A model generated the notes under the pieces. The model saw nothing but the letters and a program-made list of their open reading frames with translations, was not told where the DNA came from and searched no databases. 64,000 nt of DNA from Actinomycetota bacterium (GTDB lineage Bacteria > Actinomycetota > AC-67). A program made the translations under genes and the position numbers. Positions 1 to 64,000 of this stretch are shown here, one piece after another (positions within the stretch are counted from its first letter, which is position 1; each line of letters starts with the position of its first letter). Where the stretch lies: contig JBKKBZ010000116.1 of assembly GCA_046713235.1 (NCBI GenBank), forward strand, positions 2,742 to 66,741, written 5' to 3'.

Positions 1-1304
1 TACCGGTCGATCTCGAACGGCGAGACGTACGCCCTGTATGCGTCCCACTCCGCGCGCTTGTTGCGTATGAAGTACTCGAAGACGTGGTCGCCGAGCGCCT
101 CGCGGACGAGCTCACTTTTCTCCATCGCCGCGATGGCTTCGTAGAGATCCTCGGGCATGGACTCAATGCCGGCGGCGCGCCGCTCGGCCTCGCTCATCTC
201 GTAGATGTTGGCCGATGCCGGCGGAGGCAGCTGCTCGTTGCCGGCGATCCCGCGCAGCCCGGCCGTGAGCATCACGGCGAAGGCGAGATAGGGATTGCAA
301 GCGGGGTCCGGGGAGCGAAACTCCACCCGGAGATCACGTCCCGGCGTCGAAGGGATGCGCAGGAGCGCGGAGCGGTTTTGCTTCGCCCAGCAGATGTGCA
401 CCGGCGCCTCATAGCCGGGAACCAGGCGCTTGTAGGAGTTCACCCACTGATTACAAACGGCGGCGGTCTCTCGGGCGTGTCCGAGGATGCCCGCGATGAA
501 CGCCCGGCCGATCTTCGAGATTCTGTCGGGATCCTCGCCGTCGTAGAAGGCGTTGCGCTCGCCTTCGTATAGCGCCATGTGGGTGTGCATGCCGCTTCCC
601 CAAGCTCCCTGAATGGGTTTCGGCATGAACGTCGCGTACACCCCGGCCTCTTGGGCAACTTCCTTCACGGCCAGCCGCGACGTCATGACGTTGTCGGCCA
701 TCGTGAGCGCGTCGGTGTCACGCAGCACGATCTCGTGCTGCGACGGGGCGACCTCGTGATGGACGCTTTCGACGGAGATTCCCATCGCCTCCAGGTAGAA
801 GACCGTGCGCTTGCGCAGATCGGAGGCCACGTCCAGCGGCGTCAAGTCGAAGTACCCGCCGTGGTCGAGCGGCTCGGTGCTGGAGGCGCTTGGAAAGTAG
901 AAGTACTCGAGCTCCGGCCCGACGTAGAACGTGAAGCCCATCTCGCCGGCCTTAGCGAGCGCTGCGCGGAGCACGCGGCGTGGGTCGCCCGGGAACGCAT
1001 CGCCGTCGGGCGTCAGCACGTCGCAAAACATGCGAGCCACGCCTTGTGCTTCCGGTCGCCACGGCAGGATCTGAAAGGTCGCGGGGTCGGGCTTGGCGAG
1101 CATGTCGGATTCCTGCACGCGTGCGAACCCCTCGATGGCCGACCCGTCGAAGCCCATGCCCTCGTCGAACGCCACCTCCAGCTCTGCGGGTGTAATGGCG
1201 AACGATTTCAGATACCCAAGGACGTCGGTGAACCACAGCCGGATGAATCGAATGTCTCGCTCTTCTACGGTCCTGAGCACATACTCTGTATCGCGCGCGC
1301 TCAC
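1..1304 (-). CDS. glnA: Glutamine synthetase type I (GlnA), C-terminus truncated at window edge
   Basis: Minus-strand frame (not in ORF track because the stop lies outside the window) translates to ...KRAEWDAYRAYVSPFEIDRY at the 3' end, with internal GS motifs (NPYLAFA, EGFARVQESDMLAKPDP) and a GTG start at 1304. About 434 aa lie in the window. Confidence 0.85.
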   Translation of the reverse strand, partial: MSARDTEYVLRTVEERDIRFIRLWFTDVLGYLKSFAITPAELEVAFDEGMGFDGSAIEGFARVQESDMLAKPDPATFQILPWRPEAQGVARMFCDVLTPDGDAFPGDPRRVLRAALAKAGEMGFTFYVGPELEYFYFPSASSTEPLDHGGYFDLTPLDVASDLRKRTVFYLEAMGISVESVHHEVAPSQHEIVLRDTDALTMADNVMTSRLAVKEVAQEAGVYATFMPKPIQGAWGSGMHTHMALYEGERNAFYDGEDPDRISKIGRAFIAGILGHARETAAVCNQWVNSYKRLVPGYEAPVHICWAKQNRSALLRIPSTPGRDLRVEFRSPDPACNPYLAFAVMLTAGLRGIAGNEQLPPPASANIYEMSEAERRAAGIESMPEDLYEAIAAMEKSELVREALGDHVFEYFIRNKRAEWDAYRAYVSPFEIDR

Positions 1305-1959
1305 GCATGCCTCCGCGGCTCAAGCTTGTATCCGACGTTGCGAATCGTTCCGATGATGGATTCGTGCTCCGCGCCCAACTTAGCCCGCAAGCGCCGGACG
1401 TGCACGTCCACCGTTCTGGTGCCTCCGAAATAGTCGTACCCCCACACCTCTTGCAGGAGCTGGCTGCGCGAGAACACTCGGCCCGGCCGCTGGGCTAGGA
1501 AGCGAAGGAGCTCGAACTCCTTGTAGGTCAGGTCGAGCGGCCGTCCTCGAAGCCGCACCTGATAGGTGTCGGGGTCGATCGACAGCTCGCCGATGCGCAC
1601 CACACCCGGCGAATCGACGAGATGACTTCCGATCAGCAAGCGAACCCGTGCAAGGGTCTCGGCGGGCGTGGCCCCCTCAACGAGGAACGCATCAATTTCC
1701 CAGTCGGGCGCGAGCGTGTCCACCGCTTCTGCGGCCACCGTCACAAGCAGCCGGAGGCGAGGCGCCTGGAATCGGAGCGAACGGCATGCTTCCCGTCCGC
1801 GCGCGATGTCCTTCACCGCATCGACGACGCAGATGTCGGGAGTCGGCCCCGAGCCCAACTGGGCGCCCAGCGCCGTGTAAGCGACGCGATGTCCGGCCGA
1901 CTCGAAGATCGCTCCGAGCTGCTCGTCGTCGCGATCCGAATGGATCAGAATGTCTGCCA
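1301..1959 (-). CDS. OmpR/PhoB-family orphan response regulator, GlnR-like
   Basis: Receiver domain (ICVVDAVKD) plus winged-helix domain (LTYKEFELLRFL...TVDVHVRRLRAKL...IRNVGYKL). Chosen start is GTG at 1959 (VADILIHSD). Its stop overlaps the glnA GTG start (GTGA at 1301-1304). Confidence 0.6.
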
Positions 1960-2168
1960 CGTCGCGCCTCCGCGAAGGCCTCGAAAAGCGAAGAAACCCC
2001 AGGCGACCGGCTTCCTTGCCTGAGGTTCTAGACGCCGGTTGCGCTTCCCGGCGCCTGCCGAGCAAAGTAGCAGAGCCAGTCGCGTCTCACAAGGAGGATT
2101 CGCCTGCTCCCACCGACGAAGCGAGGTCGTGCCGCCCGGCGATTTTCGGCCGGGCATGAGGACTTCTT

Positions 2169-2984
2169 GTGCCGATGAACGACGGCGCGGAAGGACGCGG
2201 ACGCCATCTCTTTGTTGCCGGCGTGCTGGCGGTCGCCGCTTTGATCGGATTGCTGGCCGGCAAGGCCGCCCTCGCCGTCGTGACCGCGGGGGCAGCGATC
2301 CTCGGTGCGCGTGAGGTCTTCGACCGGCAGCGCCTTCGCGGGCTGCGCCCTGTTCCGCTTGTCGGCGTCGGTGCCATAGTTGGTCTTTTCGGGATTGCGC
2401 TGGCCACGGGAGAGGACGCACCACGTGTCTTCCCCTTCGTAGTTGCCTCGGCGACGGTCGCGTGTTTCGGAGCGATCATGTTGCGTAAGCGAATTGCCGG
2501 CGCGACCGAATCGATCGTGACGACGCTGCTGCTCGTCGTCGTGCTTGGAATGCTGGGAGCATACGTGGTCGTGGTGCGCGGTCTGCCGCTGGGTGTGCGA
2601 TTCGCGGCGGGGCTCCTGTCGATGGTGGCGGCGACCCAAGGCGGGAGTGCTGCCTATGCCGCATGGCGCCGCCGACGCGCCGGAAGTCATGCTCTGGCCC
2701 GCCCCGCGTGGGAGACGCGGGTTGCAGGTGCCGTAGGGTGCTTCGCCGTAGCTATGGTCGACGTCGTCGTTTTCGCGCCGGCCTTTGATCGCGGTAGGGC
2801 GCTGTTTCTCGCGGCAATCGTCATCATCTTCGTGCCACTCGGCGAGCTGTGGGTTTGGATGTTCCGGCAAGACCTCGCCGCCGAGGGTGAGCCGCTTCCA
2901 GAATTCCCCATCCTTGCGCGCGTTGCACCGGTGCTAACGGCCGCGGCCCCGTTCTTCTACGCGGTTCGAGCCCTGATCCGCTAG
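2169..2984 (+). CDS. Polytopic membrane protein, unknown function
   Basis: 271-aa ORF with multiple hydrophobic segments. Divergent from the glnR-like gene. Confidence 0.5.
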   Translation: MPMNDGAEGRGRHLFVAGVLAVAALIGLLAGKAALAVVTAGAAILGAREVFDRQRLRGLRPVPLVGVGAIVGLFGIALATGEDAPRVFPFVVASATVACFGAIMLRKRIAGATESIVTTLLLVVVLGMLGAYVVVVRGLPLGVRFAAGLLSMVAATQGGSAAYAAWRRRRAGSHALARPAWETRVAGAVGCFAVAMVDVVVFAPAFDRGRALFLAAIVIIFVPLGELWVWMFRQDLAAEGEPLPEFPILARVAPVLTAAAPFFYAVRALIR

Positions 2985-3745
2985 TGGGTCTGCTCGAGGC
3001 GCTCGTCCTTCGGCGGGTTACGCTAGCGCTCGTGCGCATGGTGCGGCGGCTCGTGGTGTTCCTGGTCCTCCTGGCCGGTCTAGGCCTCGTGGCCGGCGCG
3101 GCGCTTCAGCCGTTTGCCGAGCGCAAGATCGGCGAGACGATTCAGAAATCACTCGAGCTCGAGACACCACCGACGGTCCGCCTCGACGCCTTTCCCATCC
3201 TGGTACGTGCAGCGCAGGGCCGTGTTGCGGGCCTGACCGTTGATGGACGCAATCTCGTCGTTCAACGTCTCCGGCTCGCGCGGTATCACGTCGATGTCGT
3301 CGGTGTGGCCATCTCTTACTCCGCCCTGCTCACGGGAAATCCGCGCGCACGCGTGCAGGGTGGTGAAGCGTCGGCTCTTGTCACGCAGGAAGCCGTGAAC
3401 GCCTATCTTGCCGCGCGCAAGGAGACGGCGCGGGTGACCTTTGGAAAGGGCACGGTTCGCGTCCGAGATCGCGCGCGCTATCTCGGATCCGTTCGCAACC
3501 TCGAGGCGGTGGGACGGTTCTCGATCGATGGCCGGGATCTCGTGTTCGTCGCCGACCGCGTGACGATCGACGGCAAACCGCCCCCCGGAGCGCTGGCCGA
3601 GCGGGCAAAGCGGGACGCCGGCTTCCGCCAGCCGCTTCCGGCTCTCTTCGGGGGAATTCGCGCACGACGAATCACCGTCGAGCCGACGGGCGCCGAGCTC
3701 GTCGCCGAATTCGGTGCAACGACGATCGATCTGGGCGCCGCTTAG
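2984..3745 (+). CDS. DUF2993 (LmeA-like) family membrane-anchored protein
   Basis: N-terminal TM helix followed by a soluble domain typical of actinobacterial DUF2993. Start overlaps the upstream stop. Confidence 0.5.
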   Translation: MGLLEALVLRRVTLALVRMVRRLVVFLVLLAGLGLVAGAALQPFAERKIGETIQKSLELETPPTVRLDAFPILVRAAQGRVAGLTVDGRNLVVQRLRLARYHVDVVGVAISYSALLTGNPRARVQGGEASALVTQEAVNAYLAARKETARVTFGKGTVRVRDRARYLGSVRNLEAVGRFSIDGRDLVFVADRVTIDGKPPPGALAERAKRDAGFRQPLPALFGGIRARRITVEPTGAELVAEFGATTIDLGAA

Positions 3746-3750
3746 CGCTG

Positions 3751-5034
3751 CTAGGTGCGATAGCGTCGGAACTCGGGGACGAGGACCGCCAGAAGCATCG
3801 CGCCGGCGATACAGGCGACTCCCCCTGAGACGACGGAGGCGGTGGGCCCGAAGGCTTCGGCGACGAGTCCCGCCTCCAGATCGCCGAGCCTGGGACCGCC
3901 GGTGACAACCAAAATGTGGACGCCGGAAAGGCGCCCGCGCAAGGAGTCCGGAACGGAGGACTGGAGAATCGTCCCGCGAAACACCGCGGAGATGACGTCG
4001 GCGGCACCGGCGCCGGCGAGCAGGATCAGGGCGGCCGGCAAGTTTGAACCGACGAGTCCAAACGCGGTGATCCCCGCGCCCCAAATCGCCACCGCGATCA
4101 GCACCGCGAGACCTTGCCGGCGTATGCGTCCCACCCAACCGGCGGTGAGCGCACCGACCAGAGCCCCGGCGGCAATCGCGGAGAACAGCGCGCCGACGAC
4201 CTCCGGGCCGCGCCGGAACTGCGTCACCGCCAAGAGCGGAAACAACGCTCGCGGCATCCCGAAGATCATCGCGACGAGATCAACCGTGAAGGTCGACTGC
4301 AGCACGGGCCTGCCCTTGAGAAAACGAAATGCCTCGAGCACGGCACGGGGTCCGGAGGCAACGATGCTCGAAGCATCGCTCCGCGGTGTATGCGGGCGCA
4401 TGGCCATGGCGGCGCCGATCGTCGCGGCATACGTGAGGAGATCTACGGCGTATACCCACGCGAGTCCGGCGCGTGCGATGACGACCCCCGCGATCGCCGG
4501 CCCGACGACCATCGACGCGCTCCACATCGCCTGATTGAGCGCGATCGCCGACGGCAGCAATTCGCGCGGCACGAGGTTCGCCGTCAACGACGACCGGGTG
4601 GGCTGAGCGATTCCCGACAGGGCCGCAGACAATGCAACGGCCCCGTAGATCAGGCCGAGGGGCGGCCGGCCGGCCAGCGCGGCGAGAAGGAGCGCGGCCG
4701 ACGTCGCCGCGAGGCCTACCTGAGAGATCAGCAGTAGCTTCCGGCGGTCGGATCTGTCGACCAGCGGTCCGCCGCCGATCGTGGCAAGGATCAGCGGCAC
4801 GAGTTGCACGAGACCCACCAAGCCAACGGCTGCGGCCGACCCGGTGAGACGGAACACTTGATAGAAGACCGCGACGACCGTCATCTGATGTCCCGATGCG
4901 GATACGATCTCCCCGAACCACAGCAGGCGGTAGTCGCGCGACACGCGCAAGGGTGTGATATCGACGGCGACGAGTCGCGCGCGCTTTCGAAGGCGAGAAG
5001 CGAATCCGGGTTCGGTTGGGTCGCGCTCGTCCAC
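3751..5034 (-). CDS. MFS transporter
   Basis: 427 aa with about 12 TM segments and MFS-like signature regions. Confidence 0.75.
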   Translation of the reverse strand: MDERDPTEPGFASRLRKRARLVAVDITPLRVSRDYRLLWFGEIVSASGHQMTVVAVFYQVFRLTGSAAAVGLVGLVQLVPLILATIGGGPLVDRSDRRKLLLISQVGLAATSAALLLAALAGRPPLGLIYGAVALSAALSGIAQPTRSSLTANLVPRELLPSAIALNQAMWSASMVVGPAIAGVVIARAGLAWVYAVDLLTYAATIGAAMAMRPHTPRSDASSIVASGPRAVLEAFRFLKGRPVLQSTFTVDLVAMIFGMPRALFPLLAVTQFRRGPEVVGALFSAIAAGALVGALTAGWVGRIRRQGLAVLIAVAIWGAGITAFGLVGSNLPAALILLAGAGAADVISAVFRGTILQSSVPDSLRGRLSGVHILVVTGGPRLGDLEAGLVAEAFGPTASVVSGGVACIAGAMLLAVLVPEFRRYRT

Positions 5035-5088
5035 TCCTGCTTAGCCTAGCCCCGAACGTCCCGTCAATGATTCGGTAATAGTTGGGGT

Positions 5089-5649
5089 TCAGACGGGAGA
5101 GGACGCCGGGCTGATCATCAGCTTGCCGTGGAACTCGAGGGGCTCCATCGGGTCGATGACTTCGGAGATTGCGGCGGTCGTCACGATCTTCTGAATTCCC
5201 TTGGAGAAGCGATTGCGGTAGGTGCGAGACGTGCACCCAGCCGAGACTCCGACCGGGTTGTGCGGGGCCGGCGGCATAACAAGCTCGAGGGGACCGACGC
5301 CGTCTTCAGGCGCAAGGCCGGTGAGATACTGGCAGGTCGCCCCGAAGATCAAGCGCCCGAGCGGGTCGAACCACGAGACCGAAACGTACCCTCCTGGGAT
5401 GACCGGCATGGCGACGTGGAAGTTCGCGTGGGACTCGACGAGAGATACGTACCCCGCCCGCGTGAGGGTGAACTGCCCAACGCAATCGCCGTACCAGCCT
5501 CCATCGCCGGTCGGCGTGGTCATCCCGGAGCACTCGCCCGGAACGGCTCCCGTCGCCAGAAGCTCGTGCACGGTGGCCCGGCCCGAACCGGGGACGGCCG
5601 TCCCCAGGGCAAGCGCAAGCATGAGTATGAAAAGTCTCGATCGGCCCAT
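5089..5649 (-). CDS. Secreted hypothetical protein (signal peptide, 4 Cys)
   Basis: N-terminal signal peptide MGRSRLFILMLALALGTAVPGSG. No recognisable domain. Confidence 0.45.
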   Translation of the reverse strand: MGRSRLFILMLALALGTAVPGSGRATVHELLATGAVPGECSGMTTPTGDGGWYGDCVGQFTLTRAGYVSLVESHANFHVAMPVIPGGYVSVSWFDPLGRLIFGATCQYLTGLAPEDGVGPLELVMPPAPHNPVGVSAGCTSRTYRNRFSKGIQKIVTTAAISEVIDPMEPLEFHGKLMISPASSPV

Positions 5650-5864
5650 ATGCAGATCCCCTCAAATATTGGAGGTTCGACATTGGCTCATTGATCTCCT
5701 TCCCGGCGGACACGGGGGATCCGGCACAATGCCGCCTCGCCCGGTAGCGCGAGGTCCCTACCGGGCGCCGGGGCTTTCCGGCCCTGCTGAGGACTCCCCC
5801 AAAGGGGCTCCGAACACGCACGAGCGCGGGGCGATTGACCCCGCGCGCGCCCGTGCGACTGTTT

Positions 5865-6008
5865 CTACGGGTTGGGAGCGGCTTCCTCCCAGCCCGACTC
5901 CTCACCCGCGCGGCCACGCTTCTTCTTCATGAAGAAGAACACACCACCGACGATTGCCAGCAGCGCGGCAAGCAGGCCCTTCTTCGAGCGCTTCTTCTCT
6001 TCGGCCAT
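5865..6008 (-). CDS. Small (47 aa) single-TM protein with lysine-rich flanks
   Basis: Internal ATG at 6008 gives MAEEKKRSKKGLLAALLAIVGGVFFFMKKKRGRAGEESGWEEAAPNP. A GC hairpin lies downstream at about 5822-5848. Confidence 0.3.
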   Translation of the reverse strand: MAEEKKRSKKGLLAALLAIVGGVFFFMKKKRGRAGEESGWEEAAPNP

Positions 6009-6235
6009 ACGGACCCCTCCCAATAGACGGGACGGGAGCATCATAACGATCGCGCACGACACCCGACAATGCCCAGCCCGAAATCTGTCCGGATGGACAT
6101 GACCGTTTCGGGCTTGGAGAGTAGATATTTCGGCCCAGGAGGGGCAGGCGGGCCACCGGCTTCGCCTCTTGCTCGTCGCGGCGCTCATGGTCGGAGGGGG
6201 CGCCGATCCAGGACTGCCGGCGACTTAGGCCGACG

Positions 6236-7150
6236 TCATGGATCTTCTCGCGCCGTGCGGGTTGAGCGGATCACTCCGAAGTAGACGCCTACGAGCACGA
6301 GGATCGAGCCGACGACGAACGTGCCGGTGGTCTGCTCGTCCAGCAGCCAGGCCGCAAGCGCGATGCCAACCAGTGGCGCGAGCACGAACTCATAGGAGGC
6401 GGCGCTCGCCGACCATCTGCTGAGCACGAACAGATACAGCCCGAACACGCCCACCGTGCCGATGGTGACGAGGTAGGCCTGCGCTGCCCAGGTCGAACCT
6501 TCCTCGGGGATCTTGAAAGACTGGCCGAACAGCGGCATCAGTACGAAAAGCATCACGGTCGCCACGGCGAGGCCGATCGCATTCCTCGCCGCCGGATGCA
6601 CGGGAGGGAAGCCCTTCACAGCGATCGCGCCCTCAGCCGCACACGCCGCGGCCGCGAGGACTGCCAGCAATGATGCGACGGGCACACCTTCGTCGACGCC
6701 TCCGCGGAGGACGACCACCGTTCCCACCACGACGATCGCCGCGCCCGCAAGGCTGTCCCAGCGGAATCGCTCCTGGCCATGGGCAAGCGCAAAGATGAAC
6801 GTGAGCAATGGTCCCGTCGCCAGCAGCATGCCCGCCATCCCGGCGGGGACCTCTTGCAATCCCAAGTAGATGAATCCAAAGAAGGCGCCGAGCGAGAGTG
6901 CTCCGTACAACAGCGCGCCCACAAGTGCGCGCCCTCGCGGCATCGACGCACGAAGCACGCGCGCGACGATCGCGAAGATCACCGTGGCGATCAGGAAGCG
7001 CGACGCAGCCGCCCACAGAGGATCGATCCCCGGCTCGCGCAGTATGAGCTTGACGGCGACGACGTTACCGCCGATCCCGATCACCATGAGGAAGAACGCG
7101 CCAAGGACGGCCCGATCGGGCCGCTTGCCGGCCTCCTGCGCTTCCACCAC
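6236..7150 (-). CDS. EamA/DMT-superfamily transporter
   Basis: 304 aa with 10 TM segments and a duplicated EamA-like architecture. Confidence 0.75.
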   Translation of the reverse strand: MVEAQEAGKRPDRAVLGAFFLMVIGIGGNVVAVKLILREPGIDPLWAAASRFLIATVIFAIVARVLRASMPRGRALVGALLYGALSLGAFFGFIYLGLQEVPAGMAGMLLATGPLLTFIFALAHGQERFRWDSLAGAAIVVVGTVVVLRGGVDEGVPVASLLAVLAAAACAAEGAIAVKGFPPVHPAARNAIGLAVATVMLFVLMPLFGQSFKIPEEGSTWAAQAYLVTIGTVGVFGLYLFVLSRWSASAASYEFVLAPLVGIALAAWLLDEQTTGTFVVGSILVLVGVYFGVIRSTRTAREDP

Positions 7151-7252
7151 GTGCGACTTTATCGACAGCGCCCGATAGCATGCGTTGATGCCTCAGCGGT
7201 GTCGAAGACGCCATGCGGTCCGACCCGGCGTCAGGTTCGAACATTGTCAATC

Positions 7253-7329
<77 letters not shown>

Positions 7330-7350
7330 GCGGCCGGACAGGCTACCACT

Positions 7351-7713
7351 TCAGCCCTTTTCCGACACCGAGATCTCGATGCCGCCGACCACGTCGGCGA
7401 TGAGGTTGTAGAGAAACACGCCGCAGACGGTGATGATCGTCCAGACCACGGTCCCGAGGGCCCCGATGAGGAAGAACCACTTGAAGATCGCTCCGCCGGA
7501 GACCGTCACGGGATAATCCACGTCGGCGAACAACTGCTCGATGTCGGCGATGACCCCGAAGGCTTTCAGCATCGCGAAGATGATGGCCGAGCCGAGCAGA
7601 AAGACGAGGAGCAAGCAAAAGTAAAACAGGAGGGAGAACTTGAGGACCGACCACGGGTCGATCTTGCGGACGACGAGGCGAGCGCGGCGCCAGCCGCGAG
7701 GCGCAGCGGACAT
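7351..7713 (-). CDS. DUF3566 transmembrane protein (Rv0007-like)
   Basis: N-terminus RRARLVVRKIDPWSVLKFSLLF plus 2 TM segments. Position after gyrA matches Mycobacterium. Confidence 0.7.
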   Translation of the reverse strand: MSAAPRGWRRARLVVRKIDPWSVLKFSLLFYFCLLLVFLLGSAIIFAMLKAFGVIADIEQLFADVDYPVTVSGGAIFKWFFLIGALGTVVWTIITVCGVFLYNLIADVVGGIEISVSEKG

Positions 7714-7727
7714 CGTCTGGCCGGTCG

Positions 7728-9164
7728 CTATCCCTTGACGACCGCCAGAGGGCGCAGGCGCGCCACTCTCCTCGATAACTTCGCCCCCTCGCAGGTCTCC
7801 ACCACCGCGGACACATCCTTATACGCGGCCGGCGCCTCCTCCGCCAGCAGGCCCCATTGTGTCGCATTCACCAGCACACCGGCCGCAGCGAGGTCGGCCG
7901 CGAGCTGTCGGCCGCTGACCTGCTTCTTGGCTTGCGTGCGGCTCATCATTCGGCCGGCGCCGTGGCAGGTGGAGGAAAACGCCCGAGCGCCCTCGGCGAC
8001 ACCGGCCAGCACGTAAGAGGCCGTGCCCATCGAGCCCGGGATGAGCACCGGCTGTCCGGCCTCACGAAACGCATCTGCCAGCTCCGGGTGGCCGGGGCCG
8101 AACGCCCGCGTGGCGCCCTTGCGGTGAACGCAGAGAAGCCGCTCGCGCCCATCCACGTCGTGCCGTTCCAGCTTGGCAAGGTTATGCGAGACGTCGTACA
8201 CGAGCCGAAGGCCGAGATCCTCGGCACTCCGGCCGAAAACGGTCTCGAAGCACCGGCGAACCTCGTGTGCCAGAAGGTGCCTGTTCGCCCGGGCGAAATT
8301 CGCCGCCGCGGACATCGCCGACAGATACCGCTCACCTTCCGGCGTTCCCACCGGGGCACACGCGAGCTGCCGATCCGGGACGGTGATCTTGTATGCGGCC
8401 ATCGCCCGGTCGAACTTACGGACCTCGTCGGTGCAGACTTGGTGGCCGAGTCCTCGGGATCCGCAGTGCATCATCACCGTGATCGTCCCGGGCTCGAGGT
8501 CGAAGGCCGCAGCGGCGCGCTCGTCGAAGATTTCCTCGATCGCCTGGATCTCGAGGAAATGATTGCCGGCACCGAGCGATCCGAGCTGCGTCGCGCCGCG
8601 CTCGCGTGCCCGATCGCTTACCGCGTCGGGATCCGCTTCGAGGCGGCCCCCGTCCTCGCACCGCTCCACGTCCGAGGGCCAGCCGACACCGCGCTCGAGC
8701 AGCGCAACCACTCCGTCGGTGAGCACGTCCCGCATCTGGGCACCGTCGAGCTTCATGAGACCGTCGCGGCCCGTCCCCCGGGGTATGCGGCGCGCCAGCT
8801 CGTCGATCAGACGCTGCATCGCCGGCGCTGCTTCGGCGAGCAAGAGGTCGCTTCGCAACAGTCGCACACCGCAACAGATGTCGAATCCGACGCCCCCCGG
8901 TGTGACGACGCCGCCATTCTCGACGTCGGTCGCCGCAACCCCGCCGACGGGGAAGCCATAGCCCCAATGCACGTCGGGCATCGCGAACGAAGCGCGAACG
9001 ATGCCGGGAAGCATCGCCACGTTGGCCACCTGATCGAGGGCTCGATCCTCTTTCGCCTTTACCAATAACCCCTCGCTGGCAAAGACGTGGCCCGGCACGA
9101 CCATACCCGCCCGGGCGCCCACCGGGATCTGCCATTCGTACGGTCCGAGGCGGAGCAGGTCCAT
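7728..9164 (-). CDS. rtcB: RNA-splicing ligase RtcB
   Basis: Motifs DVHWGYGFPVGG, NHFLEIQ and C-terminal STCHGAGRMMSR. Start taken at the second Met (9164); an upstream ATG at 9203 would overlap archease by 31 nt. Confidence 0.85.
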   Translation of the reverse strand: MDLLRLGPYEWQIPVGARAGMVVPGHVFASEGLLVKAKEDRALDQVANVAMLPGIVRASFAMPDVHWGYGFPVGGVAATDVENGGVVTPGGVGFDICCGVRLLRSDLLLAEAAPAMQRLIDELARRIPRGTGRDGLMKLDGAQMRDVLTDGVVALLERGVGWPSDVERCEDGGRLEADPDAVSDRARERGATQLGSLGAGNHFLEIQAIEEIFDERAAAAFDLEPGTITVMMHCGSRGLGHQVCTDEVRKFDRAMAAYKITVPDRQLACAPVGTPEGERYLSAMSAAANFARANRHLLAHEVRRCFETVFGRSAEDLGLRLVYDVSHNLAKLERHDVDGRERLLCVHRKGATRAFGPGHPELADAFREAGQPVLIPGSMGTASYVLAGVAEGARAFSSTCHGAGRMMSRTQAKKQVSGRQLAADLAAAGVLVNATQWGLLAEEAPAAYKDVSAVVETCEGAKLSRRVARLRPLAVVKG

Positions 9165-9172
9165 CGGGGCCT

Positions 9173-9577
9173 CTACACGTCGACGTAGACCCGAGCCATC
9201 CATTCGGACCTAGTCTTGGACACGGTCAAGCCGTGATAAGTGACCGCCTTGATCATGGGGCCGGCCGGCTCGGAGTCGATAACCACATAGACGTCCCCCT
9301 CCGCACGAGTCGGCGACACCTGCCGGAGGTCGGCGCCTACCACAAGCTCGCCTCGGGTCTCGAAGCGGTACAGGCACTCCTCCAGGAACTGGACGAGGGT
9401 GTCCTCAAGGTCGGACCCCTCGACCAGGATCGCCCGGGCGTCGTCGGAATCGTCGGGCTCGTCGTCGAGGATGATCGCCGCAAGGGCGCGAGCCGCGTCG
9501 GCGAACAGGACGGGAAGCTCGGGCGCACGCACCTCGATTCCCACGTCCGCCGTGTGGGGGATGATCTCGTACGGCAT
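9173..9577 (-). CDS. Archease (RtcB activator)
   Basis: MPYEIIPHTADVGIEV... N-terminal archease signature, 134 aa, immediately upstream of rtcB. Confidence 0.75.
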   Translation of the reverse strand: MPYEIIPHTADVGIEVRAPELPVLFADAARALAAIILDDEPDDSDDARAILVEGSDLEDTLVQFLEECLYRFETRGELVVGADLRQVSPTRAEGDVYVVIDSEPAGPMIKAVTYHGLTVSKTRSEWMARVYVDV

Positions 9578-9581
9578 CCTG

Positions 9582-12032
9582 CTACTCCGCCTCTACCTCC
9601 GCGATCACCGGGGCCATCGCCGAGATCTGCTGATCCTTGTCGAGGCGCATAACCCGGACCCCCTGAGTGTCCCGCCCCATCCGGGAGATGTCCTTGCAGG
9701 CCATTCGGATCACTACCCCGCTGGAAGAGATGAGGAAGACCTCGTGACCGGGCCGGACGACCATGGCGCCGCGGATCTGGCCGCGACGGGAGGTCAACCG
9801 CGCAGTCTTGACACCCTTACCTCCTCGCCGCTGGCGCGGATAGTGGGTCAGCATCGTGCGCTTGCCGAAGCCGGACTCGGTGACGATGAGTAGCTCCCCA
9901 TTCGGGTCCACGACGTCGAAGGCGACCAATTCGTCGTTGCCTCCAACCCGCATCCCGATGACCCCGGTTGCGGTGCGACCCATCGGCCGGACGTCGTTCT
10001 CGTCGAACGTGATCGAATAGCCGCCTCTCGAGACCATGATGAGCTCGTCCTCGCCCGTCGTCGCGCGAACCTGAACGACTTCGTCGTCTGCGCGCAGGTT
10101 GACGGCGATGATGCCGTCGCGGCGCGAAGAGTCGTACGCCGAGAACAGGGTCTTCTTGATCACGCCGCGTTTCGTCGCGATGACGAGATACTTACGCGTC
10201 GCGTAGTCGCGGGTATCGATCACCGCGGCGATCGACTCGTCCCCGGCCAGAGGAAGCAGGTTGCGCAGGCTGATCCCGCGTGCGGTGCGGTCCTTCTCAG
10301 GGATCTCGTGCGCCTTGATGCGGTAGACCTTGCCGCGATTCGAGAAGAACAGCACGTAGGAAAGGTTTGTCGTCGTCAGCATCTGGCCGACGATGTCTCC
10401 TTCCTTGGGCTTCGCGCCGCGTATCCCCTTGCCACCCCGTCCTTGGGTCCGGAAGACGTTCGACAGCACGCGTTTGATGTACCCGGACCGCGTGATGGTA
10501 ACGACGACGTCGTCGTCGGCGATCAAATCCTCGACGTCGATATCGCCCTCATCGCTGCCGATCTGGGTGCGGCGCTTGTCGGCGTGGCGGGACCGGATCT
10601 CGCCCAGCTCGTCCTTGATGATGCCGCGAATGCGCATCGGATCGGCGAGGATCGCTTTGTATTCGGCGATCTTCGCCGACAGCTCTGCGTGCTCCTCCTC
10701 GATCTTCTGGCGCTCGAGCGCCGCCAGCCGGCGCAACTGCATGTCCAGGATTGCATTCGCCTGGATCTCGCTCAGACTGAACCGTTCCATCAGGGCGGTC
10801 CGCGCCTGATCCGCGTTCGCCGAGGCGCGGATGAGCGCGATGACGGCATCGAGGTTCTGCAGCGCCACCAGCAGCCCTTCGAGGATGTGCGCACGTTCCT
10901 CGGCCTTGCGCAAGCGGAAGCGCGTCCTGCGCGTGACGACGTCGATCTGATGAGCGATGTACGGTGCCAGCACTTGAGGAAGCGACAGCGTCCGCGGGAC
11001 GCCGTCGACGAGCGCGAGGCAGTTCACGCCGAACGAGTCCTGCAGCTGCGTGTGCTTGTAGAGGTTGTTCAGCACGACTTGTGGAATGGAGTCCCGCTTC
11101 AGCTCGATGACGAGCCGCAGACCCTGCCGGTTCGACTCGTTTTTCAATGCCTTGGCCGTCGCAGGGATGCCGGTTATGACCTTCTTCTCGATCAACTCGG
11201 CGATCTTGGCAAGGACCCGATCGCCGGACACCGTGTACGGCAGCTCGGTGACGATGATGCGCTGCTTGCCCGACGCCGTCTCCTCGATCACGGCTTTGCC
11301 GCGAACCTTGACCGAGCCGCGGCCGGTGGTGAACGCATCCTTGATGCTTTCGCGCCCCATGATGATGCCGCCGGTCGGAAAGTCCGGGCCCTTGACGTAC
11401 TTCATCAGTCCGGCAACGGTGATCTCGGGATCGTCGATCATCGCGATCGTGGCGTCGATGACCTCTCCAAGATTGTGCGGCGGAATGTTCGTCGCCATAC
11501 CGACCGCGATCCCGCTGGATCCGTTCACGAGCAGATTGGGAAACCGCGCCGGCAGCGGCATCGGCTCGACCTCTTCGCCGTCGTAGTTGGGCAGGAAGTC
11601 GACGGTCTCTTCATCGATGTCGCGAAGCAGCTCCATCGCAAGCCAGGTAAGCCGGCATTCGCTGTACCGCATCGCCGCCGGCGGATCGCCGTCGACGGAT
11701 CCGAAGTTTCCATGCCCCTGGATCAGCGGTGCGCGCATCGAGAAGTCCTGCGCCATCCGAACCAGCGCATCGTAGATCGCTGTGTCGCCGTGGGGATGGT
11801 ACCGACCCATCACGTCACCGACCACGCGGGCCGACTTCTTAAATGGGCGGTCCGGCCGGATGCCCTGCTCGTTCATGCCGTAGAGAATCCGTCGGTGTAC
11901 CGGCTTCAAACCGTCGCGCACATCGGGCAGCGCGCGTCCGACGATGACCGACATCGCGTAGTCGAGGTAGGAACGCTTGACCTCCTCTTCGATATCGATC
12001 GGTTCGATGTTGGGCTCGAGCGGAAGTGTCAT
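9582..12032 (-). CDS. gyrA: DNA gyrase subunit A
   Basis: [27 protein letters not shown] and the rest of the 816-aa length are GyrA-like. Confidence 0.97.
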
Positions 12033-12036
12033 CGGC

Positions 12037-13953
12037 TCAGATGTCCACGAACGCGTCCTTCGCGTTCCGCTGGATGAACTCCCGGCGAGACTCCACGTCC
12101 TCGCCCATGAGCACGGTGAAGATCTGGTCGGCCACGGCGGCGTCGTCGAGCGTCACCTGGAGGAGCCGCCGTGTCTCCGGGTTCATCGTGGTATCCCACA
12201 GCTCTTCCGCGTTCATCTCGCCGAGACCCTTGAACCTCTGGATCGGAACCTTCTTGTTCGCCGGCGCCCCGGCGAGCACCTCGTCGCGCTGCCGGTCGCT
12301 GAAGGCGTAGCGCTTCTTTCCCTCGATCACGAGCCGGTAGAGCGGCGGCTGCGCGACGTAGACGTGTCCGGTTTCGACCAGCAAACGCATGTGCCGGAAG
12401 AAAAAGGTCAGCAGAAGCGTGCGGATGTGTGCGCCGTCGACATCGGCGTCGGTGAGGATCACGACCTTCCCGTAGCGCAGCTTCGACACGTCCGACTCCT
12501 CCCCGATGCCTGCCCCGATCGCGGAGATGAGTGCGAGGATCTCGTTGTTCTCCAGGACCTTGTGGAGACGGGCCTTCTCAACGTTGAGGATCTTTCCTCG
12601 GATGGGAAGGATCGCCTGAGTCTCCCGGTTTCGGGCCTGCTTGGCGCTCCCGCCCGCCGAGTCTCCCTCGACAATGAAGACCTCGCACGCATCGGGGTCG
12701 TTCGATGAGCAGTCGGCGAGCTTGCCGGGCAGACCCCCAGCATCGAACGCACTCTTCCGCGCGATGTCGCGCGCCTTCTTTGCGGCGAGCCGGGCGCGGG
12801 CGGCCTGCGTGGCCTTCGCGACCACGCGGCGTCCTTCGGTCGGATGCTCCTCGAACCACTCCGCCAGCCGCGCGTTCAGCGTCCGCTCGACGAACGCGCG
12901 GATCTCGGTGTTGCCGAGCTTGGTCTTGGTCTGTCCCTCGAATTGCGGCTCTCGAAGCTTTATCGACACGATCGCAACGAGGCCCTCACGAATGTCCTCG
13001 CCTTGAAGGTTCTCTTCCTTTTCCTTCAGCAGACCCTTGGCCCGGGCGTAGCGGTTCACGACGTTCGTGAGCGACTTCTTGAAGCCCTCCTCGTGCATTC
13101 CACCTTCGTGGGTGTTGATCGTGTTCGCGAAGGTGTAGATGGAGTCGTTGAAGCCGGCGTTCCACTGGAGCGCCATCTCGATCTCGCGCTCCTCCTCGGC
13201 GGCCTCGAAATAGATGATCTTGTTGAGGGTCTCGCGGCCGGCGCTCAGCGCCTTCACCATGTCTGCGATGCCGCCGGTGAAGCGATAGGTCTGCTCGTTC
13301 TTCGGGTGGGTTCGCTCGTCGGTGAGGGTGATCGACACACCCTTGGTCAGGTAGGCGAGCTCCTTGAGCCGTTGCTGAAGCACGTCGAACTTGAACTCGA
13401 GGTCCTCGAAGACCTGCGGATCGGGCCAGAAGTCGACCGTGGTCCCCGACTTCTGCGATGGTTTACCGCGCTCGAGCTTGGAGGTCGCCTTCCCTCTCGC
13501 GTAGCTTTGCTTCCAGGTGAAACCCTCGCGGTGGACCGTGACCTCGAGGCGCTCGGAGAGGGCGTTCACCACGGAGACACCCACCCCGTGGAGACCTCCG
13601 GAGACCGCATAACCCTTGCCGTCGAACTTTCCGCCGGCATGGAGCACCGTGAGCACAACCTCGAGCGCCGGACGCTTGTCCTTGCGGCCGGGGATCGGCT
13701 GGACGGGGATCCCTGCGCCGTTGTCGGTCACGCGGACTCCCCCGTCGGCCATGAGGACGGCGTCGATCTTGTCGCACCGGCCGGCCAGCGCTTCGTCGAT
13801 CGCGTTGTCGACAACCTCGTAGACCAGGTGATGGAGTCCCCGCGGACCGGTGGAGCCGATGTACATTCCGGGCCTGCGGCGAACCGCTTCGAGCCCCTCC
13901 AGAACCTGGATTTCGCTCGACGTGTAGCTCGTAACCGGCTTGGCCAAGCTCAA
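12037..13953 (-). CDS. gyrB: DNA gyrase subunit B
   Basis: GHKL ATPase and TOPRIM motifs ([26 protein letters not shown]), 638 aa. Confidence 0.97.
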
Positions 13954-14130
13954 CTCCTCCAGGGCGTGCCGAAGCCCCGGGGAAGGGGCTCGGGGGGCCG
14001 GATCGGGCGACCGTTTCGAAGACCAATTCTAGCACGTCAGAGGCCTTTTTCGGCACCTCGGAGGCGCCGGTTTCGCCTCCTTCGGAGCATGTCCGACGAG
14101 CCGGACCTCACCTCCGCGGCCGGCTCCCCC

Positions 14131-14475
14131 TCATTCCTGTCTGGCCCGGCCTACGACGGCCCGCACCCGAGTCACCGATCCGGGCGGTAAGACGCCCGCG
14201 ACCCGCTCCAGCAAGGTTGCAGAAAGCAGCGTGAGCTCGGTGGCCCACGTGGGATTCTCGGCGCGAACGAAGAGCTCGCCGTCGACGAGCTTCACCGGTT
14301 CGCATCGGGCCGCGACGGTGGCCCCTACGATCTCCGCCCACCGCGCGGCAAGCTTGCCCAGAGCAAGCCGCTCCGACCAGCCGGGCCGATGACTGAGGTC
14401 CTCAATCAGCTCACCGAGACGCCGCGGGTCCTTGCGCCGCGGGTCCGTGTTGCCGTCATCACGCCGCATCGACAC
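14131..14475 (-). CDS. dciA: DUF721/DciA-like protein (helicase-loader family, Rv0004-like)
   Basis: 114 aa. Lies between recF and gyrB as in Mycobacterium. The DUF721 call rests on gene order and family sequence pattern; no specific motif was identified. Confidence 0.6.
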   Translation of the reverse strand: MSMRRDDGNTDPRRKDPRRLGELIEDLSHRPGWSERLALGKLAARWAEIVGATVAARCEPVKLVDGELFVRAENPTWATELTLLSATLLERVAGVLPPGSVTRVRAVVGRARQE

Positions 14476-15562
14476 GTCCCTCGCCGACGTGGAAGACCTT
14501 GGCTTCGAGCGAATCGGGAACCGCCCCCGGATCGGCCGCCGTGATGATGGCTTGCGCTCCGTCGGGCAGGGCGGCGGCCACTCGCTCGCGCCGCGCCGGG
14601 TCGAGCGGCTCGAGGGCGTCGTCGAGAAGCAGGACCGGCTCGTCCCCGCCCGTCGCTTCCCTCACCGAACTCCACGCCGCGAGCGCGAGCGCGAGCGTCA
14701 CCACCCACGCCTCTCCCTGCGACGCATGGGTCCGTGCCGGCAGGCCGTCGATCCCGAAAGCGACGTCGTCGCGATGAGGCCCCACCAGCGTCATCGCGCG
14801 GATGATCTCGTCCGATCGGCGCTCCTCAATGCGCGCGAGCATCGCCGCTGCCCAAGCTGCTGCGTCTGTTCCCACCCCGGGATGAGGAATGTTCGGACGA
14901 TAGGCGATCTCGAGCAGCCCGCGTCCCGCCACCGCCGCCCAGGCCGCGGCGGCGTGCGGCGCCAGCGCGCGGATGGCGGCTTCGCGCCTCGCCGAGATCT
15001 CTCCGCCGGAGGCCGAGAGCTGCGCGTCCCAGACCTCGATCCCGTCGGGCCTGCGCCCGGCCGACTCCCGTAGCAACGCGTTGCGCTGTCTAAGCGCGCG
15101 TTCGTAATCGCGGAGCACCCCGGCCAGCCGCGGCGTCACTTGCACGAGGATCTCATCGAGGAAGCGCCGGCGCTCGAGCGGATCTCCCCGAACGACCTCG
15201 ACCCGCTCCGGCGCAAAGAGACATGCACGAAGCACGCCGAGAACCTCGCGCTTGCGCCGAAGCGGCTCCCCGTCTAGCCGAACCCGGGACGCCCCCTGAG
15301 AACGGATCTCTACCTCGACCACCTGCTGCCTCACGTCGCGCTGCGTGTGAGCCCGAACGACGGCGCTCACACGGGACCGCTGGATGAGCGCCGGATCGGG
15401 GGCCCGGTGCGAGCCGAGAGTCGCGGCGTACCACGCTGCCTCAACGATTGAGGTTTTACCCGACGCGTTCGGTCCGACCAGTGCCACGCGTCCGGACGGG
15501 ATCGCGAGATCGAGTCCTTCCCAGCACCGGAACCCGTTCAGCTCGAGACGAGCGAGCCGCAC
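14459..15562 (-). CDS. recF: DNA replication/repair protein RecF
   Basis: Walker A GPNASGKTS and an SMC-like N-terminus (LELNGFRCWEGLDL). Confidence 0.9.
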   Translation of the reverse strand: MRLARLELNGFRCWEGLDLAIPSGRVALVGPNASGKTSIVEAAWYAATLGSHRAPDPALIQRSRVSAVVRAHTQRDVRQQVVEVEIRSQGASRVRLDGEPLRRKREVLGVLRACLFAPERVEVVRGDPLERRRFLDEILVQVTPRLAGVLRDYERALRQRNALLRESAGRRPDGIEVWDAQLSASGGEISARREAAIRALAPHAAAAWAAVAGRGLLEIAYRPNIPHPGVGTDAAAWAAAMLARIEERRSDEIIRAMTLVGPHRDDVAFGIDGLPARTHASQGEAWVVTLALALAAWSSVREATGGDEPVLLLDDALEPLDPARRERVAAALPDGAQAIITAADPGAVPDSLEAKVFHVGEGRVDAA

Positions 15563-15570
15563 CCCGCCCT

Positions 15571-16662
15571 CTAGGAAAGGCGTACCGGCATCAGTAGGTA
15601 CTGGAAACCGTCGTCCTGCGCGCCACGTAGCAGCGCCGGCTTTAGGCCGTCGCGCACCGACAAGATCAGCTCTGGTCCCTCGACCGCAGCGATCCCGTCG
15701 CTGAGATACCCCGGGTTGAACGCCACGGTCAGCGCTTCTCCCTCGAAAGTCGCGGCCACGTGCTCCGAAGCCTCTCCAAGATCTTGCGTCCCCGACGTCA
15801 GGCGCACACCTTCGGGCGAGAGATCGAGACGGACGGGCGCACCCTGCTGCGCGAGAATACCGACGCGCCTCACCGACTCGGCGAATGCTTCGCGCTCGAG
15901 ACGAAGGACATTGGGCTGGGCGTCTGGAACCAGTTGCCTCCAGTTCGGAAACTCACCCTCGATCAGACGAGTGGTGAGCCTGCGGGTGCCGGCCTCGACC
16001 CCGGCCTGCGTCGTCCCGAGCGCCAGTCGTACCTCGCTTTCATTGTCGGCGGCGCGCGCCGCTTCGCTCAAGGCGCGCCCCGGCACGACCCGGCGGAGCT
16101 CCTCGTCCGGCCCCGACCACGTGAGTGATCGCACGGCAAGCCGGTAGCTGTCGGTCGCCACCAAGGTAAGGGCGGAAGGACCGGCCTCCAGCAGGACGCC
16201 GGTCAAGATCGGCCGAGCTTCGTCGCGCGAAGCCGCCCGAGCCACCTGACTCACCGCGGAGAGGAAGAGCTTGGCGTCCAGTACACCGGTGTGGCCTTGG
16301 TCGGGAGCGCCGAGCGCAGGGAAATCGTCTGCAGGAAGGACGCGGAGCGTGAACTCCGCGGCACCTCCGACTATGCGAGCTTGAGACGCGTCGGTTTCGA
16401 GGAGAACTCCTCCTTCGGGAAGAGCGCGCACGATCTCGCCGAGCAGACGCCCCGGAAGCACGGCCCGGCCCGGCTGCTCTACCTGCCCCTCGATCTCCGC
16501 CCGGCCGGCGACCTCAAGGTCCGTGCCGGCGAACACGACTTTTCCTTCCCCTGCCTCGATGAGAACCCCGCCGAGCACCGGGAGCGTCGCCTTGCTTCCG
16601 ACCGATCGAAGAACCCATAAAACGACGTCGGCGATCTGGTCACGCTCGATCCGGATCTTCAC
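15571..16662 (-). CDS. dnaN: DNA polymerase III beta sliding clamp
   Basis: 363 aa with the three-domain clamp pattern. Sits downstream of dnaA. Confidence 0.9.
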   Translation of the reverse strand: MKIRIERDQIADVVLWVLRSVGSKATLPVLGGVLIEAGEGKVVFAGTDLEVAGRAEIEGQVEQPGRAVLPGRLLGEIVRALPEGGVLLETDASQARIVGGAAEFTLRVLPADDFPALGAPDQGHTGVLDAKLFLSAVSQVARAASRDEARPILTGVLLEAGPSALTLVATDSYRLAVRSLTWSGPDEELRRVVPGRALSEAARAADNESEVRLALGTTQAGVEAGTRRLTTRLIEGEFPNWRQLVPDAQPNVLRLEREAFAESVRRVGILAQQGAPVRLDLSPEGVRLTSGTQDLGEASEHVAATFEGEALTVAFNPGYLSDGIAAVEGPELILSVRDGLKPALLRGAQDDGFQYLLMPVRLS

Positions 16663-16848
16663 GGTTTCACACCTCCAGGGAGAATCGTACTTCGCGGCTG
16701 TGACAGAACCTTATCCACCCGATCTGTATCCAGGCTTTTAAAGGAATAATTCTGTAGTAACAGTCGTAGGGGCTGGGGACGCTGTGGAGAATGCCACGCC
16801 TTTGGGGAATTCGGCCGTCCCCCGCTGTGCACGGTGTCGTGGATGACA
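16663..16848. promoter_or_regulatory. Candidate oriC (dnaA-dnaN intergenic region)
   Basis: DnaA-box-like 9-mers: TTATCCACC (16711-19), TGTGGAGAA which is the reverse complement of TTCTCCACA (about 16784-92), and TCGTGGATGACA (about 16837-48). An AT-rich stretch (cttttaaaggaataattctgtagtaacag, about 16735-16765) stands out against the high-GC background. Confidence 0.6.
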
Positions 16849-18225
16849 TCAGGCCGATTCCACCTGCTGCGCGGTTCTTCTTCGGATTCTCGCCGTCAAC
16901 TCTTGGACCTGTGAATAGATTTGGCGGTGCTCGCCCATCAGCTTTCGGATCTTGCCATCGGCGTGCAAAACCGTGGTGTGGTCTCGTCCGCCGAAGATCT
17001 CGCCTAGCTTCGGAAGGGACAGCGGGGTCAGCTCCCGGCACAGGTACATGGCCACCTGCCGGGCCAGTACGATCGGGCGCTGGCGCGACGGACCCAGGAG
17101 ATCGCCGCGCGAGATGCCGAAGAACGAAACGCATTCCGCGATAACGACGTCGGGCCGGATCTCGCTGGCGCCCTCGGGAGCCAGCAGCGGGTTGAGAGCC
17201 TCTCGTGCCAGCTCCAGCGTCAGCGGCAGTCTCGACAGGGAGGACCACGATACGACCCGGATGAGCCGGCCCTCGAGCTCACGGATGTTGTTTTGCACGC
17301 GAGTCCCGATGAACTCGAGGACGTCATCGGGAACCTCGAAGCCTTCCGCCCGGGCCTTATTGTGGAGAATCGCCACCCGGGTTTCGAGATCAGGGGGCTG
17401 AACATCGGTGATAAGACCCCATTCGAAGCGGGTGCGCAGGCGATCCTCCAGCGAGGCGATGGCGCTCGGTGGCCGGTCGGAAGAGATGACTATCTGCCGG
17501 CCGTCGTTGTAGAGGGCGTTGAAGGTATGAAAGAACTCCTCTTGGGTGCGCTCACCGGTTGCCAGGAACTGGATATCGTCTACGAGCAGCACGTCGGTCT
17601 CGCGGTAACGCCGGCGGAACGCCGGCATCTTCTCCTCCCGCACGCCGCTGATGAACTCGTTCATGAATTGCTCGCTCGACACGTACCGCACGACCGCGGT
17701 CGGGTAGAGCGAACGGACGCAGTGTCCAATCGCGTGAAGCAAGTGGGTCTTTCCTAGACCGGCTCCCCCATAGATGAAGAGCGGGTTGTACGACCGGGCC
17801 GGTTGCTCGGCGACCGCCAGTGCCGCCGCGTGGGCGAACCGGTTCGAGGGACCGATCACGAACGTGTCGAAGCTGTATTTCGGAATGAGCTGCGAAGCTT
17901 CGGCGGCCGCGCGCAGTGGTGCCGGTACCGGGTCGGCCGGAGCGTCGAGGTCGAACACCTCCGGGGGCGCCGGCCGTGCGTCGACCGTGACCGATAGAGA
18001 AAGCGGCCTCTCCGCGGCAGCCTGCAGAGCCTCCGTGACTAGGCCTGCGTATCTTGTCTCCAGCCACTCCTTGGCGAACGCACTCGGGACTCCGAGGACG
18101 ATTTCGTCCCCGGAGAGGCTGAGCGGCCGGCTTCCTTCGATCCAGGTCTTGGCGCCGGGTGAGGGCAAGCGGTCACGCAGCGTCGCAAGGGTCCTCTGCC
18201 AAATTACGTCAAGTTCGTCGCCCAC
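16849..18225 (-). CDS. dnaA: Chromosomal replication initiator DnaA
   Basis: AAA+ Walker [12 protein letters not shown] and a domain IV HTH. Start chosen as GTG at 18225, preceded by AGGGAGG. The in-frame ATG at 18399 would add a non-DnaA-like N-terminus. Confidence 0.88.
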
Positions 18226-18234
18226 GGGCCTCCC

Positions 18235-18266
18235 TGGTCCACAATGGTTATCCACGGTTGTGCAAA
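18235..18266. promoter_or_regulatory. DnaA-box cluster upstream of dnaA
   Basis: TGGTCCACA (18235-43), TTATCCACG (18248-56) and TTGTGCAAA directly upstream of the dnaA start. A further TTTCCACAG lies at 18384-92. Confidence 0.5.
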
Positions 18267-18501
18267 ACCCTGGGGAAGGATTCACGCGTAGACAAACAGC
18301 AACTTCGCGAGGCCGAGGGAAGGAAGGGCTTGCCCAGTCGCCGACGCTCATCGGCGGACGAGCGGGCGCGAAGATACCATCGGTTTCCACAGACCTCAAG
18401 AGCGGGAAAGCGCCTCACTTTTGCCCCTCTCTAACGGTGACGAGAGGCGCCGATCGGCACGGTTGCGCCCCCACAGGCCGACCCGTAGACTGCGGACTTC
18501 G

Positions 18502-18636
18502 ATGAAGCGCACCTATCAGCCACACGTTCGGCGGCGGAAGCGCACGCACGGGTTCCGTGCACGTATGAAGACGCGCGCCGGCCGCGCCGTGCTTGCTCGC
18601 CGCCGGCGCAAGGGTCGCGCCGAGCTGACCGTGTGA
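18502..18636 (+). CDS. rpmH: 50S ribosomal protein L34
   Basis: [42 protein letters not shown]. Confidence 0.9.
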
Positions 18637-18995
18637 CCCGGGCTCCCCGCCCGACCATGAAGCGAGCGAACCGCCTCAGGGCGCCCAGCGAGTTCGCGCA
18701 TGTCTACAGCACCGGACGACGCATTCAAGGCGACGGCGTTGCTGCCACCATCGCTTTCTCCCAGGAGCGGGCGCCCCGCGTGGCCGTCACTTGCGCGCGG
18801 CGGTTCGGGACCGGCGTGGCCCGCAACCGGGCAAAGCGACGTCTGCGCGCCGCTATCGCCCCGCTGATCCCGCGCCTGCGGCCGGGATCCGAGACCATTC
18901 TTCAGGCAACCCCTGCGGTGCTCTCCATGAGTTTCCAGGTACTGCACTGGGAGATCATGGAAGTCCTTCGAAAGGGCCAGGTCCTGGATGCTTAG
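18633..18995 (+). CDS. rnpA: RNase P protein component
   Basis: [21 protein letters not shown]...[11 protein letters not shown]. Overlaps the rpmH stop by 4 nt. Confidence 0.8.
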
Positions 18996-19221
18996 GGCCC
19001 TCGCCATCGGGGTTCTCCGGCTCTACCAGGTAACCGCCGGGCGGGTGACCGCCGGGCACTGCCGGTTCCATCCCACGTGCTCGGAGTACGCCCTTCAGGC
19101 GGTGCGATCAGGTGGAGTCGTCCGCGGCATTTTCCTGGCCTCGTGGCGGATCCTTCGTTGCGGGCCGTGGAACCGGGGCGGCGTCGACTACCCGCCGCAT
19201 TCGGCGCGGTCCCATGGCTGA
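18988..19221 (+). CDS. yidD: Membrane protein insertion efficiency factor YidD
   Basis: LYQVTAGRVTAGHCRFHPTCSEYALQAV signature. Confidence 0.8.
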   Translation: MLRALAIGVLRLYQVTAGRVTAGHCRFHPTCSEYALQAVRSGGVVRGIFLASWRILRCGPWNRGGVDYPPHSARSHG

Positions 19222-20359
19222 GCTCTGGGGAGCAATCTTAGGAGGCTTCGGCTTCGCCCTCGATGCCATCTTCCGGGTCGTTCCTTCATACGGCGTAGCG
19301 ATCATCCTGCTCACGCTGGTCGCCCGGGCGCTCATCGCCCCCTTGGGCGTGAAGCAGATCAAGAGCATGCAGCAGATGCAGAAGTTGCAGCCGGAGGTAA
19401 AGAAGCTCCAGCAAAAGCACAAGGGCGACCGTCAGAAGATGAACGAAGAGCTAATGAAGCTCTACCGGGAGCACGGGGCAAACCCGCTCGGCGGCTGCTT
19501 TCCCCTCATCGCGCAGTTCCCCGTTTTCATCGCGCTCTATGCGGTGATTCGCGCCGTGGTGCCTTTCCAGGCCGCTACCGAGTCGCCGATTGCCCAGCTC
19601 CCCAAGGCGACCATCTGCACGCCGGCCGGCGCGACCGGGGACCCGCTCGTTCCCTCGGTCGGCGGTGAGGCGCCGGCTGCGGTCAGCTGCGACATCAAGG
19701 ACGGGACCGAGAGCTTCAAGATCAAACAGTGGAGCACCAGGGTAGGTACTGCGGTCGCCCAGCCGCCCTCCTATCTGGCCCGCTGCAACGTACAGGGCAC
19801 GGACGCCTTCGTTTGCGCCTCGCCACTCGGGACGGGTCACCTACCCAAGGACGGGAAGCTGTTCCGACAGCTGGTCGAGGGCAAGGGGCAGTTCCTCGGC
19901 ATGCATTTGGCTTGCTCGCCTAACCAGGCGGGAAGCAGCAACGGCATCCGCCAATGCACCTCCAGCGCCAAAAAGGCCGCCGGCCCGGCCCTGATCATGT
20001 ACTACCTGCTGGTCCTGGCGATGGCCGGGACGACGTTCTTCCAGCAGCGCCAAATGATGAAGAAGGCTCCTCCTCAGCAGGCGCAGCAGATGAAGGTGAT
20101 GGGCGTCATGATGCCCGTCGTTCTCGGGTTTTTCTCTCTCCAGTTTCCGGCTGCCCTGTCCGTCTACTGGATCACCGGAAACATCTGGACGATCGTCCAG
20201 CAGAAGGTGATCATGGACAGGCAGGAGGCCGCTCAGGCTGCCCAGCCCGCTCCGAAGCCCGAGCCGGGTAAGAAGCCCGGGGGCAACAGCAAGAGGCCCG
20301 GGGGCAACAGCAAGAAGCCCGGCGAGAAGGGAAAAGGGCCGACCAAAGGTAAGGGGTAG
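19214..20359 (+). CDS. yidC: Membrane protein insertase YidC
   Basis: Start at MAELWGAILGG overlapping the yidD stop. Conserved YidC TM core, an about 120-aa Cys-containing loop insert, and a Lys/Gly-rich C-terminal tail. Confidence 0.85.
   Translation: MAELWGAILGGFGFALDAIFRVVPSYGVAIILLTLVARALIAPLGVKQIKSMQQMQKLQPEVKKLQQKHKGDRQKMNEELMKLYREHGANPLGGCFPLIAQFPVFIALYAVIRAVVPFQAATESPIAQLPKATICTPAGATGDPLVPSVGGEAPAAVSCDIKDGTESFKIKQWSTRVGTAVAQPPSYLARCNVQGTDAFVCASPLGTGHLPKDGKLFRQLVEGKGQFLGMHLACSPNQAGSSNGIRQCTSSAKKAAGPALIMYYLLVLAMAGTTFFQQRQMMKKAPPQQAQQMKVMGVMMPVVLGFFSLQFPAALSVYWITGNIWTIVQQKVIMDRQEAAQAAQPAPKPEPGKKPGGNSKRPGGNSKKPGEKGKGPTKGKG
20273..20322 (+). repeat. 21-nt tandem repeat in the yidC tail (GGNSKRP/GGNSKKP)
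   Basis: agcccgggggcaacagcaaga occurs twice in tandem, then a partial third unit. Confidence 0.7.
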
Positions 20360-21082
20360 GTGCGAGAGGCGGTCGAGACCGAGGGGCGTACGGTCGAGGA
20401 AGCCATCGACGCGGCGCTGGATCTCCTCGGAGCGACCGATGACGAGGTCGAGATCAAGGTCCTCGCCGAGGGAGGCACCTGGCGGGGCAATGAGATCGCG
20501 CCGGCGCGAGTCCGGGTCGGTTTTCGCGATGAGCTCAGTCCCCAGGAGCGAGCCGAGCGAGAAGAGCGCGTGCGGGAGGAGCCTCTAGATCCGGCGCTCG
20601 GGGAAGAGATCCGCCGACAGGCCGAGGTTTGCCGTGATTTCCTGGTGGGGCTGCTCGAAAAGATGGATATCGAGGCCGAAGTTACCGCGTCGACCGGCCG
20701 GGACGGGGTGGAGTTGGAGATCGAGGCAGACGGGGACGACGGGGCGCTGCTCATAGGCCGGCACGGCCTGACCCTCGATGCGCTCCAGCTGCTTACGCGG
20801 GCTCAATCCTCACGCAGCGGTGGGCCTCGATTGCCGATATCCCTCGAGATCGCCGGATATCGAGCGCGCAGGAGGGCTTCTCTGCACCATCAGGCCGGGC
20901 GCGCTGCGGAGCGCGCCCGTCGGACGGGACGTAGCATTGCCTTGGCCCCCATGACCCCTCTTGAGCGCAAGGTCGTCCACGAGGCGATTGCCGAGCTCGG
21001 GGGCGTGCGATCCCGCAGCGAAGGGGAAGCCCTCGATCGACATGTGGTGATCGAGTGGGACCAATCGCATTCCAACGGTTAG
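20360..21082 (+). CDS. Jag/KhpB-like RNA-binding protein (Jag_N, KH, R3H)
   Basis: GTG start. C-terminal R3H motif PMTPLERKVVHEAIAELGGVRSRSEG. Position after yidC is conserved. Confidence 0.75.
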   Translation: MREAVETEGRTVEEAIDAALDLLGATDDEVEIKVLAEGGTWRGNEIAPARVRVGFRDELSPQERAEREERVREEPLDPALGEEIRRQAEVCRDFLVGLLEKMDIEAEVTASTGRDGVELEIEADGDDGALLIGRHGLTLDALQLLTRAQSSRSGGPRLPISLEIAGYRARRRASLHHQAGRAAERARRTGRSIALAPMTPLERKVVHEAIAELGGVRSRSEGEALDRHVVIEWDQSHSNG

Positions 21083-21096
21083 TTTCACGGGAAACA
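21081..21096. promoter_or_regulatory. parS-like site (AGTTTCACGGGAAACA)
   Basis: 14 of 16 match to the TGTTTCACGTGAAACA consensus. Sits at the jag/rsmG junction, where origin-proximal parS sites typically lie. Confidence 0.4.
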
Positions 21097-21704
21097 TGGA
21101 CGCGTCCTCGGTTGTTGCCGGGCTGCTCCACGAGTTGAGCCTGCCCGATCAGGTGCTCTCCCTGTTGCTCGCGCACGCGCAGGCCGTGGCCCGGGAGGCG
21201 GATCGCCTGGGGCTTGTCTCGGATCGAGACGTCGAGCGGGTCCTGCTCAGGCATACGGCCGACTCCCTCCTCGTCGCCCTAGCCCGTCGCCCCGCCGCGG
21301 GAGAGCGCTGGGTGGACGTGGGATCGGGCGCGGGATTCCCGGGCTTGGTCCTTGCGGCGGCGTTCCCTGCGACCCGGTTCGTCTTGCTCGAACCGCAGCA
21401 GCGCCGCGCCGGATTCCTCGACCTGCAGATTCTCACGCTCGGCCTCACGAACGCCGAAGTGCTGCGGCAACGCCTCGAGCAGTTTCCGCGGTCCTGGGCC
21501 GACGTGATCGTCGCTCGGGCGCTCGATCGGCCCCATAGCAGTCTTCTGCTCTTGCAGGAACCTCTGGTTGATGGAGGGATGGCGTTGATTCTCGGCGGGC
21601 CGGGGACCCCGGCTCCCGCCGGCGCCACAATCGTCGACGTCGCTCGTCCTTCCGTGGAGTCTCCCGGGATGGTGTTTATGATGGCCAAGGAGCCTAGAGT
21701 ATGA
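21096..21704 (+). CDS. rsmG: 16S rRNA (guanine527-N7)-methyltransferase RsmG/GidB
   Basis: SAM motif VDVGSGAGFPGLVLA. Conserved position. Confidence 0.85.
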   Translation: MDASSVVAGLLHELSLPDQVLSLLLAHAQAVAREADRLGLVSDRDVERVLLRHTADSLLVALARRPAAGERWVDVGSGAGFPGLVLAAAFPATRFVLLEPQQRRAGFLDLQILTLGLTNAEVLRQRLEQFPRSWADVIVARALDRPHSSLLLLQEPLVDGGMALILGGPGTPAPAGATIVDVARPSVESPGMVFMMAKEPRV

Positions 21705-21748
21705 TCCAGTTTTTGCCAGATAGTAAAGCCTACAAACCAGGATAACCG

Positions 21749-22615
21749 ATGGAAGATTCTGGGATTATTTTTTCATTCTGCAACCAGAAGGGCGGGGTGG
21801 GCAAGACGACCACCGCGGTCAATCTCGGCGCATGCCTTGCCGAGGTGGGCGCCAAGGTTCTTCTCGTAGACGTGGATCCTCAGGGAAACGCGTCCTCGGG
21901 GGTCGGCATCGTTCGGGATCAAGGCGCCGTCGGCACCTACGAGCTGCTGGGTGGCGCAGGCCTGGACGAGGCCGTCACGACGACGTCGGTGCCCGGTCTG
22001 GACGTGATTCCGTCGTCGATGGACCTGGCCGGAGCGGAGATCGAGCTCGTTTCGGCGCTGGCGCGCGAGTCCAAGCTGCGCGGCGCGCTGGCCCCAGCGC
22101 GGAGCCGTTACGACTACATCCTCGTAGACTCCCCGCCGTCGCTCGGCTTGCTGGCGATCAACGCGCTGGTGGCAGCCGACGCCGTAATCATCCCGATCCA
22201 GTGCGAGTACTACGCGCTGGAGGGCCTGGGACAGCTCCTGCGCACGATCGATCTCGTTCGCGAGGGATTGAACGGCGATCTCGAGATCGGGGGCGTCGTG
22301 CTCACCATGTACGACGCACGCACCAGGCTGTCGGAGCAGGTGGTGAACGATGTGCGCGCCCACCTCGGGGACGTCGTCTTTCGCATGGTCATTCCGCGTT
22401 CGGTTCGGCTGTCTGAAGCGCCGGGCTATGGAAAGCCGGTGACACTCTACGATTCGGCATCGCGAGGTGCGTTTACCTACAGGGCGCTGTGTCGTGAGCT
22501 CGTGCACCGCTGGCCACGGGGCGCCGCCGCGGCGCTGCTCGACCAGCCGGCCGCGGTCGTGAGCCTGGACGATCGAGTCGAGCGTTCGGCCGGCGTCGAG
22601 AGGAGAGCAGGGTGA
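21749..22615 (+). CDS. parA: Chromosome partitioning ATPase ParA/Soj
   Basis: Deviant Walker A CNQKGGVGKTTTAVNLG. Has an about 35-aa C-terminal extension. Confidence 0.9.
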   Translation: MEDSGIIFSFCNQKGGVGKTTTAVNLGACLAEVGAKVLLVDVDPQGNASSGVGIVRDQGAVGTYELLGGAGLDEAVTTTSVPGLDVIPSSMDLAGAEIELVSALARESKLRGALAPARSRYDYILVDSPPSLGLLAINALVAADAVIIPIQCEYYALEGLGQLLRTIDLVREGLNGDLEIGGVVLTMYDARTRLSEQVVNDVRAHLGDVVFRMVIPRSVRLSEAPGYGKPVTLYDSASRGAFTYRALCRELVHRWPRGAAAALLDQPAAVVSLDDRVERSAGVERRAG

Positions 22616-23475
22616 GCAGAGCAGCGGGAGGACTCGGCAGGGGGTTGTCGGCGTTGCTGCAGCCGGACTCCGGCATTGGCTATCGCGACGTGCCGGTCGG
22701 GGACATCGTCCCCAACCCTCGGCAGCCGCGTCGAACCTTTGACCCTCAAGCCGTCGATGACTTGACGGCGTCGATTCGCGCCGTCGGCGTCTTGCAGCCG
22801 GTCGTGGTACGCAGGGATGGAGAACGATTTCAGCTCGTGGTTGGTGAGCGTCGCTGGCGTGCCGCGATGAAGGCCGGCCTGGAGCGCATCCCCGCGATCG
22901 TTCGCGAGACCGACGACTTCTCGATGCTGAGCGAAGCGCTGATCGAAAATCTTCAGCGGGAGGACCTCAATCCACTCGAGGAGGCGGCGGCCTTTCGCGC
23001 GCTGATCGAGGACGGGGGACTGACTCACGACGACGTTGCGAACCGGGTGGGTAGAAGCCGGGCCGCGGTGACGAACGCGCTCCGGCTGCTCGGCTTGGCG
23101 CCGGGCGTCCAGGAGCGCCTCGCTTCCGGGGCGCTCTCGGCGGCACACGGCCGGGCGATTGCCGCGCTCGCGGATGCCGCAACGCAGGAGCGAGCGGCTA
23201 CCCGCGTTCTGGCTGAAGGGCTAAGCGTGAGGGCAGCCGAGGAACTCGTCCGGCGGCTCGCGGCGTCCGGAGAACGGCTGGCGGAACGCGCGGCAAAGAC
23301 CCGACGCGCGCCGCCGGAGAGGCCGCCGGGAATCCTGGAAGTGGAGCGCCGGCTGTCGGATATGCTGGATACGCGCGTACGCATCCGCACAACGGGCCGG
23401 CGCGGGAGCATCGAGGTCGAGTTCGCCGACCTCGAGGACCTCGAGCGGATCTGGCGCGCGATCGCCCCCAAATAG
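22612..23475 (+). CDS. parB: Chromosome partitioning protein ParB/Spo0J
   Basis: GERRWRAA box, HTH and a C-terminal dimerisation domain. 4-nt overlap with parA. Confidence 0.9.
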   Translation: MSRAAGGLGRGLSALLQPDSGIGYRDVPVGDIVPNPRQPRRTFDPQAVDDLTASIRAVGVLQPVVVRRDGERFQLVVGERRWRAAMKAGLERIPAIVRETDDFSMLSEALIENLQREDLNPLEEAAAFRALIEDGGLTHDDVANRVGRSRAAVTNALRLLGLAPGVQERLASGALSAAHGRAIAALADAATQERAATRVLAEGLSVRAAEELVRRLAASGERLAERAAKTRRAPPERPPGILEVERRLSDMLDTRVRIRTTGRRGSIEVEFADLEDLERIWRAIAPK

Positions 23476-23499
23476 CGACCGTACACACAGGAGCGTCCG

Positions 23500-24669
23500 G
23501 TGGAGTTCCGCCGCATCGATCGCCTGCCGCCCTACGTTTTCAACGTCGTCAACGAGCTGAAGGCCCTGGCCCGGCGAGAAGGAGACGACGTCGTCGACCT
23601 CGGCATGGGGAATCCTGATCTCGCGACCCCTGCTCGCGTCGTCGAGAAGCTCGTCGAGGCGGCGCAAAACTCGCGCAATCACCGCTACTCGACGAGCCGG
23701 GGCATCCCCAAACTCCGATCGGCGATTTGCGATTGGTACCGGCGCCGCTACGGGGTCCGGCTTGATCCGGAAACGGAGGTTACCTCGACGATCGGGGCCA
23801 AAGAGGGTCTGAGCCATCTGGCCTGGGCGCTGGTCGAACCCGGAGACACCTGCCTCGTTCCGGAACCGACTTACCCCATCCACACGTTCTCGCTGGCCCT
23901 GGCCGGAGCACAGGTGCGCTCCGTACCTCTCGGGCCGGAGGAGGATGTCTTCGCGAATCTTCTGGCGGCATATGAGAGCACTTGGCCGCGTCCCCGCGTT
24001 GTGCTCACGAGTTTTCCGCACAACCCGACCACGGCGTGCGTCGACCGAACGTTCTTCGAGCGGCTCGTGCAGTTCGCGCACGAGCGTAACCTGATGGTGA
24101 TTCACGATTTCGCCTACGCGGACTTGTGCTTCGACGGCTACCACGCGCCGAGCTTTCTCGAAGTTCCCGGTGCCATCGACGTCGGCGTCGAGGTGTTTTC
24201 GTTGTCGAAATCCTTCTCGATGCCCGGCTGGCGCATTGCCTTCGTGGTGGGCAACCGGGAGATGGTCGGCGCGTTGACGCGCCTGAAGTCCTATCTCGAC
24301 TACGGCGTGTTCCAGCCGATTCAGATCGCGGCGATCATCGCGCTCAATGAGTGCGAGGACGAGACCAAGGTCTTCAACGACATCTACCGCTCACGGCGCG
24401 ACGCGCTCATCGAGGGGCTGGCTCGCGCCGGCTGGGAGGTGCCCTCGCCGAAAGCGACGATGTTCGTCTGGGCGGCCATTCCCAACGAGCACAGAGAGAA
24501 GGGGTCTCTGGAGTTCGCGAAGATGCTCCTGGCCGAAGCCAAGGTGGCCGTCGCGCCGGGGATCGGGTTCGGCCGGGCCGGCGACGGCTTCGTGCGATTC
24601 GCGCTCGTGGAGAACGAGCATCGCATTCGGCAAGCCGCTCGCGGCATCAAGCGTGCCCTGGGAGGTTGA
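23500..24669 (+). CDS. PLP-dependent aminotransferase, class I (alanine/aspartate aminotransferase-like)
   Basis: GTG start. [15 protein letters not shown] matches the SxSK PLP-lysine motif. 389 aa. Confidence 0.8.
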
Positions 24670-24676
24670 TGAGGAC

Positions 24677-24814
24677 GTGACGGAAGACGTTCGGAGTCGT
24701 GGGATCGCCGAAGGCAGCGAGGTGCGGCGCGCCACGATCGCGGTCGCGCTCGGCGCCGCCGTCGGCGTCGTACTCGGATTCCTGCTACGGAGAGACGACC
24801 GCGAGGAGCACTGA
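24677..24814 (+). CDS. Possible 45-aa single-TM peptide
   Basis: GTG start. Sequence VTEDVRSRGIAEGSEVRRATIAVALGAAVGVVLGFLLRRDDREEH. Its stop overlaps the next ATG (TGATG). Confidence 0.25.
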   Translation: MTEDVRSRGIAEGSEVRRATIAVALGAAVGVVLGFLLRRDDREEH

Positions 24815-25440
24815 TGGGCCGGCGGATCCAGGACTTGGCGCTCGGGACACTGGACCAGTTGCCGCTCAGGTGCCGGGGATGCGTTTTCTGGGAGCTCTCG
24901 CCACTGGAGCGGGCCCTTGCGATGGAGCACGATCCCGAATTCGAAAAGGAGGCCTGGGTTTCCTCGGTCTCCCTGGAGTCCGGGAACTGCGGAAAGACGG
25001 CCTACGTCGACGGCCGGCCGGCCGGCTACGCGCTTGCGGGACTCCCGGAGGACTTTCCACGCGCCGACTTCTTTCCCGCGAAGGTGTCGAAGGACGCGTA
25101 TCTGCTCGCCACGCTTTACGTCATCCCGGAGTTCGCCGGACGGGGTATCGGCAAAGCAATGATCCAGGCGGTGTTGAGGGACGCAAAGGAGCGCGGGAAG
25201 CGAGCGCTCGAGTGCTTTGCAGACCGCCGTTGGGCCGGCCCCGATTGCATGATCCCGGCCGAGTTCTGCGAGGCGGTGGGCTTCAAGATCAAGCGTGACC
25301 ACATGCGGTTTCCGTTAATGCGGATCGATGTGCGTTCGCTGGCCAAGGTCGCCGAAACCATGGAGGCGGCGGTGGAGGCTTTCCTAGAGGCCGTTCGGGT
25401 GACAGAGCCTGCCACCCGTCCCGCAGGCATGCGGCCCTAG
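24814..25440 (+). CDS. GNAT-family N-acetyltransferase
   Basis: AcCoA-binding-like motif PEFAGRGIGKAMIQAV. 208 aa. Confidence 0.6.
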   Translation: MGRRIQDLALGTLDQLPLRCRGCVFWELSPLERALAMEHDPEFEKEAWVSSVSLESGNCGKTAYVDGRPAGYALAGLPEDFPRADFFPAKVSKDAYLLATLYVIPEFAGRGIGKAMIQAVLRDAKERGKRALECFADRRWAGPDCMIPAEFCEAVGFKIKRDHMRFPLMRIDVRSLAKVAETMEAAVEAFLEAVRVTEPATRPAGMRP

Positions 25441-25448
25441 CGCGTTTG

Positions 25449-26540
25449 CTAGGCAGGGACGGCGGACGAAGCGAATCGCCCGACGGCCTCCGCCAGCGCG
25501 CCGGCAAGCATGCGGCGGAACCTATCGTCGGCGAGTAGCGCCTCATCGGCCGGGCTCGTCAGGTAAGCGGGCTCGAGGTGAACCGCCGGCATGCGAGTCT
25601 CTCGCAAAATCGGCCACGTCTTGGCGTGCGTCCGGCCGTCGGTGAGGCCGAGCCCACACACGGCCGATTGGCAGAGATCGGCGAGTCTGGCTCCTACCTG
25701 AGACTCGAATCGCTCGTGTCCGTAGTAGAAGGTTGCCGATCCGCTCGCCGCCGAATCGGTGTGTGCCGCGGTGTGGATCGAAAGAAAGATGTCGGCGGAA
25801 AGGCGATTGGCAAGATGTGCCCGTTCCCGGTCGGTTGGGTTCGCCATGTCGTCACGCGTCAGGAACACCGATGCCCCGGAAACCGCGAGGCGTTCCTCGA
25901 GATGCCGGGCGACGGCATACACGCAGTCGGCTTCTGCCAGGCCGTCCGGACCCACATCTCCGCGGTCGGGACCGCCATGTCCCGGGTCGATCACTACGAC
26001 CAGCCCGGGCGTGCCGGCAAGACGGCGAAAGGACTCGCGCTCACGAATCGGCCCCACCTGAGGAACGGTTGGGTGAGCGAGATGGGGAAGGCCGGCCAGC
26101 GCGCGAACCGTCGATTCCCCGACGATCGCGTCGGGGGGGAGTCCGTAATTCTCCTGAAACTCGCGCAACGCAAGCGCGGTTCGGGGCCCGAGAATGCCGT
26201 CGACCCTGCCGGCGTCGAATCCGAGCGCGCTCAACCGCTCCTGAAGCTCCCGCACGTCGTCGCCGCGGATCTGTGGGGAACGCAGATACAGCGTGCGATC
26301 GCCCAGCCGCCAGGAGGCCTCCACTAGCTCGCGCCAGGTATCGGGACCGACGAGACCGTCTACGAGAAGACCTCGCGCTTGCTGGAAAGAGCTGACGGCT
26401 TGAGCCGTTCCGGAACCGAACGCCCGGCTCCCCTCGTCCTCGCCTACCGAATGGCCGAGAGCGATCAGCCGCTGCTGGATGTCGCGGACTGCTCGTCCTC
26501 GGGCTCCCGGTCCGATGACCATGGCGCTATCCTTCCCCAA
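25449..26540 (-). CDS. cwlM: CwlM-like N-acetylmuramoyl-L-alanine amidase with two PG-binding domains
   Basis: Two PG_binding_1-like repeats (LVDGLVGPDTWREL, VDGILGPRTALALREFQ) and an Amidase_3 core (VVIDPGHGG...SIHTAAH). Confidence 0.8.
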   Translation of the reverse strand: MGKDSAMVIGPGARGRAVRDIQQRLIALGHSVGEDEGSRAFGSGTAQAVSSFQQARGLLVDGLVGPDTWRELVEASWRLGDRTLYLRSPQIRGDDVRELQERLSALGFDAGRVDGILGPRTALALREFQENYGLPPDAIVGESTVRALAGLPHLAHPTVPQVGPIRERESFRRLAGTPGLVVVIDPGHGGPDRGDVGPDGLAEADCVYAVARHLEERLAVSGASVFLTRDDMANPTDRERAHLANRLSADIFLSIHTAAHTDSAASGSATFYYGHERFESQVGARLADLCQSAVCGLGLTDGRTHAKTWPILRETRMPAVHLEPAYLTSPADEALLADDRFRRMLAGALAEAVGRFASSAVPA

Positions 26541-26685
26541 TCGTCCCCTCGAAGCGAACTCCTGGAGTGGGCAGATCTCTGCTGTGGGGGTCTCGTCGTT
26601 GAGAGCACCGGCCGGGTTCGAATCCGTTCACCTCCACAACCGCTTCTGGCCTGCGCGTTTGAGAAATGCACCCCACCGGTTCGCG

Positions 26686-26701
26686 AACCGGCGCGCCTCG
26701 A
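26686..26701 (-). terminator. Perfect 16-bp palindrome CCGGTTCGCGAACCGG, probable hicAB terminator hairpin
   Basis: Sits about 34 nt downstream of the hicB stop on the minus strand. The minus-strand sequence after it is GGTGGGGTGCATTTCTC, which is relatively T-rich. Confidence 0.4.
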
Positions 26702-26734
26702 GATCGGTTGCCGCGACTTGTGGGCTGGGCAGGG

Positions 26735-26950
26735 CTACCGAGCGTAGATGGCGGGCCGATAACGGGGGCGCGGAATCGGTCGCCCTTCCTCACGGGCTGC
26801 CGCGAGCCACGCTTCCTTCGCGCGGTTGACTTCCGCGACCGCCTCCTCGGGAGTCTTGCCGAAGGCGGAGCACGCCTCAAGGTCGGGGATGTCGGCGATG
26901 TAGCCGCCGTCCTCCTCGCTGTAGAAAACGTTGATGTGGTAGTCGCTCAC
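26735..26950 (-). CDS. hicB: HicB-family (UPF0150) antitoxin
   Basis: YHINVFYSEEDGGYIADIPDLEACSAFGKTPEEAVAEVNRAKEAWL is the classic HicB-like N-terminal fold signature. Confidence 0.7.
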   Translation of the reverse strand: MSDYHINVFYSEEDGGYIADIPDLEACSAFGKTPEEAVAEVNRAKEAWLAAAREEGRPIPRPRYRPAIYAR

Positions 26951-27279
26951 CGGTCCTCCCTGAGCTTCAAAGCATACCGTTCAACGAGCTTCATGAGCTG
27001 ACGGACCTGGTAGGGCTTCGCCTGACCGCTCACCTCTTGGAGGTTGACGAGCTCCGAGAGGTCCGGATGGCCGTAGATGTGATGACTCCCTGAGACCCGC
27101 TTTCGCTCGAACCCAAAGGCCTCCACGAGCCGGGCAAGATCATCGAACGAGACGTTCTTCACCGATCCTCGGGCTACGCGGCGAAGGAGCTTGCGAGGAT
27201 CCACGAGAACCACCCTATCGGGGACCGCCGTCACAATACCGAGGTCGCCGTTCGTGTGGACCGCGACCGCTGAGTCCAT
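26947..27279 (-). CDS. hicA: HicA/YcfA-family toxin (putative mRNA interferase) with N-terminal extension
   Basis: DLARLVEAFGFERKRVSGSHHIYGHPD matches the HicA core. 4-nt overlap with hicB and toxin-first order. Local GC is clearly lower than its surroundings. Confidence 0.55.
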   Translation of the reverse strand: MDSAVAVHTNGDLGIVTAVPDRVVLVDPRKLLRRVARGSVKNVSFDDLARLVEAFGFERKRVSGSHHIYGHPDLSELVNLQEVSGQAKPYQVRQLMKLVERYALKLREDR

Positions 27280-27484
27280 CTTGGAGAAGGTCGCGCGGGG
27301 TCGCGTGGCCCTCGCACAAACCGCCGGTTAAACATGAGACACCACACTAGGGAAGCCCCGAGTTCAGCCCGCCCTCCCGCGCCGAGGGGAGCGTTGCGGA
27401 CGCCCCGTAGCCCGGCAACGGGCTCAACTCGCGTGGATCGGTCGGGATTGTTGTGGCACTCGACCAACTGGTCGGCCACCTCGG

Positions 27485-27814
27485 TTAGGTGATGAATTCC
27501 TGGAGTTCGCCGAGGATCTGGGCCTTGCCTCGGGCGCCGACCACGCGGCGCTTTTCGACCCCATCCACGAAGAGCAGCATGGAGGGGATCGACATGATCC
27601 CGTAGCGCATCGAGGTTTGGGGGTTTGAGTCCACGTCGAGCTTGACGATGGTCAGGTTCCCCTGCTTTTCCTGGGCGATTTCCTCAAGGACCGGGGCCAC
27701 CATATGGCATGGCCCGCACCAGTCCGCCCAGAAGTCGACGAGGACGGGCGTACCGGCCTTGAGAACCTTCTCCTCGAAATCCGAATCGGTGACTTGGATG
27801 ATTGGGCCGCTCAT
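27485..27814 (-). CDS. trxA: Thioredoxin
   Basis: WCGPC active site. 109 aa. Confidence 0.9.
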   Translation of the reverse strand: MSGPIIQVTDSDFEEKVLKAGTPVLVDFWADWCGPCHMVAPVLEEIAQEKQGNLTIVKLDVDSNPQTSMRYGIMSIPSMLLFVDGVEKRRVVGARGKAQILGELQEFIT

Positions 27815-27902
27815 GGTGGGAATCCTCCGTGTCGATGGTCGTCAGAGTCTAATACCGAGCCTCGACGCCCGAAACGTCGTCCCGGCTCCGCCTATTCCCG
27901 GC

Positions 27903-29036
27903 TCAGATCGCTTGCCCGTGCGCCTCGATGCGCCCGAGGTCCAGCTCCACACCGAGCCCCGGCTTGGCCGGAAGAGCTATCGTTCCGTCTGCGTCTACTC
28001 GAAACGGTTCGGCGAGCATCGCGTCGCGCCCTTCGGGGACCCATCCCGGCGGGTCGTAGGGGAACTCTATGAGCGCGCCGTTCGTCGCGGCGAGCACATG
28101 AAGATTCGCGGCGAAACCGAGCCCGTTGGACCAGGCGTGCGGCATGAATCCGATGCCGAACTGCTCGGCCGTACGTGCTAGGGACAGCGCCCCGGCAATG
28201 CCACCGCTGACCGTCGCGTCCGGCTGGATGATGTCGACCGCGCGGCGCTCAATCAGCTCCCGCACCGGCCAGATGTCCCCGGCAAACTCCCCCCCGGCGA
28301 TGGGGGTGGTCGTCTGGTCGCGCAGGCGACGGTAGCCTTCGAAATCGAACTGATCCAGCGGTTCCTCCAGCCAGGCGACCCCGTACTCCTCGTACGCGCG
28401 AGCGGTCGCGAGGGCCCGTTTGAAATCCCACCGCGGTCCCTGTGCGAAGACGTCGACGCGCCATCCCTGGTTGGCGTCGGCGGCGACGCCGAACTCGTCG
28501 CCGACCGCTTCTCGGACGGTGCGCACCTCGTCGACGTCCTCACGCATGGACTCGTGGCGCGGCCGGAGCTTCACGCAGCGAAAGCCGGCCTCCCGGGCGG
28601 CCAGCGCGTCGTCGGCTCGCCGCTTGGCCTCCCGCATCTCCCCGAACGACGCGTACGCCGGGACCCGGTCGCGTGTACCGCCGAGGTAGCGATACAACGG
28701 CAAGCCGGCCGCTTTCGCGGCGAGGTCGTAGAGCGCCGTCTCGATGAACCACACGCGCAGGCCCAGCGCGCGAACGGCGGCCTCGAGGATAGGACGCAGC
28801 TCCGCGGGTCGCGATGGGTCGCGCCCGATGAGGAAGGCGCGCATGAGATTCACCGGACCACGCGGCTCGTCGGCGAACGCCACCCACCCCGCGTAGCCCT
28901 CGAGGCCATCGTCGGTGACCAGGCGATAGACCACGCATGAGTTGTTGGGATTGGCGAGGCCGGGGATCCACGCCGGCGAGAAAGGCGCCGGAAGCGGGAA
29001 ATGGCATATCCATGCGTCGATGCGGTCGATCTTCAT
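27903..29036 (-). CDS. Mandelate racemase/muconate lactonizing enzyme-family (enolase superfamily) protein
   Basis: 377 aa. MR/MLE C-terminal barrel with conserved metal-binding region (ADANQGW, EEPLD, IIQPD). Confidence 0.8.
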   Translation of the reverse strand: MKIDRIDAWICHFPLPAPFSPAWIPGLANPNNSCVVYRLVTDDGLEGYAGWVAFADEPRGPVNLMRAFLIGRDPSRPAELRPILEAAVRALGLRVWFIETALYDLAAKAAGLPLYRYLGGTRDRVPAYASFGEMREAKRRADDALAAREAGFRCVKLRPRHESMREDVDEVRTVREAVGDEFGVAADANQGWRVDVFAQGPRWDFKRALATARAYEEYGVAWLEEPLDQFDFEGYRRLRDQTTTPIAGGEFAGDIWPVRELIERRAVDIIQPDATVSGGIAGALSLARTAEQFGIGFMPHAWSNGLGFAANLHVLAATNGALIEFPYDPPGWVPEGRDAMLAEPFRVDADGTIALPAKPGLGVELDLGRIEAHGQAI

Positions 29037-29402
29037 CGGCGTCCCCCTGGTCGGTCGGCGTGGCTATCCTCGCACAGGGCCCGAACCGTGCGTCAAGCTG
29101 CTGAGGTAGGATGCGCTTTCGTGCCCCGCTATCTTCGTTGGATTGCCGCGGCGACGAGTGCCGTGATGGTGCAGTTCGCGTTCTTCGTAGGCGTCGGCGC
29201 GGTAGCGGTTGGAACCGGGAACAAGGAGCTGTCGGGAGGGATCGGGCTGTTGGTTACGCTCGGCTCGACGCTGGTGCCCGTTCTCGTGGCGCTTGCAGTC
29301 AACGATTGGCTTGCCCGCCGCTACCCGGCCACGGCGCAAGAGTCTTCTGAAACCGGGGCGGCCGGGCGACTCGCGCCGGTCGAGCCGTCAGTGCCCGAGT
29401 GA
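29001..29402 (+). CDS. Possible small membrane protein
   Basis: Two hydrophobic helices (AAATSAVMVQFAFFVGVGAVAVG and LLVTLGSTLVPVLVALAV). Start is uncertain and it overlaps both neighbours. Confidence 0.3.
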   Translation: MAYPCVDAVDLHRRPPGRSAWLSSHRARTVRQAAEVGCAFVPRYLRWIAAATSAVMVQFAFFVGVGAVAVGTGNKELSGGIGLLVTLGSTLVPVLVALAVNDWLARRYPATAQESSETGAAGRLAPVEPSVPE

Positions 29403-30314
29403 CTCGAGGTAGCGCTCGGCGTCGATAGCCGCCTGACACCCCATGCCGGCAGCGGTCACGGCCTGGCGGTAGATGTGATCGACAACGTCGCCGCACGCAA
29501 AGACACCCTCCACGCTGGTCGCCATGCGCGGGTGCGCGACCCGGATGTATCCCTCCGCGTTCATCTCGAGCTGGCCTGCGAAAAGCGTGCTGTTGGGGTC
29601 GTGACCGATGGCCACGAAGAGACCCCCGGTCTCGAGGTCGGTGGTGTCGCCCGTTTTCACGTGCCGGAGCCGCAGCCGGTCGACTTTGCCGTTTCCCCCG
29701 AGGACGTCCTCGACAACGGTGTCCCAGATGAAATCGACCTTGGGGTTGGCAAAGGCGCGCTCCTGCATGATCTTCGATGCGCGTAGCTCGTGGCGCCGGT
29801 GCACTACGGTGACCTTGGTTGCAAACCGGGTTAGGAACACAGCCTCTTCGACGGCCGAGTCTCCCCCGCCGGCGACGACGAGCGGAACACCTCGGAAGAA
29901 GAAGCCGTCGCAGGTGGCGCAGGTCGAAACCCCGCGGCCCAGGTACTCGCGCTCGCCTGGAACACCCAGCATCCGGGCGCGCGCGCCCGTGGAGACGATG
30001 AGCGTTTTCCCTTCGTAGGTCGCGTCGCCCGACTCAACGACGAAGGGACGTGTCCCGAGATCCACCCGAGTGGCGTCGGCGGTGATGAACTTGGCACCAA
30101 ACCGCTCCGCCTGCGCGCGGAACTTTTCCATCAGCTCGGGGCCGAGTATGCCGTCGGGGAAGCCGGGATAGTTCTCTACCTCGGTCGTCAGCATCAGCTG
30201 TCCGAGGGGTGTGGCGCCCTCGATGACCAGCGGGTCGAGCTGCGCGCGGGCCGCGTACAGCGCGGCGGTGAGGCCGGCCGGCCCAGAGCCGACGATTATG
30301 ACGTTCTCGGACAT
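29388..30314 (-). CDS. trxB: Thioredoxin reductase
   Basis: FAD motif IIVGSGPAGLTAA and the redox-active CATCDG. Confidence 0.9.
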   Translation of the reverse strand: MSENVIIVGSGPAGLTAALYAARAQLDPLVIEGATPLGQLMLTTEVENYPGFPDGILGPELMEKFRAQAERFGAKFITADATRVDLGTRPFVVESGDATYEGKTLIVSTGARARMLGVPGEREYLGRGVSTCATCDGFFFRGVPLVVAGGGDSAVEEAVFLTRFATKVTVVHRRHELRASKIMQERAFANPKVDFIWDTVVEDVLGGNGKVDRLRLRHVKTGDTTDLETGGLFVAIGHDPNSTLFAGQLEMNAEGYIRVAHPRMATSVEGVFACGDVVDHIYRQAVTAAGMGCQAAIDAERYLESLGH

Positions 30315-30388
30315 ACGAACCTCGCACGTGGGAAGGAAGTCCGAGGATTCTAACGCAGGGGCTTACCCGCCTCTTCCGTGATCCCGGC

Positions 30389-31177
30389 CTAGATCGGGCG
30401 TTGCGCCCAGTAGAGAGTGAAGCAATCCGACGGACGAAGGACCCAGACTTCGGCCCTCGTCGGGCTGCCCTTGGGCGCGACGAAGAAGAGCACGTAGGCT
30501 TCGCGACCTTCGAACGTCGCGACCTCGTAGCGCTGGGGATCAAGCGGCGCATCGGCTCCACGGACGACGTCCTCGGCGCATTCGAGCAGCCCGGGTGGAG
30601 CCGTTGTAAAGGCCGTCCCTGTTTCGTATTCACCCGAGGCGGGACTAGGTATTAGCGTGTCCTTCGAGGTGCTTCTTGCGGTTCCCCTCTCGGTGGACCC
30701 GTCCACGGCAACGGTGCCGAACGCGGCCAGCTCGGCCGAGGCTGAAGCCCGGTCGTAGGTGCGTCCGGCGAGCACGGTGACCTGCTGATCCGAGGCTCCG
30801 GAGGTGTTCTCCCGGAGTGCCGAGTTGCCTCCCTGTCGAGAGACGTCGCGCAGGCTGAGCAGTCCGATCGCCAGCAATCCGGCTGCCGCCGCACCGGCGG
30901 CCCATCCCCAGCGGCGGGTCGCTTTGCTGCGCGCGGGGGAGACGACCGCGAGGCGACGTGCCTCGGCGACCCGGTCGGTGATGAAGGCTGCGGAGACCTC
31001 ATCGAGCGCCACCGGCTCGAGGGAACGCAGGTCGCCGACCGTCGCCCGCAGCGCCTCCAGGGTGCGGCGGCACTCCGCGCACTCGGGGAGGTGATCGTCG
31101 ATGCCGGCGCGGTCGGCGGCGTCGAGCTCTCCGTCGAGATAGGCGGAGAGCAGGTCGAGCTGGTCGTGTTTACTCAT
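30389..31177 (-). CDS. Anti-sigma factor, ZAS-type (HxxxCxxC) with TM segment and extracytoplasmic domain
   Basis: Start at MSKHDQLDLLSAYLDGELD with HLPECAECR. The start overlaps the sigma-factor 3' end. Confidence 0.7.
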   Translation of the reverse strand: MSKHDQLDLLSAYLDGELDAADRAGIDDHLPECAECRRTLEALRATVGDLRSLEPVALDEVSAAFITDRVAEARRLAVVSPARSKATRRWGWAAGAAAAGLLAIGLLSLRDVSRQGGNSALRENTSGASDQQVTVLAGRTYDRASASAELAAFGTVAVDGSTERGTARSTSKDTLIPSPASGEYETGTAFTTAPPGLLECAEDVVRGADAPLDPQRYEVATFEGREAYVLFFVAPKGSPTRAEVWVLRPSDCFTLYWAQRPI

Positions 31178-31769
31178 CGGGTCTCGCCACCTTAGAGGGT
31201 TCTTCCTCCCCCTCGGGTTCCAAGTGCCCGAGAATACGTGCCAATTCGAGCCGGGCACGATGGAGGCGGCTCTTTACCGTCCCGATCGGAATTTTCAAGG
31301 CAAAGGCGACTTCGGAGTAGTCCAGGTCCTCGAGGTCGTGAAGAACGACGACTGCCCGGTGATCCGGGCTCAGCGAGGCGACGCCTCGGCGGACGGCTTG
31401 GGCGCGGTGCGCTGCCAGGGCCAGTTCCTCCGGCCCGGGGCCGGCATCGGCCGTCTCGGGAACGTCGTCGAGCGCAGCGTGGTCGCGCCGGCTGCGGCGG
31501 CGACCGAGGTCCACGGCTGCGTTCACGGCAAGCCGGTGAAGCCAGGTGGTCAGTTTCGCCTCGCCGCGGAACGACCCCAGCGAGCGATAGGCCGTCACGA
31601 ACACTTCCTGGGCCACGTCGAGGGCGTCCTCGTGACGCCCGCACACGCGAAGCGCCACCGCGTACACCCGCGTGCGGTGGCGGGAGACGATCTCATCGAA
31701 GGCGGCAGTTTCCCCGGCGAGATGCCGCCGGACCAGCTCGGGGTCGGTCGCGCGGGTGGGGTCGGTCAT
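31170..31769 (-). CDS. ECF sigma-70 family sigma factor (SigM-like position)
   Basis: Region 2 (DALDVAQEVFVTAYRSLGSF) and region 4 (LDYSEVAFALKIPIGTVKSRLHRAR). 199 aa. Confidence 0.85.
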   Translation of the reverse strand: MTDPTRATDPELVRRHLAGETAAFDEIVSRHRTRVYAVALRVCGRHEDALDVAQEVFVTAYRSLGSFRGEAKLTTWLHRLAVNAAVDLGRRRSRRDHAALDDVPETADAGPGPEELALAAHRAQAVRRGVASLSPDHRAVVVLHDLEDLDYSEVAFALKIPIGTVKSRLHRARLELARILGHLEPEGEEEPSKVARPDE

Positions 31770-31776
31770 CGACGCC

Positions 31777-32943
31777 TCAGCCGCCGTCGTTCACGTATAC
31801 CCGCTCGATGTGGGAGCCCACGAGCAGGCGGCGGGCCTCGATGCGCACGACGTCTCCCACGGCCACTCCCGGAACGTCGCCGACATCGACGGTTGCTTGC
31901 TGCATCGAGATTCGTCCGACGACGGGCGCCCGTCCGCCGCGTACCGTAACCGCGCGCGGGGACGAGCGACGGCCGGCGACGATCGCCGCGACGCGCAAGC
32001 CGGCTCGCGCCGCTTCCGACCAGGATTCGGTTCGGGCGGCAGGCTCGAGGCCGAATCCGTCGGCGTATCCGACCGGGATGGTGGCAACTCGCGTCGGCCG
32101 CCCGGCGCGCCACTCGCTCCCGTACCCGACACCTTCGCCGGTTGCGACCGTTCGCAGGCTGACGATGCGTGCGAACCAAGAGAACGGATCCTCCAGCGGC
32201 ATCGGTGCGCGAACGTGCGGAGGATCGAGACCGTATAGGAGCGTTCCCACGCGCACCATGTCGTAGCGCGCCTCCGGGTGGGCAATCGTCGCCGCGGAGT
32301 TTGCCGCATGGAGGATGGTCCGGGCGGCTCTCTTTCCCAGCGCCGTCCGGACGCGCTCGAAGGCCGCGATCTGAGGAGAGGCCGACGCGGTCCCGGCGGC
32401 CGCGAAGTGGGTCCAGATACCTTCGAGCGAAATGTGGTCATCCCCGGCCGCCCGGCCGGCAACGACCACCGCGTCGTTGGGCGAAACCCCCAGGCGTCCC
32501 ATTCCGGTGTTGACCTTCATGTGGACATGCGCGCGCTTCCCGCCGGCCTCGGCGGCAGCCGAGATGGGACCGAGATCTTCGGATGAGGCGACGCATAGGG
32601 TGAGGTCGAGGGCGATCGCGTCGCGGATCAGGTCTGCCGGAATCGGAGTGAGCAGCAGGACGGGCGTGGAGATCCCCGCTGTGCGGAGCTCGCGTGCCTC
32701 TTCCCATCGGGTGACCGCGAGCATGCGAGCCCCGGCGTCGGCCAACGTGCGCGCGACGGCAACGAGCCCGTGGCCGTAAGCGTTGGCCTTCACCACGGCG
32801 CACACGGGAACGCCGGCGTGTGCCGCAACGGCCGCAAAGTTGTTGCGTATGGCGTCGAGCGAGATCTCGATCCACGTGGACGCACCCCGGGGGATCCGCC
32901 CGGCATCACCGGGAGATCCAAGGTCAGTCGGCGAGCGAGCCAC
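31777..32943 (-). CDS. alr: Alanine racemase
   Basis: PLP-lysine motif AVVKANAYGHG. 388 aa. Confidence 0.85.
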   Translation of the reverse strand: MARSPTDLGSPGDAGRIPRGASTWIEISLDAIRNNFAAVAAHAGVPVCAVVKANAYGHGLVAVARTLADAGARMLAVTRWEEARELRTAGISTPVLLLTPIPADLIRDAIALDLTLCVASSEDLGPISAAAEAGGKRAHVHMKVNTGMGRLGVSPNDAVVVAGRAAGDDHISLEGIWTHFAAAGTASASPQIAAFERVRTALGKRAARTILHAANSAATIAHPEARYDMVRVGTLLYGLDPPHVRAPMPLEDPFSWFARIVSLRTVATGEGVGYGSEWRAGRPTRVATIPVGYADGFGLEPAARTESWSEAARAGLRVAAIVAGRRSSPRAVTVRGGRAPVVGRISMQQATVDVGDVPGVAVGDVVRIEARRLLVGSHIERVYVNDGG

Positions 32944-34012
32944 CGCTGCCTCGCAGAGCCTTGAGCGCTCTCATTGCCACCGGCGCACCGTATCGCCATC
33001 CTCGGTACATCACCGAACGCAGCGGGAGGTCCAGCTCGCCGACGTACTCCACGTAGCGCGCGCCGAACCCGGCCTTGAACCGATTCAGCCCGGCAAGGTG
33101 CTCTTCGGTCGGCTTGCCGTTACGCATGGGCGACACCCCGCGAAAATCGTAGGTCTGAAAGCCTCGGTCGTGCGCCCAGCGGATCATCGTCCACTGGAGC
33201 AGATGATTCGGCATGACGTTGCGATCCCGGCTCGACGAGGCGCCGTAGGTATACGTCGCGCGAGACCCGAACGTGAGCAGCATCGCCCCGGCGATCGCGC
33301 GACCCTCGTACCGCGCGAGGAACATCGCGAGCCGGCCGGCCGGCGTCAGGACGTCGACCAGGCGCTCGAAGTACTCGCGGCCGCGAATGAGGAAATGGTC
33401 CCTGCGCGCCGTCTCGAGCAGCAGGTCGTAGAAGACCGGAAGTTCGTCTCGTCCGGCCTCGGAAACTTCCACTCCCTTTCGCTCGGCCAGCCGGATGTTG
33501 TACTTCCATTTCTTGTGGAACCCTTCGTGCACGCTGTCGATGCCGGGGGCGAGATCGAGGACCATGACCGCGCGCGGTTGTACGCCACCGAATCGTCCCG
33601 CCCCCGACGGACGAAAACCTGCGGCCGCCAGGGCACCCGCTTCCGCGATGCCCATCGGAATCGGAGGATCACACTTCAAGAGGATTGCCTTTCCCGCTCG
33701 CCGCTCGACCTCGGCAAGTATTGCCCCAAGAGCCTCTGGTTGCCGGTAATCGAGCACCGGGCCACGCGGACAGTACAGAATCGGAGGCGCCCCACGAACC
33801 GGTCTCGTTTCCAGAACCTGAGCCGCTGCGACGATCCCGTGGCCGCCTTGGACGAGGATCCGATGGGGGACCCAGCCGCCGGTGCGCTTGACCTCCCCCC
33901 AGGCGAAGGATTGGAGAACGTCGGCGAAGGGCGAGCGCGCAACGAAGTCGTCGTAGAGATCCCTCTCGTGCTCGCCGGCGATGCGGGGCCGCAAGGCCCC
34001 TGAGTCGATCAA
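32924..34012 (-). CDS. FemAB/FemX-family peptidoglycan bridge-forming aminoacyltransferase-like protein
   Basis: FemAB-like core (FLQSFAWGEVK...KWKYNIRLAERKG...ATYTYGASS). Start set at TTG 34012 overlapping the upstream stop (TTGA). The ORF track extends to 34222 within the neighbouring gene. Confidence 0.65.
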   Translation of the reverse strand: MIDSGALRPRIAGEHERDLYDDFVARSPFADVLQSFAWGEVKRTGGWVPHRILVQGGHGIVAAAQVLETRPVRGAPPILYCPRGPVLDYRQPEALGAILAEVERRAGKAILLKCDPPIPMGIAEAGALAAAGFRPSGAGRFGGVQPRAVMVLDLAPGIDSVHEGFHKKWKYNIRLAERKGVEVSEAGRDELPVFYDLLLETARRDHFLIRGREYFERLVDVLTPAGRLAMFLARYEGRAIAGAMLLTFGSRATYTYGASSSRDRNVMPNHLLQWTMIRWAHDRGFQTYDFRGVSPMRNGKPTEEHLAGLNRFKAGFGARYVEYVGELDLPLRSVMYRGWRYGAPVAMRALKALRGSGGSLAD

Positions 34013-35397
34013 CCTGCCGCCTCGAATGTGATTTCGGCGACGGCGGCCTGGAACGGGAGGTTGCTTCCCGAGCCGGCGTTGGCAAGCTCCGTTATCCACA
34101 GCAGCCAGTAACGACCCTGGTTTTCCCCGGACGGCTTCACCGCGCCGTCGGAGCTGGCCGTAAACGACGCGACGACCCTGTAGTCGGCCGCAGACCCTCC
34201 GGCCGCGCCGGAGACTCGCCATTCACCACGCCAGCCGGCGATGGGGCTGCGCAGACGGATCGTATCGACGCGCACGTTGGCTCCGAGATCGAAGAGCAGG
34301 CCGACGCCGGGCTTGGAGCCGCCGAGGTTTGCCGACGCGTAGCCCACAGTCGTCCATGCGCTGGTGGCGTCACCGTCGAGAACCAGCGCTACCTTTTCGG
34401 GGTGTTCGCTGCCGTTTCCGGGATTCGGGTCGAAGTCCCGGACGGCTGCCACGGATAGCGCCCCCCGGGGCGAAGGGGAAGGGGATGCCGCGCCCTCGCG
34501 TCGCTGGGGAAGGAGCTTCGCAACGGTCAAGCCGGCGACGATCGCCCCGGCCGCGACGCCGAGGAACAACAAGAGCGCGAGCAACCACCGGCCCTCCGTT
34601 CGCAGGTAGCCCGGCTCCCGAGCGGCCGGCGGTGCCTTGGGGGCTGCGAACGGCTCGACTGCGTCGAGAAAGCTCGGCAGGTCCGAGTGCCCACCGAGAG
34701 CGCGTTCGACGGCCGAAGCGAGTTCCGCAGTCACCCCGCGCGATCCTGTCAGGGAGGTGCCCGGTGTGTTGGGCGGGCGGCCGGTGAGCATGTGGACGGT
34801 GAGAGCGGCCAGTGCCCGAAGGTCTGCCTCTGCCGGCTCCTTCGGATCGGGACCTGGGTACCCCTCCGGCTGTACCGGTGGATCGGCCGGCTCTCCTCGC
34901 GCTCCTCCGGCAAGCATCGCAACCTCCACCAGGCCGGGTCCGAGCAGCTTGGCTCGGCCTTCCTCGTCGAATGCCACCCAGGCCGGACCGATGGCGCCGT
35001 GCGTCCGCCCCGCTTGATGAAGGACCCGGAGCGCGGCCCCGACACTGGATGCCACCCGCGCCGCCTCGGCAACCGGGAGCGTGCCGTCGCGCAGCCGCTC
35101 GGCGAGCCGCCCGCCCGTCGGGTGCTCGGTGACCAGGTACGGCGGATCGTCGCCGCAGTCGTAGATCTGCACCAGACGCCGGTCGACGAGCTGGGCGTCC
35201 CGTGCGGCGATGCGCAGAAGCGCCTCGCGGGTCCCGGCATCGCCGGCAACATCGGGACCCAGCATGTGAACGAGCACCGGCCGGTTCAGGACGGTGTCGC
35301 GCGCCTCCCAAACCGGCCCGGCCGGCGCCGGCCACGCCAGACGTTCCACGCGGTAACGCCCCGCGATCACGGTGCCGGTTCGCACGACGTCTTTCAT
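34009..35397 (-). CDS. Pseudokinase-TM-extracellular domain protein (homolog of the C-terminal module of mycobacterial MviN/MurJ)
   Basis: Kinase-like fold with degenerate catalytic residues (VLVHML replaces VAxK; HQAGRTHGAIGPAWVAF replaces HRD-type). Followed by one TM helix (WLLALLLFLGVAAGAIVAGL) and an about 190-aa extracytoplasmic domain. Confidence 0.6.
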   Translation of the reverse strand: MKDVVRTGTVIAGRYRVERLAWPAPAGPVWEARDTVLNRPVLVHMLGPDVAGDAGTREALLRIAARDAQLVDRRLVQIYDCGDDPPYLVTEHPTGGRLAERLRDGTLPVAEAARVASSVGAALRVLHQAGRTHGAIGPAWVAFDEEGRAKLLGPGLVEVAMLAGGARGEPADPPVQPEGYPGPDPKEPAEADLRALAALTVHMLTGRPPNTPGTSLTGSRGVTAELASAVERALGGHSDLPSFLDAVEPFAAPKAPPAAREPGYLRTEGRWLLALLLFLGVAAGAIVAGLTVAKLLPQRREGAASPSPSPRGALSVAAVRDFDPNPGNGSEHPEKVALVLDGDATSAWTTVGYASANLGGSKPGVGLLFDLGANVRVDTIRLRSPIAGWRGEWRVSGAAGGSAADYRVVASFTASSDGAVKPSGENQGRYWLLWITELANAGSGSNLPFQAAVAEITFEAAG

Positions 35398-35444
35398 TTG
35401 GATAAACGCACCCTCCCAGCGCGGCGGGTAATGTCGAGAGACGG

Positions 35445-35834
35445 TCAGACGGAAAATGCTCGCGCGCTCGAACGCACCCTGACGAACCTCCTGAGTGGTC
35501 CGATTCGGTGAATGAAGAGGGTCTTGGCCTCCCTGGCTACGGTGACATTGACCCGCTCCTGGCCGCCTGCTCCTGCGTCGTCCGCAGAGAACCCGACGAG
35601 AACGGATCCCTCTCGGCGGACGATCTTCTCGGCTTCCGCACGTGCCGCCCGAACGTCGCGCGAATGCGCGAAAACGCCGACTGCCTCCTGGGCGGCGGTT
35701 CGGGAGGCGTTGTCCGCGCCGACGTTGGCGATCACGATTGCCGCGCCCTCAAAGAGCAGCACGCCGGCGACGGCCAGCCCGACGAATACCCGAAGGAACC
35801 ATCCGATGAGGATGCCGCCGCGCTCGCCGCTCAC
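35445..35834 (-). CDS. TadE-like/pilus-assembly-like small membrane protein
   Basis: N-terminal ERGGILIGWFLRVFVGLAVAGVLLFEG resembles the TadE N-terminus. Start overlaps the murJ stop. Confidence 0.35.
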   Translation of the reverse strand: MSGERGGILIGWFLRVFVGLAVAGVLLFEGAAIVIANVGADNASRTAAQEAVGVFAHSRDVRAARAEAEKIVRREGSVLVGFSADDAGAGGQERVNVTVAREAKTLFIHRIGPLRRFVRVRSSARAFSV

Positions 35835-37513
35835 ACCCTCGATCCTCGCACGAAACGCGCGAGTACGGTGCGAACCAGGGGGCGCGACTCCTCCATGCGC
35901 AGCAGCACGGCAAGTCCGGCATAGACGGCGATCCCGGACGCCACACCCGCCGCAACCTCCAGCATCTGCCCGGAGAGCGCGGTCGTATCGACGGCATCGG
36001 CCACTGCGCGCGAAGCGGCCCAGGCCACCGCTCCGGTCGCGGCGGACGCACCGAGAATCTTGGCGTGGCTTACGGCCACCCGGCGCCCGTCGATGCCGCC
36101 CAGCTTGCGCCGGAGAATCGCACCACCGATCACCGCGGCCAGGAGGTACGACGCGGCGTGCCCCAGGGCGAGACCCGGGACGCCCAGCGCGGCAAACAGC
36201 GGGAAGTTGACCACGATGTTGAACGCGGTCGACCAGAAGTTGATCAGCCAGGGCGTCCTCGTATCCTGCCGGGCATAGAGCGCTCGCGTTTGCTGTTGAA
36301 ACACGGCGAAGCCACCGAGTCCGAGCGCCATGAACGCGAGCGTGTCGGCTAAGAGTTCCGTGGATCCCCGCGAGAACACCCCATGCTCGAGAAGGAGCCT
36401 GACGATGGGCGTGGCGAGGGCGACGAACCCGGCCGCGGCCGGCAGCACGACGAAGGAGGTCATGCGCGTGCCGGTGGAGAGGTCCCGGATGAAGCTCGTC
36501 CTGTCGCCCCGTACGTGATGCGCCGAGAGCGCCGGGATCAGGGCTGTGAAGACGCTAACCGCAAAGATGCCGTACGGCAGCTGATACAGCGCGTAGGCGC
36601 CTAGAAACGCCGTCACCCCGCCGTTCACTCGGTTCGCCAGGGCGAAAACCATCCAGAGCCCGACCTGATTGATCGCGACGAAGGCAAGCGAGTACTTGGC
36701 GAGATGCCCGACGCGGCGGACGGCGGGATGTCGCCACTCCCACGCACGGAAGCTGTACCGGCCGGGCAGTTGACGAATGTACGGCCACAAGATGAGCGTC
36801 ATCACGACGACCCCCAGCGTCGTCCCCCCTCCCAACAAGAGCTTGTCGGCCGTCGTCAGATCGGTGAGCTGGAGGATCCCTTCCGGGTTCTTGATCCGGA
36901 AGGCAACAAACGTGGCCGCGACGATCACGTTGTTCAAGACCGGAGCAAACATCGGCGGCGCGAAACGCCGGTGTGCCGTGAGGAGGCCCGTCAGCACGGC
37001 GCCTGCGGCGTAGAAGATCATTTGGGGCATCAACAGCCGCAGCAGAAACGCACCGATTTCGTTCTGCTGGGAGCGCAAAGGCTCGGGCGCGCGGAAGGTG
37101 TACATCCGGATAAGCCAGGGAGCGGCGAGCACCGTCACGACGACCAGTGCCGCGGCCGCCACCACCGCAAGATTGAGAATCGTTGAGGCCAGCCGCCAGG
37201 ACTCGTCACGGTCCCGCGTGGTGAGATACTCGACGAAGACCGGAACGAAAACGGTTGCGAGAATCTCTCCCAGGATCAGTTGGTACACGACGTTGGGTAG
37301 GTTGTTTGCCAGGTTGTACGTGTCGGGGACCTTCGATTCGACCCCTCCGATTGCCCAGGCCATCACCGAAAGCCGCACGAAGCCGGTCGCCCGGGACAGC
37401 GTGGTGCCGACGCTCATCACTGCGGTCGCCCTCGTTAGCGAGATTCCGGCGTGCAGGTCCGGGGCCTCCGGGGCGGCAGGCTCGGGCGCGGCCGGGCGAT
37501 CCGCTTCGCTCAC
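35831..37513 (-). CDS. murJ: Lipid II flippase MurJ/MviN (membrane domain only)
   Basis: 560 aa with about 14 TM segments and the MurJ pattern. No fused kinase-like domain. Confidence 0.85.
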   Translation of the reverse strand: MSEADRPAAPEPAAPEAPDLHAGISLTRATAVMSVGTTLSRATGFVRLSVMAWAIGGVESKVPDTYNLANNLPNVVYQLILGEILATVFVPVFVEYLTTRDRDESWRLASTILNLAVVAAAALVVVTVLAAPWLIRMYTFRAPEPLRSQQNEIGAFLLRLLMPQMIFYAAGAVLTGLLTAHRRFAPPMFAPVLNNVIVAATFVAFRIKNPEGILQLTDLTTADKLLLGGGTTLGVVVMTLILWPYIRQLPGRYSFRAWEWRHPAVRRVGHLAKYSLAFVAINQVGLWMVFALANRVNGGVTAFLGAYALYQLPYGIFAVSVFTALIPALSAHHVRGDRTSFIRDLSTGTRMTSFVVLPAAAGFVALATPIVRLLLEHGVFSRGSTELLADTLAFMALGLGGFAVFQQQTRALYARQDTRTPWLINFWSTAFNIVVNFPLFAALGVPGLALGHAASYLLAAVIGGAILRRKLGGIDGRRVAVSHAKILGASAATGAVAWAASRAVADAVDTTALSGQMLEVAAGVASGIAVYAGLAVLLRMEESRPLVRTVLARFVRGSRV

Positions 37514-39504
37514 ACCGGGGCCCGGTTCCGCGAGCGGCTACGCAGCGCCCTGCGCATCCACGTGAGGAAGAGCGCAATCGCTCCGCCGAGGGTGATGATG
37601 AGCGTCACCGCACTAACGCGAGTCGAGCGCACGACCAGCTCGCTCTGCCCGACGGGGGCGCCGTCGAGGGTCTCCAATCGCACGACGACGGGGAAGGATC
37701 CGCTGACCCGTGTCTCTGCTTGGAACGTCATGGTGAAGACCCGCTGGGCCACCGTCACGTTGCGGCTCGCGCCTCTCGGGAAGCGCATTTTCGTCGAATC
37801 GAGCGTGACCCGCACGCGCACCGGTTGACCGGTGCCGTTGACGAGCGTGACCGGAATCTGAGCGATTCGCGATGTCAGGGTCACCCGGCGCTCCGGCACC
37901 CTGATCAAGTCCAGTGTGCGCTCGGCGCGCCCCCGTGCAGCACGTGCGAGGATCGAACCCCGAGAGGGATCGGCGATCCAGTCCGCGGACTGGGCCGCCA
38001 GGATGAGACGCTCCAGAAGCTCGACCGGCCTCTCGGGCTCGAGCACCCGTACGAGTGTGTCCACGGCCCGACGAGCCGCGCGAGCAGCAGACAGCGCCGG
38101 CCGGTCGGGGTCCGTGGAGCTGTCGAGAGCGAGTACCTTGTCGGTTGGGGGGAGCGCGGATGCGGCTTGGGTGGCGGTGAGAAGGCGGACCCATGGAGCG
38201 CCTGCCAGCGCGTCGAGAAGCGCGCCTGCTGCAGCCGAGTCGGGCGACGTCGGGGTGCCGACAACGAGCAATCGCTCGGAGGCAAGCGCCGGGAGCTCGA
38301 AGAACGAAGCGGCGGTCTCTGCCACCACGCCCTGCGCGGCCAGGACCGGATCGCGCCTGCTGCTCAATCGGTCGCGAATGGCGGGATCGACGACCAGGCC
38401 CGTCAGTCGAACCTGATTTCCGCCGGCTAGTGCTTGGGGGCGATCGAATCCGAAGTTCGTCAGGCTTTGGGGGAGGGACTCGGGCGCGATGGCCACCACC
38501 CGGGCACCAGTCGCGGCGATCGCGCCGGCCGAGCGCTTGTCGAGACGGAAATCCGGGGGCACGAACAGTCCCGGCGTGGCCGGGCGCCCGAGCAACCGCC
38601 GGATGCGCTCATCTTCGGAAGAGAGTTGCAGGCTCAGCTCGCTCTGCATCCGGTTCGACAGCAACCCGATGATGTCGGCGCGGGAATAGGTCGAAGAAGC
38701 CAGGTCGATTGCCGGCGACCCCACCGCGCGGCGGAGGGCGGCGAGCGCCCGACGCGCTCCCACCGCGGTCGGGTCGCCGGGATGCACGGCGCGCCTGCCG
38801 CCGGCCGGGTAGCCGTCCCCGGCGTCGTCGAGCTGGTCGAGCGTCAGTCCGGTCGGCGCGATCGTGACCGGAGCGCTGGGGCGGGAAGCAAGTGCCTCGA
38901 TCACCGCCCGGAGACCTGCTCCCGGCGCCAGGTGGCGCTCGATCGTTCCGGATGGGTAGACGCCGCGGGCATCGAATGCGGCCGGCAGATGAACCGGGTA
39001 GATCCACGCGACGTTCAGCCGGCTTGACGGCGGCGTGAAGAAGAACGGCACAGCCGTTGTCGCGTGGGCCAGGTCCCGGCCACCGGATATAAGGCGCACC
39101 GACACGGGATACACACCATCGCGGCCCTGGGCGCGAAACGTCCCGGCAAGGGTACCGAGATCCCGGGTCAGGGTTCGGACCCGGCGCTCCCCGGAGACGA
39201 GCGGTTCGACTTGGTCTGTCGTTACAACGAGAACATCACCCCCGGGGTTGCCGTCGAGGGCCGCACGAAGCTCCGATCGCGAGAAAACCCGGTTGTGCAC
39301 GGAGATTCTGATCGTGAGATCCTCGAGCGGGATGGATCCGGGGTTCGTGAGCGCGAACGTCACGCTCAGCAGGCGATCCTGACCGACGAAGGGGGAAACC
39401 CCCAGGAGCGTGAACCCGGGGTCCCGGTCTTGGGCAAGTCCGGATCCGGGAAGTGTCCCCAGGAGGAGTCCGAGCGCGAGGAGAGCGGCGCGTACGATCC
39501 GCAC
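37510..39504 (-). CDS. Secreted/exported conserved hypothetical (Rv3909-like, DUF6049-type)
   Basis: Signal peptide MRIVRAALLALGLLLGTLPGSGLA. 664 aa. Syntenic with mycobacterial Rv3909 next to mviN. Confidence 0.5.
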   Translation of the reverse strand: MRIVRAALLALGLLLGTLPGSGLAQDRDPGFTLLGVSPFVGQDRLLSVTFALTNPGSIPLEDLTIRISVHNRVFSRSELRAALDGNPGGDVLVVTTDQVEPLVSGERRVRTLTRDLGTLAGTFRAQGRDGVYPVSVRLISGGRDLAHATTAVPFFFTPPSSRLNVAWIYPVHLPAAFDARGVYPSGTIERHLAPGAGLRAVIEALASRPSAPVTIAPTGLTLDQLDDAGDGYPAGGRRAVHPGDPTAVGARRALAALRRAVGSPAIDLASSTYSRADIIGLLSNRMQSELSLQLSSEDERIRRLLGRPATPGLFVPPDFRLDKRSAGAIAATGARVVAIAPESLPQSLTNFGFDRPQALAGGNQVRLTGLVVDPAIRDRLSSRRDPVLAAQGVVAETAASFFELPALASERLLVVGTPTSPDSAAAGALLDALAGAPWVRLLTATQAASALPPTDKVLALDSSTDPDRPALSAARAARRAVDTLVRVLEPERPVELLERLILAAQSADWIADPSRGSILARAARGRAERTLDLIRVPERRVTLTSRIAQIPVTLVNGTGQPVRVRVTLDSTKMRFPRGASRNVTVAQRVFTMTFQAETRVSGSFPVVVRLETLDGAPVGQSELVVRSTRVSAVTLIITLGGAIALFLTWMRRALRSRSRNRAPV

Positions 39505-39512
39505 GGCAGCGC

Positions 39513-39524
39513 GATGCTAGCATC
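39513..39524. promoter_or_regulatory. Perfect 12-bp palindrome GATGCTAGCATC in a 41-bp divergent promoter region
   Basis: Lies between the minus-strand start at 39504 and the plus-strand start at 39546. Confidence 0.35.
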
Positions 39525-39545
39525 CCGGACGGAAGGGGGAAGCCA

Positions 39546-39911
39546 ATGGCCGCGGACGTGCTCGTCGGCGTTGCGATCGGCGTTGTGGCCGGGGTGCTGG
39601 CGGGGATGTTCGGTATCGGAGGAGGAATCCTCATCGTTCCCGCGCTCGTGCTCCTTGGGCTGACCCAGCATGAGGCGAGCGGGACCTCGCTCGCGGCTCT
39701 TGTGGTTCCCGTCGGGATTCTCGGCGTCTTCGAGTACGCCCGGCGTTCGCAGGTGCGATTCGTCTATGCCATCGGCCTGGCGATAGGGCTCACGCTGGGG
39801 GCCTGGCTGGGGGCTCGCTTTGCCGGCCGCTTGTCGAACACAGACCTTCAGCGCGCTTTCGGCGTCATCCTCGCAGCCGCCTCCGTGCGCTTTCTCTTCT
39901 TCGCGCGCTGA
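39546..39911 (+). CDS. TauE/SafE (TSUP/DUF81) family half-size membrane transporter
   Basis: MAADVLVGVAIGVVAGVLAGMFGIGGGILIVPALVLLG has the GxGGG motif. Confidence 0.55.
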   Translation: MAADVLVGVAIGVVAGVLAGMFGIGGGILIVPALVLLGLTQHEASGTSLAALVVPVGILGVFEYARRSQVRFVYAIGLAIGLTLGAWLGARFAGRLSNTDLQRAFGVILAAASVRFLFFAR

Positions 39912-39978
39912 CCTCCTGGGCGGCGCCCCACAGACCGGCGCCGTCTTCAAGGGTGTCGAGCCGGGGGTTCCCTGCGGG

Positions 39979-40191
39979 TTACTTCGAGCCGCCCTTTCGC
40001 CCGATCCGCTGGTAGAACTCGACCCCGTAGCGCCGCTTGGTGGACTCGCCGCCCTTCTTCCCACCGAGCCGCCCGATCTTCCCAAAGAACTCGTCGCCGT
40101 GGCGCTGCTTCGTGGCGAGTCCGCCCTTGCGTCCCGCTTCCGCTCTGGTCATCTTGCGCTTTTCTGCAGTGTCCTCCGCGAACACGGGCAT
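39979..40191 (-). CDS. KGG-repeat general stress protein
   Basis: 70 aa with repeated GGxxT/KxxxGxEFYxxIGxKGG motifs. Confidence 0.6.
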   Translation of the reverse strand: MPVFAEDTAEKRKMTRAEAGRKGGLATKQRHGDEFFGKIGRLGGKKGGESTKRRYGVEFYQRIGRKGGSK

Positions 40192-40358
40192 ACCTCCTCT
40201 ACCTCCGGTCCGGTTCGACCCATTCTTTCCCTACCCGAGGTCTTGGGCCCATAAACGCTCGGTCCGGTGGGCGTCCCTGAGGCCGGGGGTGCCCGGGGGT
40301 ATCAAGATCGATCTCAGCAGGGCCGATTGAAGGAGAGATACCTCACGAGCGGGAGCCC

Positions 40359-41438
40359 ATGGCCCAGATAGAGATCGACGACCTGCTGAGAATGACGGCC
40401 GAGCGCAAGGCCTCCGACCTCCACCTCCGGGCCGGAGGTCCCCCGTACGTGCGGGTGGACGGCGAGCTGTACCAGCTCGACGGCATTTCCTTGACGCCGG
40501 CCGACGCCGAGCGCCTTGCGTTCAGTCTCATGACGGAACAGCAGGCGCGGGAGTTCAACCGGACCAACGAGCTTGATTTCGCCTACACCGTCCCCGGGCT
40601 GGCCCGCTTCCGAGTCAACGTCTTCCGCCAGCGGGGCAGCCTCGGCGTGGCCGTGCGACGCGTGCTGCCCGGCGGGTCGTCGTTTGATGCTCTCGGCCTC
40701 CCTCAGGTCGTGCGGAAACTGGCCGACGAGCAGCGAGGGCTAGTGCTCGTCACCGGAATGACGGGCTCGGGAAAGACGACCACGACGGCGTCGATGATCC
40801 ACCACATCAACATGACCCGCCGTTGTCACATTGTGACGATCGAGGATCCGATCGAGGTTCTTCACGACGACCGGATGGCGATCGTCGATCAGCGGGAAGT
40901 AGGGATCGATACCGCCGACTTCTCGGTGGCGCTCCGTCACGTTGCCCGGCAAGACCCGGACGTGATCTTCATCGGCGAGATGCGCGATATCGAGACGGTA
41001 AAGGCGGCGCTGCAGGCGGCCGAGACCGGCCACCTTGTCGTCTCCACGCTGCACACCTTGAATGCGACCGAGACGGTCAACCGCATCATCGACTTCTATC
41101 CGCCGCACCAGCAGATGCAAGCGCGCCTCTCGCTTGCGGGAACCCTGAAGGGGACGGTCTCGCAGCGGTTGCTCCCCCGAACCGACGGCAAGGGCCGGAT
41201 CCCGGCCGTCGAAGTCTTGATCATGACCGGGCGCGTCTACGACATGATCATCAACCCCGAGAACACCCACCTGATCGAGGACGTCATTGCCGAGGGAGAT
41301 TTCTACGGGATGCAGACCTTCGATCAGCACCTGCTGGGGCTCTATCGTGAGGGCCTTGTGACGATCGAGAATGCGGTTGCCGCCGCGAGTTCTCCGCACG
41401 ACTTCACGCTGGCGGTTCGTCAGGCCGGTCTGGCCTAG
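40359..41438 (+). CDS. pilT: Type IV pilus retraction ATPase PilT-family
   Basis: Walker A GMTGSGKTTT, Asp box, His box (HLVVSTLHT) and the PilT-specific C-terminal region. Confidence 0.85.
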   Translation: MAQIEIDDLLRMTAERKASDLHLRAGGPPYVRVDGELYQLDGISLTPADAERLAFSLMTEQQAREFNRTNELDFAYTVPGLARFRVNVFRQRGSLGVAVRRVLPGGSSFDALGLPQVVRKLADEQRGLVLVTGMTGSGKTTTTASMIHHINMTRRCHIVTIEDPIEVLHDDRMAIVDQREVGIDTADFSVALRHVARQDPDVIFIGEMRDIETVKAALQAAETGHLVVSTLHTLNATETVNRIIDFYPPHQQMQARLSLAGTLKGTVSQRLLPRTDGKGRIPAVEVLIMTGRVYDMIINPENTHLIEDVIAEGDFYGMQTFDQHLLGLYREGLVTIENAVAAASSPHDFTLAVRQAGLA

Positions 41439-41523
41439 TTCGCCACAACCTCGCGGCAGCGCGGCGCCGGCCCCACGTTCAATCGCCGAATCATCGGTCC
41501 GGCGAAGGTATCCTGAGCACGCC

Positions 41524-42948
41524 ATGTCCTTGCCACCTGAGGTGACCGCTCGAATCCGCGAGCTGATAAAGGTCCCTGCGGTCGCCGAGGACCTGGCGAA
41601 GCGCTTCGCAGCCGCCGGCCACGACTTGTATCTCGTCGGCGGGTCCGTGCGCGACGCGCTTCTGGAACGCCGTAACGAGCCGGATCTCGACTTTGCGACC
41701 GACGCACGCCCGGAGCGCGTGCTCGAGATCGTCAAGCGCTGGGCCGAGGGCACCTGGATCACCGGCATCAAGTTCGGGACGGTAGGAGCGAACAAGCAGG
41801 GAAGGCGATTGGAGATCACGACCTTCCGCGAGGAGCACTATCCGGAGGATTCCCGTCAGCCGCAGGTGCGTCACGTCGCAACGATCGAGGACGATCTGGC
41901 TCGCCGCGATTTTACGATCAATGCGATGGCCTACCGGCTTTCGGATCGTAGGTTCGTCGACCCGCACGGCGGTCTCGGTGACCTGGCGTCGAAACGGCTT
42001 CGAACGCCTCTGTCGCCGGAAGTGTCGTTCTCCGACGACCCACTCCGGATGCTGCGGGCGGCTCGATTCGCCGCCACGCTCGACCTCGCGCCCGACGAGG
42101 CGCTGACGGATGCGATGCGCGCCCAGCGCCACCGGCTGAGGATCGTCTCGGCCGAGCGAATTCGGGACGAGCTGGAGAAGCTTCTGGATGCCGCGCAACC
42201 CTCTACGGGCTTGGATCTGGCAACTGAGACGGGTCTGTGCGACCTGTTCTTGCCCGAGTTACCGGCGCTCCGGCTCGAGCAGGATCCGATTCACAGGCAC
42301 AAGGATGTTTACCGGCACACGCTCGCCGTGGTGGACAAGATCGCAGCCTCGGATCCCGGCCCGGAGCCGGATACCGAGCTCCGCCTCGCCGGACTCTTGC
42401 ACGACGTCGGCAAGCCGGCGACCCGTCGCTACGGACCCGAGGGCGTGTCGTTCCACCATCACGAGGTCGTCGGTGCGGAGATGGCCGAACGACGCATGCG
42501 CGCGCTTCGCTTCTCGACGGAGCAAATCCAGGACGTCACGCAACTGATCGCGATGCACCTGCGCTTTCACACGTTTCGACTCGGATGGAGTGATTCGGCA
42601 GTGCGGCGTTACGTCCGCGACTCCGGTCCTCTCCTCGACCGGTTGAACCGGCTCGTCCGCGCAGACTGCACGACGCGCAATCCCTTCAAGGCTCGCCAGC
42701 TTGGGCTCGCCATCGACGAGCTCGAGGAGCGTATCGCCAGGCTTGCCGCCGATGAGGATCTCAAGAGCATCCGGCCTCCGCTTAACGGTCACGATGTCAT
42801 GCAGCATCTGCGAGTGCCTCCGGGAGCAATTGTCGGCGAGGCGCTCGACTTCCTCCTCGAGGTCCGGCTGGACCGCGGCGAGTACGGCCGGGAAGAAGCC
42901 ATGCGCTTGCTCGACGAATGGTGGCACCAACGCAACGAGGGGCCGTGA
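41524..42948 (+). CDS. cca: CCA-adding enzyme / poly(A) polymerase family with HD domain
   Basis: NTase motif LYLVGGSVRDALL...DLDFAT, RRDFTINAMA and an HD domain (HHHEVVGAEMAE). Start at MSLPPEV. Syntenic with mycobacterial pcnA. Confidence 0.8.
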   Translation: MSLPPEVTARIRELIKVPAVAEDLAKRFAAAGHDLYLVGGSVRDALLERRNEPDLDFATDARPERVLEIVKRWAEGTWITGIKFGTVGANKQGRRLEITTFREEHYPEDSRQPQVRHVATIEDDLARRDFTINAMAYRLSDRRFVDPHGGLGDLASKRLRTPLSPEVSFSDDPLRMLRAARFAATLDLAPDEALTDAMRAQRHRLRIVSAERIRDELEKLLDAAQPSTGLDLATETGLCDLFLPELPALRLEQDPIHRHKDVYRHTLAVVDKIAASDPGPEPDTELRLAGLLHDVGKPATRRYGPEGVSFHHHEVVGAEMAERRMRALRFSTEQIQDVTQLIAMHLRFHTFRLGWSDSAVRRYVRDSGPLLDRLNRLVRADCTTRNPFKARQLGLAIDELEERIARLAADEDLKSIRPPLNGHDVMQHLRVPPGAIVGEALDFLLEVRLDRGEYGREEAMRLLDEWWHQRNEGP

Positions 42949-42972
42949 CGGCCCCTCGTCCGCGCCGCGCGT

Positions 42973-43368
42973 CTATTTCTTGCTTGCGGTGAAGACCTCG
43001 CCGATCTCGTCGATGAGATCGAGAAGCTTCTGGCCGTCTTTCGGGTCGAGGGACTTCTTGCACTGACCCGCCTGCTTCGTCGCCGACCAGAACAGCTCGT
43101 GGAGGTTCGGAAACTTGTCGAGGTGCTCGGGCTTGAAATAGTCGGTCCAGAGCACCCACAGGTGGTGCTTGACCAGCTCCGAACGCTCCTCCTTGACCTG
43201 GATTGCGCGGGTTCGGAACTGCTCGTCGTCGTTCTGCTCGTACTTCTCCATGGTCGCCTTGACCGACTCCGCCTCGATTCGGGCTTGAGCCGGGTCGTAC
43301 ACTCCACAAGGCAGGTCACAGTGCGCATGGACGACGCGCGACGGAGCGAACCACTGCGAGAGTGTCAC
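42973..43368 (-). CDS. sodN: Nickel superoxide dismutase precursor
   Basis: 14-aa leader MTLSQWFAPSRVVHA followed by the Ni-hook HCDLPCGVYDPAQARIEAESVKA. Confidence 0.85.
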   Translation of the reverse strand: MTLSQWFAPSRVVHAHCDLPCGVYDPAQARIEAESVKATMEKYEQNDDEQFRTRAIQVKEERSELVKHHLWVLWTDYFKPEHLDKFPNLHELFWSATKQAGQCKKSLDPKDGQKLLDLIDEIGEVFTASKK

Positions 43369-43423
43369 CGAGGGCCTCCTTCAATGCCGGTGTCCGGACC
43401 ATCACGTATACCATCCGGGATCG

Positions 43424-43771
43424 ATGAAGGGCATTCGAGCTCTCGCTTTGCTCGCCGCCGCCGGGCTGGCGACGGCCTGGAAACGGGCCCGGCTCTTCCC
43501 CGTCCGGGTGCAAGGGCCGAGCATGGAACCCACGCTGCACGCCGGAGACCTCGCGGCAGTGTCTCCACGTATACCGGCATACGTCGGCTCGGTGGTCGTC
43601 GTGCGATCGGGCGGCAGGGAGATTATCAAGCGGGTGGGAGCCATCTCGCCGGGCGGGATCGAGCTGGCGGGCGACAACCGGAGGGCAAGCACCGATCTCG
43701 TCGTACCGACCGACGATGTCGCGGGGGTCGTCGTGGCACGCTACTGGCCGCGCCCCGCGATGCTGCTCTAG
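43424..43771 (+). CDS. sodX: S26-family signal-peptidase-like protease (NiSOD maturation protease SodX-like)
   Basis: Catalytic Ser motif GPSMEPTL. 115 aa. Divergent from sodN. Confidence 0.7.
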   Translation: MKGIRALALLAAAGLATAWKRARLFPVRVQGPSMEPTLHAGDLAAVSPRIPAYVGSVVVVRSGGREIIKRVGAISPGGIELAGDNRRASTDLVVPTDDVAGVVVARYWPRPAMLL

Positions 43772-43784
43772 CCGGGCTGGCGGA

Positions 43785-44669
43785 TCACGCCTCGGCGACG
43801 CTCTCGGACTCCAGGAAGCGCGCCGCGATATCCCTTGCGGCGTCCAGCAGGCGCTGGGTCTGCGAGAGATCGTTGTAGCGGATGTTGCTCGAGTCTACGG
43901 CCGGAAGAACGACGATCTCCGCGACGTCGTTGTATCGCGTAAGGTCGAGATCGAGCCGCACTGCGCGCGAATGGGTGAACGCCTGAACGAGTACGTCAAG
44001 CGGCCGGCGGATCGGCTGCGGCTGGTTTTTCCGAAGCCCGCACGTCAGCAGGTAGATCTTCCGCGCCCCGAGATCGACTGCGCGTGAGATCGGGGCGTTG
44101 TTCACGACCCCGCCGTCAACGTACAGCTCGTCGTCCACTTGTATCGGTGGAAAGATTCCGGGAAGCGCCGTCGAGGCGAGGACCGCTCGCATGAGCGGGC
44201 CCTCGGTGAACCAATGCTCAGCGCCGGTGCGCAAGTTCGTGGCAGAGATGTGCAGCGGTACCACCGTCTCTTCGAACGTGCGGACGGGCAGACGCTCGAT
44301 CAGCCGCCGGAGGCCTTCGTTGGGATAGATGTGGTCGCCTCGAGCCACGATATGCCACGCGCGAGAGAACCTGCTGCCGGGGAAGATGTCCTCGGTGCGC
44401 ACGCCGACCCAGATCTCGGCGAGCTCGTCGGCGGAGGCCGCAGTCGGCGTGCAGGCGAGGAACGCGGCGTTGAGGGAGCCGACCGAAGTTCCTACGAGCA
44501 CGTCGGGGATGATCCCGGCGTTCGTGAGTGCCTGGAGCTGACCTGCCTGAATTGCCCCGAGCACGCCGCCGCCGGAGAGCACGAAGGCAGTGCGCGGGGG
44601 CAGGTGGGCAACCCCAGAGGCAGCGTAACCGCGCCGTCTGAGCTTCCGCACGTATCCACCTAGACCCAC
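43785..44669 (-). CDS. Patatin-like phospholipase
   Basis: Oxyanion-hole motif SGGGVLG and GxSxG nucleophile motif GTSVG. Confidence 0.75.
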   Translation of the reverse strand: MGLGGYVRKLRRRGYAASGVAHLPPRTAFVLSGGGVLGAIQAGQLQALTNAGIIPDVLVGTSVGSLNAAFLACTPTAASADELAEIWVGVRTEDIFPGSRFSRAWHIVARGDHIYPNEGLRRLIERLPVRTFEETVVPLHISATNLRTGAEHWFTEGPLMRAVLASTALPGIFPPIQVDDELYVDGGVVNNAPISRAVDLGARKIYLLTCGLRKNQPQPIRRPLDVLVQAFTHSRAVRLDLDLTRYNDVAEIVVLPAVDSSNIRYNDLSQTQRLLDAARDIAARFLESESVAEA

Positions 44670-44730
44670 GGTCGCTCCTCGTTGAGGATCTCGGAGTTCA
44701 TCCCCCCCAGCAGGATAGCCACCGAATGGG

Positions 44731-46365
44731 TCATCCTCGGCTAGCCCGTTCGGGCCCGTCTCCCGGTAGACCCAGCAGTGCCTGTGCGACCAGGGGAACC
44801 GGCATGGACCCCTCGTTGAGCACCCGGTCGTGAAACTCCGTTAAAGAGAATTTCGGCCCCTCCCGCCGCTTGACCTCCCGGCGAAGCCGGAGGATTTCCT
44901 CCTTACCGATCGCGTAGGACATCTGATAGCCGGGGGTAAAGGCGTACCGGCGGACCTCTGCCTCGGCGTTCGGGCGCTCCACGTCGGCCTCGCGGACGAG
45001 CATGTCCACCGCCTCCTCGACGGTCATCGTCCCCTGATGCAGGCGCATGTCGATCACAACCCGGCACGCGCGCCACAGCTCGTCTTTTAACTGGCATAGG
45101 CGCGACTGCGGAGAGAGCAGCCCCTGCTCGTGGCCGAGCTCTTCGCAGTAGAACGCCCAGCCTTCGATGAGCAGCGGGGAGTCGCCCAGCCGCCGGACGC
45201 GCGACGGATGCCGGTTGGCCCGCGTGAGCTGGAGATGGTGGCCGGGATAGCCCTCATGCAGTGCCACGACGGGGATCGCCGCGCGGGCATGGTCTTTGAG
45301 TGCCTCGAGGTTCCCGTCTGGCGGGGTGACCCAGAAGATGCCGCGCTGATCCTCCTCGAACGCGCCCGGCACCGTATAGGCGGCGAAGGGCATGGTGTGG
45401 CGCCAGAACAGCGGTGTCGCCATGACGTCGAGCGGCGCGTCGGACGCCGGCGTCGCCAGGCGCCGATCCCGGACGACCTGTTCCGTCCAGCGCATCGCCT
45501 CGGCATACGCGTCCACGAGGGCGTCGGGCGACGGAACGTCCTTCTTCGTTTCGGCAACTGCCGAGCGCCAGTCGGGAAAGCCGAGCGACCCGGCGACGGC
45601 CGAGATCTCTTCGCCGATACGCCGAAGCATGTCCTCTCCGCGAAGTGCGATCTCGTCGGGTGCGTCGGGCAACAGGTGATGGGCGGCGACGATCCTCGAG
45701 AGCAACTCCGCACCGACGGCCGTCGGTGCGGTGCTCCGCGCCAGGTAATCGTCCCGAAGCCATGCGGCGTGCTCGCGTAGCGCCTCGGCCGCGGGCCCGG
45801 CGGCCTCGCGAACGGCGCGGCCTGCTGCGCCGAGCGGTTCCACCCATGCCGGTATCTCGTCCTCGATCAACCCCACGCCGCCTTCTGCCGATTGAATTGC
45901 CGTCTCCGTGAGCACGCGCGGGGTGTCGGTCAGCGTGGCACGTGATCGCGCCAGGTAGGCCGGGAGCTCTCCGAGCCGCCCGGCAAGTGATGCGGCGCGC
46001 TCGTGCGCCGGAGCGAACTCCCGCTGCATCAGGAAAAAAAGTCCGGTGAGCGCGAGATCGACCGCCTGATCCGGGTTCCGCTGCCACCATCGGGTGTCCT
46101 CGGCCTCGAGCAGCTCGGAATCCAGGAGATGAAGGAGGAAGCGACGGTCGATGCGGTCCGCCTGGGATGCGGGGGCCGTATCCTCTACCCCTCGCCGCAA
46201 CGCCCGGAGCGCCGATGCGTATGCGGCTACGGACTCGTCGGTGTAGGTCCCGAGATCGCCGTCGCGGTCGTGCAAACCGAGCAACGTACCGGCGACGGGA
46301 TGCGTCGAGGCAAGAAGCTCGATGAACCGGTGCCCGATTGACTCCAAAAGCTCGTGGGTAGTCAT
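44731..46365 (-). CDS. DUF885-family putative metallopeptidase
   Basis: HEGYPGHHLQ motif. Start at MTTHELL (46365) forms an ATGA overlap with the upstream MFS gene stop. Confidence 0.7.
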   Translation of the reverse strand: MTTHELLESIGHRFIELLASTHPVAGTLLGLHDRDGDLGTYTDESVAAYASALRALRRGVEDTAPASQADRIDRRFLLHLLDSELLEAEDTRWWQRNPDQAVDLALTGLFFLMQREFAPAHERAASLAGRLGELPAYLARSRATLTDTPRVLTETAIQSAEGGVGLIEDEIPAWVEPLGAAGRAVREAAGPAAEALREHAAWLRDDYLARSTAPTAVGAELLSRIVAAHHLLPDAPDEIALRGEDMLRRIGEEISAVAGSLGFPDWRSAVAETKKDVPSPDALVDAYAEAMRWTEQVVRDRRLATPASDAPLDVMATPLFWRHTMPFAAYTVPGAFEEDQRGIFWVTPPDGNLEALKDHARAAIPVVALHEGYPGHHLQLTRANRHPSRVRRLGDSPLLIEGWAFYCEELGHEQGLLSPQSRLCQLKDELWRACRVVIDMRLHQGTMTVEEAVDMLVREADVERPNAEAEVRRYAFTPGYQMSYAIGKEEILRLRREVKRREGPKFSLTEFHDRVLNEGSMPVPLVAQALLGLPGDGPERASRG

Positions 46366-47948
46366 GTGCCGGAATCCTCTCTCGCTGTTCCGATCGGAGT
46401 GGCCCGCTCGATCTCCCACAGCGAAGCGTTCTCATTATAGGAAAGTCGAACGCGCTGGCCGGCCGCTCGGACGACGAATACGCGGCGCCGCACTCCATCG
46501 CGTTCCTCCAAGGCCCGCCACACGACGTCCTCGATCGGTATCTCGCGATCGCCCAGGAGGATGGCTCGCGGAGCCTCGTCGGCGCGCGACCCGGAATATG
46601 AGCGCACATTCACGAGCTCCCCTGCGGAGAAGGGGGACGCAATCGTTTCCTTTCGGGTAGCGGCAGGCTTGCGGTGTCCCCAGCGTCGCTCGAGCTTCCA
46701 TTCCCACACCGCGAATCCTCCTGCGCAGAGCAGGAACGCAAGCGCGATAGCCCCCACTGCCGCTCGTGTACCGGCGCCCAACCCGTATGCTGCCGCGATG
46801 ATCGCGATCCCGACTACCCGGGCGATATTGAACAGCACGTCGTAGACTGCGAAGGCTCGTCCCCGGACGTCATCGGCCATCTCCTGCTGGACGATCGTAT
46901 CCACGGGGATCTTGGCGAACGCATAGGCGACGCCGACGACACCGGCTCCGGCGACGAGAGTGACCCGGTTGAGGCTTACCACGCCGAGCGAAGCGCCGGC
47001 TGCGGCGATGAGAAGAGCCGCGGGAATCAGGATGTCGTGGCGCAGCCGTCGCCCCACAACGGGGACCAGGATGACTCCTGCGCCGATTCCGATCGCGAGG
47101 ACGGCGAGCAGACCGAAAGCGGACCCCTCGTCGAGCCGAAGCTCGGCGATAAAGTAGTGAACGATCACGCCAATCATCGCCCCGACCAGCACCTGCAAGA
47201 TCCCCACGGCCGTCAGACCGAAAACGACCCTGTGGTCGGCGCGAACACGGCGCAGGCCCTCCACCATCTCGTCGGTAACTTCCCGAAGCTCATCGCGCAC
47301 GGGGGCACGTCGTGGCGTGAACCCGCGATGAACCGGCACGAGCCGTGCGACCATTGCGCTGATGGCGAATGCGACCGCGGCGAGAAGCGAGGTCCGAATT
47401 CCCCCGATTACTGCCGAGACGGCGGAGCCGATGGCCTGGCCGGAGACGTTGGCAACTGCGCCGCCGGTGGTGGCGGCCGAGTTGGCTACGAGAAGGTCAT
47501 CCTCCGGGACAAGTTGCGGCAATGCTGCCGACATCGTCGCCAGGAAGAAGCGATTCGCGGAAAGCACGACCAGAACCACGGCGTAAAACGGGATGCTTCC
47601 GGTTCCGGCGACGGCGGCGGCCGCGGGAAGAAGCGCTGCGACCGCCGCGCGCAACAGCGGCACTCTGGTGAGGATCTTTCGGCGCTCCCACCGATCGATG
47701 AAGACGCCGACGAAAGGGCCGATCACGCTGAAGGGCACCAGGGTCACTGCGCTGATGACCAGCAGATCGACGACGGGGTTGGGACTCGCACGCTCGAAGA
47801 GCAGCACGGCGGCCGCCGAGAATTGGAATAGGCCGTCCCCGAACTGGGAGACGAGTCGTGCGGAAAAAAACCGTCGGAAGCCCGCACCGGCGAAGATCTC
47901 GCGGAGGCGCTCCAGCGTGCCGACGGCGTCCTGAGTGCCGCTCGACAC
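46362..47948 (-). CDS. MFS transporter fused to a C-terminal about 110-aa soluble domain
   Basis: Start set at GTG 47948, preceded by AGGAGGG. 12 TM segments plus a C-terminal cytosolic extension. Confidence 0.65.
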   Translation of the reverse strand: MSSGTQDAVGTLERLREIFAGAGFRRFFSARLVSQFGDGLFQFSAAAVLLFERASPNPVVDLLVISAVTLVPFSVIGPFVGVFIDRWERRKILTRVPLLRAAVAALLPAAAAVAGTGSIPFYAVVLVVLSANRFFLATMSAALPQLVPEDDLLVANSAATTGGAVANVSGQAIGSAVSAVIGGIRTSLLAAVAFAISAMVARLVPVHRGFTPRRAPVRDELREVTDEMVEGLRRVRADHRVVFGLTAVGILQVLVGAMIGVIVHYFIAELRLDEGSAFGLLAVLAIGIGAGVILVPVVGRRLRHDILIPAALLIAAAGASLGVVSLNRVTLVAGAGVVGVAYAFAKIPVDTIVQQEMADDVRGRAFAVYDVLFNIARVVGIAIIAAAYGLGAGTRAAVGAIALAFLLCAGGFAVWEWKLERRWGHRKPAATRKETIASPFSAGELVNVRSYSGSRADEAPRAILLGDREIPIEDVVWRALEERDGVRRRVFVVRAAGQRVRLSYNENASLWEIERATPIGTAREDSGT

Positions 47949-48009
47949 GGTGGTCAACCCTCCTGGTGGAGGATCCTGCCGGCCGCACCCACCGGCACCA
48001 TCTCGGCGA

Positions 48010-49179
48010 TTAGCGGAGGTCGGACGGAGCCAGCAGCGGTTCGCGCGTGCCGTTGGACGGTGCGAGTCCGTTGGGATGAGCGCCGTTTCCGGAGACCGGC
48101 GTGCCGACGATGAACTCCTCGACCAGCTTTCTTGCAACCTCGTCCGGGTACTGGGCGGGCGGGGACTTCATGAAGTACGAACTCGGCCCGACGAGCGGAC
48201 CGCCGATCCCCCGGTCGAGGGCGACCTTCGCGCACCTCACGGCGTCCACGACGATCCCCGCGGAGTTCGGCGAGTCCCACACCTCGAGCTTGAGGTCCAC
48301 CGTCAGTGGGACGTTTCCGAACTCTCGTCCCTCGAGCCGGATGTGCGCCCATTTGCGATCGCTCAACCAAGGAACGTGGTCGGACGGCCCGATGTGCACG
48401 TCGTCCTTACCGAGGCTCCGGCGCATGTTCGATGTGACGGCTTGCGTCTTGGAGATCTTCTTCGACTGGAGGCGCTCGCGCTCCAGCATGTTCATGAAGT
48501 CCATGTTGCCGCCGAAGTTCAGCTGGTACGTGTGGTCGAGATGCACGCCCCGGTCTTCAAAAAGCTTCGCGAGCACGCGATGCACGATCGTCGATCCCAG
48601 TTGACTCTTGATGTCGTCGCCGATGATCGGCAGGCCGGCGGTGCGGAATCGTGTCGCCCATTCCTCGCGCGATGCGATGAAGACGGGGATGCAGTTTACG
48701 AACGCAACGCCGGCTTCCAGGGCTGCCTCGGCGTAGAAGCGCGTCGCCATCTCGCTGCCGACGGGAAGGTACGAGACCAGGACGTCGGTGCCGGACTCGC
48801 GCAGCGCCGCGGCGACGTCGACCGGGTCCGACGGTGCTTCCTCCACCATCTCGCGGTAGAACTGACCGAGCCCGTCGAGAGTGTGTCCGCGAAGAACCTC
48901 GATGCCGACCGGCGGGACATCGGCGAATTGGATCGTGTTGTTCGGTGGCGCAACGATCGCCTCGGCGAGATCCCGGCCGACCTTCTTGGCGTCCACATCG
49001 AAAGCGGCGACGAACTCGATGTCGCCGACATGGTAACGGCCGAGTGAAACGTGCATGAGACCCGGAACATCGTCATCGGGCTGCGCCCCGGCGTAAAAAT
49101 GCACGCCTTGCACGAGCGACGAGGCGCAATTGCCGACACCGGCGATTGCGACCCGGACTTTCTTTGCCTCAATGCTCAT
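48010..49179 (-). CDS. ino1: myo-Inositol-1-phosphate synthase
   Basis: 389 aa. Motifs [16 protein letters not shown] and [12 protein letters not shown]. Confidence 0.9.
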
Positions 49180-49205
49180 CTACGTCCTCCTAATCGGTCC
49201 CGCGC

Positions 49206-49778
49206 TCAACCCATACCTTCGACGGGGCGTGCGGGCTGGGGCGGCGGGGTGCCGTTTCCGCTGGTTCCGTTCCGCTCGGCCTCGAGCATGCCGTCGAGCC
49301 AGCGAATGTCGTGCTCCGCTTCATCGACGCCGTACCGCATCAACTCGAGCGAGTAGGCGTCCATCTTGTCGCGCAGCCGCTTCAGGCTCGCCGCCATCTT
49401 CGTGAGACGGTCCTGCAAGTAGCCGCGCCGTCGTTCCAACAGTCTCCGTCGAGACTCCGGCCGCATGTAGCGGCTGAAAGCAAGGCGAAGCATGAACGCA
49501 TCGCGGTCGCTCACCTCTGGGGAGGCGGCCTCGAGCTGGTCGGTAAAGAGCTGCTCACCCTTCGCTGTGATGCGGTAGACATTCTTGCGGCGCGGGGTTT
49601 CCCCGGCCGGGGTTTCGAATTCCACGGCCTGGTCTCGAGCCAGACGCTTGAGAGTCGGATACAGCGACCCGTAGGAGAAGCGCCAGAAGTGCCCCAACTG
49701 CTCGTCGAGGTTTTTCTTGAGCTCGTAGCCGTGCATGGTCTTCTCCTTGAGAAGCCCCAACACTGCAAGCTCGAGCAT
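49206..49778 (-). CDS. PadR-family transcriptional regulator
   Basis: Start at MLELAVLGLL. wHTH signature LKEKTMHGYEL...SYGSLYPTLKRL. Immediately upstream of ino1, as in Mycobacterium. Confidence 0.8.
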   Translation of the reverse strand: MLELAVLGLLKEKTMHGYELKKNLDEQLGHFWRFSYGSLYPTLKRLARDQAVEFETPAGETPRRKNVYRITAKGEQLFTDQLEAASPEVSDRDAFMLRLAFSRYMRPESRRRLLERRRGYLQDRLTKMAASLKRLRDKMDAYSLELMRYGVDEAEHDIRWLDGMLEAERNGTSGNGTPPPQPARPVEGMG

Positions 49779-49813
49779 TTGCGCTATCCTCCAGATCGCC
49801 ACGATCGGGCCGC

Positions 49814-49881
49814 CACGATATCTCGGAACGATATATCGACGCGATATATCGACGCGATATATCGAGTCGATATATTGTCGG
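49814..49881. repeat. Tandem array of a 13-bp palindromic unit (CGATATATCGACG), about 5 copies
   Basis: Three near-perfect units at 49830-49868 flanked by degenerate copies. Located in the padR/DUF5318 divergent intergenic region. Confidence 0.7.
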
Positions 49882-49958
49882 GGCTGCACCCTCGCCTGTC
49901 AAACACCACGGTCGGTGACCGAATTGCGTCCCTTGGGGTGCTTGCAGCCGGGCGTACA

Positions 49959-50333
49959 ATGCGTTCCACCATGGCAGCAGCGATCGACTACCGGATGGCG
50001 AAGCGAGCCATCCTGCGCCAGCTCCGCTACGGGCTTCTGTCCAGGCTAGATGTGTGCGACGCGCACCCCGAGCTTCTGCGCGCCGCCCGCCACATCGGGG
50101 TCGAGACCTCGGACGTGTGCCCGGTTTGTGAGAGGGAGTCTCTCCGCCTCGTCGTCTACACCTACGGCAAGGCACTGAAGCGAGGCAGCGGCCGCGTGCG
50201 CCGTCTCCAAGATCTTCACGAGTTGCGCCGCGAGGTCGACGAGTTCATCTGCTACGTGGTCGAGGTGTGCACCCGGTGCCAGTGGAACCATCTGGTGCGG
50301 TCCTACCTCACCGGACGCCGGCACGCCGTCTAG
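49959..50333 (+). CDS. DUF5318-like conserved hypothetical (Rv0049-like)
   Basis: MRSTMAAAIDYRMAKRAILRQL...CPVCERESLRLVVYTYG...CTRCQWNH shows a 4-Cys pattern. Confidence 0.5.
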   Translation: MRSTMAAAIDYRMAKRAILRQLRYGLLSRLDVCDAHPELLRAARHIGVETSDVCPVCERESLRLVVYTYGKALKRGSGRVRRLQDLHELRREVDEFICYVVEVCTRCQWNHLVRSYLTGRRHAV

Positions 50334-50419
50334 TACCGCTTTGTCCGGGCTTACCGCCCCCTCCTCCGCTTGGATGTCGGTTGTCCTGGGTAGCCTCGTC
50401 GCAGGAGGGAGTTTCAATC

Positions 50420-52516
50420 GTGAAGACACGACCACGGGCTCGGGCCTCACGCACCCCAATGAAGGGCCGCCGCGGACGCTCGCGCTTCGGTCTCGACGCG
50501 GCTCGGGTGAAGCGGTGGCTGATCTTCGCCGTCCCAGGGTCGCTCGTGCTTGTGTTGTTGCTGCTCGGCCTGGCGTACGCACTTGCCCGCGTGCCGGAGA
50601 CGTCCGACTTCGCGACGAGCCAATCGACGATCATCACCGACCGCTACAACCAGCCTTTCGCGCGGTTTCACGCTGAAGTCGATCGCTCGGACGTTCCGTT
50701 TGAGGAGATGCCGAAGTACCTGCGGGACGCGGTCATCGTTGTGGAAGACCGAACGTTCTACCGGCATGGCGGGGTCTCGGTCTCGTCCGTAATCCGAGCC
50801 GCATTCACGAACCTGGTTAACAGGGACGTGGTGCAAGGGGGGAGCACGATCACGCAGCAATACGTTAAGAACGCCTATGTCGGCCGGGAACGCACGTACT
50901 GGCGCAAGATCAAAGAGGTCATCGTTGCCATGAAGCTGGAGCGCTCGGCGTCGAAAGACGAGATCTTCGAGCAGTATCTGAACACTGTGTATTTCGGCGG
51001 GGGAGCATACGGTGTCGAGGCCGCCGCCAGAACCCATTTCGGCCGACCGGCAAAGGCGTTGTCGCTGTCGCAAGCCGCATTTCTGGCCGGAGCGATTCAC
51101 GCGCCACAGCGATACGCCGAGGATCCGGAACGCGCCCGGGAAAGACGCAACGCCGTGCTCGACACCATGGTCGACCTCGCCAAGATCTCGTCGAAGGATG
51201 CCGAGGCGGCGAAGGGGGAGACCCTGAGCTTCGTCCGGCGCCCACCCAACTTTGACACCTCGGTAGGGATCTATTTCGTCGAGGACGTGCGCAAGCAACT
51301 CATCGACGAGTTCGGGGAGAACAGGGTGTTTCGCGGAGGTCTTCGGGTGAGGACGACGCTCGATTTCAAGATGCAGCTGGCCGCCGAGGAGGCGGTGCGC
51401 AAGACACTCGATCGCCCCGACGACCCCGAGGCGGCCCTGGTCGCGGTCGAGCCGCAAACGGGGGCAGTGCGTGCGCTGGTCGGAGGTCGCGACTTCGCGC
51501 GCCAAAAGATGAACCTCGCGACTCAGGGCCGCGGCAGGCAACCGGGAAGTGCGTTCAAGCCGTTCATCCTCGCGGCGGCGCTCGATGAGGGGACGTCGAT
51601 TAAATCGACTTTCCGGGCGCCGTTTTCCATCGTGCTGAAAACCGGGTTCGAGCCGTGGGACGTGTCGAACTACGACGAGCGCGACTACGGAACCCTCGAT
51701 CTTCTCGACGCCACCGCTTTCAGCGTTAACACCGTCTACGCGCAGCTCATTCTCGAGGTCGGGCCACGCGCAGCTGCGCAGGCTGCCCAGCGCGCCGGGA
51801 TCACCAGCCCGATGTCGGCAGTGCCCTCACTTGCCCTGGGGACGAAAGAGGTGAAGCCGATCGAGCTCGCCGGCGCGTACGCGACGTTCGCCAACCGCGG
51901 CCTGCATCTTGCGCCGCACCTGATCGAGCGCGTGGTCGCCCCCGACGGAGAGGTCCTCTTCGAGGCTGAGATCGAGCCGGTGCGGGCTTTCGAAGAGAGG
52001 GTTGCGAACACCGTCAACTACGCGCTGCGCAACGTGATCGAAAGGGGCACGGGTCGCAGTGCCGCGTTCGGCCGGCCGGCAGCCGGAAAGACGGGTACGA
52101 CCGAGTTCCACGTCGACGCCTGGTTCGCGGGGTACACGCCCGAGCTTGCCGCCGCGGTGTGGATGGGGTACCCGCAGGGTGGGAAACGTATGGAGAACGT
52201 GCGCGGGGCCGCCGTGGTGGGAGGGTCGTTCCCCGCGCAGATCTGGCGCGCGTTCATGTCGGCGGTGCACAACGGAAAGCCGATCACCGATTTTGGCAAG
52301 CCGGATCTCGGCGGGGCGGTGGCATCATCGACGCCGTCGGTGGCGCCGTCACCGAGCCCGAGTGCGACCACTATTCCTCCCTCGTCGTTCTCGCCGGCAC
52401 CCTCGCTCCCGCCGAAGAAGACGAAGCCGCCGTCGCCCGGACCCTCCCCCACGTCCTCGCAGAGTTCCTCGCCGACGCCGACGCCGACGCCGGCGCCGGC
52501 ACCCGGTCCCACCTAG
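50420..52516 (+). CDS. ponA: Class A penicillin-binding protein (GT51 transglycosylase + transpeptidase), PonA1-like
   Basis: GTG start after GGAGGGA. GT51 motifs EDRTFYRHGGV and GGSTITQQ, transpeptidase SxxK (GSAFKP) and KTG (GKTGT). Pro/Ser/Thr-rich C-terminal tail. Confidence 0.85.
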   Translation: MKTRPRARASRTPMKGRRGRSRFGLDAARVKRWLIFAVPGSLVLVLLLLGLAYALARVPETSDFATSQSTIITDRYNQPFARFHAEVDRSDVPFEEMPKYLRDAVIVVEDRTFYRHGGVSVSSVIRAAFTNLVNRDVVQGGSTITQQYVKNAYVGRERTYWRKIKEVIVAMKLERSASKDEIFEQYLNTVYFGGGAYGVEAAARTHFGRPAKALSLSQAAFLAGAIHAPQRYAEDPERARERRNAVLDTMVDLAKISSKDAEAAKGETLSFVRRPPNFDTSVGIYFVEDVRKQLIDEFGENRVFRGGLRVRTTLDFKMQLAAEEAVRKTLDRPDDPEAALVAVEPQTGAVRALVGGRDFARQKMNLATQGRGRQPGSAFKPFILAAALDEGTSIKSTFRAPFSIVLKTGFEPWDVSNYDERDYGTLDLLDATAFSVNTVYAQLILEVGPRAAAQAAQRAGITSPMSAVPSLALGTKEVKPIELAGAYATFANRGLHLAPHLIERVVAPDGEVLFEAEIEPVRAFEERVANTVNYALRNVIERGTGRSAAFGRPAAGKTGTTEFHVDAWFAGYTPELAAAVWMGYPQGGKRMENVRGAAVVGGSFPAQIWRAFMSAVHNGKPITDFGKPDLGGAVASSTPSVAPSPSPSATTIPPSSFSPAPSLPPKKTKPPSPGPSPTSSQSSSPTPTPTPAPAPGPT

Positions 52517-52566
52517 CGCGCGTCGGTTGATACCGCGGCTGCGGGGAAGAGACCGTGGCGGGTCGG

Positions 52567-54216
52567 TCAGTCCAGCGCGAAGATCAGCAGCCGGCCGGAT
52601 CGACGTTTGCGCATGCCGTCCGGGAGCGGCCGGCCGGCGACGTTGTGCAAGCGCGTTCCCGGCACGAGATCAAGGTGCACGATCACCACGTCGACGCCGT
52701 AGGCGCGCAGGGCGCGCACGGAACGCTCGTCGGGGAAATCGCCGATCTGTGCGGCGAGTCGTTCGAGCCTCGGCGGAGAAAACCCCGAGTAACCGTTTGC
52801 CATCGCCGGGAAGGCCTGCGTCGTCCAGAGCATGTAGAGCCCCTGGCTCGGGTCCCCGACGTTCAGTGGTAGGTGAAGTTGCAGACGGCCGGAGACCGTC
52901 TCGATCCCCGGCGGCGGCTCGGGTACCGCTGCCGTTGGGATAGGCGCGCCGAGCCCTTCGATCGAGACCGCGAGCCCCAAGACGAGGAGCGAGTAACGGT
53001 GGTGGCCGGCGATCCGCTCGGCTCCGGCGGCCGCAAGGAGCCCAAGAGGTAGCGCCGCGAGTGCCATCAGCCGGCCCGGAGTCCGTGAGGAGTCGAAACC
53101 AGGCGCGAACTCGAGCAAGGCGCGGTAGGGATAGAAGCGCCCCGGACCCTCGACGTGCGCGCCCAAGGCGAGGGCTACGAGAGTGATCGATGCGGCGGCG
53201 AGTGCGAGCCTCCGTCGCTTGCCCCACGCTCCCCAGGTGGCGCCGACGAAGGCGAGAATCGGGACGACGAGGCCGGGGAATACGGCGTGCTCGGGCGGAT
53301 AGCTCACCCGATCGCGAAACGGCCGGGTAACTCCGGCCCAGGTTCGCGACTGCTCGGTGGCGGCGAGAAGCCCGGCGACGGGCGGTGAGAAAAGTGACAC
53401 GTCCCCGAGGCCGCGCCGGGACTCCGGATGGCGATCGGCTACGCGCAGATACGGCCGCGCCATCACGGCGGCGGCGAGGAGGAACACGGTGATCCCTGCG
53501 ACGCTGGCGGTCAGGATGGCCGCCGGCGGACGTTCTCGCCTTTTGATCAGCATGACGGAGTACCCCAGCGCAACGGCTGCCAGTCCGTAGCTGAAGGGGA
53601 CGCCGATCGTCCAGGAGATGGTCACCTGCCACGCCGCAACCAGCCAGCCGCTAATGATCGTTCCGGGACGGCGTCTCCGGTACCCGCGAACGAGGAGGAA
53701 GAACGCGAGCGCCGCCGGGCCGCTCCACAGGACGTGAAGGTGTCCGCCTTGGCTCAGGCGGAAGGGCGCATACGCAAACGCTATACCTGCGACGGCGGCC
53801 GCTCCCGGTCGGGCGCCGAGTTCGCGCGCAAGAAGATACGCGCCCAGCAATGCCACGACGTATGCGCCGATCCAAAGCAGCCCGTGGCGAATCAGCGCAG
53901 ACCGCATTCCTCGCCCGCCGATGTTGAAGGGCGCCAGACCGAGAAGAGAGTCGGTGAATGCCAGCGTGTCGCGCTCGGGTCGAAAGATGTTTGCCTGGAA
54001 GGTCCGCGCTTCGGAGCGCAGGGCGTGGCCGCCCCAGGCGGTCTGCCACGTCGTGAGCACGGGGTCGCCGAGGTCGTACGGCACGTGTGTGGCAAGTCGT
54101 GCCGGAAGGGGCCACGACATCGCGAGTGCGAGGATCCAGGCCGCGACGACGACGACGACGACCTCCCGCCGGGTTACGCTTGTCTGGTCATCGTGTTCGG
54201 ACGCGAGACTGTTCAC
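52567..54216 (-). CDS. Large polytopic membrane protein, possible GT-C-fold glycosyltransferase
   Basis: Start set at GTG 54216 overlapping the upstream gene stop (GTGA). The ORF-track 871-aa call includes about 320 aa of a non-coding-looking Arg-rich frame upstream. More than 10 TM segments plus a C-terminal extracytoplasmic domain. Confidence 0.45.
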   Translation of the reverse strand: MNSLASEHDDQTSVTRREVVVVVVAAWILALAMSWPLPARLATHVPYDLGDPVLTTWQTAWGGHALRSEARTFQANIFRPERDTLAFTDSLLGLAPFNIGGRGMRSALIRHGLLWIGAYVVALLGAYLLARELGARPGAAAVAGIAFAYAPFRLSQGGHLHVLWSGPAALAFFLLVRGYRRRRPGTIISGWLVAAWQVTISWTIGVPFSYGLAAVALGYSVMLIKRRERPPAAILTASVAGITVFLLAAAVMARPYLRVADRHPESRRGLGDVSLFSPPVAGLLAATEQSRTWAGVTRPFRDRVSYPPEHAVFPGLVVPILAFVGATWGAWGKRRRLALAAASITLVALALGAHVEGPGRFYPYRALLEFAPGFDSSRTPGRLMALAALPLGLLAAAGAERIAGHHRYSLLVLGLAVSIEGLGAPIPTAAVPEPPPGIETVSGRLQLHLPLNVGDPSQGLYMLWTTQAFPAMANGYSGFSPPRLERLAAQIGDFPDERSVRALRAYGVDVVIVHLDLVPGTRLHNVAGRPLPDGMRKRRSGRLLIFALD

Positions 54217-55448
54217 GCGGGCGCCTCTGCTCGGCGGGCCCGGTGCAGCGTGAGGAGAACGAGCAGGAGAACACCGAACGCCAGGAACCGAGCGAAGATC
54301 GCCGCGCTGAACCAGGTGTGGCTGAGAAGACCGGCGAACTCCGGGGACCAGAAACGCGTCACGAGAACGAACACGTCGAGAGCCTGAAAGGCGATCCAGA
54401 CGCCGACGGCTCGCCCCGTGGCCGGGAGGATCAGCGCCCACAGCGGGAGCAGCCACACACCGTACTGGGGCGACCAGACCTTGTTCACCATGAGAAACCA
54501 GGCCACGAGGATGAACATGGCGCTTGCCGTCGACCGGCGGATGCCGGGCGCCGCGTCGACATCGTCGGGGCTTCGAAGGCCAAGCCACTGCCACAGCCCC
54601 AGCAGCGCGAATCCGGCCACGAACAACAGTGCGGTGTTGCGGTTGAGCTCGAGCGTCGGGATGCCGATGTGCCACACGCGATCGATGTGGTGCCAGATCG
54701 AGTCCCAGTCGGCGCCGCGTTCGGCGTTCAATCTGAAGAACTCTCGCCAGCCACGCGGAGCCCCGACCGCGACCGGGAGGTTGACGGCGAGGATCGTGAG
54801 GCCGCTCACCACCGCCAGCATCGCCGCGGCGCGCTTCCGACCTTCTCGCAGACGTTGCAATGCCAAGAACGGTAAGGCGAACGCCGGATAAAGCTTGGCT
54901 GCGGCGCCGATGCCGAGAAGCAGGCCCGCCGTTCCGTCGCGGCCGGCTGAGAACGCCAGGAGCGCAAGACACATCGGAACCACGGCAAGCAGATCCCAGC
55001 TGATGCCGCCGAGTAACAACAGTGTGGGTGCGGCCGCAAAGTAGAGCGCGCGCCGCCATCCGACCAGACGTGCCAGCGCGGCCGCGCCGCCCACTATGAG
55101 CAGTCCGAACGCCACCTGGGTCAGCCAGAAATACGCGTTGACGTTTGCTTTGGGGGCGAGCTTGGCCATCGCGTACATCCATGCCCCGGTCAGCACGGGG
55201 TACTCCATGTAGCGGCCGTCCTCGCGAACGTCGAAGTACGGCACGACGCCCTCATGGAGTCCTTCGCTGTAGTACAGCGCGTACACGTCGGTGTAGCAGA
55301 GCCGTTCCAGCGACTCTTTGAGCTCGCCGCCGGCGCGCACGCACGGGATGCGAAAGATGAATCCCAGAACGACGAGCGCGGCAGCGGCGGCCACCGGGAT
55401 CGTGACGGACCGAGCCCGGCGTGGGTCGTCCGGCTCCGGAGAGCGCAT
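54213..55448 (-). CDS. GT87/DUF2029-family membrane glycosyltransferase (PimE-like)
   Basis: Start at MRSPEP (55448). Conserved N-terminal motif YALYYSEGLHEGVVPYFDVREDGRYMEYPVLTG. About 10 TM segments. Confidence 0.6.
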   Translation of the reverse strand: MRSPEPDDPRRARSVTIPVAAAAALVVLGFIFRIPCVRAGGELKESLERLCYTDVYALYYSEGLHEGVVPYFDVREDGRYMEYPVLTGAWMYAMAKLAPKANVNAYFWLTQVAFGLLIVGGAAALARLVGWRRALYFAAAPTLLLLGGISWDLLAVVPMCLALLAFSAGRDGTAGLLLGIGAAAKLYPAFALPFLALQRLREGRKRAAAMLAVVSGLTILAVNLPVAVGAPRGWREFFRLNAERGADWDSIWHHIDRVWHIGIPTLELNRNTALLFVAGFALLGLWQWLGLRSPDDVDAAPGIRRSTASAMFILVAWFLMVNKVWSPQYGVWLLPLWALILPATGRAVGVWIAFQALDVFVLVTRFWSPEFAGLLSHTWFSAAIFARFLAFGVLLLVLLTLHRARRAEAPA

Positions 55449-55505
55449 GACGGGAAGCGTATCCGAGAGCGCGCGCGATGCTCGGTCCCGGGGCCGTCGG
55501 ATAGC

Positions 55506-56213
55506 ATGGCCGGCGTGAGCGACGAGCGACCGCACCCGCGGCAGATCGTTCGGTACGCGTTTTACCGGGCGGACCCGGCGTGGCGCGGCCTGCCCGCGGA
55601 CGACCGGGCAACCGCGCACAAGGAATTGGTGGAGCTCCTGCTCGACGGGCGCGACCGCTTTCCGATGCTCCGGACGTACTCCACTGTTGGGATGCGAGCC
55701 GATGCCGACATGCTGATCTGGATGGCGGCTGCCACCCTCGAGGAGGTGCAAGACTTCGAGACGGCGATGCGGGGCACGCAGATGGGACGGTATCTGTTGC
55801 CGACGCATTCGTATCTGGCGATGACCAAGCGTTCGCCGTACGAGGACCGGCTGGATCCGTCGCGCAGGCAGAGGCTTCAGGTCAAGCCGGGCCGCGCGAA
55901 GTATCTCTTCGTGTATCCGTTCGTGAAAACGCGGGCGTGGTACGCGCTGCCCTTCGCCGAGCGCCAGAAGATGATGGACGCCCACATCGAGGTCGGTCAC
56001 AAGTACCCGACGGTGAAGCTCAACACGACGTACTCGTTCGGCCTCGACGATCAAGAGTTCGTCGTGGCATTCGAGACCGACCACCCCGACCATTTTCTCG
56101 ATCTCGTGATGGAGCTACGCGAGGTGCGATCGTCGGAGTTCACTCTGCGGGACACCCCGATCTTCACCTGTATAGCGGGAGAGCCGGCAGCCGTGCTCGA
56201 CGCGATCGGCTAA
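55506..56213 (+). CDS. hemQ: Coproheme decarboxylase HemQ/ChdC (chlorite dismutase family)
   Basis: Start at MAGVSDERP. Family motifs YLFVYPFVKTRAWY and TYSFGLDDQEFVVAFETD. Confidence 0.8.
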   Translation: MAGVSDERPHPRQIVRYAFYRADPAWRGLPADDRATAHKELVELLLDGRDRFPMLRTYSTVGMRADADMLIWMAAATLEEVQDFETAMRGTQMGRYLLPTHSYLAMTKRSPYEDRLDPSRRQRLQVKPGRAKYLFVYPFVKTRAWYALPFAERQKMMDAHIEVGHKYPTVKLNTTYSFGLDDQEFVVAFETDHPDHFLDLVMELREVRSSEFTLRDTPIFTCIAGEPAAVLDAIG

Positions 56214-56566
56214 TGCGTGGGGGTGGTCGCGGCGCGCAGTTCGGCGGTTGGGGCTGCGCGCAGGGTGAATCGGCAGTCGTACTCGCTCTCGAGGGAGAAG
56301 GAGTCGTTGGCCACCCCTTCGTCCACGTCCACGATCAACTCGGCGTCGCCGGCGTAGAGGTCGGCCAGCCACTTCGGCGACAAGATCGCCACGCCGTCGA
56401 TCTCTCCGACGGAGACGGCGTCGGGCTCGGGGAGGTAATGGTCGTAGAGGTACGGCGCGGTGGAGTCGCAGCAGCCGGTGCCGAGGATCATGACGAGCTC
56501 GGTGCGCCCCTCGTCGCGCACCCGTCGCACGGTAGCCGCGGCGGTCCCGGTGGTCGTGATCTTCAT
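56210..56566 (-). CDS. DUF779-family protein
   Basis: MKITTTGTAAATVRRVRDE...GTGCCDS is the DUF779 hallmark GCCD motif. Confidence 0.6.
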   Translation of the reverse strand: MKITTTGTAAATVRRVRDEGRTELVMILGTGCCDSTAPYLYDHYLPEPDAVSVGEIDGVAILSPKWLADLYAGDAELIVDVDEGVANDSFSLESEYDCRFTLRAAPTAELRAATTPTH

Positions 56567-56595
56567 CTTGCCCAGTGTAGCCCGGCGGGAACACA

Positions 56596-57168
56596 TTGAC
56601 GCAGAGAGGCCGCGGGATTCTGCTGCTTGCCGCGCTTCTGGGGGCGCTGGGGTCGGGGGCGACGACAGTGTTCCTCATAGGCTCACGCAATCGCGCGATC
56701 GATCGCCTGGACGTGCTCGCCTACGAAGCGAGGGTCACCGCCGAGGTGCGTGAGATGAACGTCGTCGCCGGATCGATGCTTAACCTGGCCGATCAGATGC
56801 AGCAGCGGCGTGCGGACCCAGCACTGTTTCTGTCCAAGATGCGAGAGTTCCAGGGAACCTTGGGCCTCGTCGCGGCTCGGCTGCGCGAGATACCGCTGCC
56901 TCCTGCCGTGGGGCGGGGCTCCCCGGCGTTCCCCCCGGCTGCTGCGGAATACGCGGAAGCCGCGGATCGATTCGCCGTTGGTGCTTCGTGCTACGTCGAT
57001 GTTCCTCGAAAGGGCGGTGCGAAAATTTCATGCGCGGCCTTCAACGCCGCACGCGACCGCGCCGCGACGGCGCTGTCGCGGTATCGCGCCGCGGTGGAGG
57101 CGTTGCAAGCCGCCAGGGTGAGGCTGGATCTGGGACCGAGCCCAAATTTCGGAGATCCGCCCCGCTGA
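56596..57168 (+). CDS. Secreted hypothetical protein
   Basis: Signal peptide/TM segment LLLAALLGALGSGATTVFLIG. No known domain. Confidence 0.4.
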   Translation: MTQRGRGILLLAALLGALGSGATTVFLIGSRNRAIDRLDVLAYEARVTAEVREMNVVAGSMLNLADQMQQRRADPALFLSKMREFQGTLGLVAARLREIPLPPAVGRGSPAFPPAAAEYAEAADRFAVGASCYVDVPRKGGAKISCAAFNAARDRAATALSRYRAAVEALQAARVRLDLGPSPNFGDPPR

Positions 57169-57199
57169 CATCTCCTCGAAAGTGTGACCGTCGTGGACG

Positions 57200-57361
57200 A
57201 TGGAGCGCGCCGAAGGCGTTCCTGCGGGTCTCAACCACAATTTCTTCAGTGGCCACCGGCTGTGGCTCATCGCGGGGATCCTCGGCATCCTCTCCGTGAT
57301 CATCATCGTGATGATGGTGTGGAAGCCGGGCTCGGGCTGTGGACCGCTCTACCGCTGTTAG
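57200..57361 (+). CDS. Possible 53-aa single-TM peptide with Cys-rich tail (not in ORF track)
   Basis: ATG at 57200 gives MERAEGVPAGLNHNFFSGHRLWLIAGILGILSVIIIVMMVWKPGSGCGPLYRC followed by a stop. No clear SD. Confidence 0.2.
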   Translation: MERAEGVPAGLNHNFFSGHRLWLIAGILGILSVIIIVMMVWKPGSGCGPLYRC

Positions 57362-57392
57362 GGTCCGCGACCGCCGTTCCCTGAGAAAATAG

Positions 57393-58367
57393 TCAGTCCG
57401 GACCAGCGATGTTCCTGGCGCGCCCGGAGGATCTCATCGCGCGGGCGATGGCTCGCAACGCAGCGTCGGGTCCTTCGACGATGTCCGACCACGTCACGTG
57501 GATGACCAGCCAGCCCAGGGAGGTGAGCTCGTTCCGGCGCGCCAGGTCGCGGGTCCACCGAAGCCGTCCGCCGTGCCATCGAAATCCTTCGGCCTCGATC
57601 GCGATGCGCCGCTCCGGGTAGGCGAAGTCGACGACGGCGACGAGGCGGCCTCCATCCCTAATCCGATGCTGACGAATCGGATCGGGTAAGCCGACGCTTT
57701 GAAGCGCGCGCAGAACCCTGGTTTCTAACACGCTCTGGGGGACGGGGAGGCCGTCGGCGCGGGTTTCGACGAGCGAGCGAAGCAACGCCGCGCCGGCGCG
57801 CCCATTGCGCGGGGCCTGGCCCAGTTGCCACCTCATCCGCTTCAGGGATACCAGCCCCCTTCGTAGCGCATCGTCGAGAGCCTCTTCCACCGTGCGGGCA
57901 TCGGCAGCAGCCGCGACGTCGAGCAGCGTTCGTGTCGGGGTCGTCACCGGTATCGCGTCCCGAGTCGTGACGTCACCGGGCGGCAGAGAGAGTGGCCGGT
58001 GGACGGTGCCGGGACGTTTTCGGTCGCGGCCGCGCGGCACGATCAGCTCGATCGGCCCCGCCGGGAAACCAGGGAACGCCCACAGGGCGGCGGCGGCACG
58101 GTGGGACGCGACGGCTCCCGGTCCCCAGGCAAGACACGCCGCGATTAGCGCCTGGCGCCACGTCTCCGAGGATCCGGCCAGCCGGTACACGCTCTTGTGC
58201 ACCCGCTCCCAGCTACCGGTGGCAATGCGACGATGCATCATGCCGTCGCTCGCCCCCAGCTGCCGGGCCTGCATCCGGGAGAAAACCCCGTGTTGACCGG
58301 CCGCCAGCTTTGCTATCCGCCGGTCGGCGGATTCTCGTACGATCCTACGCTCGCCCGCGAACGCCAC
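57393..58367 (-). CDS. DUF559 (very-short-patch-repair-like endonuclease fold) protein with AbiEi-like N-terminus
   Basis: C-terminal pattern RIAIEAEGFRWHG...RDLARRNELTSLGWLVIHVTW, typical of the actinobacterial DUF559 family. Confidence 0.65.
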   Translation of the reverse strand: MAFAGERRIVRESADRRIAKLAAGQHGVFSRMQARQLGASDGMMHRRIATGSWERVHKSVYRLAGSSETWRQALIAACLAWGPGAVASHRAAAALWAFPGFPAGPIELIVPRGRDRKRPGTVHRPLSLPPGDVTTRDAIPVTTPTRTLLDVAAAADARTVEEALDDALRRGLVSLKRMRWQLGQAPRNGRAGAALLRSLVETRADGLPVPQSVLETRVLRALQSVGLPDPIRQHRIRDGGRLVAVVDFAYPERRIAIEAEGFRWHGGRLRWTRDLARRNELTSLGWLVIHVTWSDIVEGPDAALRAIARAMRSSGRARNIAGPD

Positions 58368-58520
58368 TTCGTACGAGTACCACGGCAGTCGTCCGGGAGC
58401 AGCCGCTTCGGGGACCGGATCGAGACGATCGCGATCACTTTCTCGAAGTGGGCCCGGCCCGATCGTCCGAACGGAGTGAAACCGACCGAGCCCCGCCGCT
58501 CCGAGCCCGAGCCGCGCCGA

Positions 58521-60035
58521 TCACAGCCCGAGGATCTGGAACCAGAACTTCTGCTCCTTGCTCGGAAGCTGGTCTACCTGGATGTACTTCGTCTGCTGGT
58601 ACTCGCGGATGCCCCAGAGGCCGAGTTCGCGGCCGACGCCAGACTGCTTGTAGCCGCCGAACGGTCCGAAGCCGGACACCAGGTGGTAATCGTTGATCCA
58701 CACCGTGCCGGTCCTCATGCGCTTCGCCACGCCGATCGCTCGCGGGATGTCGCGTGACCACACGCCGCCGCCGAGCCCGTAGATCGAGTCGTTCGCCATG
58801 CGGATCGCGTCCTCGACGCCCTCGTAGCGGATGACCGACAGCACCGGCCCGAAGATCTCCTCCTGCGCAATTTTCATTCCGTTGTCTACTTCGCCGAAGA
58901 TCGTCGGCTTGTAGTAGTAGCCGCCCTCGTGCCCGGCAACAGTGACGGCTTCGCCGCCGGTGACCAGCTTGGCGCCTTCCTCGAGCCCGGTCCGTACGTA
59001 GCGATCGATGGTCTCGAACTGCGTGCGGTGAACGATCGGCCCCAAGTCGCTGGAGAAGTCCATTGCCGGCCCGACGGTCAGGCCCTCGGAAAGCTCCACC
59101 ATGCGGGCCACGACCTCGTCGTACAGCGACGCCGGTACGAAGCAGCGCGTCCCCGAGTGGCAGATCTGCCCCGAGTGCAGGAACGTCGCCCAGAGAGATC
59201 CCGGAATAGCGATGTCTAGGTCGGCATCCTCCAGGATGATGTTTGCGCTCTTGCCGCCGAGCTCGAGCGTGACTTTTTTCACCGTCGGAGCGGCGAGCTG
59301 CATGACGCGCCGGCCGACCTCCGTCGAACCCGTGAACGCGACCTTGTCGACGAGCGGATTAGAGGCTAGCTCCTCACCGGCCGCACCGCCGGCGCCGGGC
59401 ACAACATTCAGAACTCCCGGTGGAATGAGGTCGGACTCCGTCACGATCTTTCCGAACTCCGCGGTGGACATGGGCGTGTACGTCGCGGGCTTTACGATCA
59501 TGGAGTTACCGGCCGCGAGACCCGGCGCGACCTTCCACATCATCAAGATGAAGGGGAAGTTCCACGGAGTGATCGCCGAGCAAACGCCGTACGGCTCGCG
59601 CCGCACCATGCCCCACGCCGGCGCCGGATAGTCGATGGCCTCCACGGGCTCGTACTCGCCGAGCTTGCCGGCCATCTGCGCGGTGGCGCGCCAGTTCTCG
59701 ATGCCGAGCGGAATCGAGAACATGTTCGCCATCCGAATGGTGTGCCCGCCGTCGTGCGCCTCGATGTCGGAGAGCACGGCCTGCCTTTCCTGGAGGATGT
59801 GCCACAGCTTCACCATCCGGTCGGTGCGCTCGGCGATCGGCATCTCCGACCACACTCCCGAGTCGAAGGACGCCCGCGCGGCTTCACAGGCGCGCTTGAC
59901 GTCCTCGCGCCCGCCGCGGGCAATGCGCCCGACGACATCGCCGTCCGACGGGTCGGTGCTCTCGAACGTCGCCCCGTCTGCGGCATCGACGAACTGCCCG
60001 TCGATGAGGAGCTGATACTCGCGGATGTCCGCCAT
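58521..60035 (-). CDS. NAD(P)-dependent aldehyde dehydrogenase
   Basis: Catalytic Glu in ELGGKSANII and catalytic Cys in GQICHSGTR. 504 aa. Confidence 0.9.
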   Translation of the reverse strand: MADIREYQLLIDGQFVDAADGATFESTDPSDGDVVGRIARGGREDVKRACEAARASFDSGVWSEMPIAERTDRMVKLWHILQERQAVLSDIEAHDGGHTIRMANMFSIPLGIENWRATAQMAGKLGEYEPVEAIDYPAPAWGMVRREPYGVCSAITPWNFPFILMMWKVAPGLAAGNSMIVKPATYTPMSTAEFGKIVTESDLIPPGVLNVVPGAGGAAGEELASNPLVDKVAFTGSTEVGRRVMQLAAPTVKKVTLELGGKSANIILEDADLDIAIPGSLWATFLHSGQICHSGTRCFVPASLYDEVVARMVELSEGLTVGPAMDFSSDLGPIVHRTQFETIDRYVRTGLEEGAKLVTGGEAVTVAGHEGGYYYKPTIFGEVDNGMKIAQEEIFGPVLSVIRYEGVEDAIRMANDSIYGLGGGVWSRDIPRAIGVAKRMRTGTVWINDYHLVSGFGPFGGYKQSGVGRELGLWGIREYQQTKYIQVDQLPSKEQKFWFQILGL

Positions 60036-60107
60036 GGGTGGCCTCCCGGTGCCCGGTGAAGAAGTGCTCGAATTATCGCAGCGAGGGTCTTCCGGGGACC
60101 AGCCCGG

Positions 60108-60995
60108 TCAGCCGCGCTTTGGCTTCATTCCCAGGGCCAGCAGCGCGTCGCGGAGATCCACGAGGTGTTCGGGGAACCGCTCGGCGAATGTGCGGCGGAC
60201 GCGCTGGCGGAACCCTTCCCATAGCTTCGGGCCGAGCATGGACCTCACGAACCGGCCGACGGCTTCGGTTTCCAGACCGACGATGAGGTCCTCCCGCGAC
60301 ATGCGGAAGCGGTACTCGCGCTTTTCAACCCGGACCGGCCGCAGGCCGGCGTCGCGCAGCACCGCCTCGAGCTTGGCCGGAACCGACAGCGCCTCCGCCC
60401 AGGGAGTCTCCTCTTTTATCGCGCCGCGCAGGACCTCGATGCCGACGGCTTCCTCGACGAGCTCCCGCCACGCGCGCATGAATTGGTCCTCCCCGGCAGC
60501 CCACGTCGAGACGGCGAGCCTGCCGCCGGGCCGCAGTGCGCGAAGGAGGTCGAAGAGCGCCGTGTCGAGCTTCGTGAAGTAGGGCAGGGTGAAGCATGCC
60601 ATGGCCACGTCGAACGCCCCGTCCTGCAGCGGAAGATCGAGCACCTCGGCCGCGACCACGACGAGTTCCGGCCGTGCGCGGCGAGATACCTCCAGCATTC
60701 GGACGGCCGGTTCCACGCCGATCGTCAGGCCCTCCGGCCCGGTGATGGCGGCGGCCTCCTTGGTGCCGGCCCCCGTGCCGGCTCCAATGTCGAGCACACG
60801 TTCACCGGAGCGCACCTCCGCGACGGCGAGCAGGTCGGCGGCGACCATCCTCGTGTGGGGCGCATGGGTGCGGTCGTAGTCTTCCGCGACCGCGTCGTAG
60901 GATCGCCAATCGAACCCGGTCTCGCGCTCGCGTCCCGGCGCTTCCGAAGAAGCTCGGCGGTCGCCCGGTTCTTTCCGGCCGAAGAAGCGTCTCAT
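60108..60995 (-). CDS. Class I SAM-dependent methyltransferase
   Basis: Start at MRRFFGRK (60995). Motif I VLDIGAGTGAGT. The ORF-track N-terminal 135 aa looks non-coding. Confidence 0.7.
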   Translation of the reverse strand: MRRFFGRKEPGDRRASSEAPGRERETGFDWRSYDAVAEDYDRTHAPHTRMVAADLLAVAEVRSGERVLDIGAGTGAGTKEAAAITGPEGLTIGVEPAVRMLEVSRRARPELVVVAAEVLDLPLQDGAFDVAMACFTLPYFTKLDTALFDLLRALRPGGRLAVSTWAAGEDQFMRAWRELVEEAVGIEVLRGAIKEETPWAEALSVPAKLEAVLRDAGLRPVRVEKREYRFRMSREDLIVGLETEAVGRFVRSMLGPKLWEGFRQRVRRTFAERFPEHLVDLRDALLALGMKPKRG

Positions 60996-61046
60996 GCCGC
61001 CTGAGCCTACCGCGACAGGGTTTCGGGCCGCCGATATGCTCGCCGT

Positions 61047-61733
61047 GTGCGTGCGCGAATGGCTCCGGTTCTGCTCCTTGCCGTCACCTCGCTCGTGCCG
61101 GCGCAGTCGCGTGCCGTCGTCACCTGGACCGTCACGATTCGCGATTGCTCGTTCAGGCCCGATTTCCGCGCGATCGAGGTCGGCGACTCCGTGATGTGGT
61201 CCTACGACGAAGGGGACTGCAATCCGGCCAATCACCGAGTAAGAACCTTCGGTTCGCCACCGGAGTCGTTCGATTCGGGGGAATGCGACGGACCATTCAG
61301 CCCGGAGCCGTCGTGTTTGAACGATCAGCCCTTCAGGCAGGAGCGCTATCAGAAGGCCTTTCCCTCTGCCGGCACGTACAACTACTACTGTCCCATCCAC
61401 TCCGAAGTCGTCGGCTCGCGGTGCACAGGCAGCATGTGTGGTCAGATTCGTGTGGTCGCCGAACCGAGCATCTCTCCCCCGCCCCCGCCGCCACCAACCT
61501 CGCCTCCGCCGAGCCCTCGGCGCACCAGTCCGAGCCCGACGCCGTCGGGAACGGCAACCGGCACCGTCACGGCAACACCGACGGCTACGGCAACGGCCAC
61601 GATCCTCGGCCGCGGAGACGATGAACCCGGAGGCGGCGGCGGGTCCAGATGGCTCATCGCGCTCCTTGCGGTCGCCGTGCTCGGGGCAGCCGCATTCTTT
61701 GTCTGGCGCACCTACATCGCGGCCCCGGACTGA
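61047..61733 (+). CDS. Membrane-anchored cupredoxin (plastocyanin/pseudoazurin-like blue copper protein)
   Basis: Signal peptide. Copper site pattern YNYYCPIHSEVV...MCGQIRV. Then a poly-Pro/Thr linker and a C-terminal TM anchor. Confidence 0.65.
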   Translation: MRARMAPVLLLAVTSLVPAQSRAVVTWTVTIRDCSFRPDFRAIEVGDSVMWSYDEGDCNPANHRVRTFGSPPESFDSGECDGPFSPEPSCLNDQPFRQERYQKAFPSAGTYNYYCPIHSEVVGSRCTGSMCGQIRVVAEPSISPPPPPPPTSPPPSPRRTSPSPTPSGTATGTVTATPTATATATILGRGDDEPGGGGGSRWLIALLAVAVLGAAAFFVWRTYIAAPD

Positions 61734-61753
61734 GGCGGGAATCGCCGGCCGCG

Positions 61754-62137
61754 GTGAGGTTCCGTATCATCCGCGATGTGCGCAAGGTTTCGATCCTTCC
61801 GGTGGTGGGTCTCCTGGCCGCCCTTTTCATGGCCCTGCCCGGCGGGAACTCCGGAGAGAAGGTGACGCTGCGCGAGTCCGTCTTCGCTCCGGCAAGGAAG
61901 CACGTCCAGGTTGGGGAGACCGTCTGGTTCGACAACCGGAGCCGGAACACTCACACGGCCACGTGTCGGAACTGCCCCCGCGACACCGGCGACATTCAGC
62001 CCGGCCTGGCCAAGCCGCTCACGTTCCACAAAGAGGGAGTGTTCGTCCTGCTCTGCCGGTATCACGGTGAAGCCGGGATGGTTGTGGAGATCACCGTCGG
62101 CGAGCCAACCACGTCGCCCGCTCCGATCCCGTCGTAG
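61754..62137 (+). CDS. Second cupredoxin-like protein
   Basis: GTG start. Signal/TM segment ILPVVGLLAALFMALPGG. Type-1 Cu-like pattern HTATC...LCRYHGEAGMVVEITV. Confidence 0.5.
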   Translation: MRFRIIRDVRKVSILPVVGLLAALFMALPGGNSGEKVTLRESVFAPARKHVQVGETVWFDNRSRNTHTATCRNCPRDTGDIQPGLAKPLTFHKEGVFVLLCRYHGEAGMVVEITVGEPTTSPAPIPS

Positions 62138-62318
62138 ACGGCAGGAGAGTGTCACACCACGCAGCTACGGTTGATCCTCGTAACCGGGTCACGGATGGAG
62201 GTCCGAGGGGTGCGATGGTATGCTTAGCCGTGCGGCGGCCCGGACCACACCGTCGGCAGAGATCTCACCCCTGTTCCTTCCCAAGGGGAAGGGACCGTAT
62301 AGACCAGAGGAGGTGAGG

Positions 62319-62618
62319 ATGGCGGACCGGCGCCAATACGAAGTGATGCTCATCCTCGACCCGAGGGTCGAGGATGCCTCCATCCAGCAGGCGATCGAAC
62401 GGTATCTCGACGTCGTGCGCCAACGCGGTGGCGAGGTGACCAAGCTGGACCATTGGGGGCGGCGAAAGCTCTCCTTCGAGATGCAGCATCTCAAGGAGGG
62501 CTACTACGCCGTCGCCGCGGTGCTGGCGGAACCTGCTGCAATGAACGAGCTGGACCGCGTCTTGCGGCTCCAGGACGAGCTGTTTCGTCACAAGATCGTT
62601 CGACCCGGTAAGGATTAA
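62319..62618 (+). CDS. rpsF: 30S ribosomal protein S6
   Basis: Strong SD GAGGAGGTGAGG. MADRRQYEVMLILDP... Confidence 0.9.
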   Translation: MADRRQYEVMLILDPRVEDASIQQAIERYLDVVRQRGGEVTKLDHWGRRKLSFEMQHLKEGYYAVAAVLAEPAAMNELDRVLRLQDELFRHKIVRPGKD

Positions 62619-62651
62619 TCGGAAGTCCTTCCCCGGGAGGAGGAAAGCAAG

Positions 62652-63104
62652 ATGGCGATCGGCAACTCAGTCGTGTTGGTCGGGAACCTGACCGACGACC
62701 CGGAGCTGCGTTTCACGCCCCAAGGCGTGGCCGTGGCGAACTTCCGGATGGCCGTCAATCAGCGCTTCAAAGACCAGCAGGGCAACTGGCAAGACGGCGA
62801 GACGTCGTATTTCCGTGTGAACTGCTGGAGGCAGCTCGCGGAGAACATCGCCGAGACACTGACGCGGGGCTCCCGCGCGATCGTGAGCGGGAGACTGAAA
62901 TTCCGTCAGTGGGAAACGCAGGACGGCGAGACGCGCTCGGTCGTAGAGATCGAGGCGGAAGAAGTCGGACCGTCGCTGCGCTTCGCAACGGCGAAGGTGG
63001 AGAAGGTGGCGCGGGGCGGCGGCACTGGTGGCACGCCGGCCGGCGGCGACGATTGGGACGCTTCCTCGGCGGCGACACCGCCCGCCGACGACGTTCCGTT
63101 CTAG
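62652..63104 (+). CDS. ssb: Single-stranded DNA-binding protein
   Basis: OB fold (NSVVLVGNLTDDPELRFTPQG), Gly-rich tail, and acidic C-terminal DDVPF. Confidence 0.9.
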   Translation: MAIGNSVVLVGNLTDDPELRFTPQGVAVANFRMAVNQRFKDQQGNWQDGETSYFRVNCWRQLAENIAETLTRGSRAIVSGRLKFRQWETQDGETRSVVEIEAEEVGPSLRFATAKVEKVARGGGTGGTPAGGDDWDASSAATPPADDVPF

Positions 63105-63182
63105 AGACGCAGTGGGAGGCGGGTGACGGCTTCGGGGAAGGAGTCCGTCACCCCGTCTCCCGTTTGAGGAGGACGTTGAGAC

Positions 63183-63500
63183 ATGGGACGAGAAGGCAGA
63201 ACGCCGAAGGGGAAGGGCCGCGACCGGGATCGCGATCGCGGCCGTGATGGCGGCCGTGATGGCGGCCGTGAAGGCAAGGGCGGGTTCCGGCGTCATAGGC
63301 CCAAGGTGTGCCAGTTCTGCGCCGAGAAGGCGACGTGGGTGGACTACAAGGACGTGCAGTTGCTCCGCCGCTTCGTGTCGGACCGCGGCAAGATTCGTGC
63401 GCGCCGTGTGACCGGGACTTGCGCACAGCATCAACGCGACGTCGCCACGGCCGTCAAGAACGCTCGCGAGATGGCCCTGATCCCCTACGCAGCGCGATGA
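63183..63500 (+). CDS. rpsR: 30S ribosomal protein S18 with RD/G-rich N-terminal extension
   Basis: C-terminal [43 protein letters not shown]. The N-terminus [23 protein letters not shown] is low-complexity. Confidence 0.9.
63222..63275 (+). repeat. Short tandem repeats (gatcgc and ggccgtgatggc units) encoding the RD/GRDG tract of S18
   Basis: ggccgtgatggc repeated 3 times (third unit with one substitution) after a cgggatcgcgatcgc tract. Confidence 0.6.
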
Positions 63501-63943
63501 AGGTCATCCTGACCCAAGAGGTGCGGGCACTCGGCGTCCCCGGCGACGTCGTCGACGTAGCCGACGGTTACGGCCGCAACTATCTGATCCCACGAGGCTA
63601 TGCGCGCCGTGCGACGCCGGGATCCCTCAAACAGGTCGACGTGATCCGCCGCACCCGCGAGCTGCGTGAGATTCGCGACCGCGACAAGGCGCAAGAGCTC
63701 GCCGACCAGCTCGCGAAGTTGCGCGTGCGTATCGGCGCGAAGGCCGGCGATCAAGGCCGCCTCTTCGGACAGGTGACGCCCAACGCCGTCGCCGAGGCTA
63801 TCACCAAGGCGGGTGGCCCGAAGGTCGACAAACGCCGCCTGAATTTCGAGGGTCCGATCAAGCACCTCGGCGCCCACCCGGTGTCGATCAGGCTGCATCC
63901 CGAGGTGGAGGCCACCTTCCAGATCGAGATCACGAAGGTGTAA
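63497..63943 (+). CDS. rplI: 50S ribosomal protein L9
   Basis: [40 protein letters not shown] overlap with rpsR. Confidence 0.9.
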
Positions 63944-64000
63944 CTGCTTCTGGGCGGCGGTTTGTGGCTGCCGCGTGACGGTTTGGTCCGGGCCATGTTC

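Follow-up and report, generated by a model that had tools for sequence, protein, structure and literature searches.

The central nitrogen regulator of actinobacteria, among them the antibiotic-producing Streptomyces and Mycobacterium tuberculosis, is GlnR, whose sensing of nitrogen is debated. It is an 'orphan' regulator of the OmpR/PhoB family, with an atypical receiver domain and without a partner kinase. In the glnRA operon of Bacillus subtilis, a GlnR of the MerR family is paired with a glutamine synthetase (GS) of the GSI-alpha type, and Bacillus GlnR is controlled by a protein contact between GS and the regulator. In Streptomyces coelicolor, glnRII, which encodes a GlnR paralogue, lies near glnII; the GS encoded there is the eukaryote-like GSII, and the two cistrons do not overlap. 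The glnRII gene is mentioned in PMC2691820.

The locus described here lies in a 64-kb stretch of Actinomycetota DNA (the whole stretch that was analysed, hereafter the window) and resembles each of these systems in part. Its predicted regulator has the same two domains, recognition segment and Asp as the actinobacterial GlnR proteins (S. coelicolor SCO4159, M. tuberculosis Rv0818 and that of S. erythraea; PDB 8HIH, 8HIG and 8HML) and likewise has no adjacent kinase, and a divergent hydrolase neighbour and an upstream box, hairpin and U-tail are common to those loci and to relatives of the window locus. In contrast to 137 Actinomycetes-type glnR loci, which show no GS linkage, glnR is here the first gene of a putative GS operon, encodes a shorter protein without the C-terminal tail and is preceded by an extra hairpin, P1. 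The B. subtilis glnRA operon is similar in its order of regulator and then GS, its GSI-alpha subtype and its single-transcript logic, but its MerR-family regulator is unrelated to the OmpR/PhoB winged helix found here, and the likeness is one of operon logic only. The S. coelicolor glnRII/glnII pair likewise links a GlnR-family regulator to a GS gene, whereas the window combines a predicted GlnR orthologue with a GSI-alpha gene in overlapping frames. Finally, terminator-based 5' leaders, including the glutamine riboswitch (glnA RNA motif, RF01739), also place a structured leader with a GC-rich hairpin and a U-tract before nitrogen-assimilation operons; unlike them, the candidate leader described here has no Rfam match, no antiterminator was found for it, and its sole 'aptamer' is a simple hairpin. 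The coding features of the locus are as follows; the overlap and both Shine-Dalgarno (SD) sites were read from the sequence.

1304..1, minus strand: glnA, type I-alpha glutamine synthetase; GTG start at 1304..1302, reading frame open to base 1, 434 codons visible
1304..1301, minus strand: GTGA overlap of the glnA start (GTG) and the glnR stop (TGA), two bases in common
1314..1310, minus strand: glnA SD, GGAGG, inside the last glnR codons, 5 nt before the GTG
1960..1301, minus strand: glnR, 219-aa GlnR-type OmpR/PhoB-family regulator; GTG start at 1960..1958, TGA stop at 1303..1301
1971..1967, minus strand: glnR SD, GGAGG, 6 nt before the GTG at 1960
2169..2984, plus strand: CdsA-like membrane ORF, 271 aa; divergent neighbour, not part of the operon
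2984..3745, plus strand: LmeA-like ORF following the CdsA-like ORF; 76.8 bits

The preliminary description had proposed a GlnR-like regulator rather than one of the PhoP or MtrA type, and profile and PDB searches comparing these groups agree, with the GlnR group scoring highest. Its end coordinate of 1959 is one base short of the start of the regulator reading frame at 1960. The product combines an atypical receiver-like N-domain (Pfam PF21695, GlnR_1st, 61.2 bits against a gathering cut-off of 27) with a winged-helix C-domain (PF00486, Trans_reg_C, 101 bits, residues 139-213), and both domains are common to all 120 listed homologues. Its PDB matches are led by GlnR itself (8hih, 201.5 bits; 8hig, 196 bits), far ahead of MtrA (2gwr, 95 bits), RegX3 (2oqr, 93.5 bits) and PhoP (3r0j, 61.5 bits); 8hih and 8hig are the M. 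tuberculosis and Saccharopolyspora erythraea proteins (PMC10235972). The NCBIfam equivalog models (MtrA, PhoB and others), among which no GlnR-specific model exists, all score far under their cut-offs. The protein is 49-52% identical over its full length to Streptomyces and Spirillospora GlnR, and the segment GGTRTVDVH-RRLRAKLG is unchanged in 15 aligned proteins, a single V/I substitution in one relative excepted. The receiver Asp, found within VVDAVKD, corresponds to that of VDAR in M. tuberculosis and S. erythraea GlnR; in one relative (P0115) this position is Asn. The OmpR-family assignment claimed earlier also holds. In line with an orphan regulator, no histidine kinase gene is found among the window neighbours of glnR (CdsA-like, LmeA, MFS and EamA genes) or within 3-8 kb in 12 related loci, although a kinase may be encoded elsewhere in the genome. 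The CdsA-like ORF is 40% identical to the CTP_transf_1 gene of a related locus (L081), without the GHGGxLDRxDS stretch of the latter, and has no Pfam match. On the other side of glnR, relatives carry a divergent alpha/beta-hydrolase gene with 38% identity (E = 8e-43) to the divergent neighbour of glnR in Streptomyces.

A GlnRII-like paralogue, or a generic OmpR-family protein recruited beside GS, could account for a product of 219 aa that is shorter than Streptomyces GlnR (~266 aa), has no C-terminal extension and carries VDAVK in place of the VDARR of Actinomycetes GlnR, and it would be compatible with the lack of a GlnR-specific NCBIfam model. The full-length identity, the GlnR-specific N-domain above its cut-off, the divergent hydrolase neighbour kept in relatives and the upstream box, hairpin and tail common to bona fide glnR loci all speak against this origin, which we regard as highly improbable. 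Based on these sequence comparisons, we assign the regulator as the orthologue of GlnR, the nitrogen master regulator of actinobacteria.

The glnA product contains the Gln-synt_N (PF03951, 103 bits) and Gln-synt_C (PF00120, 406 bits) domains and scores 477 bits with TIGR00653 (cut-off 429), whereas the gamma-glutamylputrescine synthetase and GS type III models stay under their cut-offs. The last ~5-10 C-terminal codons are beyond the left edge of the window. The best PDB matches are short GS chains of ~445 aa, aligned full-length at 425-500 bits (residues 6-434: 8s59/8tfb, 500 bits; 8ool from Methanothermococcus, 437 bits; 4lnf, B. subtilis GS, 425 bits). In contrast, the long chains of 468-486 aa (2gls, 1f1h, 1hto and 2bvc) match at ~230-243 bits and in the C-terminal part only (residues ~145-432). 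With orthologues of 437-443 aa in relatives, the product is classified by homology as a genuine GS of the type I-alpha short form (Bacillus/archaeal type). This subtype differs from GlnA1, the GSI-beta enzyme controlled by GlnR at a distance in Streptomyces and Mycobacterium.

The translational coupling described earlier for these two genes is supported by the stop/start overlap at 1304..1301, by the assignment of the downstream product to GS and by the retention of the junction in relatives. Among eight related junctions read base by base, five have a 4-bp ATGA or GTGA overlap and three a spacer of 0-3 nt, and the gene calls for L169-L172 and L174 likewise give 4-nt overlaps. SD-like purine runs occupy the equivalent place before the GS gene in most relatives. 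In an uncultured group of Actinomycetota, whose GlnR proteins are 59-74% identical to that of the window, the GS gene directly follows glnR in all 15 other distinct loci. The earlier statement that glnR is unlinked from glnA in well-studied actinomycetes is also correct for the loci surveyed: within 2.5-6 kb of glnR, no GS gene is present in Actinomycetes-type loci from genomes (0/78) or metagenomes (0/59). A search of metagenomes with the GlnR protein yielded Actinomycetes-type loci for the most part, since its patterns were dominated by the universal QEVWGYDY motif, and added only L089 and L090 to the group.

The recurrence of the overlap in relatives marks it as not a product of chance. Because of the GTGA overlap, the glnA ribosome-binding site inside glnR and the fixed arrangement across the group, it is very likely that a single mRNA encodes both regulator and enzyme, and that translation of glnA is coupled to translation termination at the glnR stop. 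An internal glnA promoter may lie within glnR. Co-expression of regulator and enzyme is well supported by the gene arrangement. The operon appears to come from an uncultured Actinomycetota group that branches, apparently early, outside the cultured Actinomycetes, and only in this group does the GS gene look to have joined glnR or stayed with it.

Upstream of glnR, the intergenic region contains a promoter-like site followed by a candidate RNA leader with two hairpins.

2092..2064, minus strand: promoter-like site; -35 TTGTGA at 2092..2087, 17-nt spacer, extended -10 consisting of TG (2072..2071), c and TACTTT (2069..2064)
2063..1982, minus strand: whole leader element, 82 nt; covariance model R1, 79.6 bits, sole match in the 64-kb window
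2055..2031, minus strand: hairpin P1; 5' arm GGCGCCGG at 2055..2048, loop GAAGCGCAA at 2047..2039, 3' arm CCGGCGUC at 2038..2031
2025..1997, minus strand: hairpin P2, terminator-like; 5' arm CCUCAGGC at 2025..2018, 13-nt loop at 2017..2005, 3' arm GCCUGGGG at 2004..1997
1996..1982, minus strand: U-rich tail UUUCUUCGCUUUUCG, directly 3' of P2

In relatives, TGCTACTTT is near-invariant while the sequence of the spacer varies, and a TTGnnn hexamer precedes it by exactly 17 nt in 14 of 15 loci (18 nt in L084). The generic promoter scan did not call this site, because it agrees with the consensus at only 7 of 12 bases. From its conservation and spacing, we infer that TTGTGA-17 nt-TGcTACTTT is a conserved sigma-A-type promoter ~100 nt upstream of glnR.

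The two hairpins downstream of this putative promoter are conserved in pairing more than in sequence. P2 is found by RNAalifold on a plain MAFFT alignment, with 91.7-93.9% of cells pairing and changes on both sides in 4-5 of 9 pairs. In P1, both sides have changed in 6-7 of 8 pairs, and the stem sequence is wholly different among relatives with pairing kept, as in the stem GGAGGAAGGC/GCCAUUCUCC of L001; the loop GAAGCGCAA ends in a conserved YGCAA, of which GCAA is invariant. In the structure-blind MAFFT alignment, 85.9% of cells pair, compared to 76.2% after shuffling (reached by 0 of 500 shuffles) and 31-52% with slid partners, a shuffle control that overstates significance because the 15 leader sequences are few and related to each other; changes on both sides occur in 10 of 17 pairs. 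The corresponding values for the model-fitted alignment are 91.0% and 12 of 17. The leader alignment contains 16 G-U cells as opposed to 6 A-C cells, an imbalance suggesting that it is the sense strand that folds, as RNA. Loop lengths vary from 3 to 13 nt in P1 and from 12 to ~40 nt in P2, where large insertions are tolerated in L085, L090 and L089 (loop insertions of 10 to ~40 nt). The T-rich tail, TTTC-n-G-n-TTTC, is kept in 15 of 15 leader-bearing loci and also in Actinomycetes loci. Model R1 recovered three loci held out of its seed at the homologous place (L001, 40.5 bits; L085, 33.7 bits; L090, 32.4 bits; E = 5.5e-8 to 4e-6). The single-sequence fold of the window leader is not exceptional for its GC content (z = -1.05).

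In 118 loci of the Streptomyces, Frankia and Actinomadura type, a related element with a box, a hairpin and a U-tail lies upstream of glnR. This form is simpler, consisting of a -10-like box, one hairpin and a U-tail, and the extra 5' hairpin P1 belongs to the uncultured group. Pairing in the Actinomycetes hairpin reaches 94.9%; C/U changes opposite G are frequent (16 of 35 rows), and both sides have changed in 3 of 9 pairs; in L004, an insertion of ~75 nt sits inside the hairpin loop with the stem kept. Because the simpler form precedes glnR across these loci, the leader looks, from its distribution, like an ancestral feature of glnR.

As DNA, P1 and P2 are inverted repeats too, and the block could in principle be an operator without RNA structure, bound by another factor that controls the divergent promoters. 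The arms of the Actinomycetes hairpin are highly conserved with little covariation (the 3 of 9 pairs above), and binding to the glnR promoter region of Streptomyces is reported for PhoP, AfsR and ScbR, among other regulators. Such an operator would not be expected to have its arm sequences wholly replaced with pairing kept (P1 in L001 and L169), to vary in loop or spacer length from 5 to ~75 nt, or to carry a U-rich tail on one side only. The excess of G-U over A-C cells and the C/U changes opposite G constitute an asymmetry that is likewise unexpected of a DNA palindrome, and a DNA operator is thus considered rather improbable.

P2 resembles an intrinsic terminator in its GC-rich stem of 8-10 bp and its conserved U-rich tail, but its loop has 13 nt and its U-tract is interrupted (of its first 9 bases in the window, 5 are U), and a generic scan for terminators passed it over. 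At the gathering threshold, Rfam finds nothing but a tRNA in the window, and nine related loci give no Rfam match at the leader. With E values up to 10, the best match at the window leader is the ZMP/ZTP riboswitch (RF01750), at 16.1 bits against a gathering threshold of 39 (E = 1.8) and with 30 core positions deleted; glnA RNA gives no match. This riboswitch was rejected, as its invariant pseudoknot strand CCGCCUGGGC would be expected, while the CGCCUGGG of the leader covaries with its partner in relatives, and none of the nine related loci matches. The ANTAR-target dual hairpin, which consists of two short stems with hexanucleotide loops and conserved A1 and G4 (bioRxiv 10.1101/660928), was set aside, as the loop lengths of P1 (3-13 nt) and P2 (12 to ~40 nt) do not agree with this pattern. 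A leader peptide was likewise discarded: the window leader contains no AUG or GUG, and indels among relatives are not multiples of three. Two further pairings were also dismissed. The P1 3' arm or GCAACCGG could pair with CCGGUUGC in P2 as an antiterminator, which is attractive in L087, L084 and L089; the GCAAGC subgroup does not conserve this pairing, and blocking the P1 5' arm never makes it the favoured one. UUUGCC, which follows the -10 box, could pair with GGCAAA in P2, but its bases probably precede the transcription start. In none of the 15 sequences does a block of the P1 5' arm displace P2 from the minimum-energy fold, and no switch is visible.

Taken as a whole, the locus is probably best explained as a two-gene glnR-glnA operon with a conserved promoter and a two-hairpin RNA leader that acts as a control point. 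Transcription would start at the conserved sigma-A-type promoter, and the transcript would open with P1, displaying the invariant GCAA in its loop, and the GC-rich P2 followed by the U-rich tract. P2 and its tail would then end transcription prematurely, as an intrinsic terminator or attenuator, or would at the minimum provide a control point at the RNA level, so that operon output would be set at the leader and not by GlnR acting on canonical boxes at its own promoter. The promoter, the start site, co-transcription and termination at P2 are what we infer from the conserved elements. Since no antiterminator pairing was found, a protein factor, or else constitutive partial termination, is more plausible than a simple strand swap driven by a ligand. 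That the box, hairpin and U-tail, from this group through to Streptomyces, form an undescribed attenuator dependent on a factor or metabolite, by which nitrogen status controls GlnR synthesis and here also that of GS in fixed proportion, is an unlikely extension of this model.

A separate small RNA gene, in which P1-P2 forms an RNA of ~75 nt with its own terminator and glnR-glnA is reached only by read-through or from another start, would also suit the strong and conserved promoter, the invariant loop motif of the 5' hairpin, the stable terminator-like hairpin and the lack of a visible antiterminator. Three 5' ends have been reported upstream of S. coelicolor glnR, at -200, -170/-168 and -119 (PMC2691820); in L054 numbering, the first would be located immediately ahead of the hairpin, the second in the U-tail and the third beyond it, downstream. 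The S. coelicolor TSS tables examined contain no glnR start site. A separate gene is difficult to reconcile with an element that always has the same orientation and lies 15-45 nt from the glnR ribosome-binding site. In addition, the window offers no space between tail and SD for a second promoter with recognisable boxes, and the Actinomycetes transcript would be only ~45 nt. We therefore hold a small RNA gene to be unlikely. This reading overlaps the attenuator model and does not exclude an attenuator.

The operon had also been proposed to be directly autoregulated, through GAAAC-type half sites between 1960 and 2168 that could be GlnR boxes. The canonical GlnR box consists of an a-site, gTnAc, separated by 6 nt from a b-site, GaAAc (11-nt period), and is usually present in two copies. 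The pentamers in question are indeed at 1982..1997 on the plus strand (cgaaaagcgaagaaac), where they had been placed, and they recur in relatives; they are the complement of the U-rich tail UUUCUUCGCUUUUCG that follows the conserved hairpin P2. Scanning 1960-2168 with GTNAC-N6-GAAAC yields no match with up to two mismatches, and the a-site is absent from this region. Across the window, this motif occurs 93 times (117.5 expected) and the relaxed AC-N6-GNAAC 18 times (20.6 expected), numbers no higher than chance would give, with none of the latter in 1960-2168. One box-like cluster, at 63670-63979, is inside a coding sequence and was treated as chance; from the start of its translation, we take this to be a ribosomal protein L9-like gene. 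At a conserved position in the 15 leader-bearing loci, no GlnR box with at most one mismatch is found, and the GAAAC repeats of relatives are spaced 7-8 nt apart as opposed to the 11-nt period of a-site and b-site. They are located downstream of the conserved promoter and on the opposite strand, and the distance between the conserved GCAA motifs ranges from 18 to 26 nt, unlike head-to-tail binding by OmpR-family proteins.

Several observations are nevertheless in line with autoregulation. Mycobacterial glnR is reported to activate its own transcription (PMC10704036), and canonical boxes, if present, would be expected to be bound, because the recognition helix is identical to that of characterised GlnR proteins. 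In addition, one member of the group (L174, GlnR 60% identical) keeps the operon, has no leader and carries a perfect GAAAC-N6-GAAAC at -58. The GAAAC sites of the window are not supported as boxes, and therefore neither is the direct autoregulation of glnR-glnA that was deduced from them; binding of GlnR to these sites is considered very unlikely. Given L174, GlnR autoregulation may operate in some members of the group, and since this locus keeps the operon without the leader, the leader is not obligatory.

In the literature searched, the coverage of which is incomplete, no paper was found on a glnR-glnA operon or on the leader RNA element. The operon is a new arrangement of known parts, and the leader is an undescribed candidate cis-regulatory RNA. 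Hard-wiring glnR to GS in a coupled operon would create a different and simpler circuit, one that in outline converges on the Bacillus glnRA design with a regulator from an unrelated family, and the operon offers a natural experiment on the importance of the regulator-to-enzyme ratio. The leader, as a terminator, a stabiliser or a factor binding site, is the more testable lead, and because its simpler form is present in cultivable Streptomyces, its role could be addressed directly in model strains. If true, the attenuator model would provide a sensory input for the orphan GlnR and would fill a gap in its signalling, because GlnR has no kinase and is independent of Asp phosphorylation.

At the left end of the window, a regulator gene (glnR) and a glutamine synthetase (GS) gene (glnA) lie behind a promoter-like site, identified from the alignment of relatives, and a predicted RNA leader with two hairpins, P1 and P2 (2063..1982). 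The Shine-Dalgarno sequences were located by reading the sequence.

2092..2087, minus strand: -35 element of the promoter-like site
2072..2064, minus strand: extended -10 element of the same site
2055..2048 pairing with 2038..2031, minus strand: hairpin P1, 8-10 nt past the -10 element
2025..2018 pairing with 2004..1997, minus strand: hairpin P2; CAGGCAA and GCC(C)GG are conserved in and near its loop
1996..1982, minus strand: U-rich tail UUUC-n-G-n-UUUC, 3' of P2
GTG at 1960 to TGA at 1303..1301, minus strand: glnR open reading frame (219 aa), with a Shine-Dalgarno GGAGG 6 nt upstream of the GTG
1314..1310, minus strand: glnA Shine-Dalgarno GGAGG, 5 nt before the glnA GTG
GTG at 1304..1302, open to base 1, minus strand: glnA open reading frame (434 codons)

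The sequence GTGA is common to the glnR stop and the glnA start, as the preliminary description had it; its coordinates also hold, except that the upper boundary of the regulator gene is 1960 rather than 1959, a one-base error. The longest open reading frame possible for the regulator begins at 2065, a start used by no homologue.

By sequence criteria, the regulator is a GlnR, since it combines a Pfam Trans_reg_C domain with the GlnR-specific N-domain PF21695 (61 bits, gathering score 27), scores far under every cut-off of the NCBIfam equivalog models of named response regulators, and shares 49-52% identity over its full length with Streptomyces and Spirillospora GlnR. Its best matches among solved structures are two GlnR entries (~200 bits, versus 95 for MtrA, 93.5 for RegX3 and 61.5 for PhoP), one of Saccharopolyspora erythraea GlnR and one of Mycobacterium tuberculosis GlnR within a transcription activation complex (PMC10235972). 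The protein thus does not cluster with PhoP or MtrA, the outcome that would have gone against the earlier GlnR-like label. In an alignment of 15 proteins, the DNA-reading segment GGTRTVDVH-RRLRAKLG is unchanged in all 15 bar a single V/I substitution; the window's regulator keeps the receiver Asp. In most relatives, an alpha/beta-hydrolase gene is divergent from glnR, and a homologous gene (38% identity, E = 8e-43) stands divergent from glnR in Streptomyces; this shared context reinforces the predicted orthology with true glnR. The window itself has lost this hydrolase gene. An SD-like AAGGAGGA (2090-2097, plus strand) is left stranded beside the -35 box, without a usable start codon. The CdsA-like open reading frame that follows (2169-2984) has no Pfam match and lacks the GHGGxLDRxDS stretch of its orthologue in the related locus L081, and may therefore be decaying. 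Between it and the glnR promoter lies a perfect 7-bp hairpin (GCCCGGC-gaaaatc-GCCGGGC, 2131-2155), with an Rfam match at chance level only (15 bits).

The synthetase scores 477 bits with the NCBIfam GlnA equivalog model (cut-off 429). Its full length is matched by short GS chains (8s59/8tfb at 500 bits, the Methanothermococcus enzyme at 437 and 4lnf at 425), and the long enzymes 2gls, 1f1h, 1hto and 2bvc match only from residue ~145 onward (~240 bits). We take the short set to be GSI-alpha (Bacillus/archaeal) and the long set GSI-beta (enterobacterial, mycobacterial GlnA1), the database output naming only some of them. Orthologues in relatives have 437-443 aa. Based on these matches, the enzyme is GSI-alpha, whereas in model actinomycetes GlnR regulates the GSI-beta enzyme GlnA1.

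MAGs and metagenomes are the source of all the closest regulator homologues (59-78% identity); where a source is named, it is 'Actinomycetota bacterium', except for one Acidobacteria label. In this group of uncultured Actinomycetota, 15 other distinct loci are available as DNA (L001, L002, L081, L083, L084, L085, L087-L090, L169-L172 and L174), and in all 15 a GS gene directly follows glnR, its product 76-89% identical to that of the window. Of eight junctions read base by base, five are ATGA/GTGA overlaps and three are TAGATG or TGAnnnATG; gene calls give 4-nt overlaps in L169-L172 and L174. In contrast, a type I GS is found at none of 78 genome loci (Streptomyces, Actinomadura, Nocardiopsis, Frankiaceae and others; 6 kb flank each) and at none of 59 metagenome glnR loci with at least 600 nt downstream, in line with the earlier statement that glnR is unlinked from glnA in well-studied actinomycetes. 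The operon is therefore fixed in the group and absent from the cultured Actinomycetes sampled. Given the overlapping cistrons, the internal ribosome-binding site and the group-wide conservation, one mRNA with coupled translation of GlnR and GS is easily the most economical interpretation. In L170, a c-di-GMP-I riboswitch (5052-5138; 73 bits, gathering score 35) lies downstream of the operon, in the interval that separates glnA from a CAP-domain gene; L081 and L171 have this CAP gene after glnA too, and the window stops short of the corresponding region.

An alignment of upstream regions reveals a block before glnR that is far more conserved than its surroundings. Within it, TGCTACTTT is nearly invariant and reads as an extended -10 (TG-n-TAnnnT). 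Upstream stands a TTGnnn hexamer, and the spacer between the two varies in sequence but measures exactly 17 nt in 14 of the 15 leader-bearing loci and 18 nt in L084. We infer a sigma-A-type promoter. In the leader that follows, the P1 stems can differ entirely among relatives (GGAGGAAGGC/GCCAUUCUCC, GGACGGUCGG/GCCGCUGUCC) and the loop end is always YGCAA; P2 was found by RNAalifold on a plain MAFFT alignment. On this structure-blind alignment, the two-helix structure has 85.9% of cells paired, versus 76.2% in shuffles (0 of 500 reach the observed value) and 31-52% when the partners are slid, and 10 of 17 pairs are changed on both sides. A covariance model seeded with 12 sequences recovers the three loci kept out of the seed, each where expected (40.5, 33.7 and 32.4 bits), and has one sole match in the 64-kb window; its fitted alignment, which leans towards the structure, gives 91% of cells paired and 12 of 17 pairs changed on both sides. 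The excess of G-U over A-C cells in the stems (16 versus 6), loops that tolerate insertions (10 to about 40 nt) and the variable spacing between the two GCAA motifs (18 to 26 nt) speak for an RNA fold of the sense strand and against a phased protein-binding site. No Rfam 15 family matches the leader. The best match, the ZTP riboswitch (16 bits), is rejected, as the aptamer core is missing and its 'conserved' strand covaries here, and the leader does not fit the definition of an ANTAR dual-hexaloop target.

The preliminary description had instead proposed GAAAC-type half sites in 1960-2168 as possible GlnR boxes. The consensus forms gTnAc-N6-GaAAc, t/gTAAC-N6-Gc/aAAC and GTnAC-N6-GTnAC (review PMC10704036; PMC10235972) have zero matches in this interval with up to two mismatches allowed, the proposed gTnAc-n6-GaAAc scan included, and window-wide counts are at or under chance. 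No box with at most one mismatch stands at a conserved position among the 15 leader-bearing loci. The quoted cgaaaagcgaagaaac (1982-1997, plus strand) is the complement of the T-rich run 3' of the coding-strand inverted repeat, and in relatives the complementary GAAAC pentamers are spaced 7-8 nt, not 11. The motif scan, the lack of positional conservation and this spacing argue against the half sites as GlnR boxes. Elsewhere, five box-like matches with two mismatches each cluster at 63499-63943 (plus strand); they lie inside a coding sequence, presumably ribosomal protein L9-like, and are set down to chance. In L174 (identical: L175; 1950-2023), the operon is kept without promoter box or leader, and a perfect direct repeat GAAAC-N6-GAAAC at -58, i.e. 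58 nt before glnR, is plausibly a genuine GlnR box. From this single case, GlnR autoregulation may replace the leader in some lineages.

A related element is present in Actinomycetes. Ahead of Streptomyces glnR, weak covariance-model matches keep falling at the same position, and an iterated nhmmer search turns up a homologous block before glnR at 118 loci (Streptomyces, Actinacidiphila, Frankiaceae, Actinomadura, Spirillospora, Nonomuraea and many metagenomes), with the layout TAT(C/T)CT, 12-14 nt, GGAUCCGGGC...GCCCCCGGGUCC, UUUUGUGYUUUC. Its hairpin has 94.9% of cells paired, with frequent C/U alternation opposite G (one pair is CG 17, UG 16, UA 2); only three pairs change on both sides. In Spirillospora, the stem is kept around a ~75-nt loop insertion (L004, 5838-5975). 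The 5' ends of S. coelicolor glnR were mapped at -200, -170/-168 and -119 (PMC2691820). In the Streptomyces locus L054 (element at 5684-5743), the box ends at -214, followed by the hairpin (about -205 to -176) and the tail (about -175 to -163); by this approximate, cross-species comparison, the box would be roughly placed to drive the -200 start. The element is absent from Rfam and no mention of it was found in the incomplete literature searched. Judged from this distribution, the upstream element appears to predate the operon.

The window is chromosomal and contains the replication-origin neighbourhood (9582-23475), with the operon ~15 kb from dnaA.

9582-18399, minus strand: gyrA, gyrB, recF, dnaN, dnaA
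18400-19111: gap of ~700 nt between the dnaA-side and yidC-side genes
19112-23475, plus strand: yidC, jag, rsmG, parA, parB

No other nitrogen genes occur among the 30 window open reading frames scanned. A tRNA gene (7256-7329, minus strand) adjoins an RtcB RNA-ligase gene (7728-9203, minus strand; 562 bits), and an open reading frame at 57393-58367 (minus strand) joins an AbiEi antitoxin-like N-domain to a REase_MTES_1575-like C-domain, possibly as part of a toxin-antitoxin or abortive-infection module.

In the proposed mechanism, P1 and P2 would form within the first ~80 nt of an mRNA started at the conserved promoter. P2 with its U-tail resembles an intrinsic terminator ahead of the operon, which would imply that expression is controlled through early termination or at some other RNA-level step. 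With the P1 5' arm barred from pairing, P2 still dominates the minimum-energy fold in 15 of 15 sequences and no competing antiterminator is apparent on folding them, which counts against a simple riboswitch. Folded as a single sequence, the leader has an unexceptional energy (z = -1.05), and a generic terminator scan does not call P2. Our best guess is that the leader acts as a partial terminator, either factor-dependent or constitutive, or else serves as a stability element, with a putative factor recognising the invariant GCAA motifs. The operon has the outline of Bacillus glnRA, but its regulator is an OmpR-family GlnR, and no characterised actinomycete glnR locus has this arrangement. A full-text search of an incomplete literature found no description of a glnR-glnA operon in actinobacteria or of an RNA motif before glnR, a weak negative. 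The parts (GlnR, a GSI-alpha GS and terminator-type leaders) are known; their combination, to judge by that search, is not. The leader would be a new cis-regulatory RNA, its function putative.

Follow-up and report, generated by a model that had tools for sequence, protein, structure and literature searches.

Why should genes for RNA repair lie directly behind the gyrase genes of an actinobacterial chromosome, and does their position reflect recent acquisition, function or inheritance? In Corynebacterineae, gyrase is normally followed directly by the gene for CofA, a DUF3566-family cofactor of PBP1a (Sher 2020, PMC7205459). The stretch of DNA analysed here (64,000 nucleotides from an Actinomycetota bacterium; hereafter, the window) resembles the actinobacterial gyrB-gyrA-cofA(DUF3566)-tRNA junction in its flanking genes, their order and their orientation, but differs from it in that an archease gene and rtcB are found between gyrA and cofA, both here and in a related uncultured lineage. 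The sequence-only reading that drew attention to this locus took the pair for a lineage-specific, possibly horizontally acquired insert into an otherwise conserved junction.

Organization of the gyrBA gene block

The genes of the block follow one another on the minus strand as gyrB, gyrA, archease, rtcB, DUF3566/cofA and tRNA-Ile, with the following features:

12037..13953, minus strand: gyrB, first gene of the tight same-strand block; Pfam HATPase_c, DNA_gyraseB, Toprim and DNA_gyraseB_C
9582..12032, minus strand: gyrA; Pfam DNA_topoisoIV (E 8e-162) and six GyrA C-terminal repeats
9173..9577, minus strand: archease, 134 aa, RtcB activator family; PF01951, E 6e-29, full length
7728..9164, minus strand: rtcB, 478 aa, 3'-phosphate/5'-hydroxyl RNA ligase family; PF01139, E 1e-168, full length
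7351..7713, minus strand: DUF3566/CofA-like membrane protein, 120 aa; PF12089, E 9e-23
7253..7329, minus strand: tRNA-Ile (GAT), which closes the conserved block; ARAGORN, and Rfam RF00005 at 73.8 bits

The interval 7728-9577 is bounded exactly by the stop of rtcB and the start of archease, and the two genes are interposed between gyrA and DUF3566. Pfam HMM searches confirmed the gene calls for archease, rtcB, gyrA, gyrB and DUF3566; the full-length matches of archease and RtcB were strong, and thus the searches did not overturn the identities first assigned to them. The DUF3566 protein reached 81.3 bits against a PF12089 cut-off of 22.2 and combines the CofA/DUF3566 profile with the expected position, 3' of gyrase and 5' of a tRNA gene.

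Read from the sequence, the gaps are 4 nt from the gyrB stop to the gyrA start, 4 nt from the gyrA stop to the archease ATG, 8 nt between archease and rtcB on the same strand (the adjacency typical of an archease-rtcB operon), 14 nt from the rtcB stop to the DUF3566 start and 21 nt between DUF3566 and tRNA-Ile. The tight same-strand packing noticed earlier is thus real; of the two spacings proposed with it, the 8 nt between archease and rtcB was correct, while gyrA and archease are separated by 4 nt and not by 5. The block is origin-proximal, with dnaA-dnaN-recF-dciA-gyrB-gyrA on one strand and rpmH-rnpA-yidD-yidC-jag-rsmG-parA-parB on the other. DnaA-box counts were no higher than chance, and an Rfam scan of positions 5000-20000 returned the tRNA as its sole match.

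RtcB and archease

RtcB scored 562.4 bits against PF01139 (cut-off 27), spanning profile positions 1-426 of 426, and aligned end to end with Pyrococcus horikoshii RtcB (1uc2, E 3e-160) as well as with Thermus thermophilus TTHA1785 (E 2e-154). Its seven metal-binding and catalytic residues, Asp95, Cys98, Asn201, His202, His233, His327 and His401, are all identical to their P. horikoshii counterparts D95, C98, N202, H203, H234, H329 and H404, the last of which is the guanylylated histidine. The ATG at 9164 is preceded by a GAGG Shine-Dalgarno motif 6-9 nt upstream, and the resulting 478-aa protein has the same start as the NCBI-derived protein P0001. A 491-aa ORF from 9203 was rejected, since it would overlap archease and homologues give it no support. 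Against NCBIfam NF007153, which describes the shorter, E. coli-type RtcB, the protein reached 192.6 bits and remained under the 407-bit cut-off. It belongs to the long archaeal/eukaryal-like type, with the P. horikoshii enzyme as the most similar among solved structures, and its closest relatives are bacterial proteins of Actinomycetota, not archaeal ones.

Archease matched PF01951 with 101.5 bits (cut-off 25) over profile positions 1-136 of 136 and the NCBIfam equivalog NF001617 with 71.7 bits, under the 126-bit cut-off; hence we treat it as a member of the PF01951 family and not as a strict equivalog of NF001617. Among solved structures it matches P. horikoshii archease (4n2p) best; in that protein H9, D12, K117 and D141-I142 are required for RtcB activation. 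The equivalents are all kept: His8 and Asp11 in the N-terminal HTAD motif, Lys110 in KA(V/I)TYH, and Asp133-Val134 as the C-terminal pair of an Asp and a hydrophobic residue. Moreover, H8, K110 and D133 are invariant across eight gyrA-linked archeases; at position 11, seven have D and one has E. The archease homologue search, limited by its word seeds, gave at least 29 matches and no wider taxonomic view. Given the strong HMM matches and the conservation of every catalytic and metal-binding residue relative to solved structures, we read the two proteins as a working ligase with its activator, an ordinary and apparently functional RNA-repair pair.

The sequence-only reading considered the pairing of RtcB with archease an archaeal/eukaryotic-style arrangement. 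It is not specific to those domains: the literature already documents archease-rtcB operons in a range of bacteria (Desai 2014, PMC3973293; Desai 2015, PMC4604427), and the pairing occurred in 28 of the 62 distant RtcB loci with upstream sequence. As in the P. horikoshii 'tRNA splicing operon' (PMC3973293; 1uc2/4dwq, 4n2p), archease and rtcB are adjacent on the same strand, and the active-site residues of RtcB and the equivalents of archease H9, D12, K117 and D141 are kept. Unlike that stand-alone operon, however, the pair lies inside a gyrBA-cofA-tRNA block, and its host is a bacterium without a known need for protein-mediated tRNA splicing. A closer parallel in host type is T. thermophilus RtcB (TTHA1785, 2epg), a characterised archease-dependent bacterial enzyme that achieves multiple turnover only with archease (PMC4604427); the window likewise encodes a bacterial long-form RtcB paired with archease, and putatively dependent on it, but in a different genomic context.

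Transcription and regulation

Scanning from gyrB to the tRNA gene, we found no sigma-70-like promoter and no convincing terminator; the promoter scan relied on a simple consensus that fits actinobacterial promoters poorly and would miss an internal one located at the 3' end of gyrA. The terminator-like matches within rtcB have weak stems of 5 bp, and those of the whole region numbered 10 against 5.0 +/- 2.2 in shuffles, which is only modestly above chance. In relatives, genes of the block overlap or nearly touch; in L086, for example, archease shares a 4-nt overlap with rtcB, and 2 nt separate rtcB from DUF3566. Judged by this spacing, co-expression of archease and rtcB with gyrBA is plausible, and we infer that the pair may be transcribed with gyrB and gyrA, at the far end of their origin-proximal unit and ahead of cofA and tRNA-Ile. 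Given such a position, its expression would appear to be constitutive with gyrase, with no RtcR/sigma-54 stress switch.

In E. coli and Salmonella, the rtcBA operon with RtcR constitutes a sigma-54-dependent, stress-induced RNA-repair system. The window RtcB would share the ligase chemistry and presumably the RNA-repair role of that system, but rtcA and rtcR were not found near it, nothing points to a separately regulated promoter, and the locus is not an RtcR/RtcA/RtcB operon of the E. coli type. Specifically, Pfam searches of the predicted genes at 84-25440, about 10 kb on each side and restricted to ORFs above the length and GC3 cut-offs other than the candidate gene at 5222-5932, gave no match to an RTC cyclase domain or to that of a sigma-54 activator, so that the earlier statement on the absence of rtcA and rtcR holds among the neighbouring genes scanned. 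E. coli, moreover, has no archease (Desai 2015, PMC4604427), unlike the window, where archease is present beside rtcB.

Conservation and origin of the arrangement

The gyrA-archease-rtcB(-cofA) order recurs in nine independent metagenomic or MAG loci, being intact in L081, L083, L084, L086/87, L089, L090, L092, L094 and L095. GyrA identity of these carriers to the window is 85, 80, 77 and down to 55%, and RtcB identity drops in the same order (76, 72, 68 and 64%). In neighbour-joining trees of a limited taxon sample, which lacked Acidimicrobiia, Thermoleophilia and Coriobacteriia, GyrA proteins of the carriers and of L001 formed one clade (87% bootstrap), and the RtcB clade was recovered with 78% bootstrap. 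The tRNA-Ile gene also follows DUF3566 in L081, L084, L086, L089, L090, L092, L093, L095 and L001, and in L088 it is found about 1.5 kb further on, with one extra ORF between.

L001, the sole close relative found by a pattern-limited GyrA survey of genome contigs, does not carry the pair. Between its gyrA and DUF3566, however, rtcB codons 438-478 are left, a 41-codon 3' remnant with 66% identity (E 2e-10); hence L001 must have lost the pair. In addition, one member of the RtcB clade (P0110 in L173) is located elsewhere, without gyrA or DUF3566, and L088, L172 and L093 show insertions or inversion at the arrangement, indicating that linkage to gyrA is not obligatory.

Outside this group, 79 gyrA loci of more distant lineages (Actinomycetes, Rubrobacteraceae, two Firmicutes and several unclassified MAGs) all lacked archease and rtcB behind gyrA. 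Those of the 79 that bear DUF3566 have it after gyrA, which, along with the published junction (PMC7205459), bears out the earlier view of gyrA-DUF3566(CofA)-tRNA as the usual actinobacterial order. Composition and codon usage of the pair are native: its GC3 is 0.81-0.86 compared with 0.84-0.86 for gyrAB, and codon usage correlates with that of the remaining genes of the window at 0.93 in the case of rtcB and 0.86 in that of archease, the mean of window genes being 0.91 +/- 0.06.

The idea of a private or recent insert is therefore contradicted by the same order in nine other loci whose GyrA proteins, at 55-85% identity, belong to one clade, and equally by the rtcB remnant of L001 and the native composition and codon usage. 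The sequence-only reading had itself proposed synteny, RtcB phylogeny and codon usage as checks. By synteny, the order is kept in the nine related loci and absent from the 79 distant ones; phylogeny did not point to a horizontal origin, since the RtcB proteins closest to it come from bacteria of the Actinomycetota and RtcB and GyrA diverge in parallel; and the codon-usage correlations revealed no foreign signature. Collectively, the findings come close to an arrangement that is ancestral across the lineage, the outcome which that reading had set against its own proposal. The pair would have entered the gyrA-cofA position a single time, no later than the base of a deep uncultured Actinomycetota lineage, and would have been inherited vertically afterwards, with deletion, insertions or inversion in later lineages.

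Proposed role and alternative explanations

We postulate, with a probability of roughly 75%, that the locus encodes a working archease-dependent RtcB ligase in the gyrBA transcription unit, which entered once in an ancestor and has been inherited vertically since. Its gene identities, intact active sites, gene order, the conservation of that order and the secondary loss are observed, and we infer the ligase activity, its mechanism and its substrates from family members already characterised (Desai 2014, 2015). With Mn2+ and GTP, RtcB would guanylylate its own histidine (His401 here) and pass the GMP to the RNA 3'-phosphate, a 2',3'-cyclic phosphate being opened first; attack by the 5'-OH end would then seal the break. 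Archease would quicken the guanylylation steps and permit multiple turnovers. Likely substrates are tRNA, rRNA or mRNA ends broken by ribonucleases or chemical damage. The ligase pair is thus routine, and its position is unusual but inherited; it suggests that in some bacteria RtcB belongs to a constitutive housekeeping operon near the origin, as opposed to the stress-induced RtcR circuit of E. coli and Salmonella.

It is conceivable, although in our view unlikely, that selection on function shaped a gyrB-gyrA-(archease)-rtcB operon independently in at least two phyla, a deep Actinomycetota lineage and Candidatus Auribacterota, with end-sealing tied to gyrase expression or topology. RtcB, with or without archease, might be coupled to gyrase or DNA metabolism either through a relaxation-sensitive gyrBA promoter that drives it upon nucleic-acid damage, or by acting near replication on DNA 3'-phosphate/5'-OH ends, which RtcB is said to seal in vitro (a finding attributed to Das, Chakravarty and Shuman in 2013). 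Archease and the gyrase inhibitor GyrI also share the SHS2 fold. Recurrence speaks for functional coupling: unexpectedly, gyrB-gyrA-(archease)-rtcB-serS is also conserved in Candidatus Auribacterota (L149, L169, L170 and L171), and the gyrB-gyrA-(archease)-rtcB adjacency also in L124. Like the window, the Auribacterota loci carry rtcB directly 3' of gyrA on the same strand in an origin-type block (dciA-gyrB-gyrA), but they belong to a different phylum with about 41-45% GC, continue with serS in place of cofA and tRNA-Ile, and often lack archease (present in L171, absent in L149 and L169). Their RtcB proteins and that of L124 were sister to the Actinomycetota clade in none of 100 bootstraps. 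Furthermore, gyrA lies upstream of rtcB in 2 of the 33 distant RtcB loci having at least 3 kb of upstream sequence, which is still far above the expectation for a random gene position, and in Deinococcus deserti both RtcB and GyrB are induced more than 10-fold by radiation (PMC4007540).

Against functional coupling, the 5'-phosphotyrosyl/3'-OH ends of gyrase breaks are no substrates of RtcB; the linkage does not require archease, as seen in L149 and L169; adjacency was broken with rtcB kept in L088, L093, L172 and L173; and housekeeping genes often come to lie in operons near the origin. The literature searches gave no paper connecting RtcB, gyrA and archease, or RtcB with gyrase in Actinobacteria. 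The repeated linkage is the sole mildly novel point of this analysis, and rtcB directly behind gyrA in two unrelated phyla the only one of possible interest to RtcB and gyrase specialists. If selection and not chance maintains it, coordinated control of DNA topology and RNA/DNA end repair would be suggested, and rtcB mRNA would be predicted to rise on gyrase inhibition.

The opposite view, that the pair landed beside gyrA by chance in an ancestor, uses its own promoter and was kept merely by a rarely rearranged origin region, seems quite improbable. It would agree with the extremely stable dnaA-dnaN-recF-dciA-gyrB-gyrA order in all loci seen and with descendants that broke the linkage yet kept rtcB, but with gaps of 4 and 8 nt, and overlapping genes in relatives, a promoter of its own could fit only within coding sequence, and independent recurrence in a second phylum speaks against pure chance. 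Finally, the acquisition of an archaeal-type archease-rtcB cassette by recent, lineage-specific horizontal transfer, to which the 79 distant loci and the long archaeal/eukaryal-like RtcB, nearest in structure to that of P. horikoshii, might have pointed, is largely refuted and scarcely credible given relatives at only 55-85% GyrA identity, parallel RtcB and GyrA divergence, native composition and codon usage, bacterial Actinomycetota proteins as the nearest RtcBs, and an L001 site that is a deletion remnant and not an empty ancestral site.

Apart from these explanations, a direct action of archease on gyrase, by analogy with the SHS2 fold of GyrI, was rejected as the main reading: archease is missing from some gyrA-rtcB loci, elsewhere (except in L171 and L172) it overlaps rtcB or lies within 8 nt of it, and its RtcB-activation residues are all kept.

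The gene block in the origin region

In the window, which has the layout of a classic bacterial origin region, archease and rtcB genes lie between gyrA and the gene for a CofA-like membrane protein (DUF3566).

Features of the origin region
18421-23475, + strand: rpmH, rnpA, yidD, yidC, jag, rsmG, parA, parB
Upstream of gyrB, - strand, diverging from the rpmH-parB block: dnaA, dnaN, recF, dciA
13953..12037, - strand: gyrB
12032..9582, - strand: gyrA
9577..9173, - strand: archease, 134 aa (PF01951, E 6e-29, full length)
9164..7728, - strand: rtcB, 478 aa (PF01139, E 1e-168, full length)
7713..7351, - strand: DUF3566 membrane protein (PF12089, E 9e-23, full length)
7329..7253, - strand: tRNA-Ile(GAT)

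The archease, RtcB and DUF3566 matches are all far over threshold, and the 478-aa RtcB start, which is the public annotation's choice (record P0001), agrees with homologue lengths; thus, the sequence-only reading had named both genes at 7728-9577 correctly. Its tight packing also holds, including the 8-nt archease-rtcB gap, except that the gyrA-archease gap is 4 nt rather than 5; the remaining gaps are 4 nt (gyrB-gyrA), 14 nt (rtcB-DUF3566) and 21 nt (DUF3566-tRNA). As it had reported, neither rtcA nor rtcR was found among the neighbouring genes scanned. In the window, tRNA-Ile stands alone, the next gene being that of an EamA transporter (7150..6236), while in most relatives compared (L084, L086, L088, L090, L092, L095) tRNA-Ala follows it. 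The ~700-nt dnaA-yidC interval encodes rpmH (L34), rnpA and yidD (18421-19221); a 163-aa minus-strand ORF at 18516-19007 is probably spurious, since it lacks a Pfam match and overlaps rnpA. DnaA-box consensus matches showed no enrichment within the window, and several ORFs near the block (84-1433, 2028-2870, 5089-5649, 5865-6188) have no Pfam match; one of them, at 5649..5089, has a 186-aa product whose N-terminus resembles a signal peptide.

Judged from their sequences, both archease and rtcB look functional. The window RtcB aligns over the full length with the P. horikoshii and T. thermophilus enzymes of solved structure (E 3e-160 and 2e-154, respectively) and keeps all the active-site residues (Asp95, Cys98, Asn201, His202, His233, His327 and His401), the last at the position of the GMP-carrying histidine. 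The archease retains His8 and Asp11 (HTAD motif), Lys110 (KAVTYH motif) and the C-terminal Asp133-Val134, which correspond to P. horikoshii H9, D12, K117 and D141/I142, where substitution abolishes RtcB activation (Desai, 2014, PMC3973293). Across eight aligned gyrA-linked archeases H8, K110 and D133 are invariant, and at position 11 seven have Asp and the eighth has Glu.

Archease is a cofactor of RtcB that speeds guanylylation and ligation; the RtcB of T. thermophilus achieves multiple turnover only with archease, whereas that of T. fusca works independently of it (Desai, 2014, PMC3973293; Desai, 2015, PMC4604427). The sequence-only reading had regarded the pairing as archaeal/eukaryotic in style. 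However, archease-rtcB operons are reported from diverse bacteria and archaea (same references), and archease lies directly upstream of rtcB in 28 of the 62 distant RtcB loci having upstream sequence. Hence, the pairing is no archaeal or eukaryotic peculiarity, and the pair in the window belongs to a well-known kind.

Ancestry of the gyrA-archease-rtcB order

The sequence-only reading had described an insertion; a recent or private horizontal event is very improbable, given the native composition and an order common to relatives. Archease has a GC3 of 0.86 and rtcB one of 0.81, versus 0.84 for gyrA and 0.86 for gyrB, and the correlation of codon usage with the rest of the window's genes is 0.86 for archease and 0.93 for rtcB (genes of at least 300 aa, mean 0.91 +/- 0.06). 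Genomic contexts of RtcB homologues and a metagenome scan revealed the order (dnaA-dnaN-recF-dciA-)gyrB-gyrA-archease-rtcB-DUF3566(-tRNA-Ile-tRNA-Ala) in loci L081, L083, L084, L086/87, L089, L090, L092, L094 and L095. GyrA identity to the window falls from 85% (L081) through 80% (L083) and 77% (L084) to only 55.5% (L086), and RtcB identity drops in parallel (76, 72, 68 and 64%).

In neighbour-joining trees, sampled without Acidimicrobiia, Thermoleophilia and Coriobacteriia, the GyrAs of the arrangement-bearing Actinomycetota loci and of L001, a MAG locus, fall into one clade with 87% support (200 bootstraps), placed in a single tree without bootstrap beside the sampled Actinomycetes, with Rubrobacteraceae outside. 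The RtcBs of the arrangement-bearing loci likewise form one clade (78%), which reaches 100% when widened by a few archease-rtcB loci without gyrA.

L001 (77% GyrA identity), which is the closest relative found in the genome collection, is alone among the close relatives in having no archease-rtcB pair; DUF3566 and tRNA-Ile come ~230 nt behind its gyrA. Between gyrA and DUF3566 the last 41 rtcB codons remain (2494-2616), ending in a stop codon (residues 438-478, 66% identical to the window, E 2e-10), and L001 is nested within the window's GyrA subclade in 100% of bootstraps. Hence, L001 has secondarily lost archease and the greater part of rtcB, and its junction is no ancestral empty site.

Among 79 gyrA loci of other lineages, collected by a pattern-limited genome scan and including Frankia, Nocardia, Mycobacterium, Nonomuraea, Rubrobacteraceae, two Firmicutes and several unclassified Actinomycetota MAGs, none has an archease or rtcB gene in the 10 kb that follow gyrA. 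In most Actinomycetes loci among them DUF3566 follows gyrA, which agrees with the published placement of cofA immediately behind gyrase and ahead of tRNA genes (Sher, 2020, PMC7205459) and bears out the usual junction that had been assumed.

Therefore, given the native composition, shared order, trees, L001 remnant and control loci, the parsimonious history is that a deep uncultured Actinomycetota lineage gained the pair once, at its base or earlier, and has since passed it on vertically. The insertion is thus ancient and lineage-wide, which comes close to an arrangement ancestral across the class, the finding that the sequence-only reading had set against its proposal.

Other loci show derived, rearranged states. 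In L088 (176-7937) the gyrA C-terminus is followed by an archease split over two frames, indicating a frameshift or assembly error, and then, ahead of rtcB-DUF3566, by genes for giant surface proteins (He_PIG/MBG_2/F5_F8) spanning ~7.3 kb. In L172 an inserted two-component system of 3.5 kb (2172-5227; GAF-histidine kinase and GerE-type response regulator, opposite strand) separates gyrA from archease-rtcB-DUF3566; in L093 the archease-rtcB-DUF3566-tRNA-Ile block is inverted relative to gyrA, and in L173 rtcB lies elsewhere, without gyrA or DUF3566.

Probable function and a second gyrA-rtcB linkage

The identity of the genes, their intact sites, their layout and conservation, and the lack of rtcA/rtcR among scanned neighbours lead us to infer that archease probably activates RtcB, which would join RNA 3'-phosphate or 2',3'-cyclic-phosphate ends to 5'-OH via a His401-GMP intermediate. 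Archease-rtcB would be transcribed at the distal end of the gyrBA unit, so that expression would be constitutive with origin-proximal dosage rather than under RtcR/sigma-54 control.

The interest of the locus lies mainly in the repetition of the gyrA-rtcB linkage. Two distant metagenome-scan loci have gyrA immediately upstream of the rtcB block: L124, gyrB-gyrA-archease-rtcB with a LAGLIDADG intein in gyrA, and L149, gyrB-gyrA-rtcB-serS (4980-6437), whose RtcB was assigned to Candidatus Auribacterota by homologue search. All three further contexts checked (L169-L171, which comprise Ca. Auribacter fodinae, a 958-kb contig and, as L171, Ca. Ancaeobacter aquaticus) show dciA-gyrB-gyrA-(archease)-rtcB(-serS). 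GC is about 41-45% in the Auribacterota gyrA-rtcB loci. Auribacterota-type RtcBs form a clade (87%) that is sister to the Actinomycetota clade in 0 of 100 bootstraps. These separate clades in two phyla indicate that the linkage arose at least twice. Among distant RtcB loci, gyrA is upstream in 2 of the 33 whose upstream sequence extends for 3 kb or more, and DUF3566 is downstream in 0 of 55.

Because the linkage recurs in a second phylum, a functional tie of archease-rtcB to gyrase or DNA topology is possible, but we consider it improbable: it is chemically unobvious, as gyrase breaks have 5'-phosphotyrosyl/3'-OH ends, which RtcB does not join. Our literature search found no paper naming RtcB, gyrA and archease together; a loosely related precedent is Deinococcus deserti, in which radiation induces RtcB and GyrB, both >10-fold (PMC4007540).

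The L124 intein, with its LAGLIDADG homing-endonuclease domain, is inserted at about residue 130 of gyrA (671-4444). In L171 (Ca. Ancaeobacter; 6001-7461) small ORFs and a helicase gene replace serS after rtcB. In L170, an Auribacterota-type contig, rtcB has a small GIY-YIG domain ORF on each side (5527-5811, 94 aa, and 7762-8049, 95 aa) within the gyrA-serS interval; the two may be mobile nuclease genes.

Follow-up and report, generated by a model that had tools for sequence, protein, structure and literature searches.

The window analysed here, a 64 kb stretch of DNA, carries the initiator gene dnaA on its minus strand (16849-18228; TIGR00362, 514 bits), with a GTG start codon identical to that of the database protein P0001. 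By NCBIfam assignment the same strand also carries dnaN (15571-16662), recF, a DciA/DUF721 gene, gyrB and gyrA, and the plus strand carries rpmH (18502-18636), rnpA, yidD and yidC. The gene order on one side reads rpmH/dnaA-dnaN-recF-dciA-gyrB-gyrA-archease-rtcB-ORF 7343-7867-tRNA-Ile, and on the other side rnpA-yidD-yidC-jag-rsmG-parA-parB; the ORF at 7343-7867 occupies the position of the DUF3566 gene of the relatives. Rfam and tRNA scans gave no match in the region between dnaN and rpmH and reported the tRNA-Ile gene (7253-7329) alone. The order rpmH, dnaA, dnaN, recF, gyrB, gyrA is common to eight relatives (NCBIfam and Pfam assignments) and, judged by these gene calls, is the synteny of an actinobacterial origin. 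The DciA gene (14131-14475, minus strand) matches NF002871 (DUF721), its syntenic counterparts in the relatives are PF05258 DciA genes, and its product would probably take part in loading the helicase at the proposed origin. In a preliminary description of this DNA, the gene strands were said to diverge exactly at the origin; they do diverge in this neighbourhood, but the switch itself falls between dnaA and rpmH (18229-18501), at a distance of 1.4 kb from the gap proposed as oriC, and while the plus-strand run extends to about 25.4 kb as described, the minus-strand run begins at about 6.2 kb with an EamA gene and not at 7.2 kb. The GC content of the window, given there as about 70 %, was measured as about 66 %.

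The intergenic region between dnaN and dnaA, which we propose as a compact oriC, is exactly 186 bp long, as had been described, with its limits taken from the gene calls (16663-16848). It also holds the Shine-Dalgarno sequence of dnaN (GGAGG, 16676-16672, minus strand) and probably the dnaN promoter, for which conservation points to TACGAT (16684-16689, minus strand) as a candidate −10 hexamer; GAGTACGAT, in this candidate −10 region, is kept in the window and in three relatives (L161, L162 and L166). Two ORFs, at 16659-16832 (minus strand) and 16523-16741 (plus strand), were rejected as coding sequences because the conserved blocks there are DNA motifs and do not follow a reading frame. Conservation was assessed against nine relatives, uncultured Actinomycetota with DnaA proteins 69-77 % identical, using an alignment of nine dnaN-dnaA gap sequences (A1) and an alignment of ten dnaA-rpmH gap sequences (A2). 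The close relatives were taken one by one from a protein search; DnaA scans of contig collections gave, among the matches listed, mostly distant homologues (45-65 % identity) and one close relative (L081).

The six DnaA-box-like 9-mers quoted in the preliminary description are all present where claimed. Within the dnaN-dnaA gap, three boxes with at most two mismatches lie inside 136 bp, accompanied by two weaker ones, and two tandem pairs of co-oriented minus-strand boxes can be recognized (16846-16826 and 16791-16774). The distal member of the first pair, TCATCCACG (16838-16846, two mismatches), directly follows the dnaA stop codon, and a box at its position is found in most relatives (A1 columns 15-24); its partner, 12 bp away start to start, is the weak box CCGTGCACA (16826-16834), the equivalent of which is CCGTCCACA or TCCTCCACA in L162 and L161. 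The second pair combines TTCTCCACA (16783-16791, one mismatch), in which the TCC.CA columns are invariant in nine of nine A1 sequences, with the abutting weak box GCGTCCCCA (16774-16782, four mismatches), the equivalent of which is GTCCACA or GTCCCCA in all nine sequences. An inverted box, TTATCCACC (16711-16719, plus strand, one mismatch), lies beyond the AT-rich element, toward dnaN, and possibly regulates dnaN in addition. A reverse-oriented box-like site on this side is present in six of nine A1 sequences, at shifting positions that partly overlap the dnaN ribosome-binding site, and the position of the box at 16711 is not kept in the two closest relatives.

It has been proposed that an oriC contains at least three DnaA boxes with a mean spacing below 100 bp (PMC7561715), and a cluster of this kind is found in the gap (P=6e-4 to 8e-3 against local shuffles). 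Over the whole window, TTATCCACA occurs nine times with at most one mismatch, against 2.5 occurrences expected and with none of 100 shuffles reaching nine, and when matches with at most two mismatches are counted per 300 bp, the gaps on either side of dnaA rank first and second in the 64 kb. The preliminary description had made its proposal depend on an enrichment of boxes relative to shuffled sequence, and such an enrichment was found in both gaps: two matches with at most one mismatch against 0.038 expected in the dnaN-dnaA gap (P=6e-4), and four boxes with at most two mismatches against 0.27 expected in the rpmH-dnaA gap (P=2e-4), where a second cluster had indeed been described. The dinucleotide shuffles were made from each gap itself, and the lower GC content of the gaps is thereby controlled. 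With the actinobacterial consensus TTGTCCACA the enrichment in the dnaN-dnaA gap was not significant (P=0.05-0.12). In four relatives (320 bp upstream of dnaA, 138-166 bp between dnaA and dnaN), two to five box-like sites were counted per dnaA-flanking gap against 0.16-0.56 per 300 bp elsewhere.

An AT-rich unwinding element is predicted at 16733-16754 and includes GCTTTTAAA, conserved within the clade, which reads TTTAAAAGC on the minus strand (16734-16742). The strikingly AT-rich stretch noticed earlier in this gap proved to be the 30-mer with the highest AT content and the lowest stability in the window (16735-16765, z=4.64), with 16736-16765 being 73 % AT, the maximum for any 30-mer, and at lengths of 20, 30 and 40 bp alike the weakest duplex of the 64 kb lies inside 16721-16765 (z=4.3-4.65). 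In four relatives the homologous spot is likewise the least stable 30-mer of each 21-kb locus. On these stability predictions, the gap appears to have the AT-rich unwinding element asked of a DnaA-dependent oriC.

The cumulative G-C curve, computed for the 64 kb only, has its minimum at 16731, inside the dnaN-dnaA gap. In the 21-kb loci of four relatives the position of the minimum ranges from about 160 bp ahead of the dnaA stop codon to about 250 bp inside dnaN, and is within the gap in one of the four. The skew of the dnaA coding strand is negative in all five genomes, which partly explains the local minimum and could reflect the amino-acid composition of DnaA; the skew at third codon positions per gene was too noisy and does not place the fork switch, and the all-position result for dnaA is kept as weak support only. 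A parS-like site, AGTTTCACGGGAAACA (21081-21096), lies at the jag/rsmG junction upstream of parA-parB, 4.3 kb from the proposed origin. It is the single match in the window, at least one match being obtained in seven of 100 shuffles, and syntenic sites are found in six of eight relatives; the site would mark an origin-proximal centromere.

Between the second box pair and the AT-rich element lie two further elements, which, together with these, would make up a complete basal unwinding system (BUS) of boxes, GC cluster, DnaA-trios and AT-rich element that was absent from the preliminary description. The GC cluster (16770-16773, GGGC on the plus and GCCC on the minus strand) stands between boxes and trios, with CC columns invariant in the nine A1 sequences. 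It is followed by an array of five trios, 5'-TAG TAA CAG TCG TAG-3' (16755-16769), with the plus strand of the window as trio strand. Outward from the boxes the trios read TAG, TCG, CAG, TAA and TAG; the box-nearest TAG (3'-GAT-5', 16767-16769) is 13 bp from the strong box TTCTCCACA, the second trio has a central C, and TAC..C of the trio region is invariant in A1. The invariant columns of A1 cluster in the TCC.CA...CC TAC..C block and in an AAAAG block, and the remaining gap has diverged; among the nine relatives the box-GC-trio-AT block is thus kept in order and position between diverged flanks.

We took the definitions of trios and of the BUS from previous studies (PMC8287927, PMC10316083, PMC10721633), according to which a box with at most two mismatches points toward the trios, optionally with a second tandem box of at most four mismatches, and the spacer is at most 16 bp, typically 10-13 bp. 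The gap has TTCTCCACA with the abutting GCGTCCCCA, oriented as in other dnaA loci that carry the core motif, and its 13 bp spacer, within the limit of 16, is the commonest distance from box to first trio (PMC8287927). A re-implementation of the literal rule used by the published BUS search program, demanding at least three consecutive central-A trios no more than 16 bp from a box with at most two mismatches, found no match in the gap: with TCG as the second trio, three central-A trios in a row are first reached 19 bp from the box. Such a match does occur in L165, L166 and L168, out of nine sequences of the clade. As the literal rule missed the gap and picked up a spurious match in the rpmH-dnaA gap, which overlaps a neighbouring box and was disregarded, a strict motif derived from the clade was used. 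This motif, CC[AC]CA[GC]{3,5}TAC[TG][AG]C, has one match on both strands of the window, inside the gap, and 25 matches in 1.11 Mb of dnaA loci, 24 of which lie just downstream of dnaA on the dnaA strand, in loci that include Streptomyces, Siminovitchia (Bacillaceae) and Clostridium. It has been shown in B. subtilis that a central trio base with an exocyclic amine, A or C, is functional (PMC10721633), and under this relaxed rule, which is permissive in a GC-rich genome, there are five contiguous trios with the centres A, C, A, A and A (16755-16769). The initiator itself has B. subtilis DnaA as its best solved homologue (8BTG, 465 bits) and keeps the GRDHTTV box-reading motif. In the alignment to 8BTG the trio-capture residues N187, I190, R202 and E228 are kept and I193 is replaced by V, so that the DnaA of the window would appear to have the residue set (N187, I190, I193, R202 and E228 in B. 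subtilis) by which a BUS initiator is recognized.

These features bear on the idea that oriC is located elsewhere on the chromosome and that the boxes of the window are merely operators of dnaA and dnaN, as in chromosomes where the origin is not beside dnaA. Only 64 kb of the replicon are in view, from which a global skew minimum cannot be located, and DnaA commonly controls its own gene by way of promoter boxes. However, an operator would not call for a GC cluster next to trios and the weakest duplex of the region, kept as one block across nine relatives, this block is also common to the dnaA-dnaN regions of Streptomyces and Firmicutes, and the local skew minimum and the conserved parS-like site fit an origin here. 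We therefore regard a distant oriC as very improbable, and the dnaN-dnaA gap as very probably the start site of chromosome replication, on the strength of its sequence elements.

The second box cluster is found in the gap between dnaA and rpmH. Three boxes, TGGTCCACA (18235-18243, plus strand), TTATCCACG (18248-18256, plus strand) and TTTTGCACA (18259-18267, minus strand), the last of which was missing from the earlier list, occupy the 5' leader of dnaA, immediately before its Shine-Dalgarno sequence, and their CACA, GTGGA and TGTGGA columns are invariant in ten of ten A2 sequences. A fourth box had been quoted as TTTCCACAG; it is present, but a reading that starts one base earlier, GTTTCCACA (18383-18391, plus strand), is preferable, and the box lies inside the 17-bp spacer of a predicted dnaA promoter (18371-18399, minus strand; TTGAGG at 18399-18394 and TATCTT at 18376-18371). 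The TCTTG and TA...TC columns of this promoter are invariant in A2, and a box falls inside the spacer in seven of the ten sequences. A promoter is also predicted for rpmH (18463-18491, plus strand; TTGCGC, 17-bp spacer, TAGACT), the AGTCTACG and GTCAA columns of which are kept in A2. Neither of these conserved promoters was reported by a generic promoter/terminator scan, and the dnaA promoter call therefore rests on conservation; the single match of that scan (16915-16886) was disregarded, as it lies inside dnaA. The consensus fold of the dnaA leader RNA is weak (-16.9 kcal/mol), with no net covariation.

The upstream cluster has neither trios nor an AT-rich element, so that a role in autoregulation is probable and one as an auxiliary half of the origin possible. 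It is well known that DnaA boxes overlap the dnaA promoter or leader in E. coli, B. subtilis and Streptomyces, where they serve autoregulation. Compared with known autoregulated dnaA promoters, one box here occupies the −35/−10 spacer and three lie about 100 nt downstream against the ribosome-binding site, a placement that suggests that the leader boxes would act as a roadblock and not as a classical operator. It could also be argued that the upstream gap itself is the unwinding origin and that the dnaA-dnaN boxes only regulate dnaN, as the gene-strand switch falls in this gap and its box-like sites are more numerous (four with at most two mismatches, P=2e-4) and more strictly conserved. Yet the gap is 62 % GC, contains no AT-rich element and none of the least stable segments of the window, lacks the box-GC-trio module apart from the one literal BUS match that overlaps a neighbouring box, and has conserved blocks that are accounted for by two promoters, the leader and three boxes; moreover, the cumulative skew minimum is at 16731 and not at 18.2-18.5 kb. 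An unwinding origin at 18229-18501 thus seems to us very improbable.

When the locus is compared with known origins, phylum, location and synteny are identical to those of the Streptomyces and Micromonosporaceae oriC, but the dimensions are not. In eleven Streptomyces loci the gaps measure 817-1057 bp and hold 22-29 boxes, compared with 186 bp and three boxes with at most two mismatches here, and across Streptomyces and Micromonosporaceae the gaps span 490-1174 bp with 13-37 box-like sites, compared with three good and two weak ones here. The 186-bp gap is therefore not a long origin of the Streptomyces type, with several hundred bp and a dozen or more boxes, and the actinobacterial oriC layout invoked in the preliminary description holds for the location, whereas size and box count are nearer to those of Bacillales and Clostridia. 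The core itself, TTATCCACGGTATCCACAGGCCCTACTACTACGAC, is identical in the Streptomyces loci, including a CGA (central-C) trio after CTA trios. In Bacillales and Clostridia, nine of 13 loci have downstream gaps of 160-260 bp with four to seven box-like sites, two being shorter and two longer, and the Bacillales loci of our data set are similar to the gap of the window in size and box count.

The downstream half of the B. subtilis oriC (incC) also lies between dnaA and dnaN, and its BUS, reportedly studied by Richardson in 2016 and 2019 and by Pelliciari in 2021 and 2023, resembles the module described here in its co-oriented tandem boxes, short GC cluster, opposite-strand 5'-TAG-type trios and AT-rich element; B. 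subtilis likewise has a second box cluster upstream of dnaA. The locus differs from that of B. subtilis in the high GC content of the genome (66 %), in its fewer trios, which include a natural central-C trio (TCG), in BUS boxes that abut with zero spacer, in a helicase-loading context marked by a DciA gene and presumably not of the DnaD/DnaB/DnaI type, and in having four upstream boxes and not large clusters. In Clostridioides difficile, box clusters also stand on both sides of dnaA, and the unwinding region of oriC2 has been mapped experimentally to the dnaA-dnaN gap, with a trio tract, 5'-CACCTACTACTATTACTACTATGA-3', ahead of the unwinding element (PMC7561715). Its genome is AT-rich, however, with five to nine boxes downstream and nine to 19 upstream. 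In a Clostridium locus of our data set (L040) the core motif is identical in kind to that of the window.

The layout of a bipartite origin, with dnaA flanked by two box clusters and an unwinding element in one of them only, is likewise found here. Looping out of dnaA between the two halves of such origins is known in B. subtilis, C. difficile and H. pylori. A bipartite origin, in which the unwinding site is in the dnaA-dnaN gap, the upstream cluster is a required half and DnaA loops out dnaA, overlaps with the interpretation we prefer and differs from it only in the role given to the upstream cluster. The flanking clusters, the invariance of three upstream boxes in ten of ten sequences and the small, box-poor downstream gap, similar to a Firmicute downstream half, would be in agreement with it. 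So would the findings that in B. subtilis a distal box acting via a loop is needed besides the trio-adjacent box pair (PMC6669920) and that in C. difficile both origin halves are needed for melting in vitro (PMC7561715). On the other hand, the upstream boxes coincide with the spacer of the dnaA promoter and abut the ribosome-binding site, a placement that autoregulation alone explains, and the downstream gap has a distal box pair of its own (16826-16846). A required upstream half is, in our view, rather unlikely.

We consider it likely that the gap at 16663-16848 is the chromosomal origin and works via a BUS, with the upstream cluster most likely serving self-repression of dnaA. According to this model, DnaA-ATP would dock on the box pair at 16791-16774 and oligomerise from this double-stranded anchor onto the trio strand, where it would capture the trio bases and stretch the strand. 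Melting would then spread into the AT-rich element (16733-16754), at which the replicative helicase would be loaded with DciA, encoded 2.2 kb away; help in building or stabilising the DnaA oligomer may come from the distal pair of boxes and from the inverted one (16711-16719). Through the upstream boxes (18235-18267 and 18383-18391), DnaA would most likely repress its own gene and may also loop to the origin. Combining the usual initiator sites with a conserved module for unwinding and the weakest duplex of the window, the gap would be an origin of the ordinary kind, only unusually small for an actinobacterium.

While none of these results overturns the current understanding of replication initiation, they place a very probable origin, and with it coordinate zero and the orientation of the replichores, in a lineage that has been recovered only in metagenome bins. 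This is of use when genomes are closed or annotated and when growth rates are estimated from read depth. The core sequence common to the window, Streptomyces, a Bacillaceae species and Clostridium gives comparative support to the idea that Firmicutes and Actinomycetota inherited the box-GC-trio-AT module from a common ancestor. It is possible, though less likely than not, that this lineage uses one of the smallest actinobacterial origins (137-186 bp, about five boxes), with a Firmicute-like bipartite build, unlike the origins of Streptomyces or Mycobacterium, and with trios that alternate between central A and C (5'-TCG TAG-3' units). If true, nature would have produced here what was engineered in B. 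subtilis, where A-to-C trios proved functional, and the locus would hint at the way in which such a module is adjusted to a high GC content. Being compact and GC-rich, with naturally occurring central-C trios, the proposed oriC would also serve as a test case for the nucleobase-capture model.

The gap between dnaN (15571-16662) and dnaA (16849-18228, GTG start), both on the minus strand, spans 16663-16848, and these gene limits bear out its reported length of 186 bp. In an alignment of nine dnaA-dnaN gaps, a near-invariant block stands amid diverged flanks; it reads, in the dnaA direction, TTnTCCACA-nnGTCC[A/C]CA-G[G/C]CC-CTA-CTA-CGA..., and is followed a few bases on by TTTAAAAGC. The window carries, on the minus strand, the DnaA box TTCTCCACA (16791-16783), an abutting weak box GCGTCCCCA (16782-16774), the GC cluster GCCC (16773-16770) and the triplets CTA CGA CTG TTA CTA (16755-16769; plus strand 5'-TAG TAA CAG TCG TAG-3'), beyond which lies an AT-rich element. 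A second co-oriented minus-strand pair, TCATCCACG (16846-16838) and CCGTGCACA (16834-16826), is found right after the dnaA stop codon, and an inverted box TTATCCACC (16711-16719, plus strand) between the AT-rich element and dnaN. In the basal unwinding system (BUS) of B. subtilis, co-oriented boxes are succeeded by a GC cluster and by DnaA-trios (3'-GAT-5', or 5'-TAG-3' in the usual direction), which run up to the unwinding element (PMC8287927; PMC6669920), and, read from the sequence, the order of elements in the dnaN-dnaA gap is the BUS order as defined there. The distance from the stronger box to the first trio, 13 bp, matches the commonest reported spacer, and a trio tract, 5'-CACCTACTACTATTACTACTATGA-3', has also been published for C. 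difficile (PMC7561715). A strict motif derived from the clade, CC[AC]CA[GC]{3,5}TAC[TG][AG]C, matches once over both strands of the window, inside this gap. Across 1.11 Mb of dnaA loci there are 25 matches, and 24 of them closely follow the dnaA gene on its own strand, with examples from Streptomyces (TTATCCACGGTATCCACAGGCCCTACTACTAC), Siminovitchia fortis (Bacillaceae) and Clostridium tyrobutyricum.

The initiator protein fits an origin of this type, as judged from its sequence. The window DnaA aligns with B. subtilis DnaA (8BTG, BUS complex) at 465 bits, retains the GRDHTTV box-reading segment and carries N, I, V, R and E at the reported trio-capture positions N187, I190, I193, R202 and E228. 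It is an exact match to the database protein P0001, and it has relatives at 65-77% identity; those with a taxonomic label are uncultured Actinomycetota, apart from one labelled Acidobacteria. Eight relatives' loci and one metagenome contig were used for comparison. All nine fetched loci contain dnaA and the adjacent-gene core, with dnaA-dnaN gaps of 137-172 bp; those that are long enough keep the same order out to DciA and gyrB, and the four 21-kb loci out to parA-parB.

The published BUS search program requires a good box and, no more than 16 bp from it, at least three consecutive central-adenine trios, and our literal re-implementation of this rule did not pick the dnaN-dnaA gap. The rule fails because the second trio is TCG, so that the first qualifying central-adenine run starts 19 bp from the box. 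Three of nine clade sequences satisfy it, the remainder having a CGA (central-cytosine) trio at position 2 or 3; several Streptomyces loci have one at position 4. In B. subtilis, changing the central A of trios to C left strand separation near wild type and allowed better origin firing than G or T, and the authors remarked that the trios recognised by DnaA homologues might be more varied (PMC10721633). By analogy, the departure from the published rule is probably not a defect. With central A or C allowed, the window gap has five contiguous trios, although in GC-rich DNA such a rule is a permissive one.

The strikingly AT-rich stretch of the preliminary description proved to be the most AT-rich 30-mer of the window (16736-16765, 73% AT); the GC content of the window is about 66% rather than the 70% given there. 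By nearest-neighbour duplex energies, stability over the 64 kb is lowest at 16736-16756 for 20-mers, 16735-16765 for 30-mers and 16721-16761 for 40-mers (z = 4.3 to 4.65), and in each 21-kb relative locus the least stable 30-mer likewise directly follows the trios in the dnaA-dnaN gap. Next in rank among the 30-mers of the window is 21749-21779, at the very beginning of the parA coding sequence (ATGGAAGATTCTGGGATTATTTTTTCATTCT). Among the three or four least stable duplexes of the window is also an array at 49817-49880, probably an operator array, in which the palindrome CGATATATCG occurs five times with a 13-bp period. It is flanked by a minus-strand PadR-family regulator gene on one side and, on the other, by a DUF5318 gene with a class A penicillin-binding protein gene behind it.

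Every DnaA-box-like 9-mer quoted in the preliminary description was found in its place, though the site quoted as TTTCCACAG is better read as GTTTCCACA (18383-18391, plus strand), and a further site, TTTTGCACA (18259-18267, minus strand), was absent from that list. Nine sites match the consensus TTATCCACA with at most one mismatch in the window (2.5 expected; none of 100 shuffles reached nine), and, among 300-bp clusters of sites with at most two mismatches, the first and second places in the 64 kb go to the gaps on either side of dnaA. The only perfect TTATCCACA (34092-34100) is isolated, without nearby boxes or AT-rich DNA. Since intergenic DNA is less GC-rich, each gap was also shuffled individually: the dnaN-dnaA gap has two sites with at most one mismatch (0.038 expected, P=6e-4) and the dnaA-rpmH gap four with at most two (0.27 expected, P=2e-4). 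Enrichment over shuffled sequence, one of the checks set beforehand for the proposal, is present in both gaps. Scored with the actinobacterial consensus TTGTCCACA, enrichment was significant in the dnaA-rpmH gap and not in the dnaN-dnaA gap (P=0.05-0.12, gap shuffles). In the four 21-kb relatives, each dnaA-flanking gap (138-166 bp downstream, 320 bp upstream) has 2-5 box-like sites, compared with 0.16-0.56 per 300 bp elsewhere.

The cumulative G-C minimum of the window, at 16731, falls within the dnaN-dnaA gap; those of the four relatives range from the last 160 bp or so of dnaA to roughly 250 bp inside dnaN, and one of the four is in the gap itself. These positions arise because dnaA is, in all five genomes (the window and L165-L168, the four 21-kb loci), the only gene near the origin with a negative coding-strand skew (C-rich; -0.02 to -0.05). 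This fits a head-on gene just past an origin but could alternatively stem from the amino-acid composition of DnaA, and third-position skew was too noisy to discriminate. The local skew, covering 64 kb of the replicon, is consistent with, and not decisive for, an origin in the dnaN-dnaA gap. A parS-like palindrome, AGTTTCACGGGAAACA (21081-21096), sits exactly at the jag/rsmG junction upstream of parA-parB; by itself the match is marginal (7 of 100 shuffles yield at least one), and syntenic sites occur in six of eight relatives, two of which have two copies.

On the minus strand, dnaN and dnaA are accompanied by recF, a DUF721/DciA gene, gyrB and gyrA, and on the plus strand rpmH (18502-18636) by rnpA, yidD and yidC (all NCBIfam), with jag, rsmG, parA, parB and an aminotransferase gene downstream (Pfam). 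The strand switch reported at oriC exists, but it lies in the dnaA-rpmH gap (18229-18501) rather than in the proposed oriC gap. The DciA gene (14131-14475) overlaps the end of recF (14459-15562) by 17 bp, which suggests translational coupling of a probable helicase-loading factor with recF. Farther along the minus strand are archease, RtcB and EamA transporter genes (Pfam) and a tRNA-Ile gene (7253-7329); the RtcB RNA ligase-archease pair (7728-9577) is immediately beyond gyrA, as in three of four long-locus relatives (all except L167).

The second box cluster described in the dnaA-rpmH gap is borne out by its enrichment and by conservation. An alignment of ten such gaps contains five conserved elements: a predicted plus-strand rpmH promoter (TTGCGC-17-TAGACT, 18463-18491); a predicted minus-strand dnaA promoter (TTGAGG-17-TATCTT, 18399-18371), whose spacer contains the box GTTTCCACA and in seven of the ten sequences a box; a minus-strand stem-loop at the leader start, just past the predicted dnaA transcription start; a CCUUCCC motif in the dnaA leader (minus strand); and three invariant boxes directly before the dnaA Shine-Dalgarno sequence (18235-18267). 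The simplest reading of these upstream boxes would be DnaA autoregulation by promoter occlusion and a leader roadblock. By analogy with bipartite origins, they may additionally serve the origin by looping; the dnaA-rpmH gap itself has neither an AT-rich element (62% GC) nor a box-GC-trio module. In the leader (about 18229-18364, minus strand), a weak consensus fold with zero net covariation pairs CCUUCCC with the dnaA Shine-Dalgarno sequence, and such modelled pairing could provide translational control of dnaA.

Box-like sites with at most two mismatches were counted, together with gap length, in the same dnaA-locus data set. The location and synteny of the window's gap are those of Actinomycetota and Firmicutes origins, and to this extent the actinobacterial layout proposed for it stands; its size is unlike that of the well-known actinobacterial origins, which are far longer and richer in boxes (Streptomyces, 817-1057 bp with 22-29 sites; Micromonosporaceae, 490-1174 bp with 13-37). 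Most Bacillales and Clostridia loci have gaps of about 160-260 bp with 4-7 sites, and the window's clade 137-186 bp with 1-5. The short gap and few boxes therefore indicate a compact, Firmicute-like downstream half with a BUS, and a small upstream cluster. The placement of oriC in the dnaN-dnaA gap is supported by the boxes, the AT-rich extreme and the conserved BUS-like module, and we consider it highly probable, on these sequence features, that this gap is the site of origin unwinding. Two points are of modest interest, namely the small size of the origin for an actinobacterium and the natural occurrence of central-cytosine trios.
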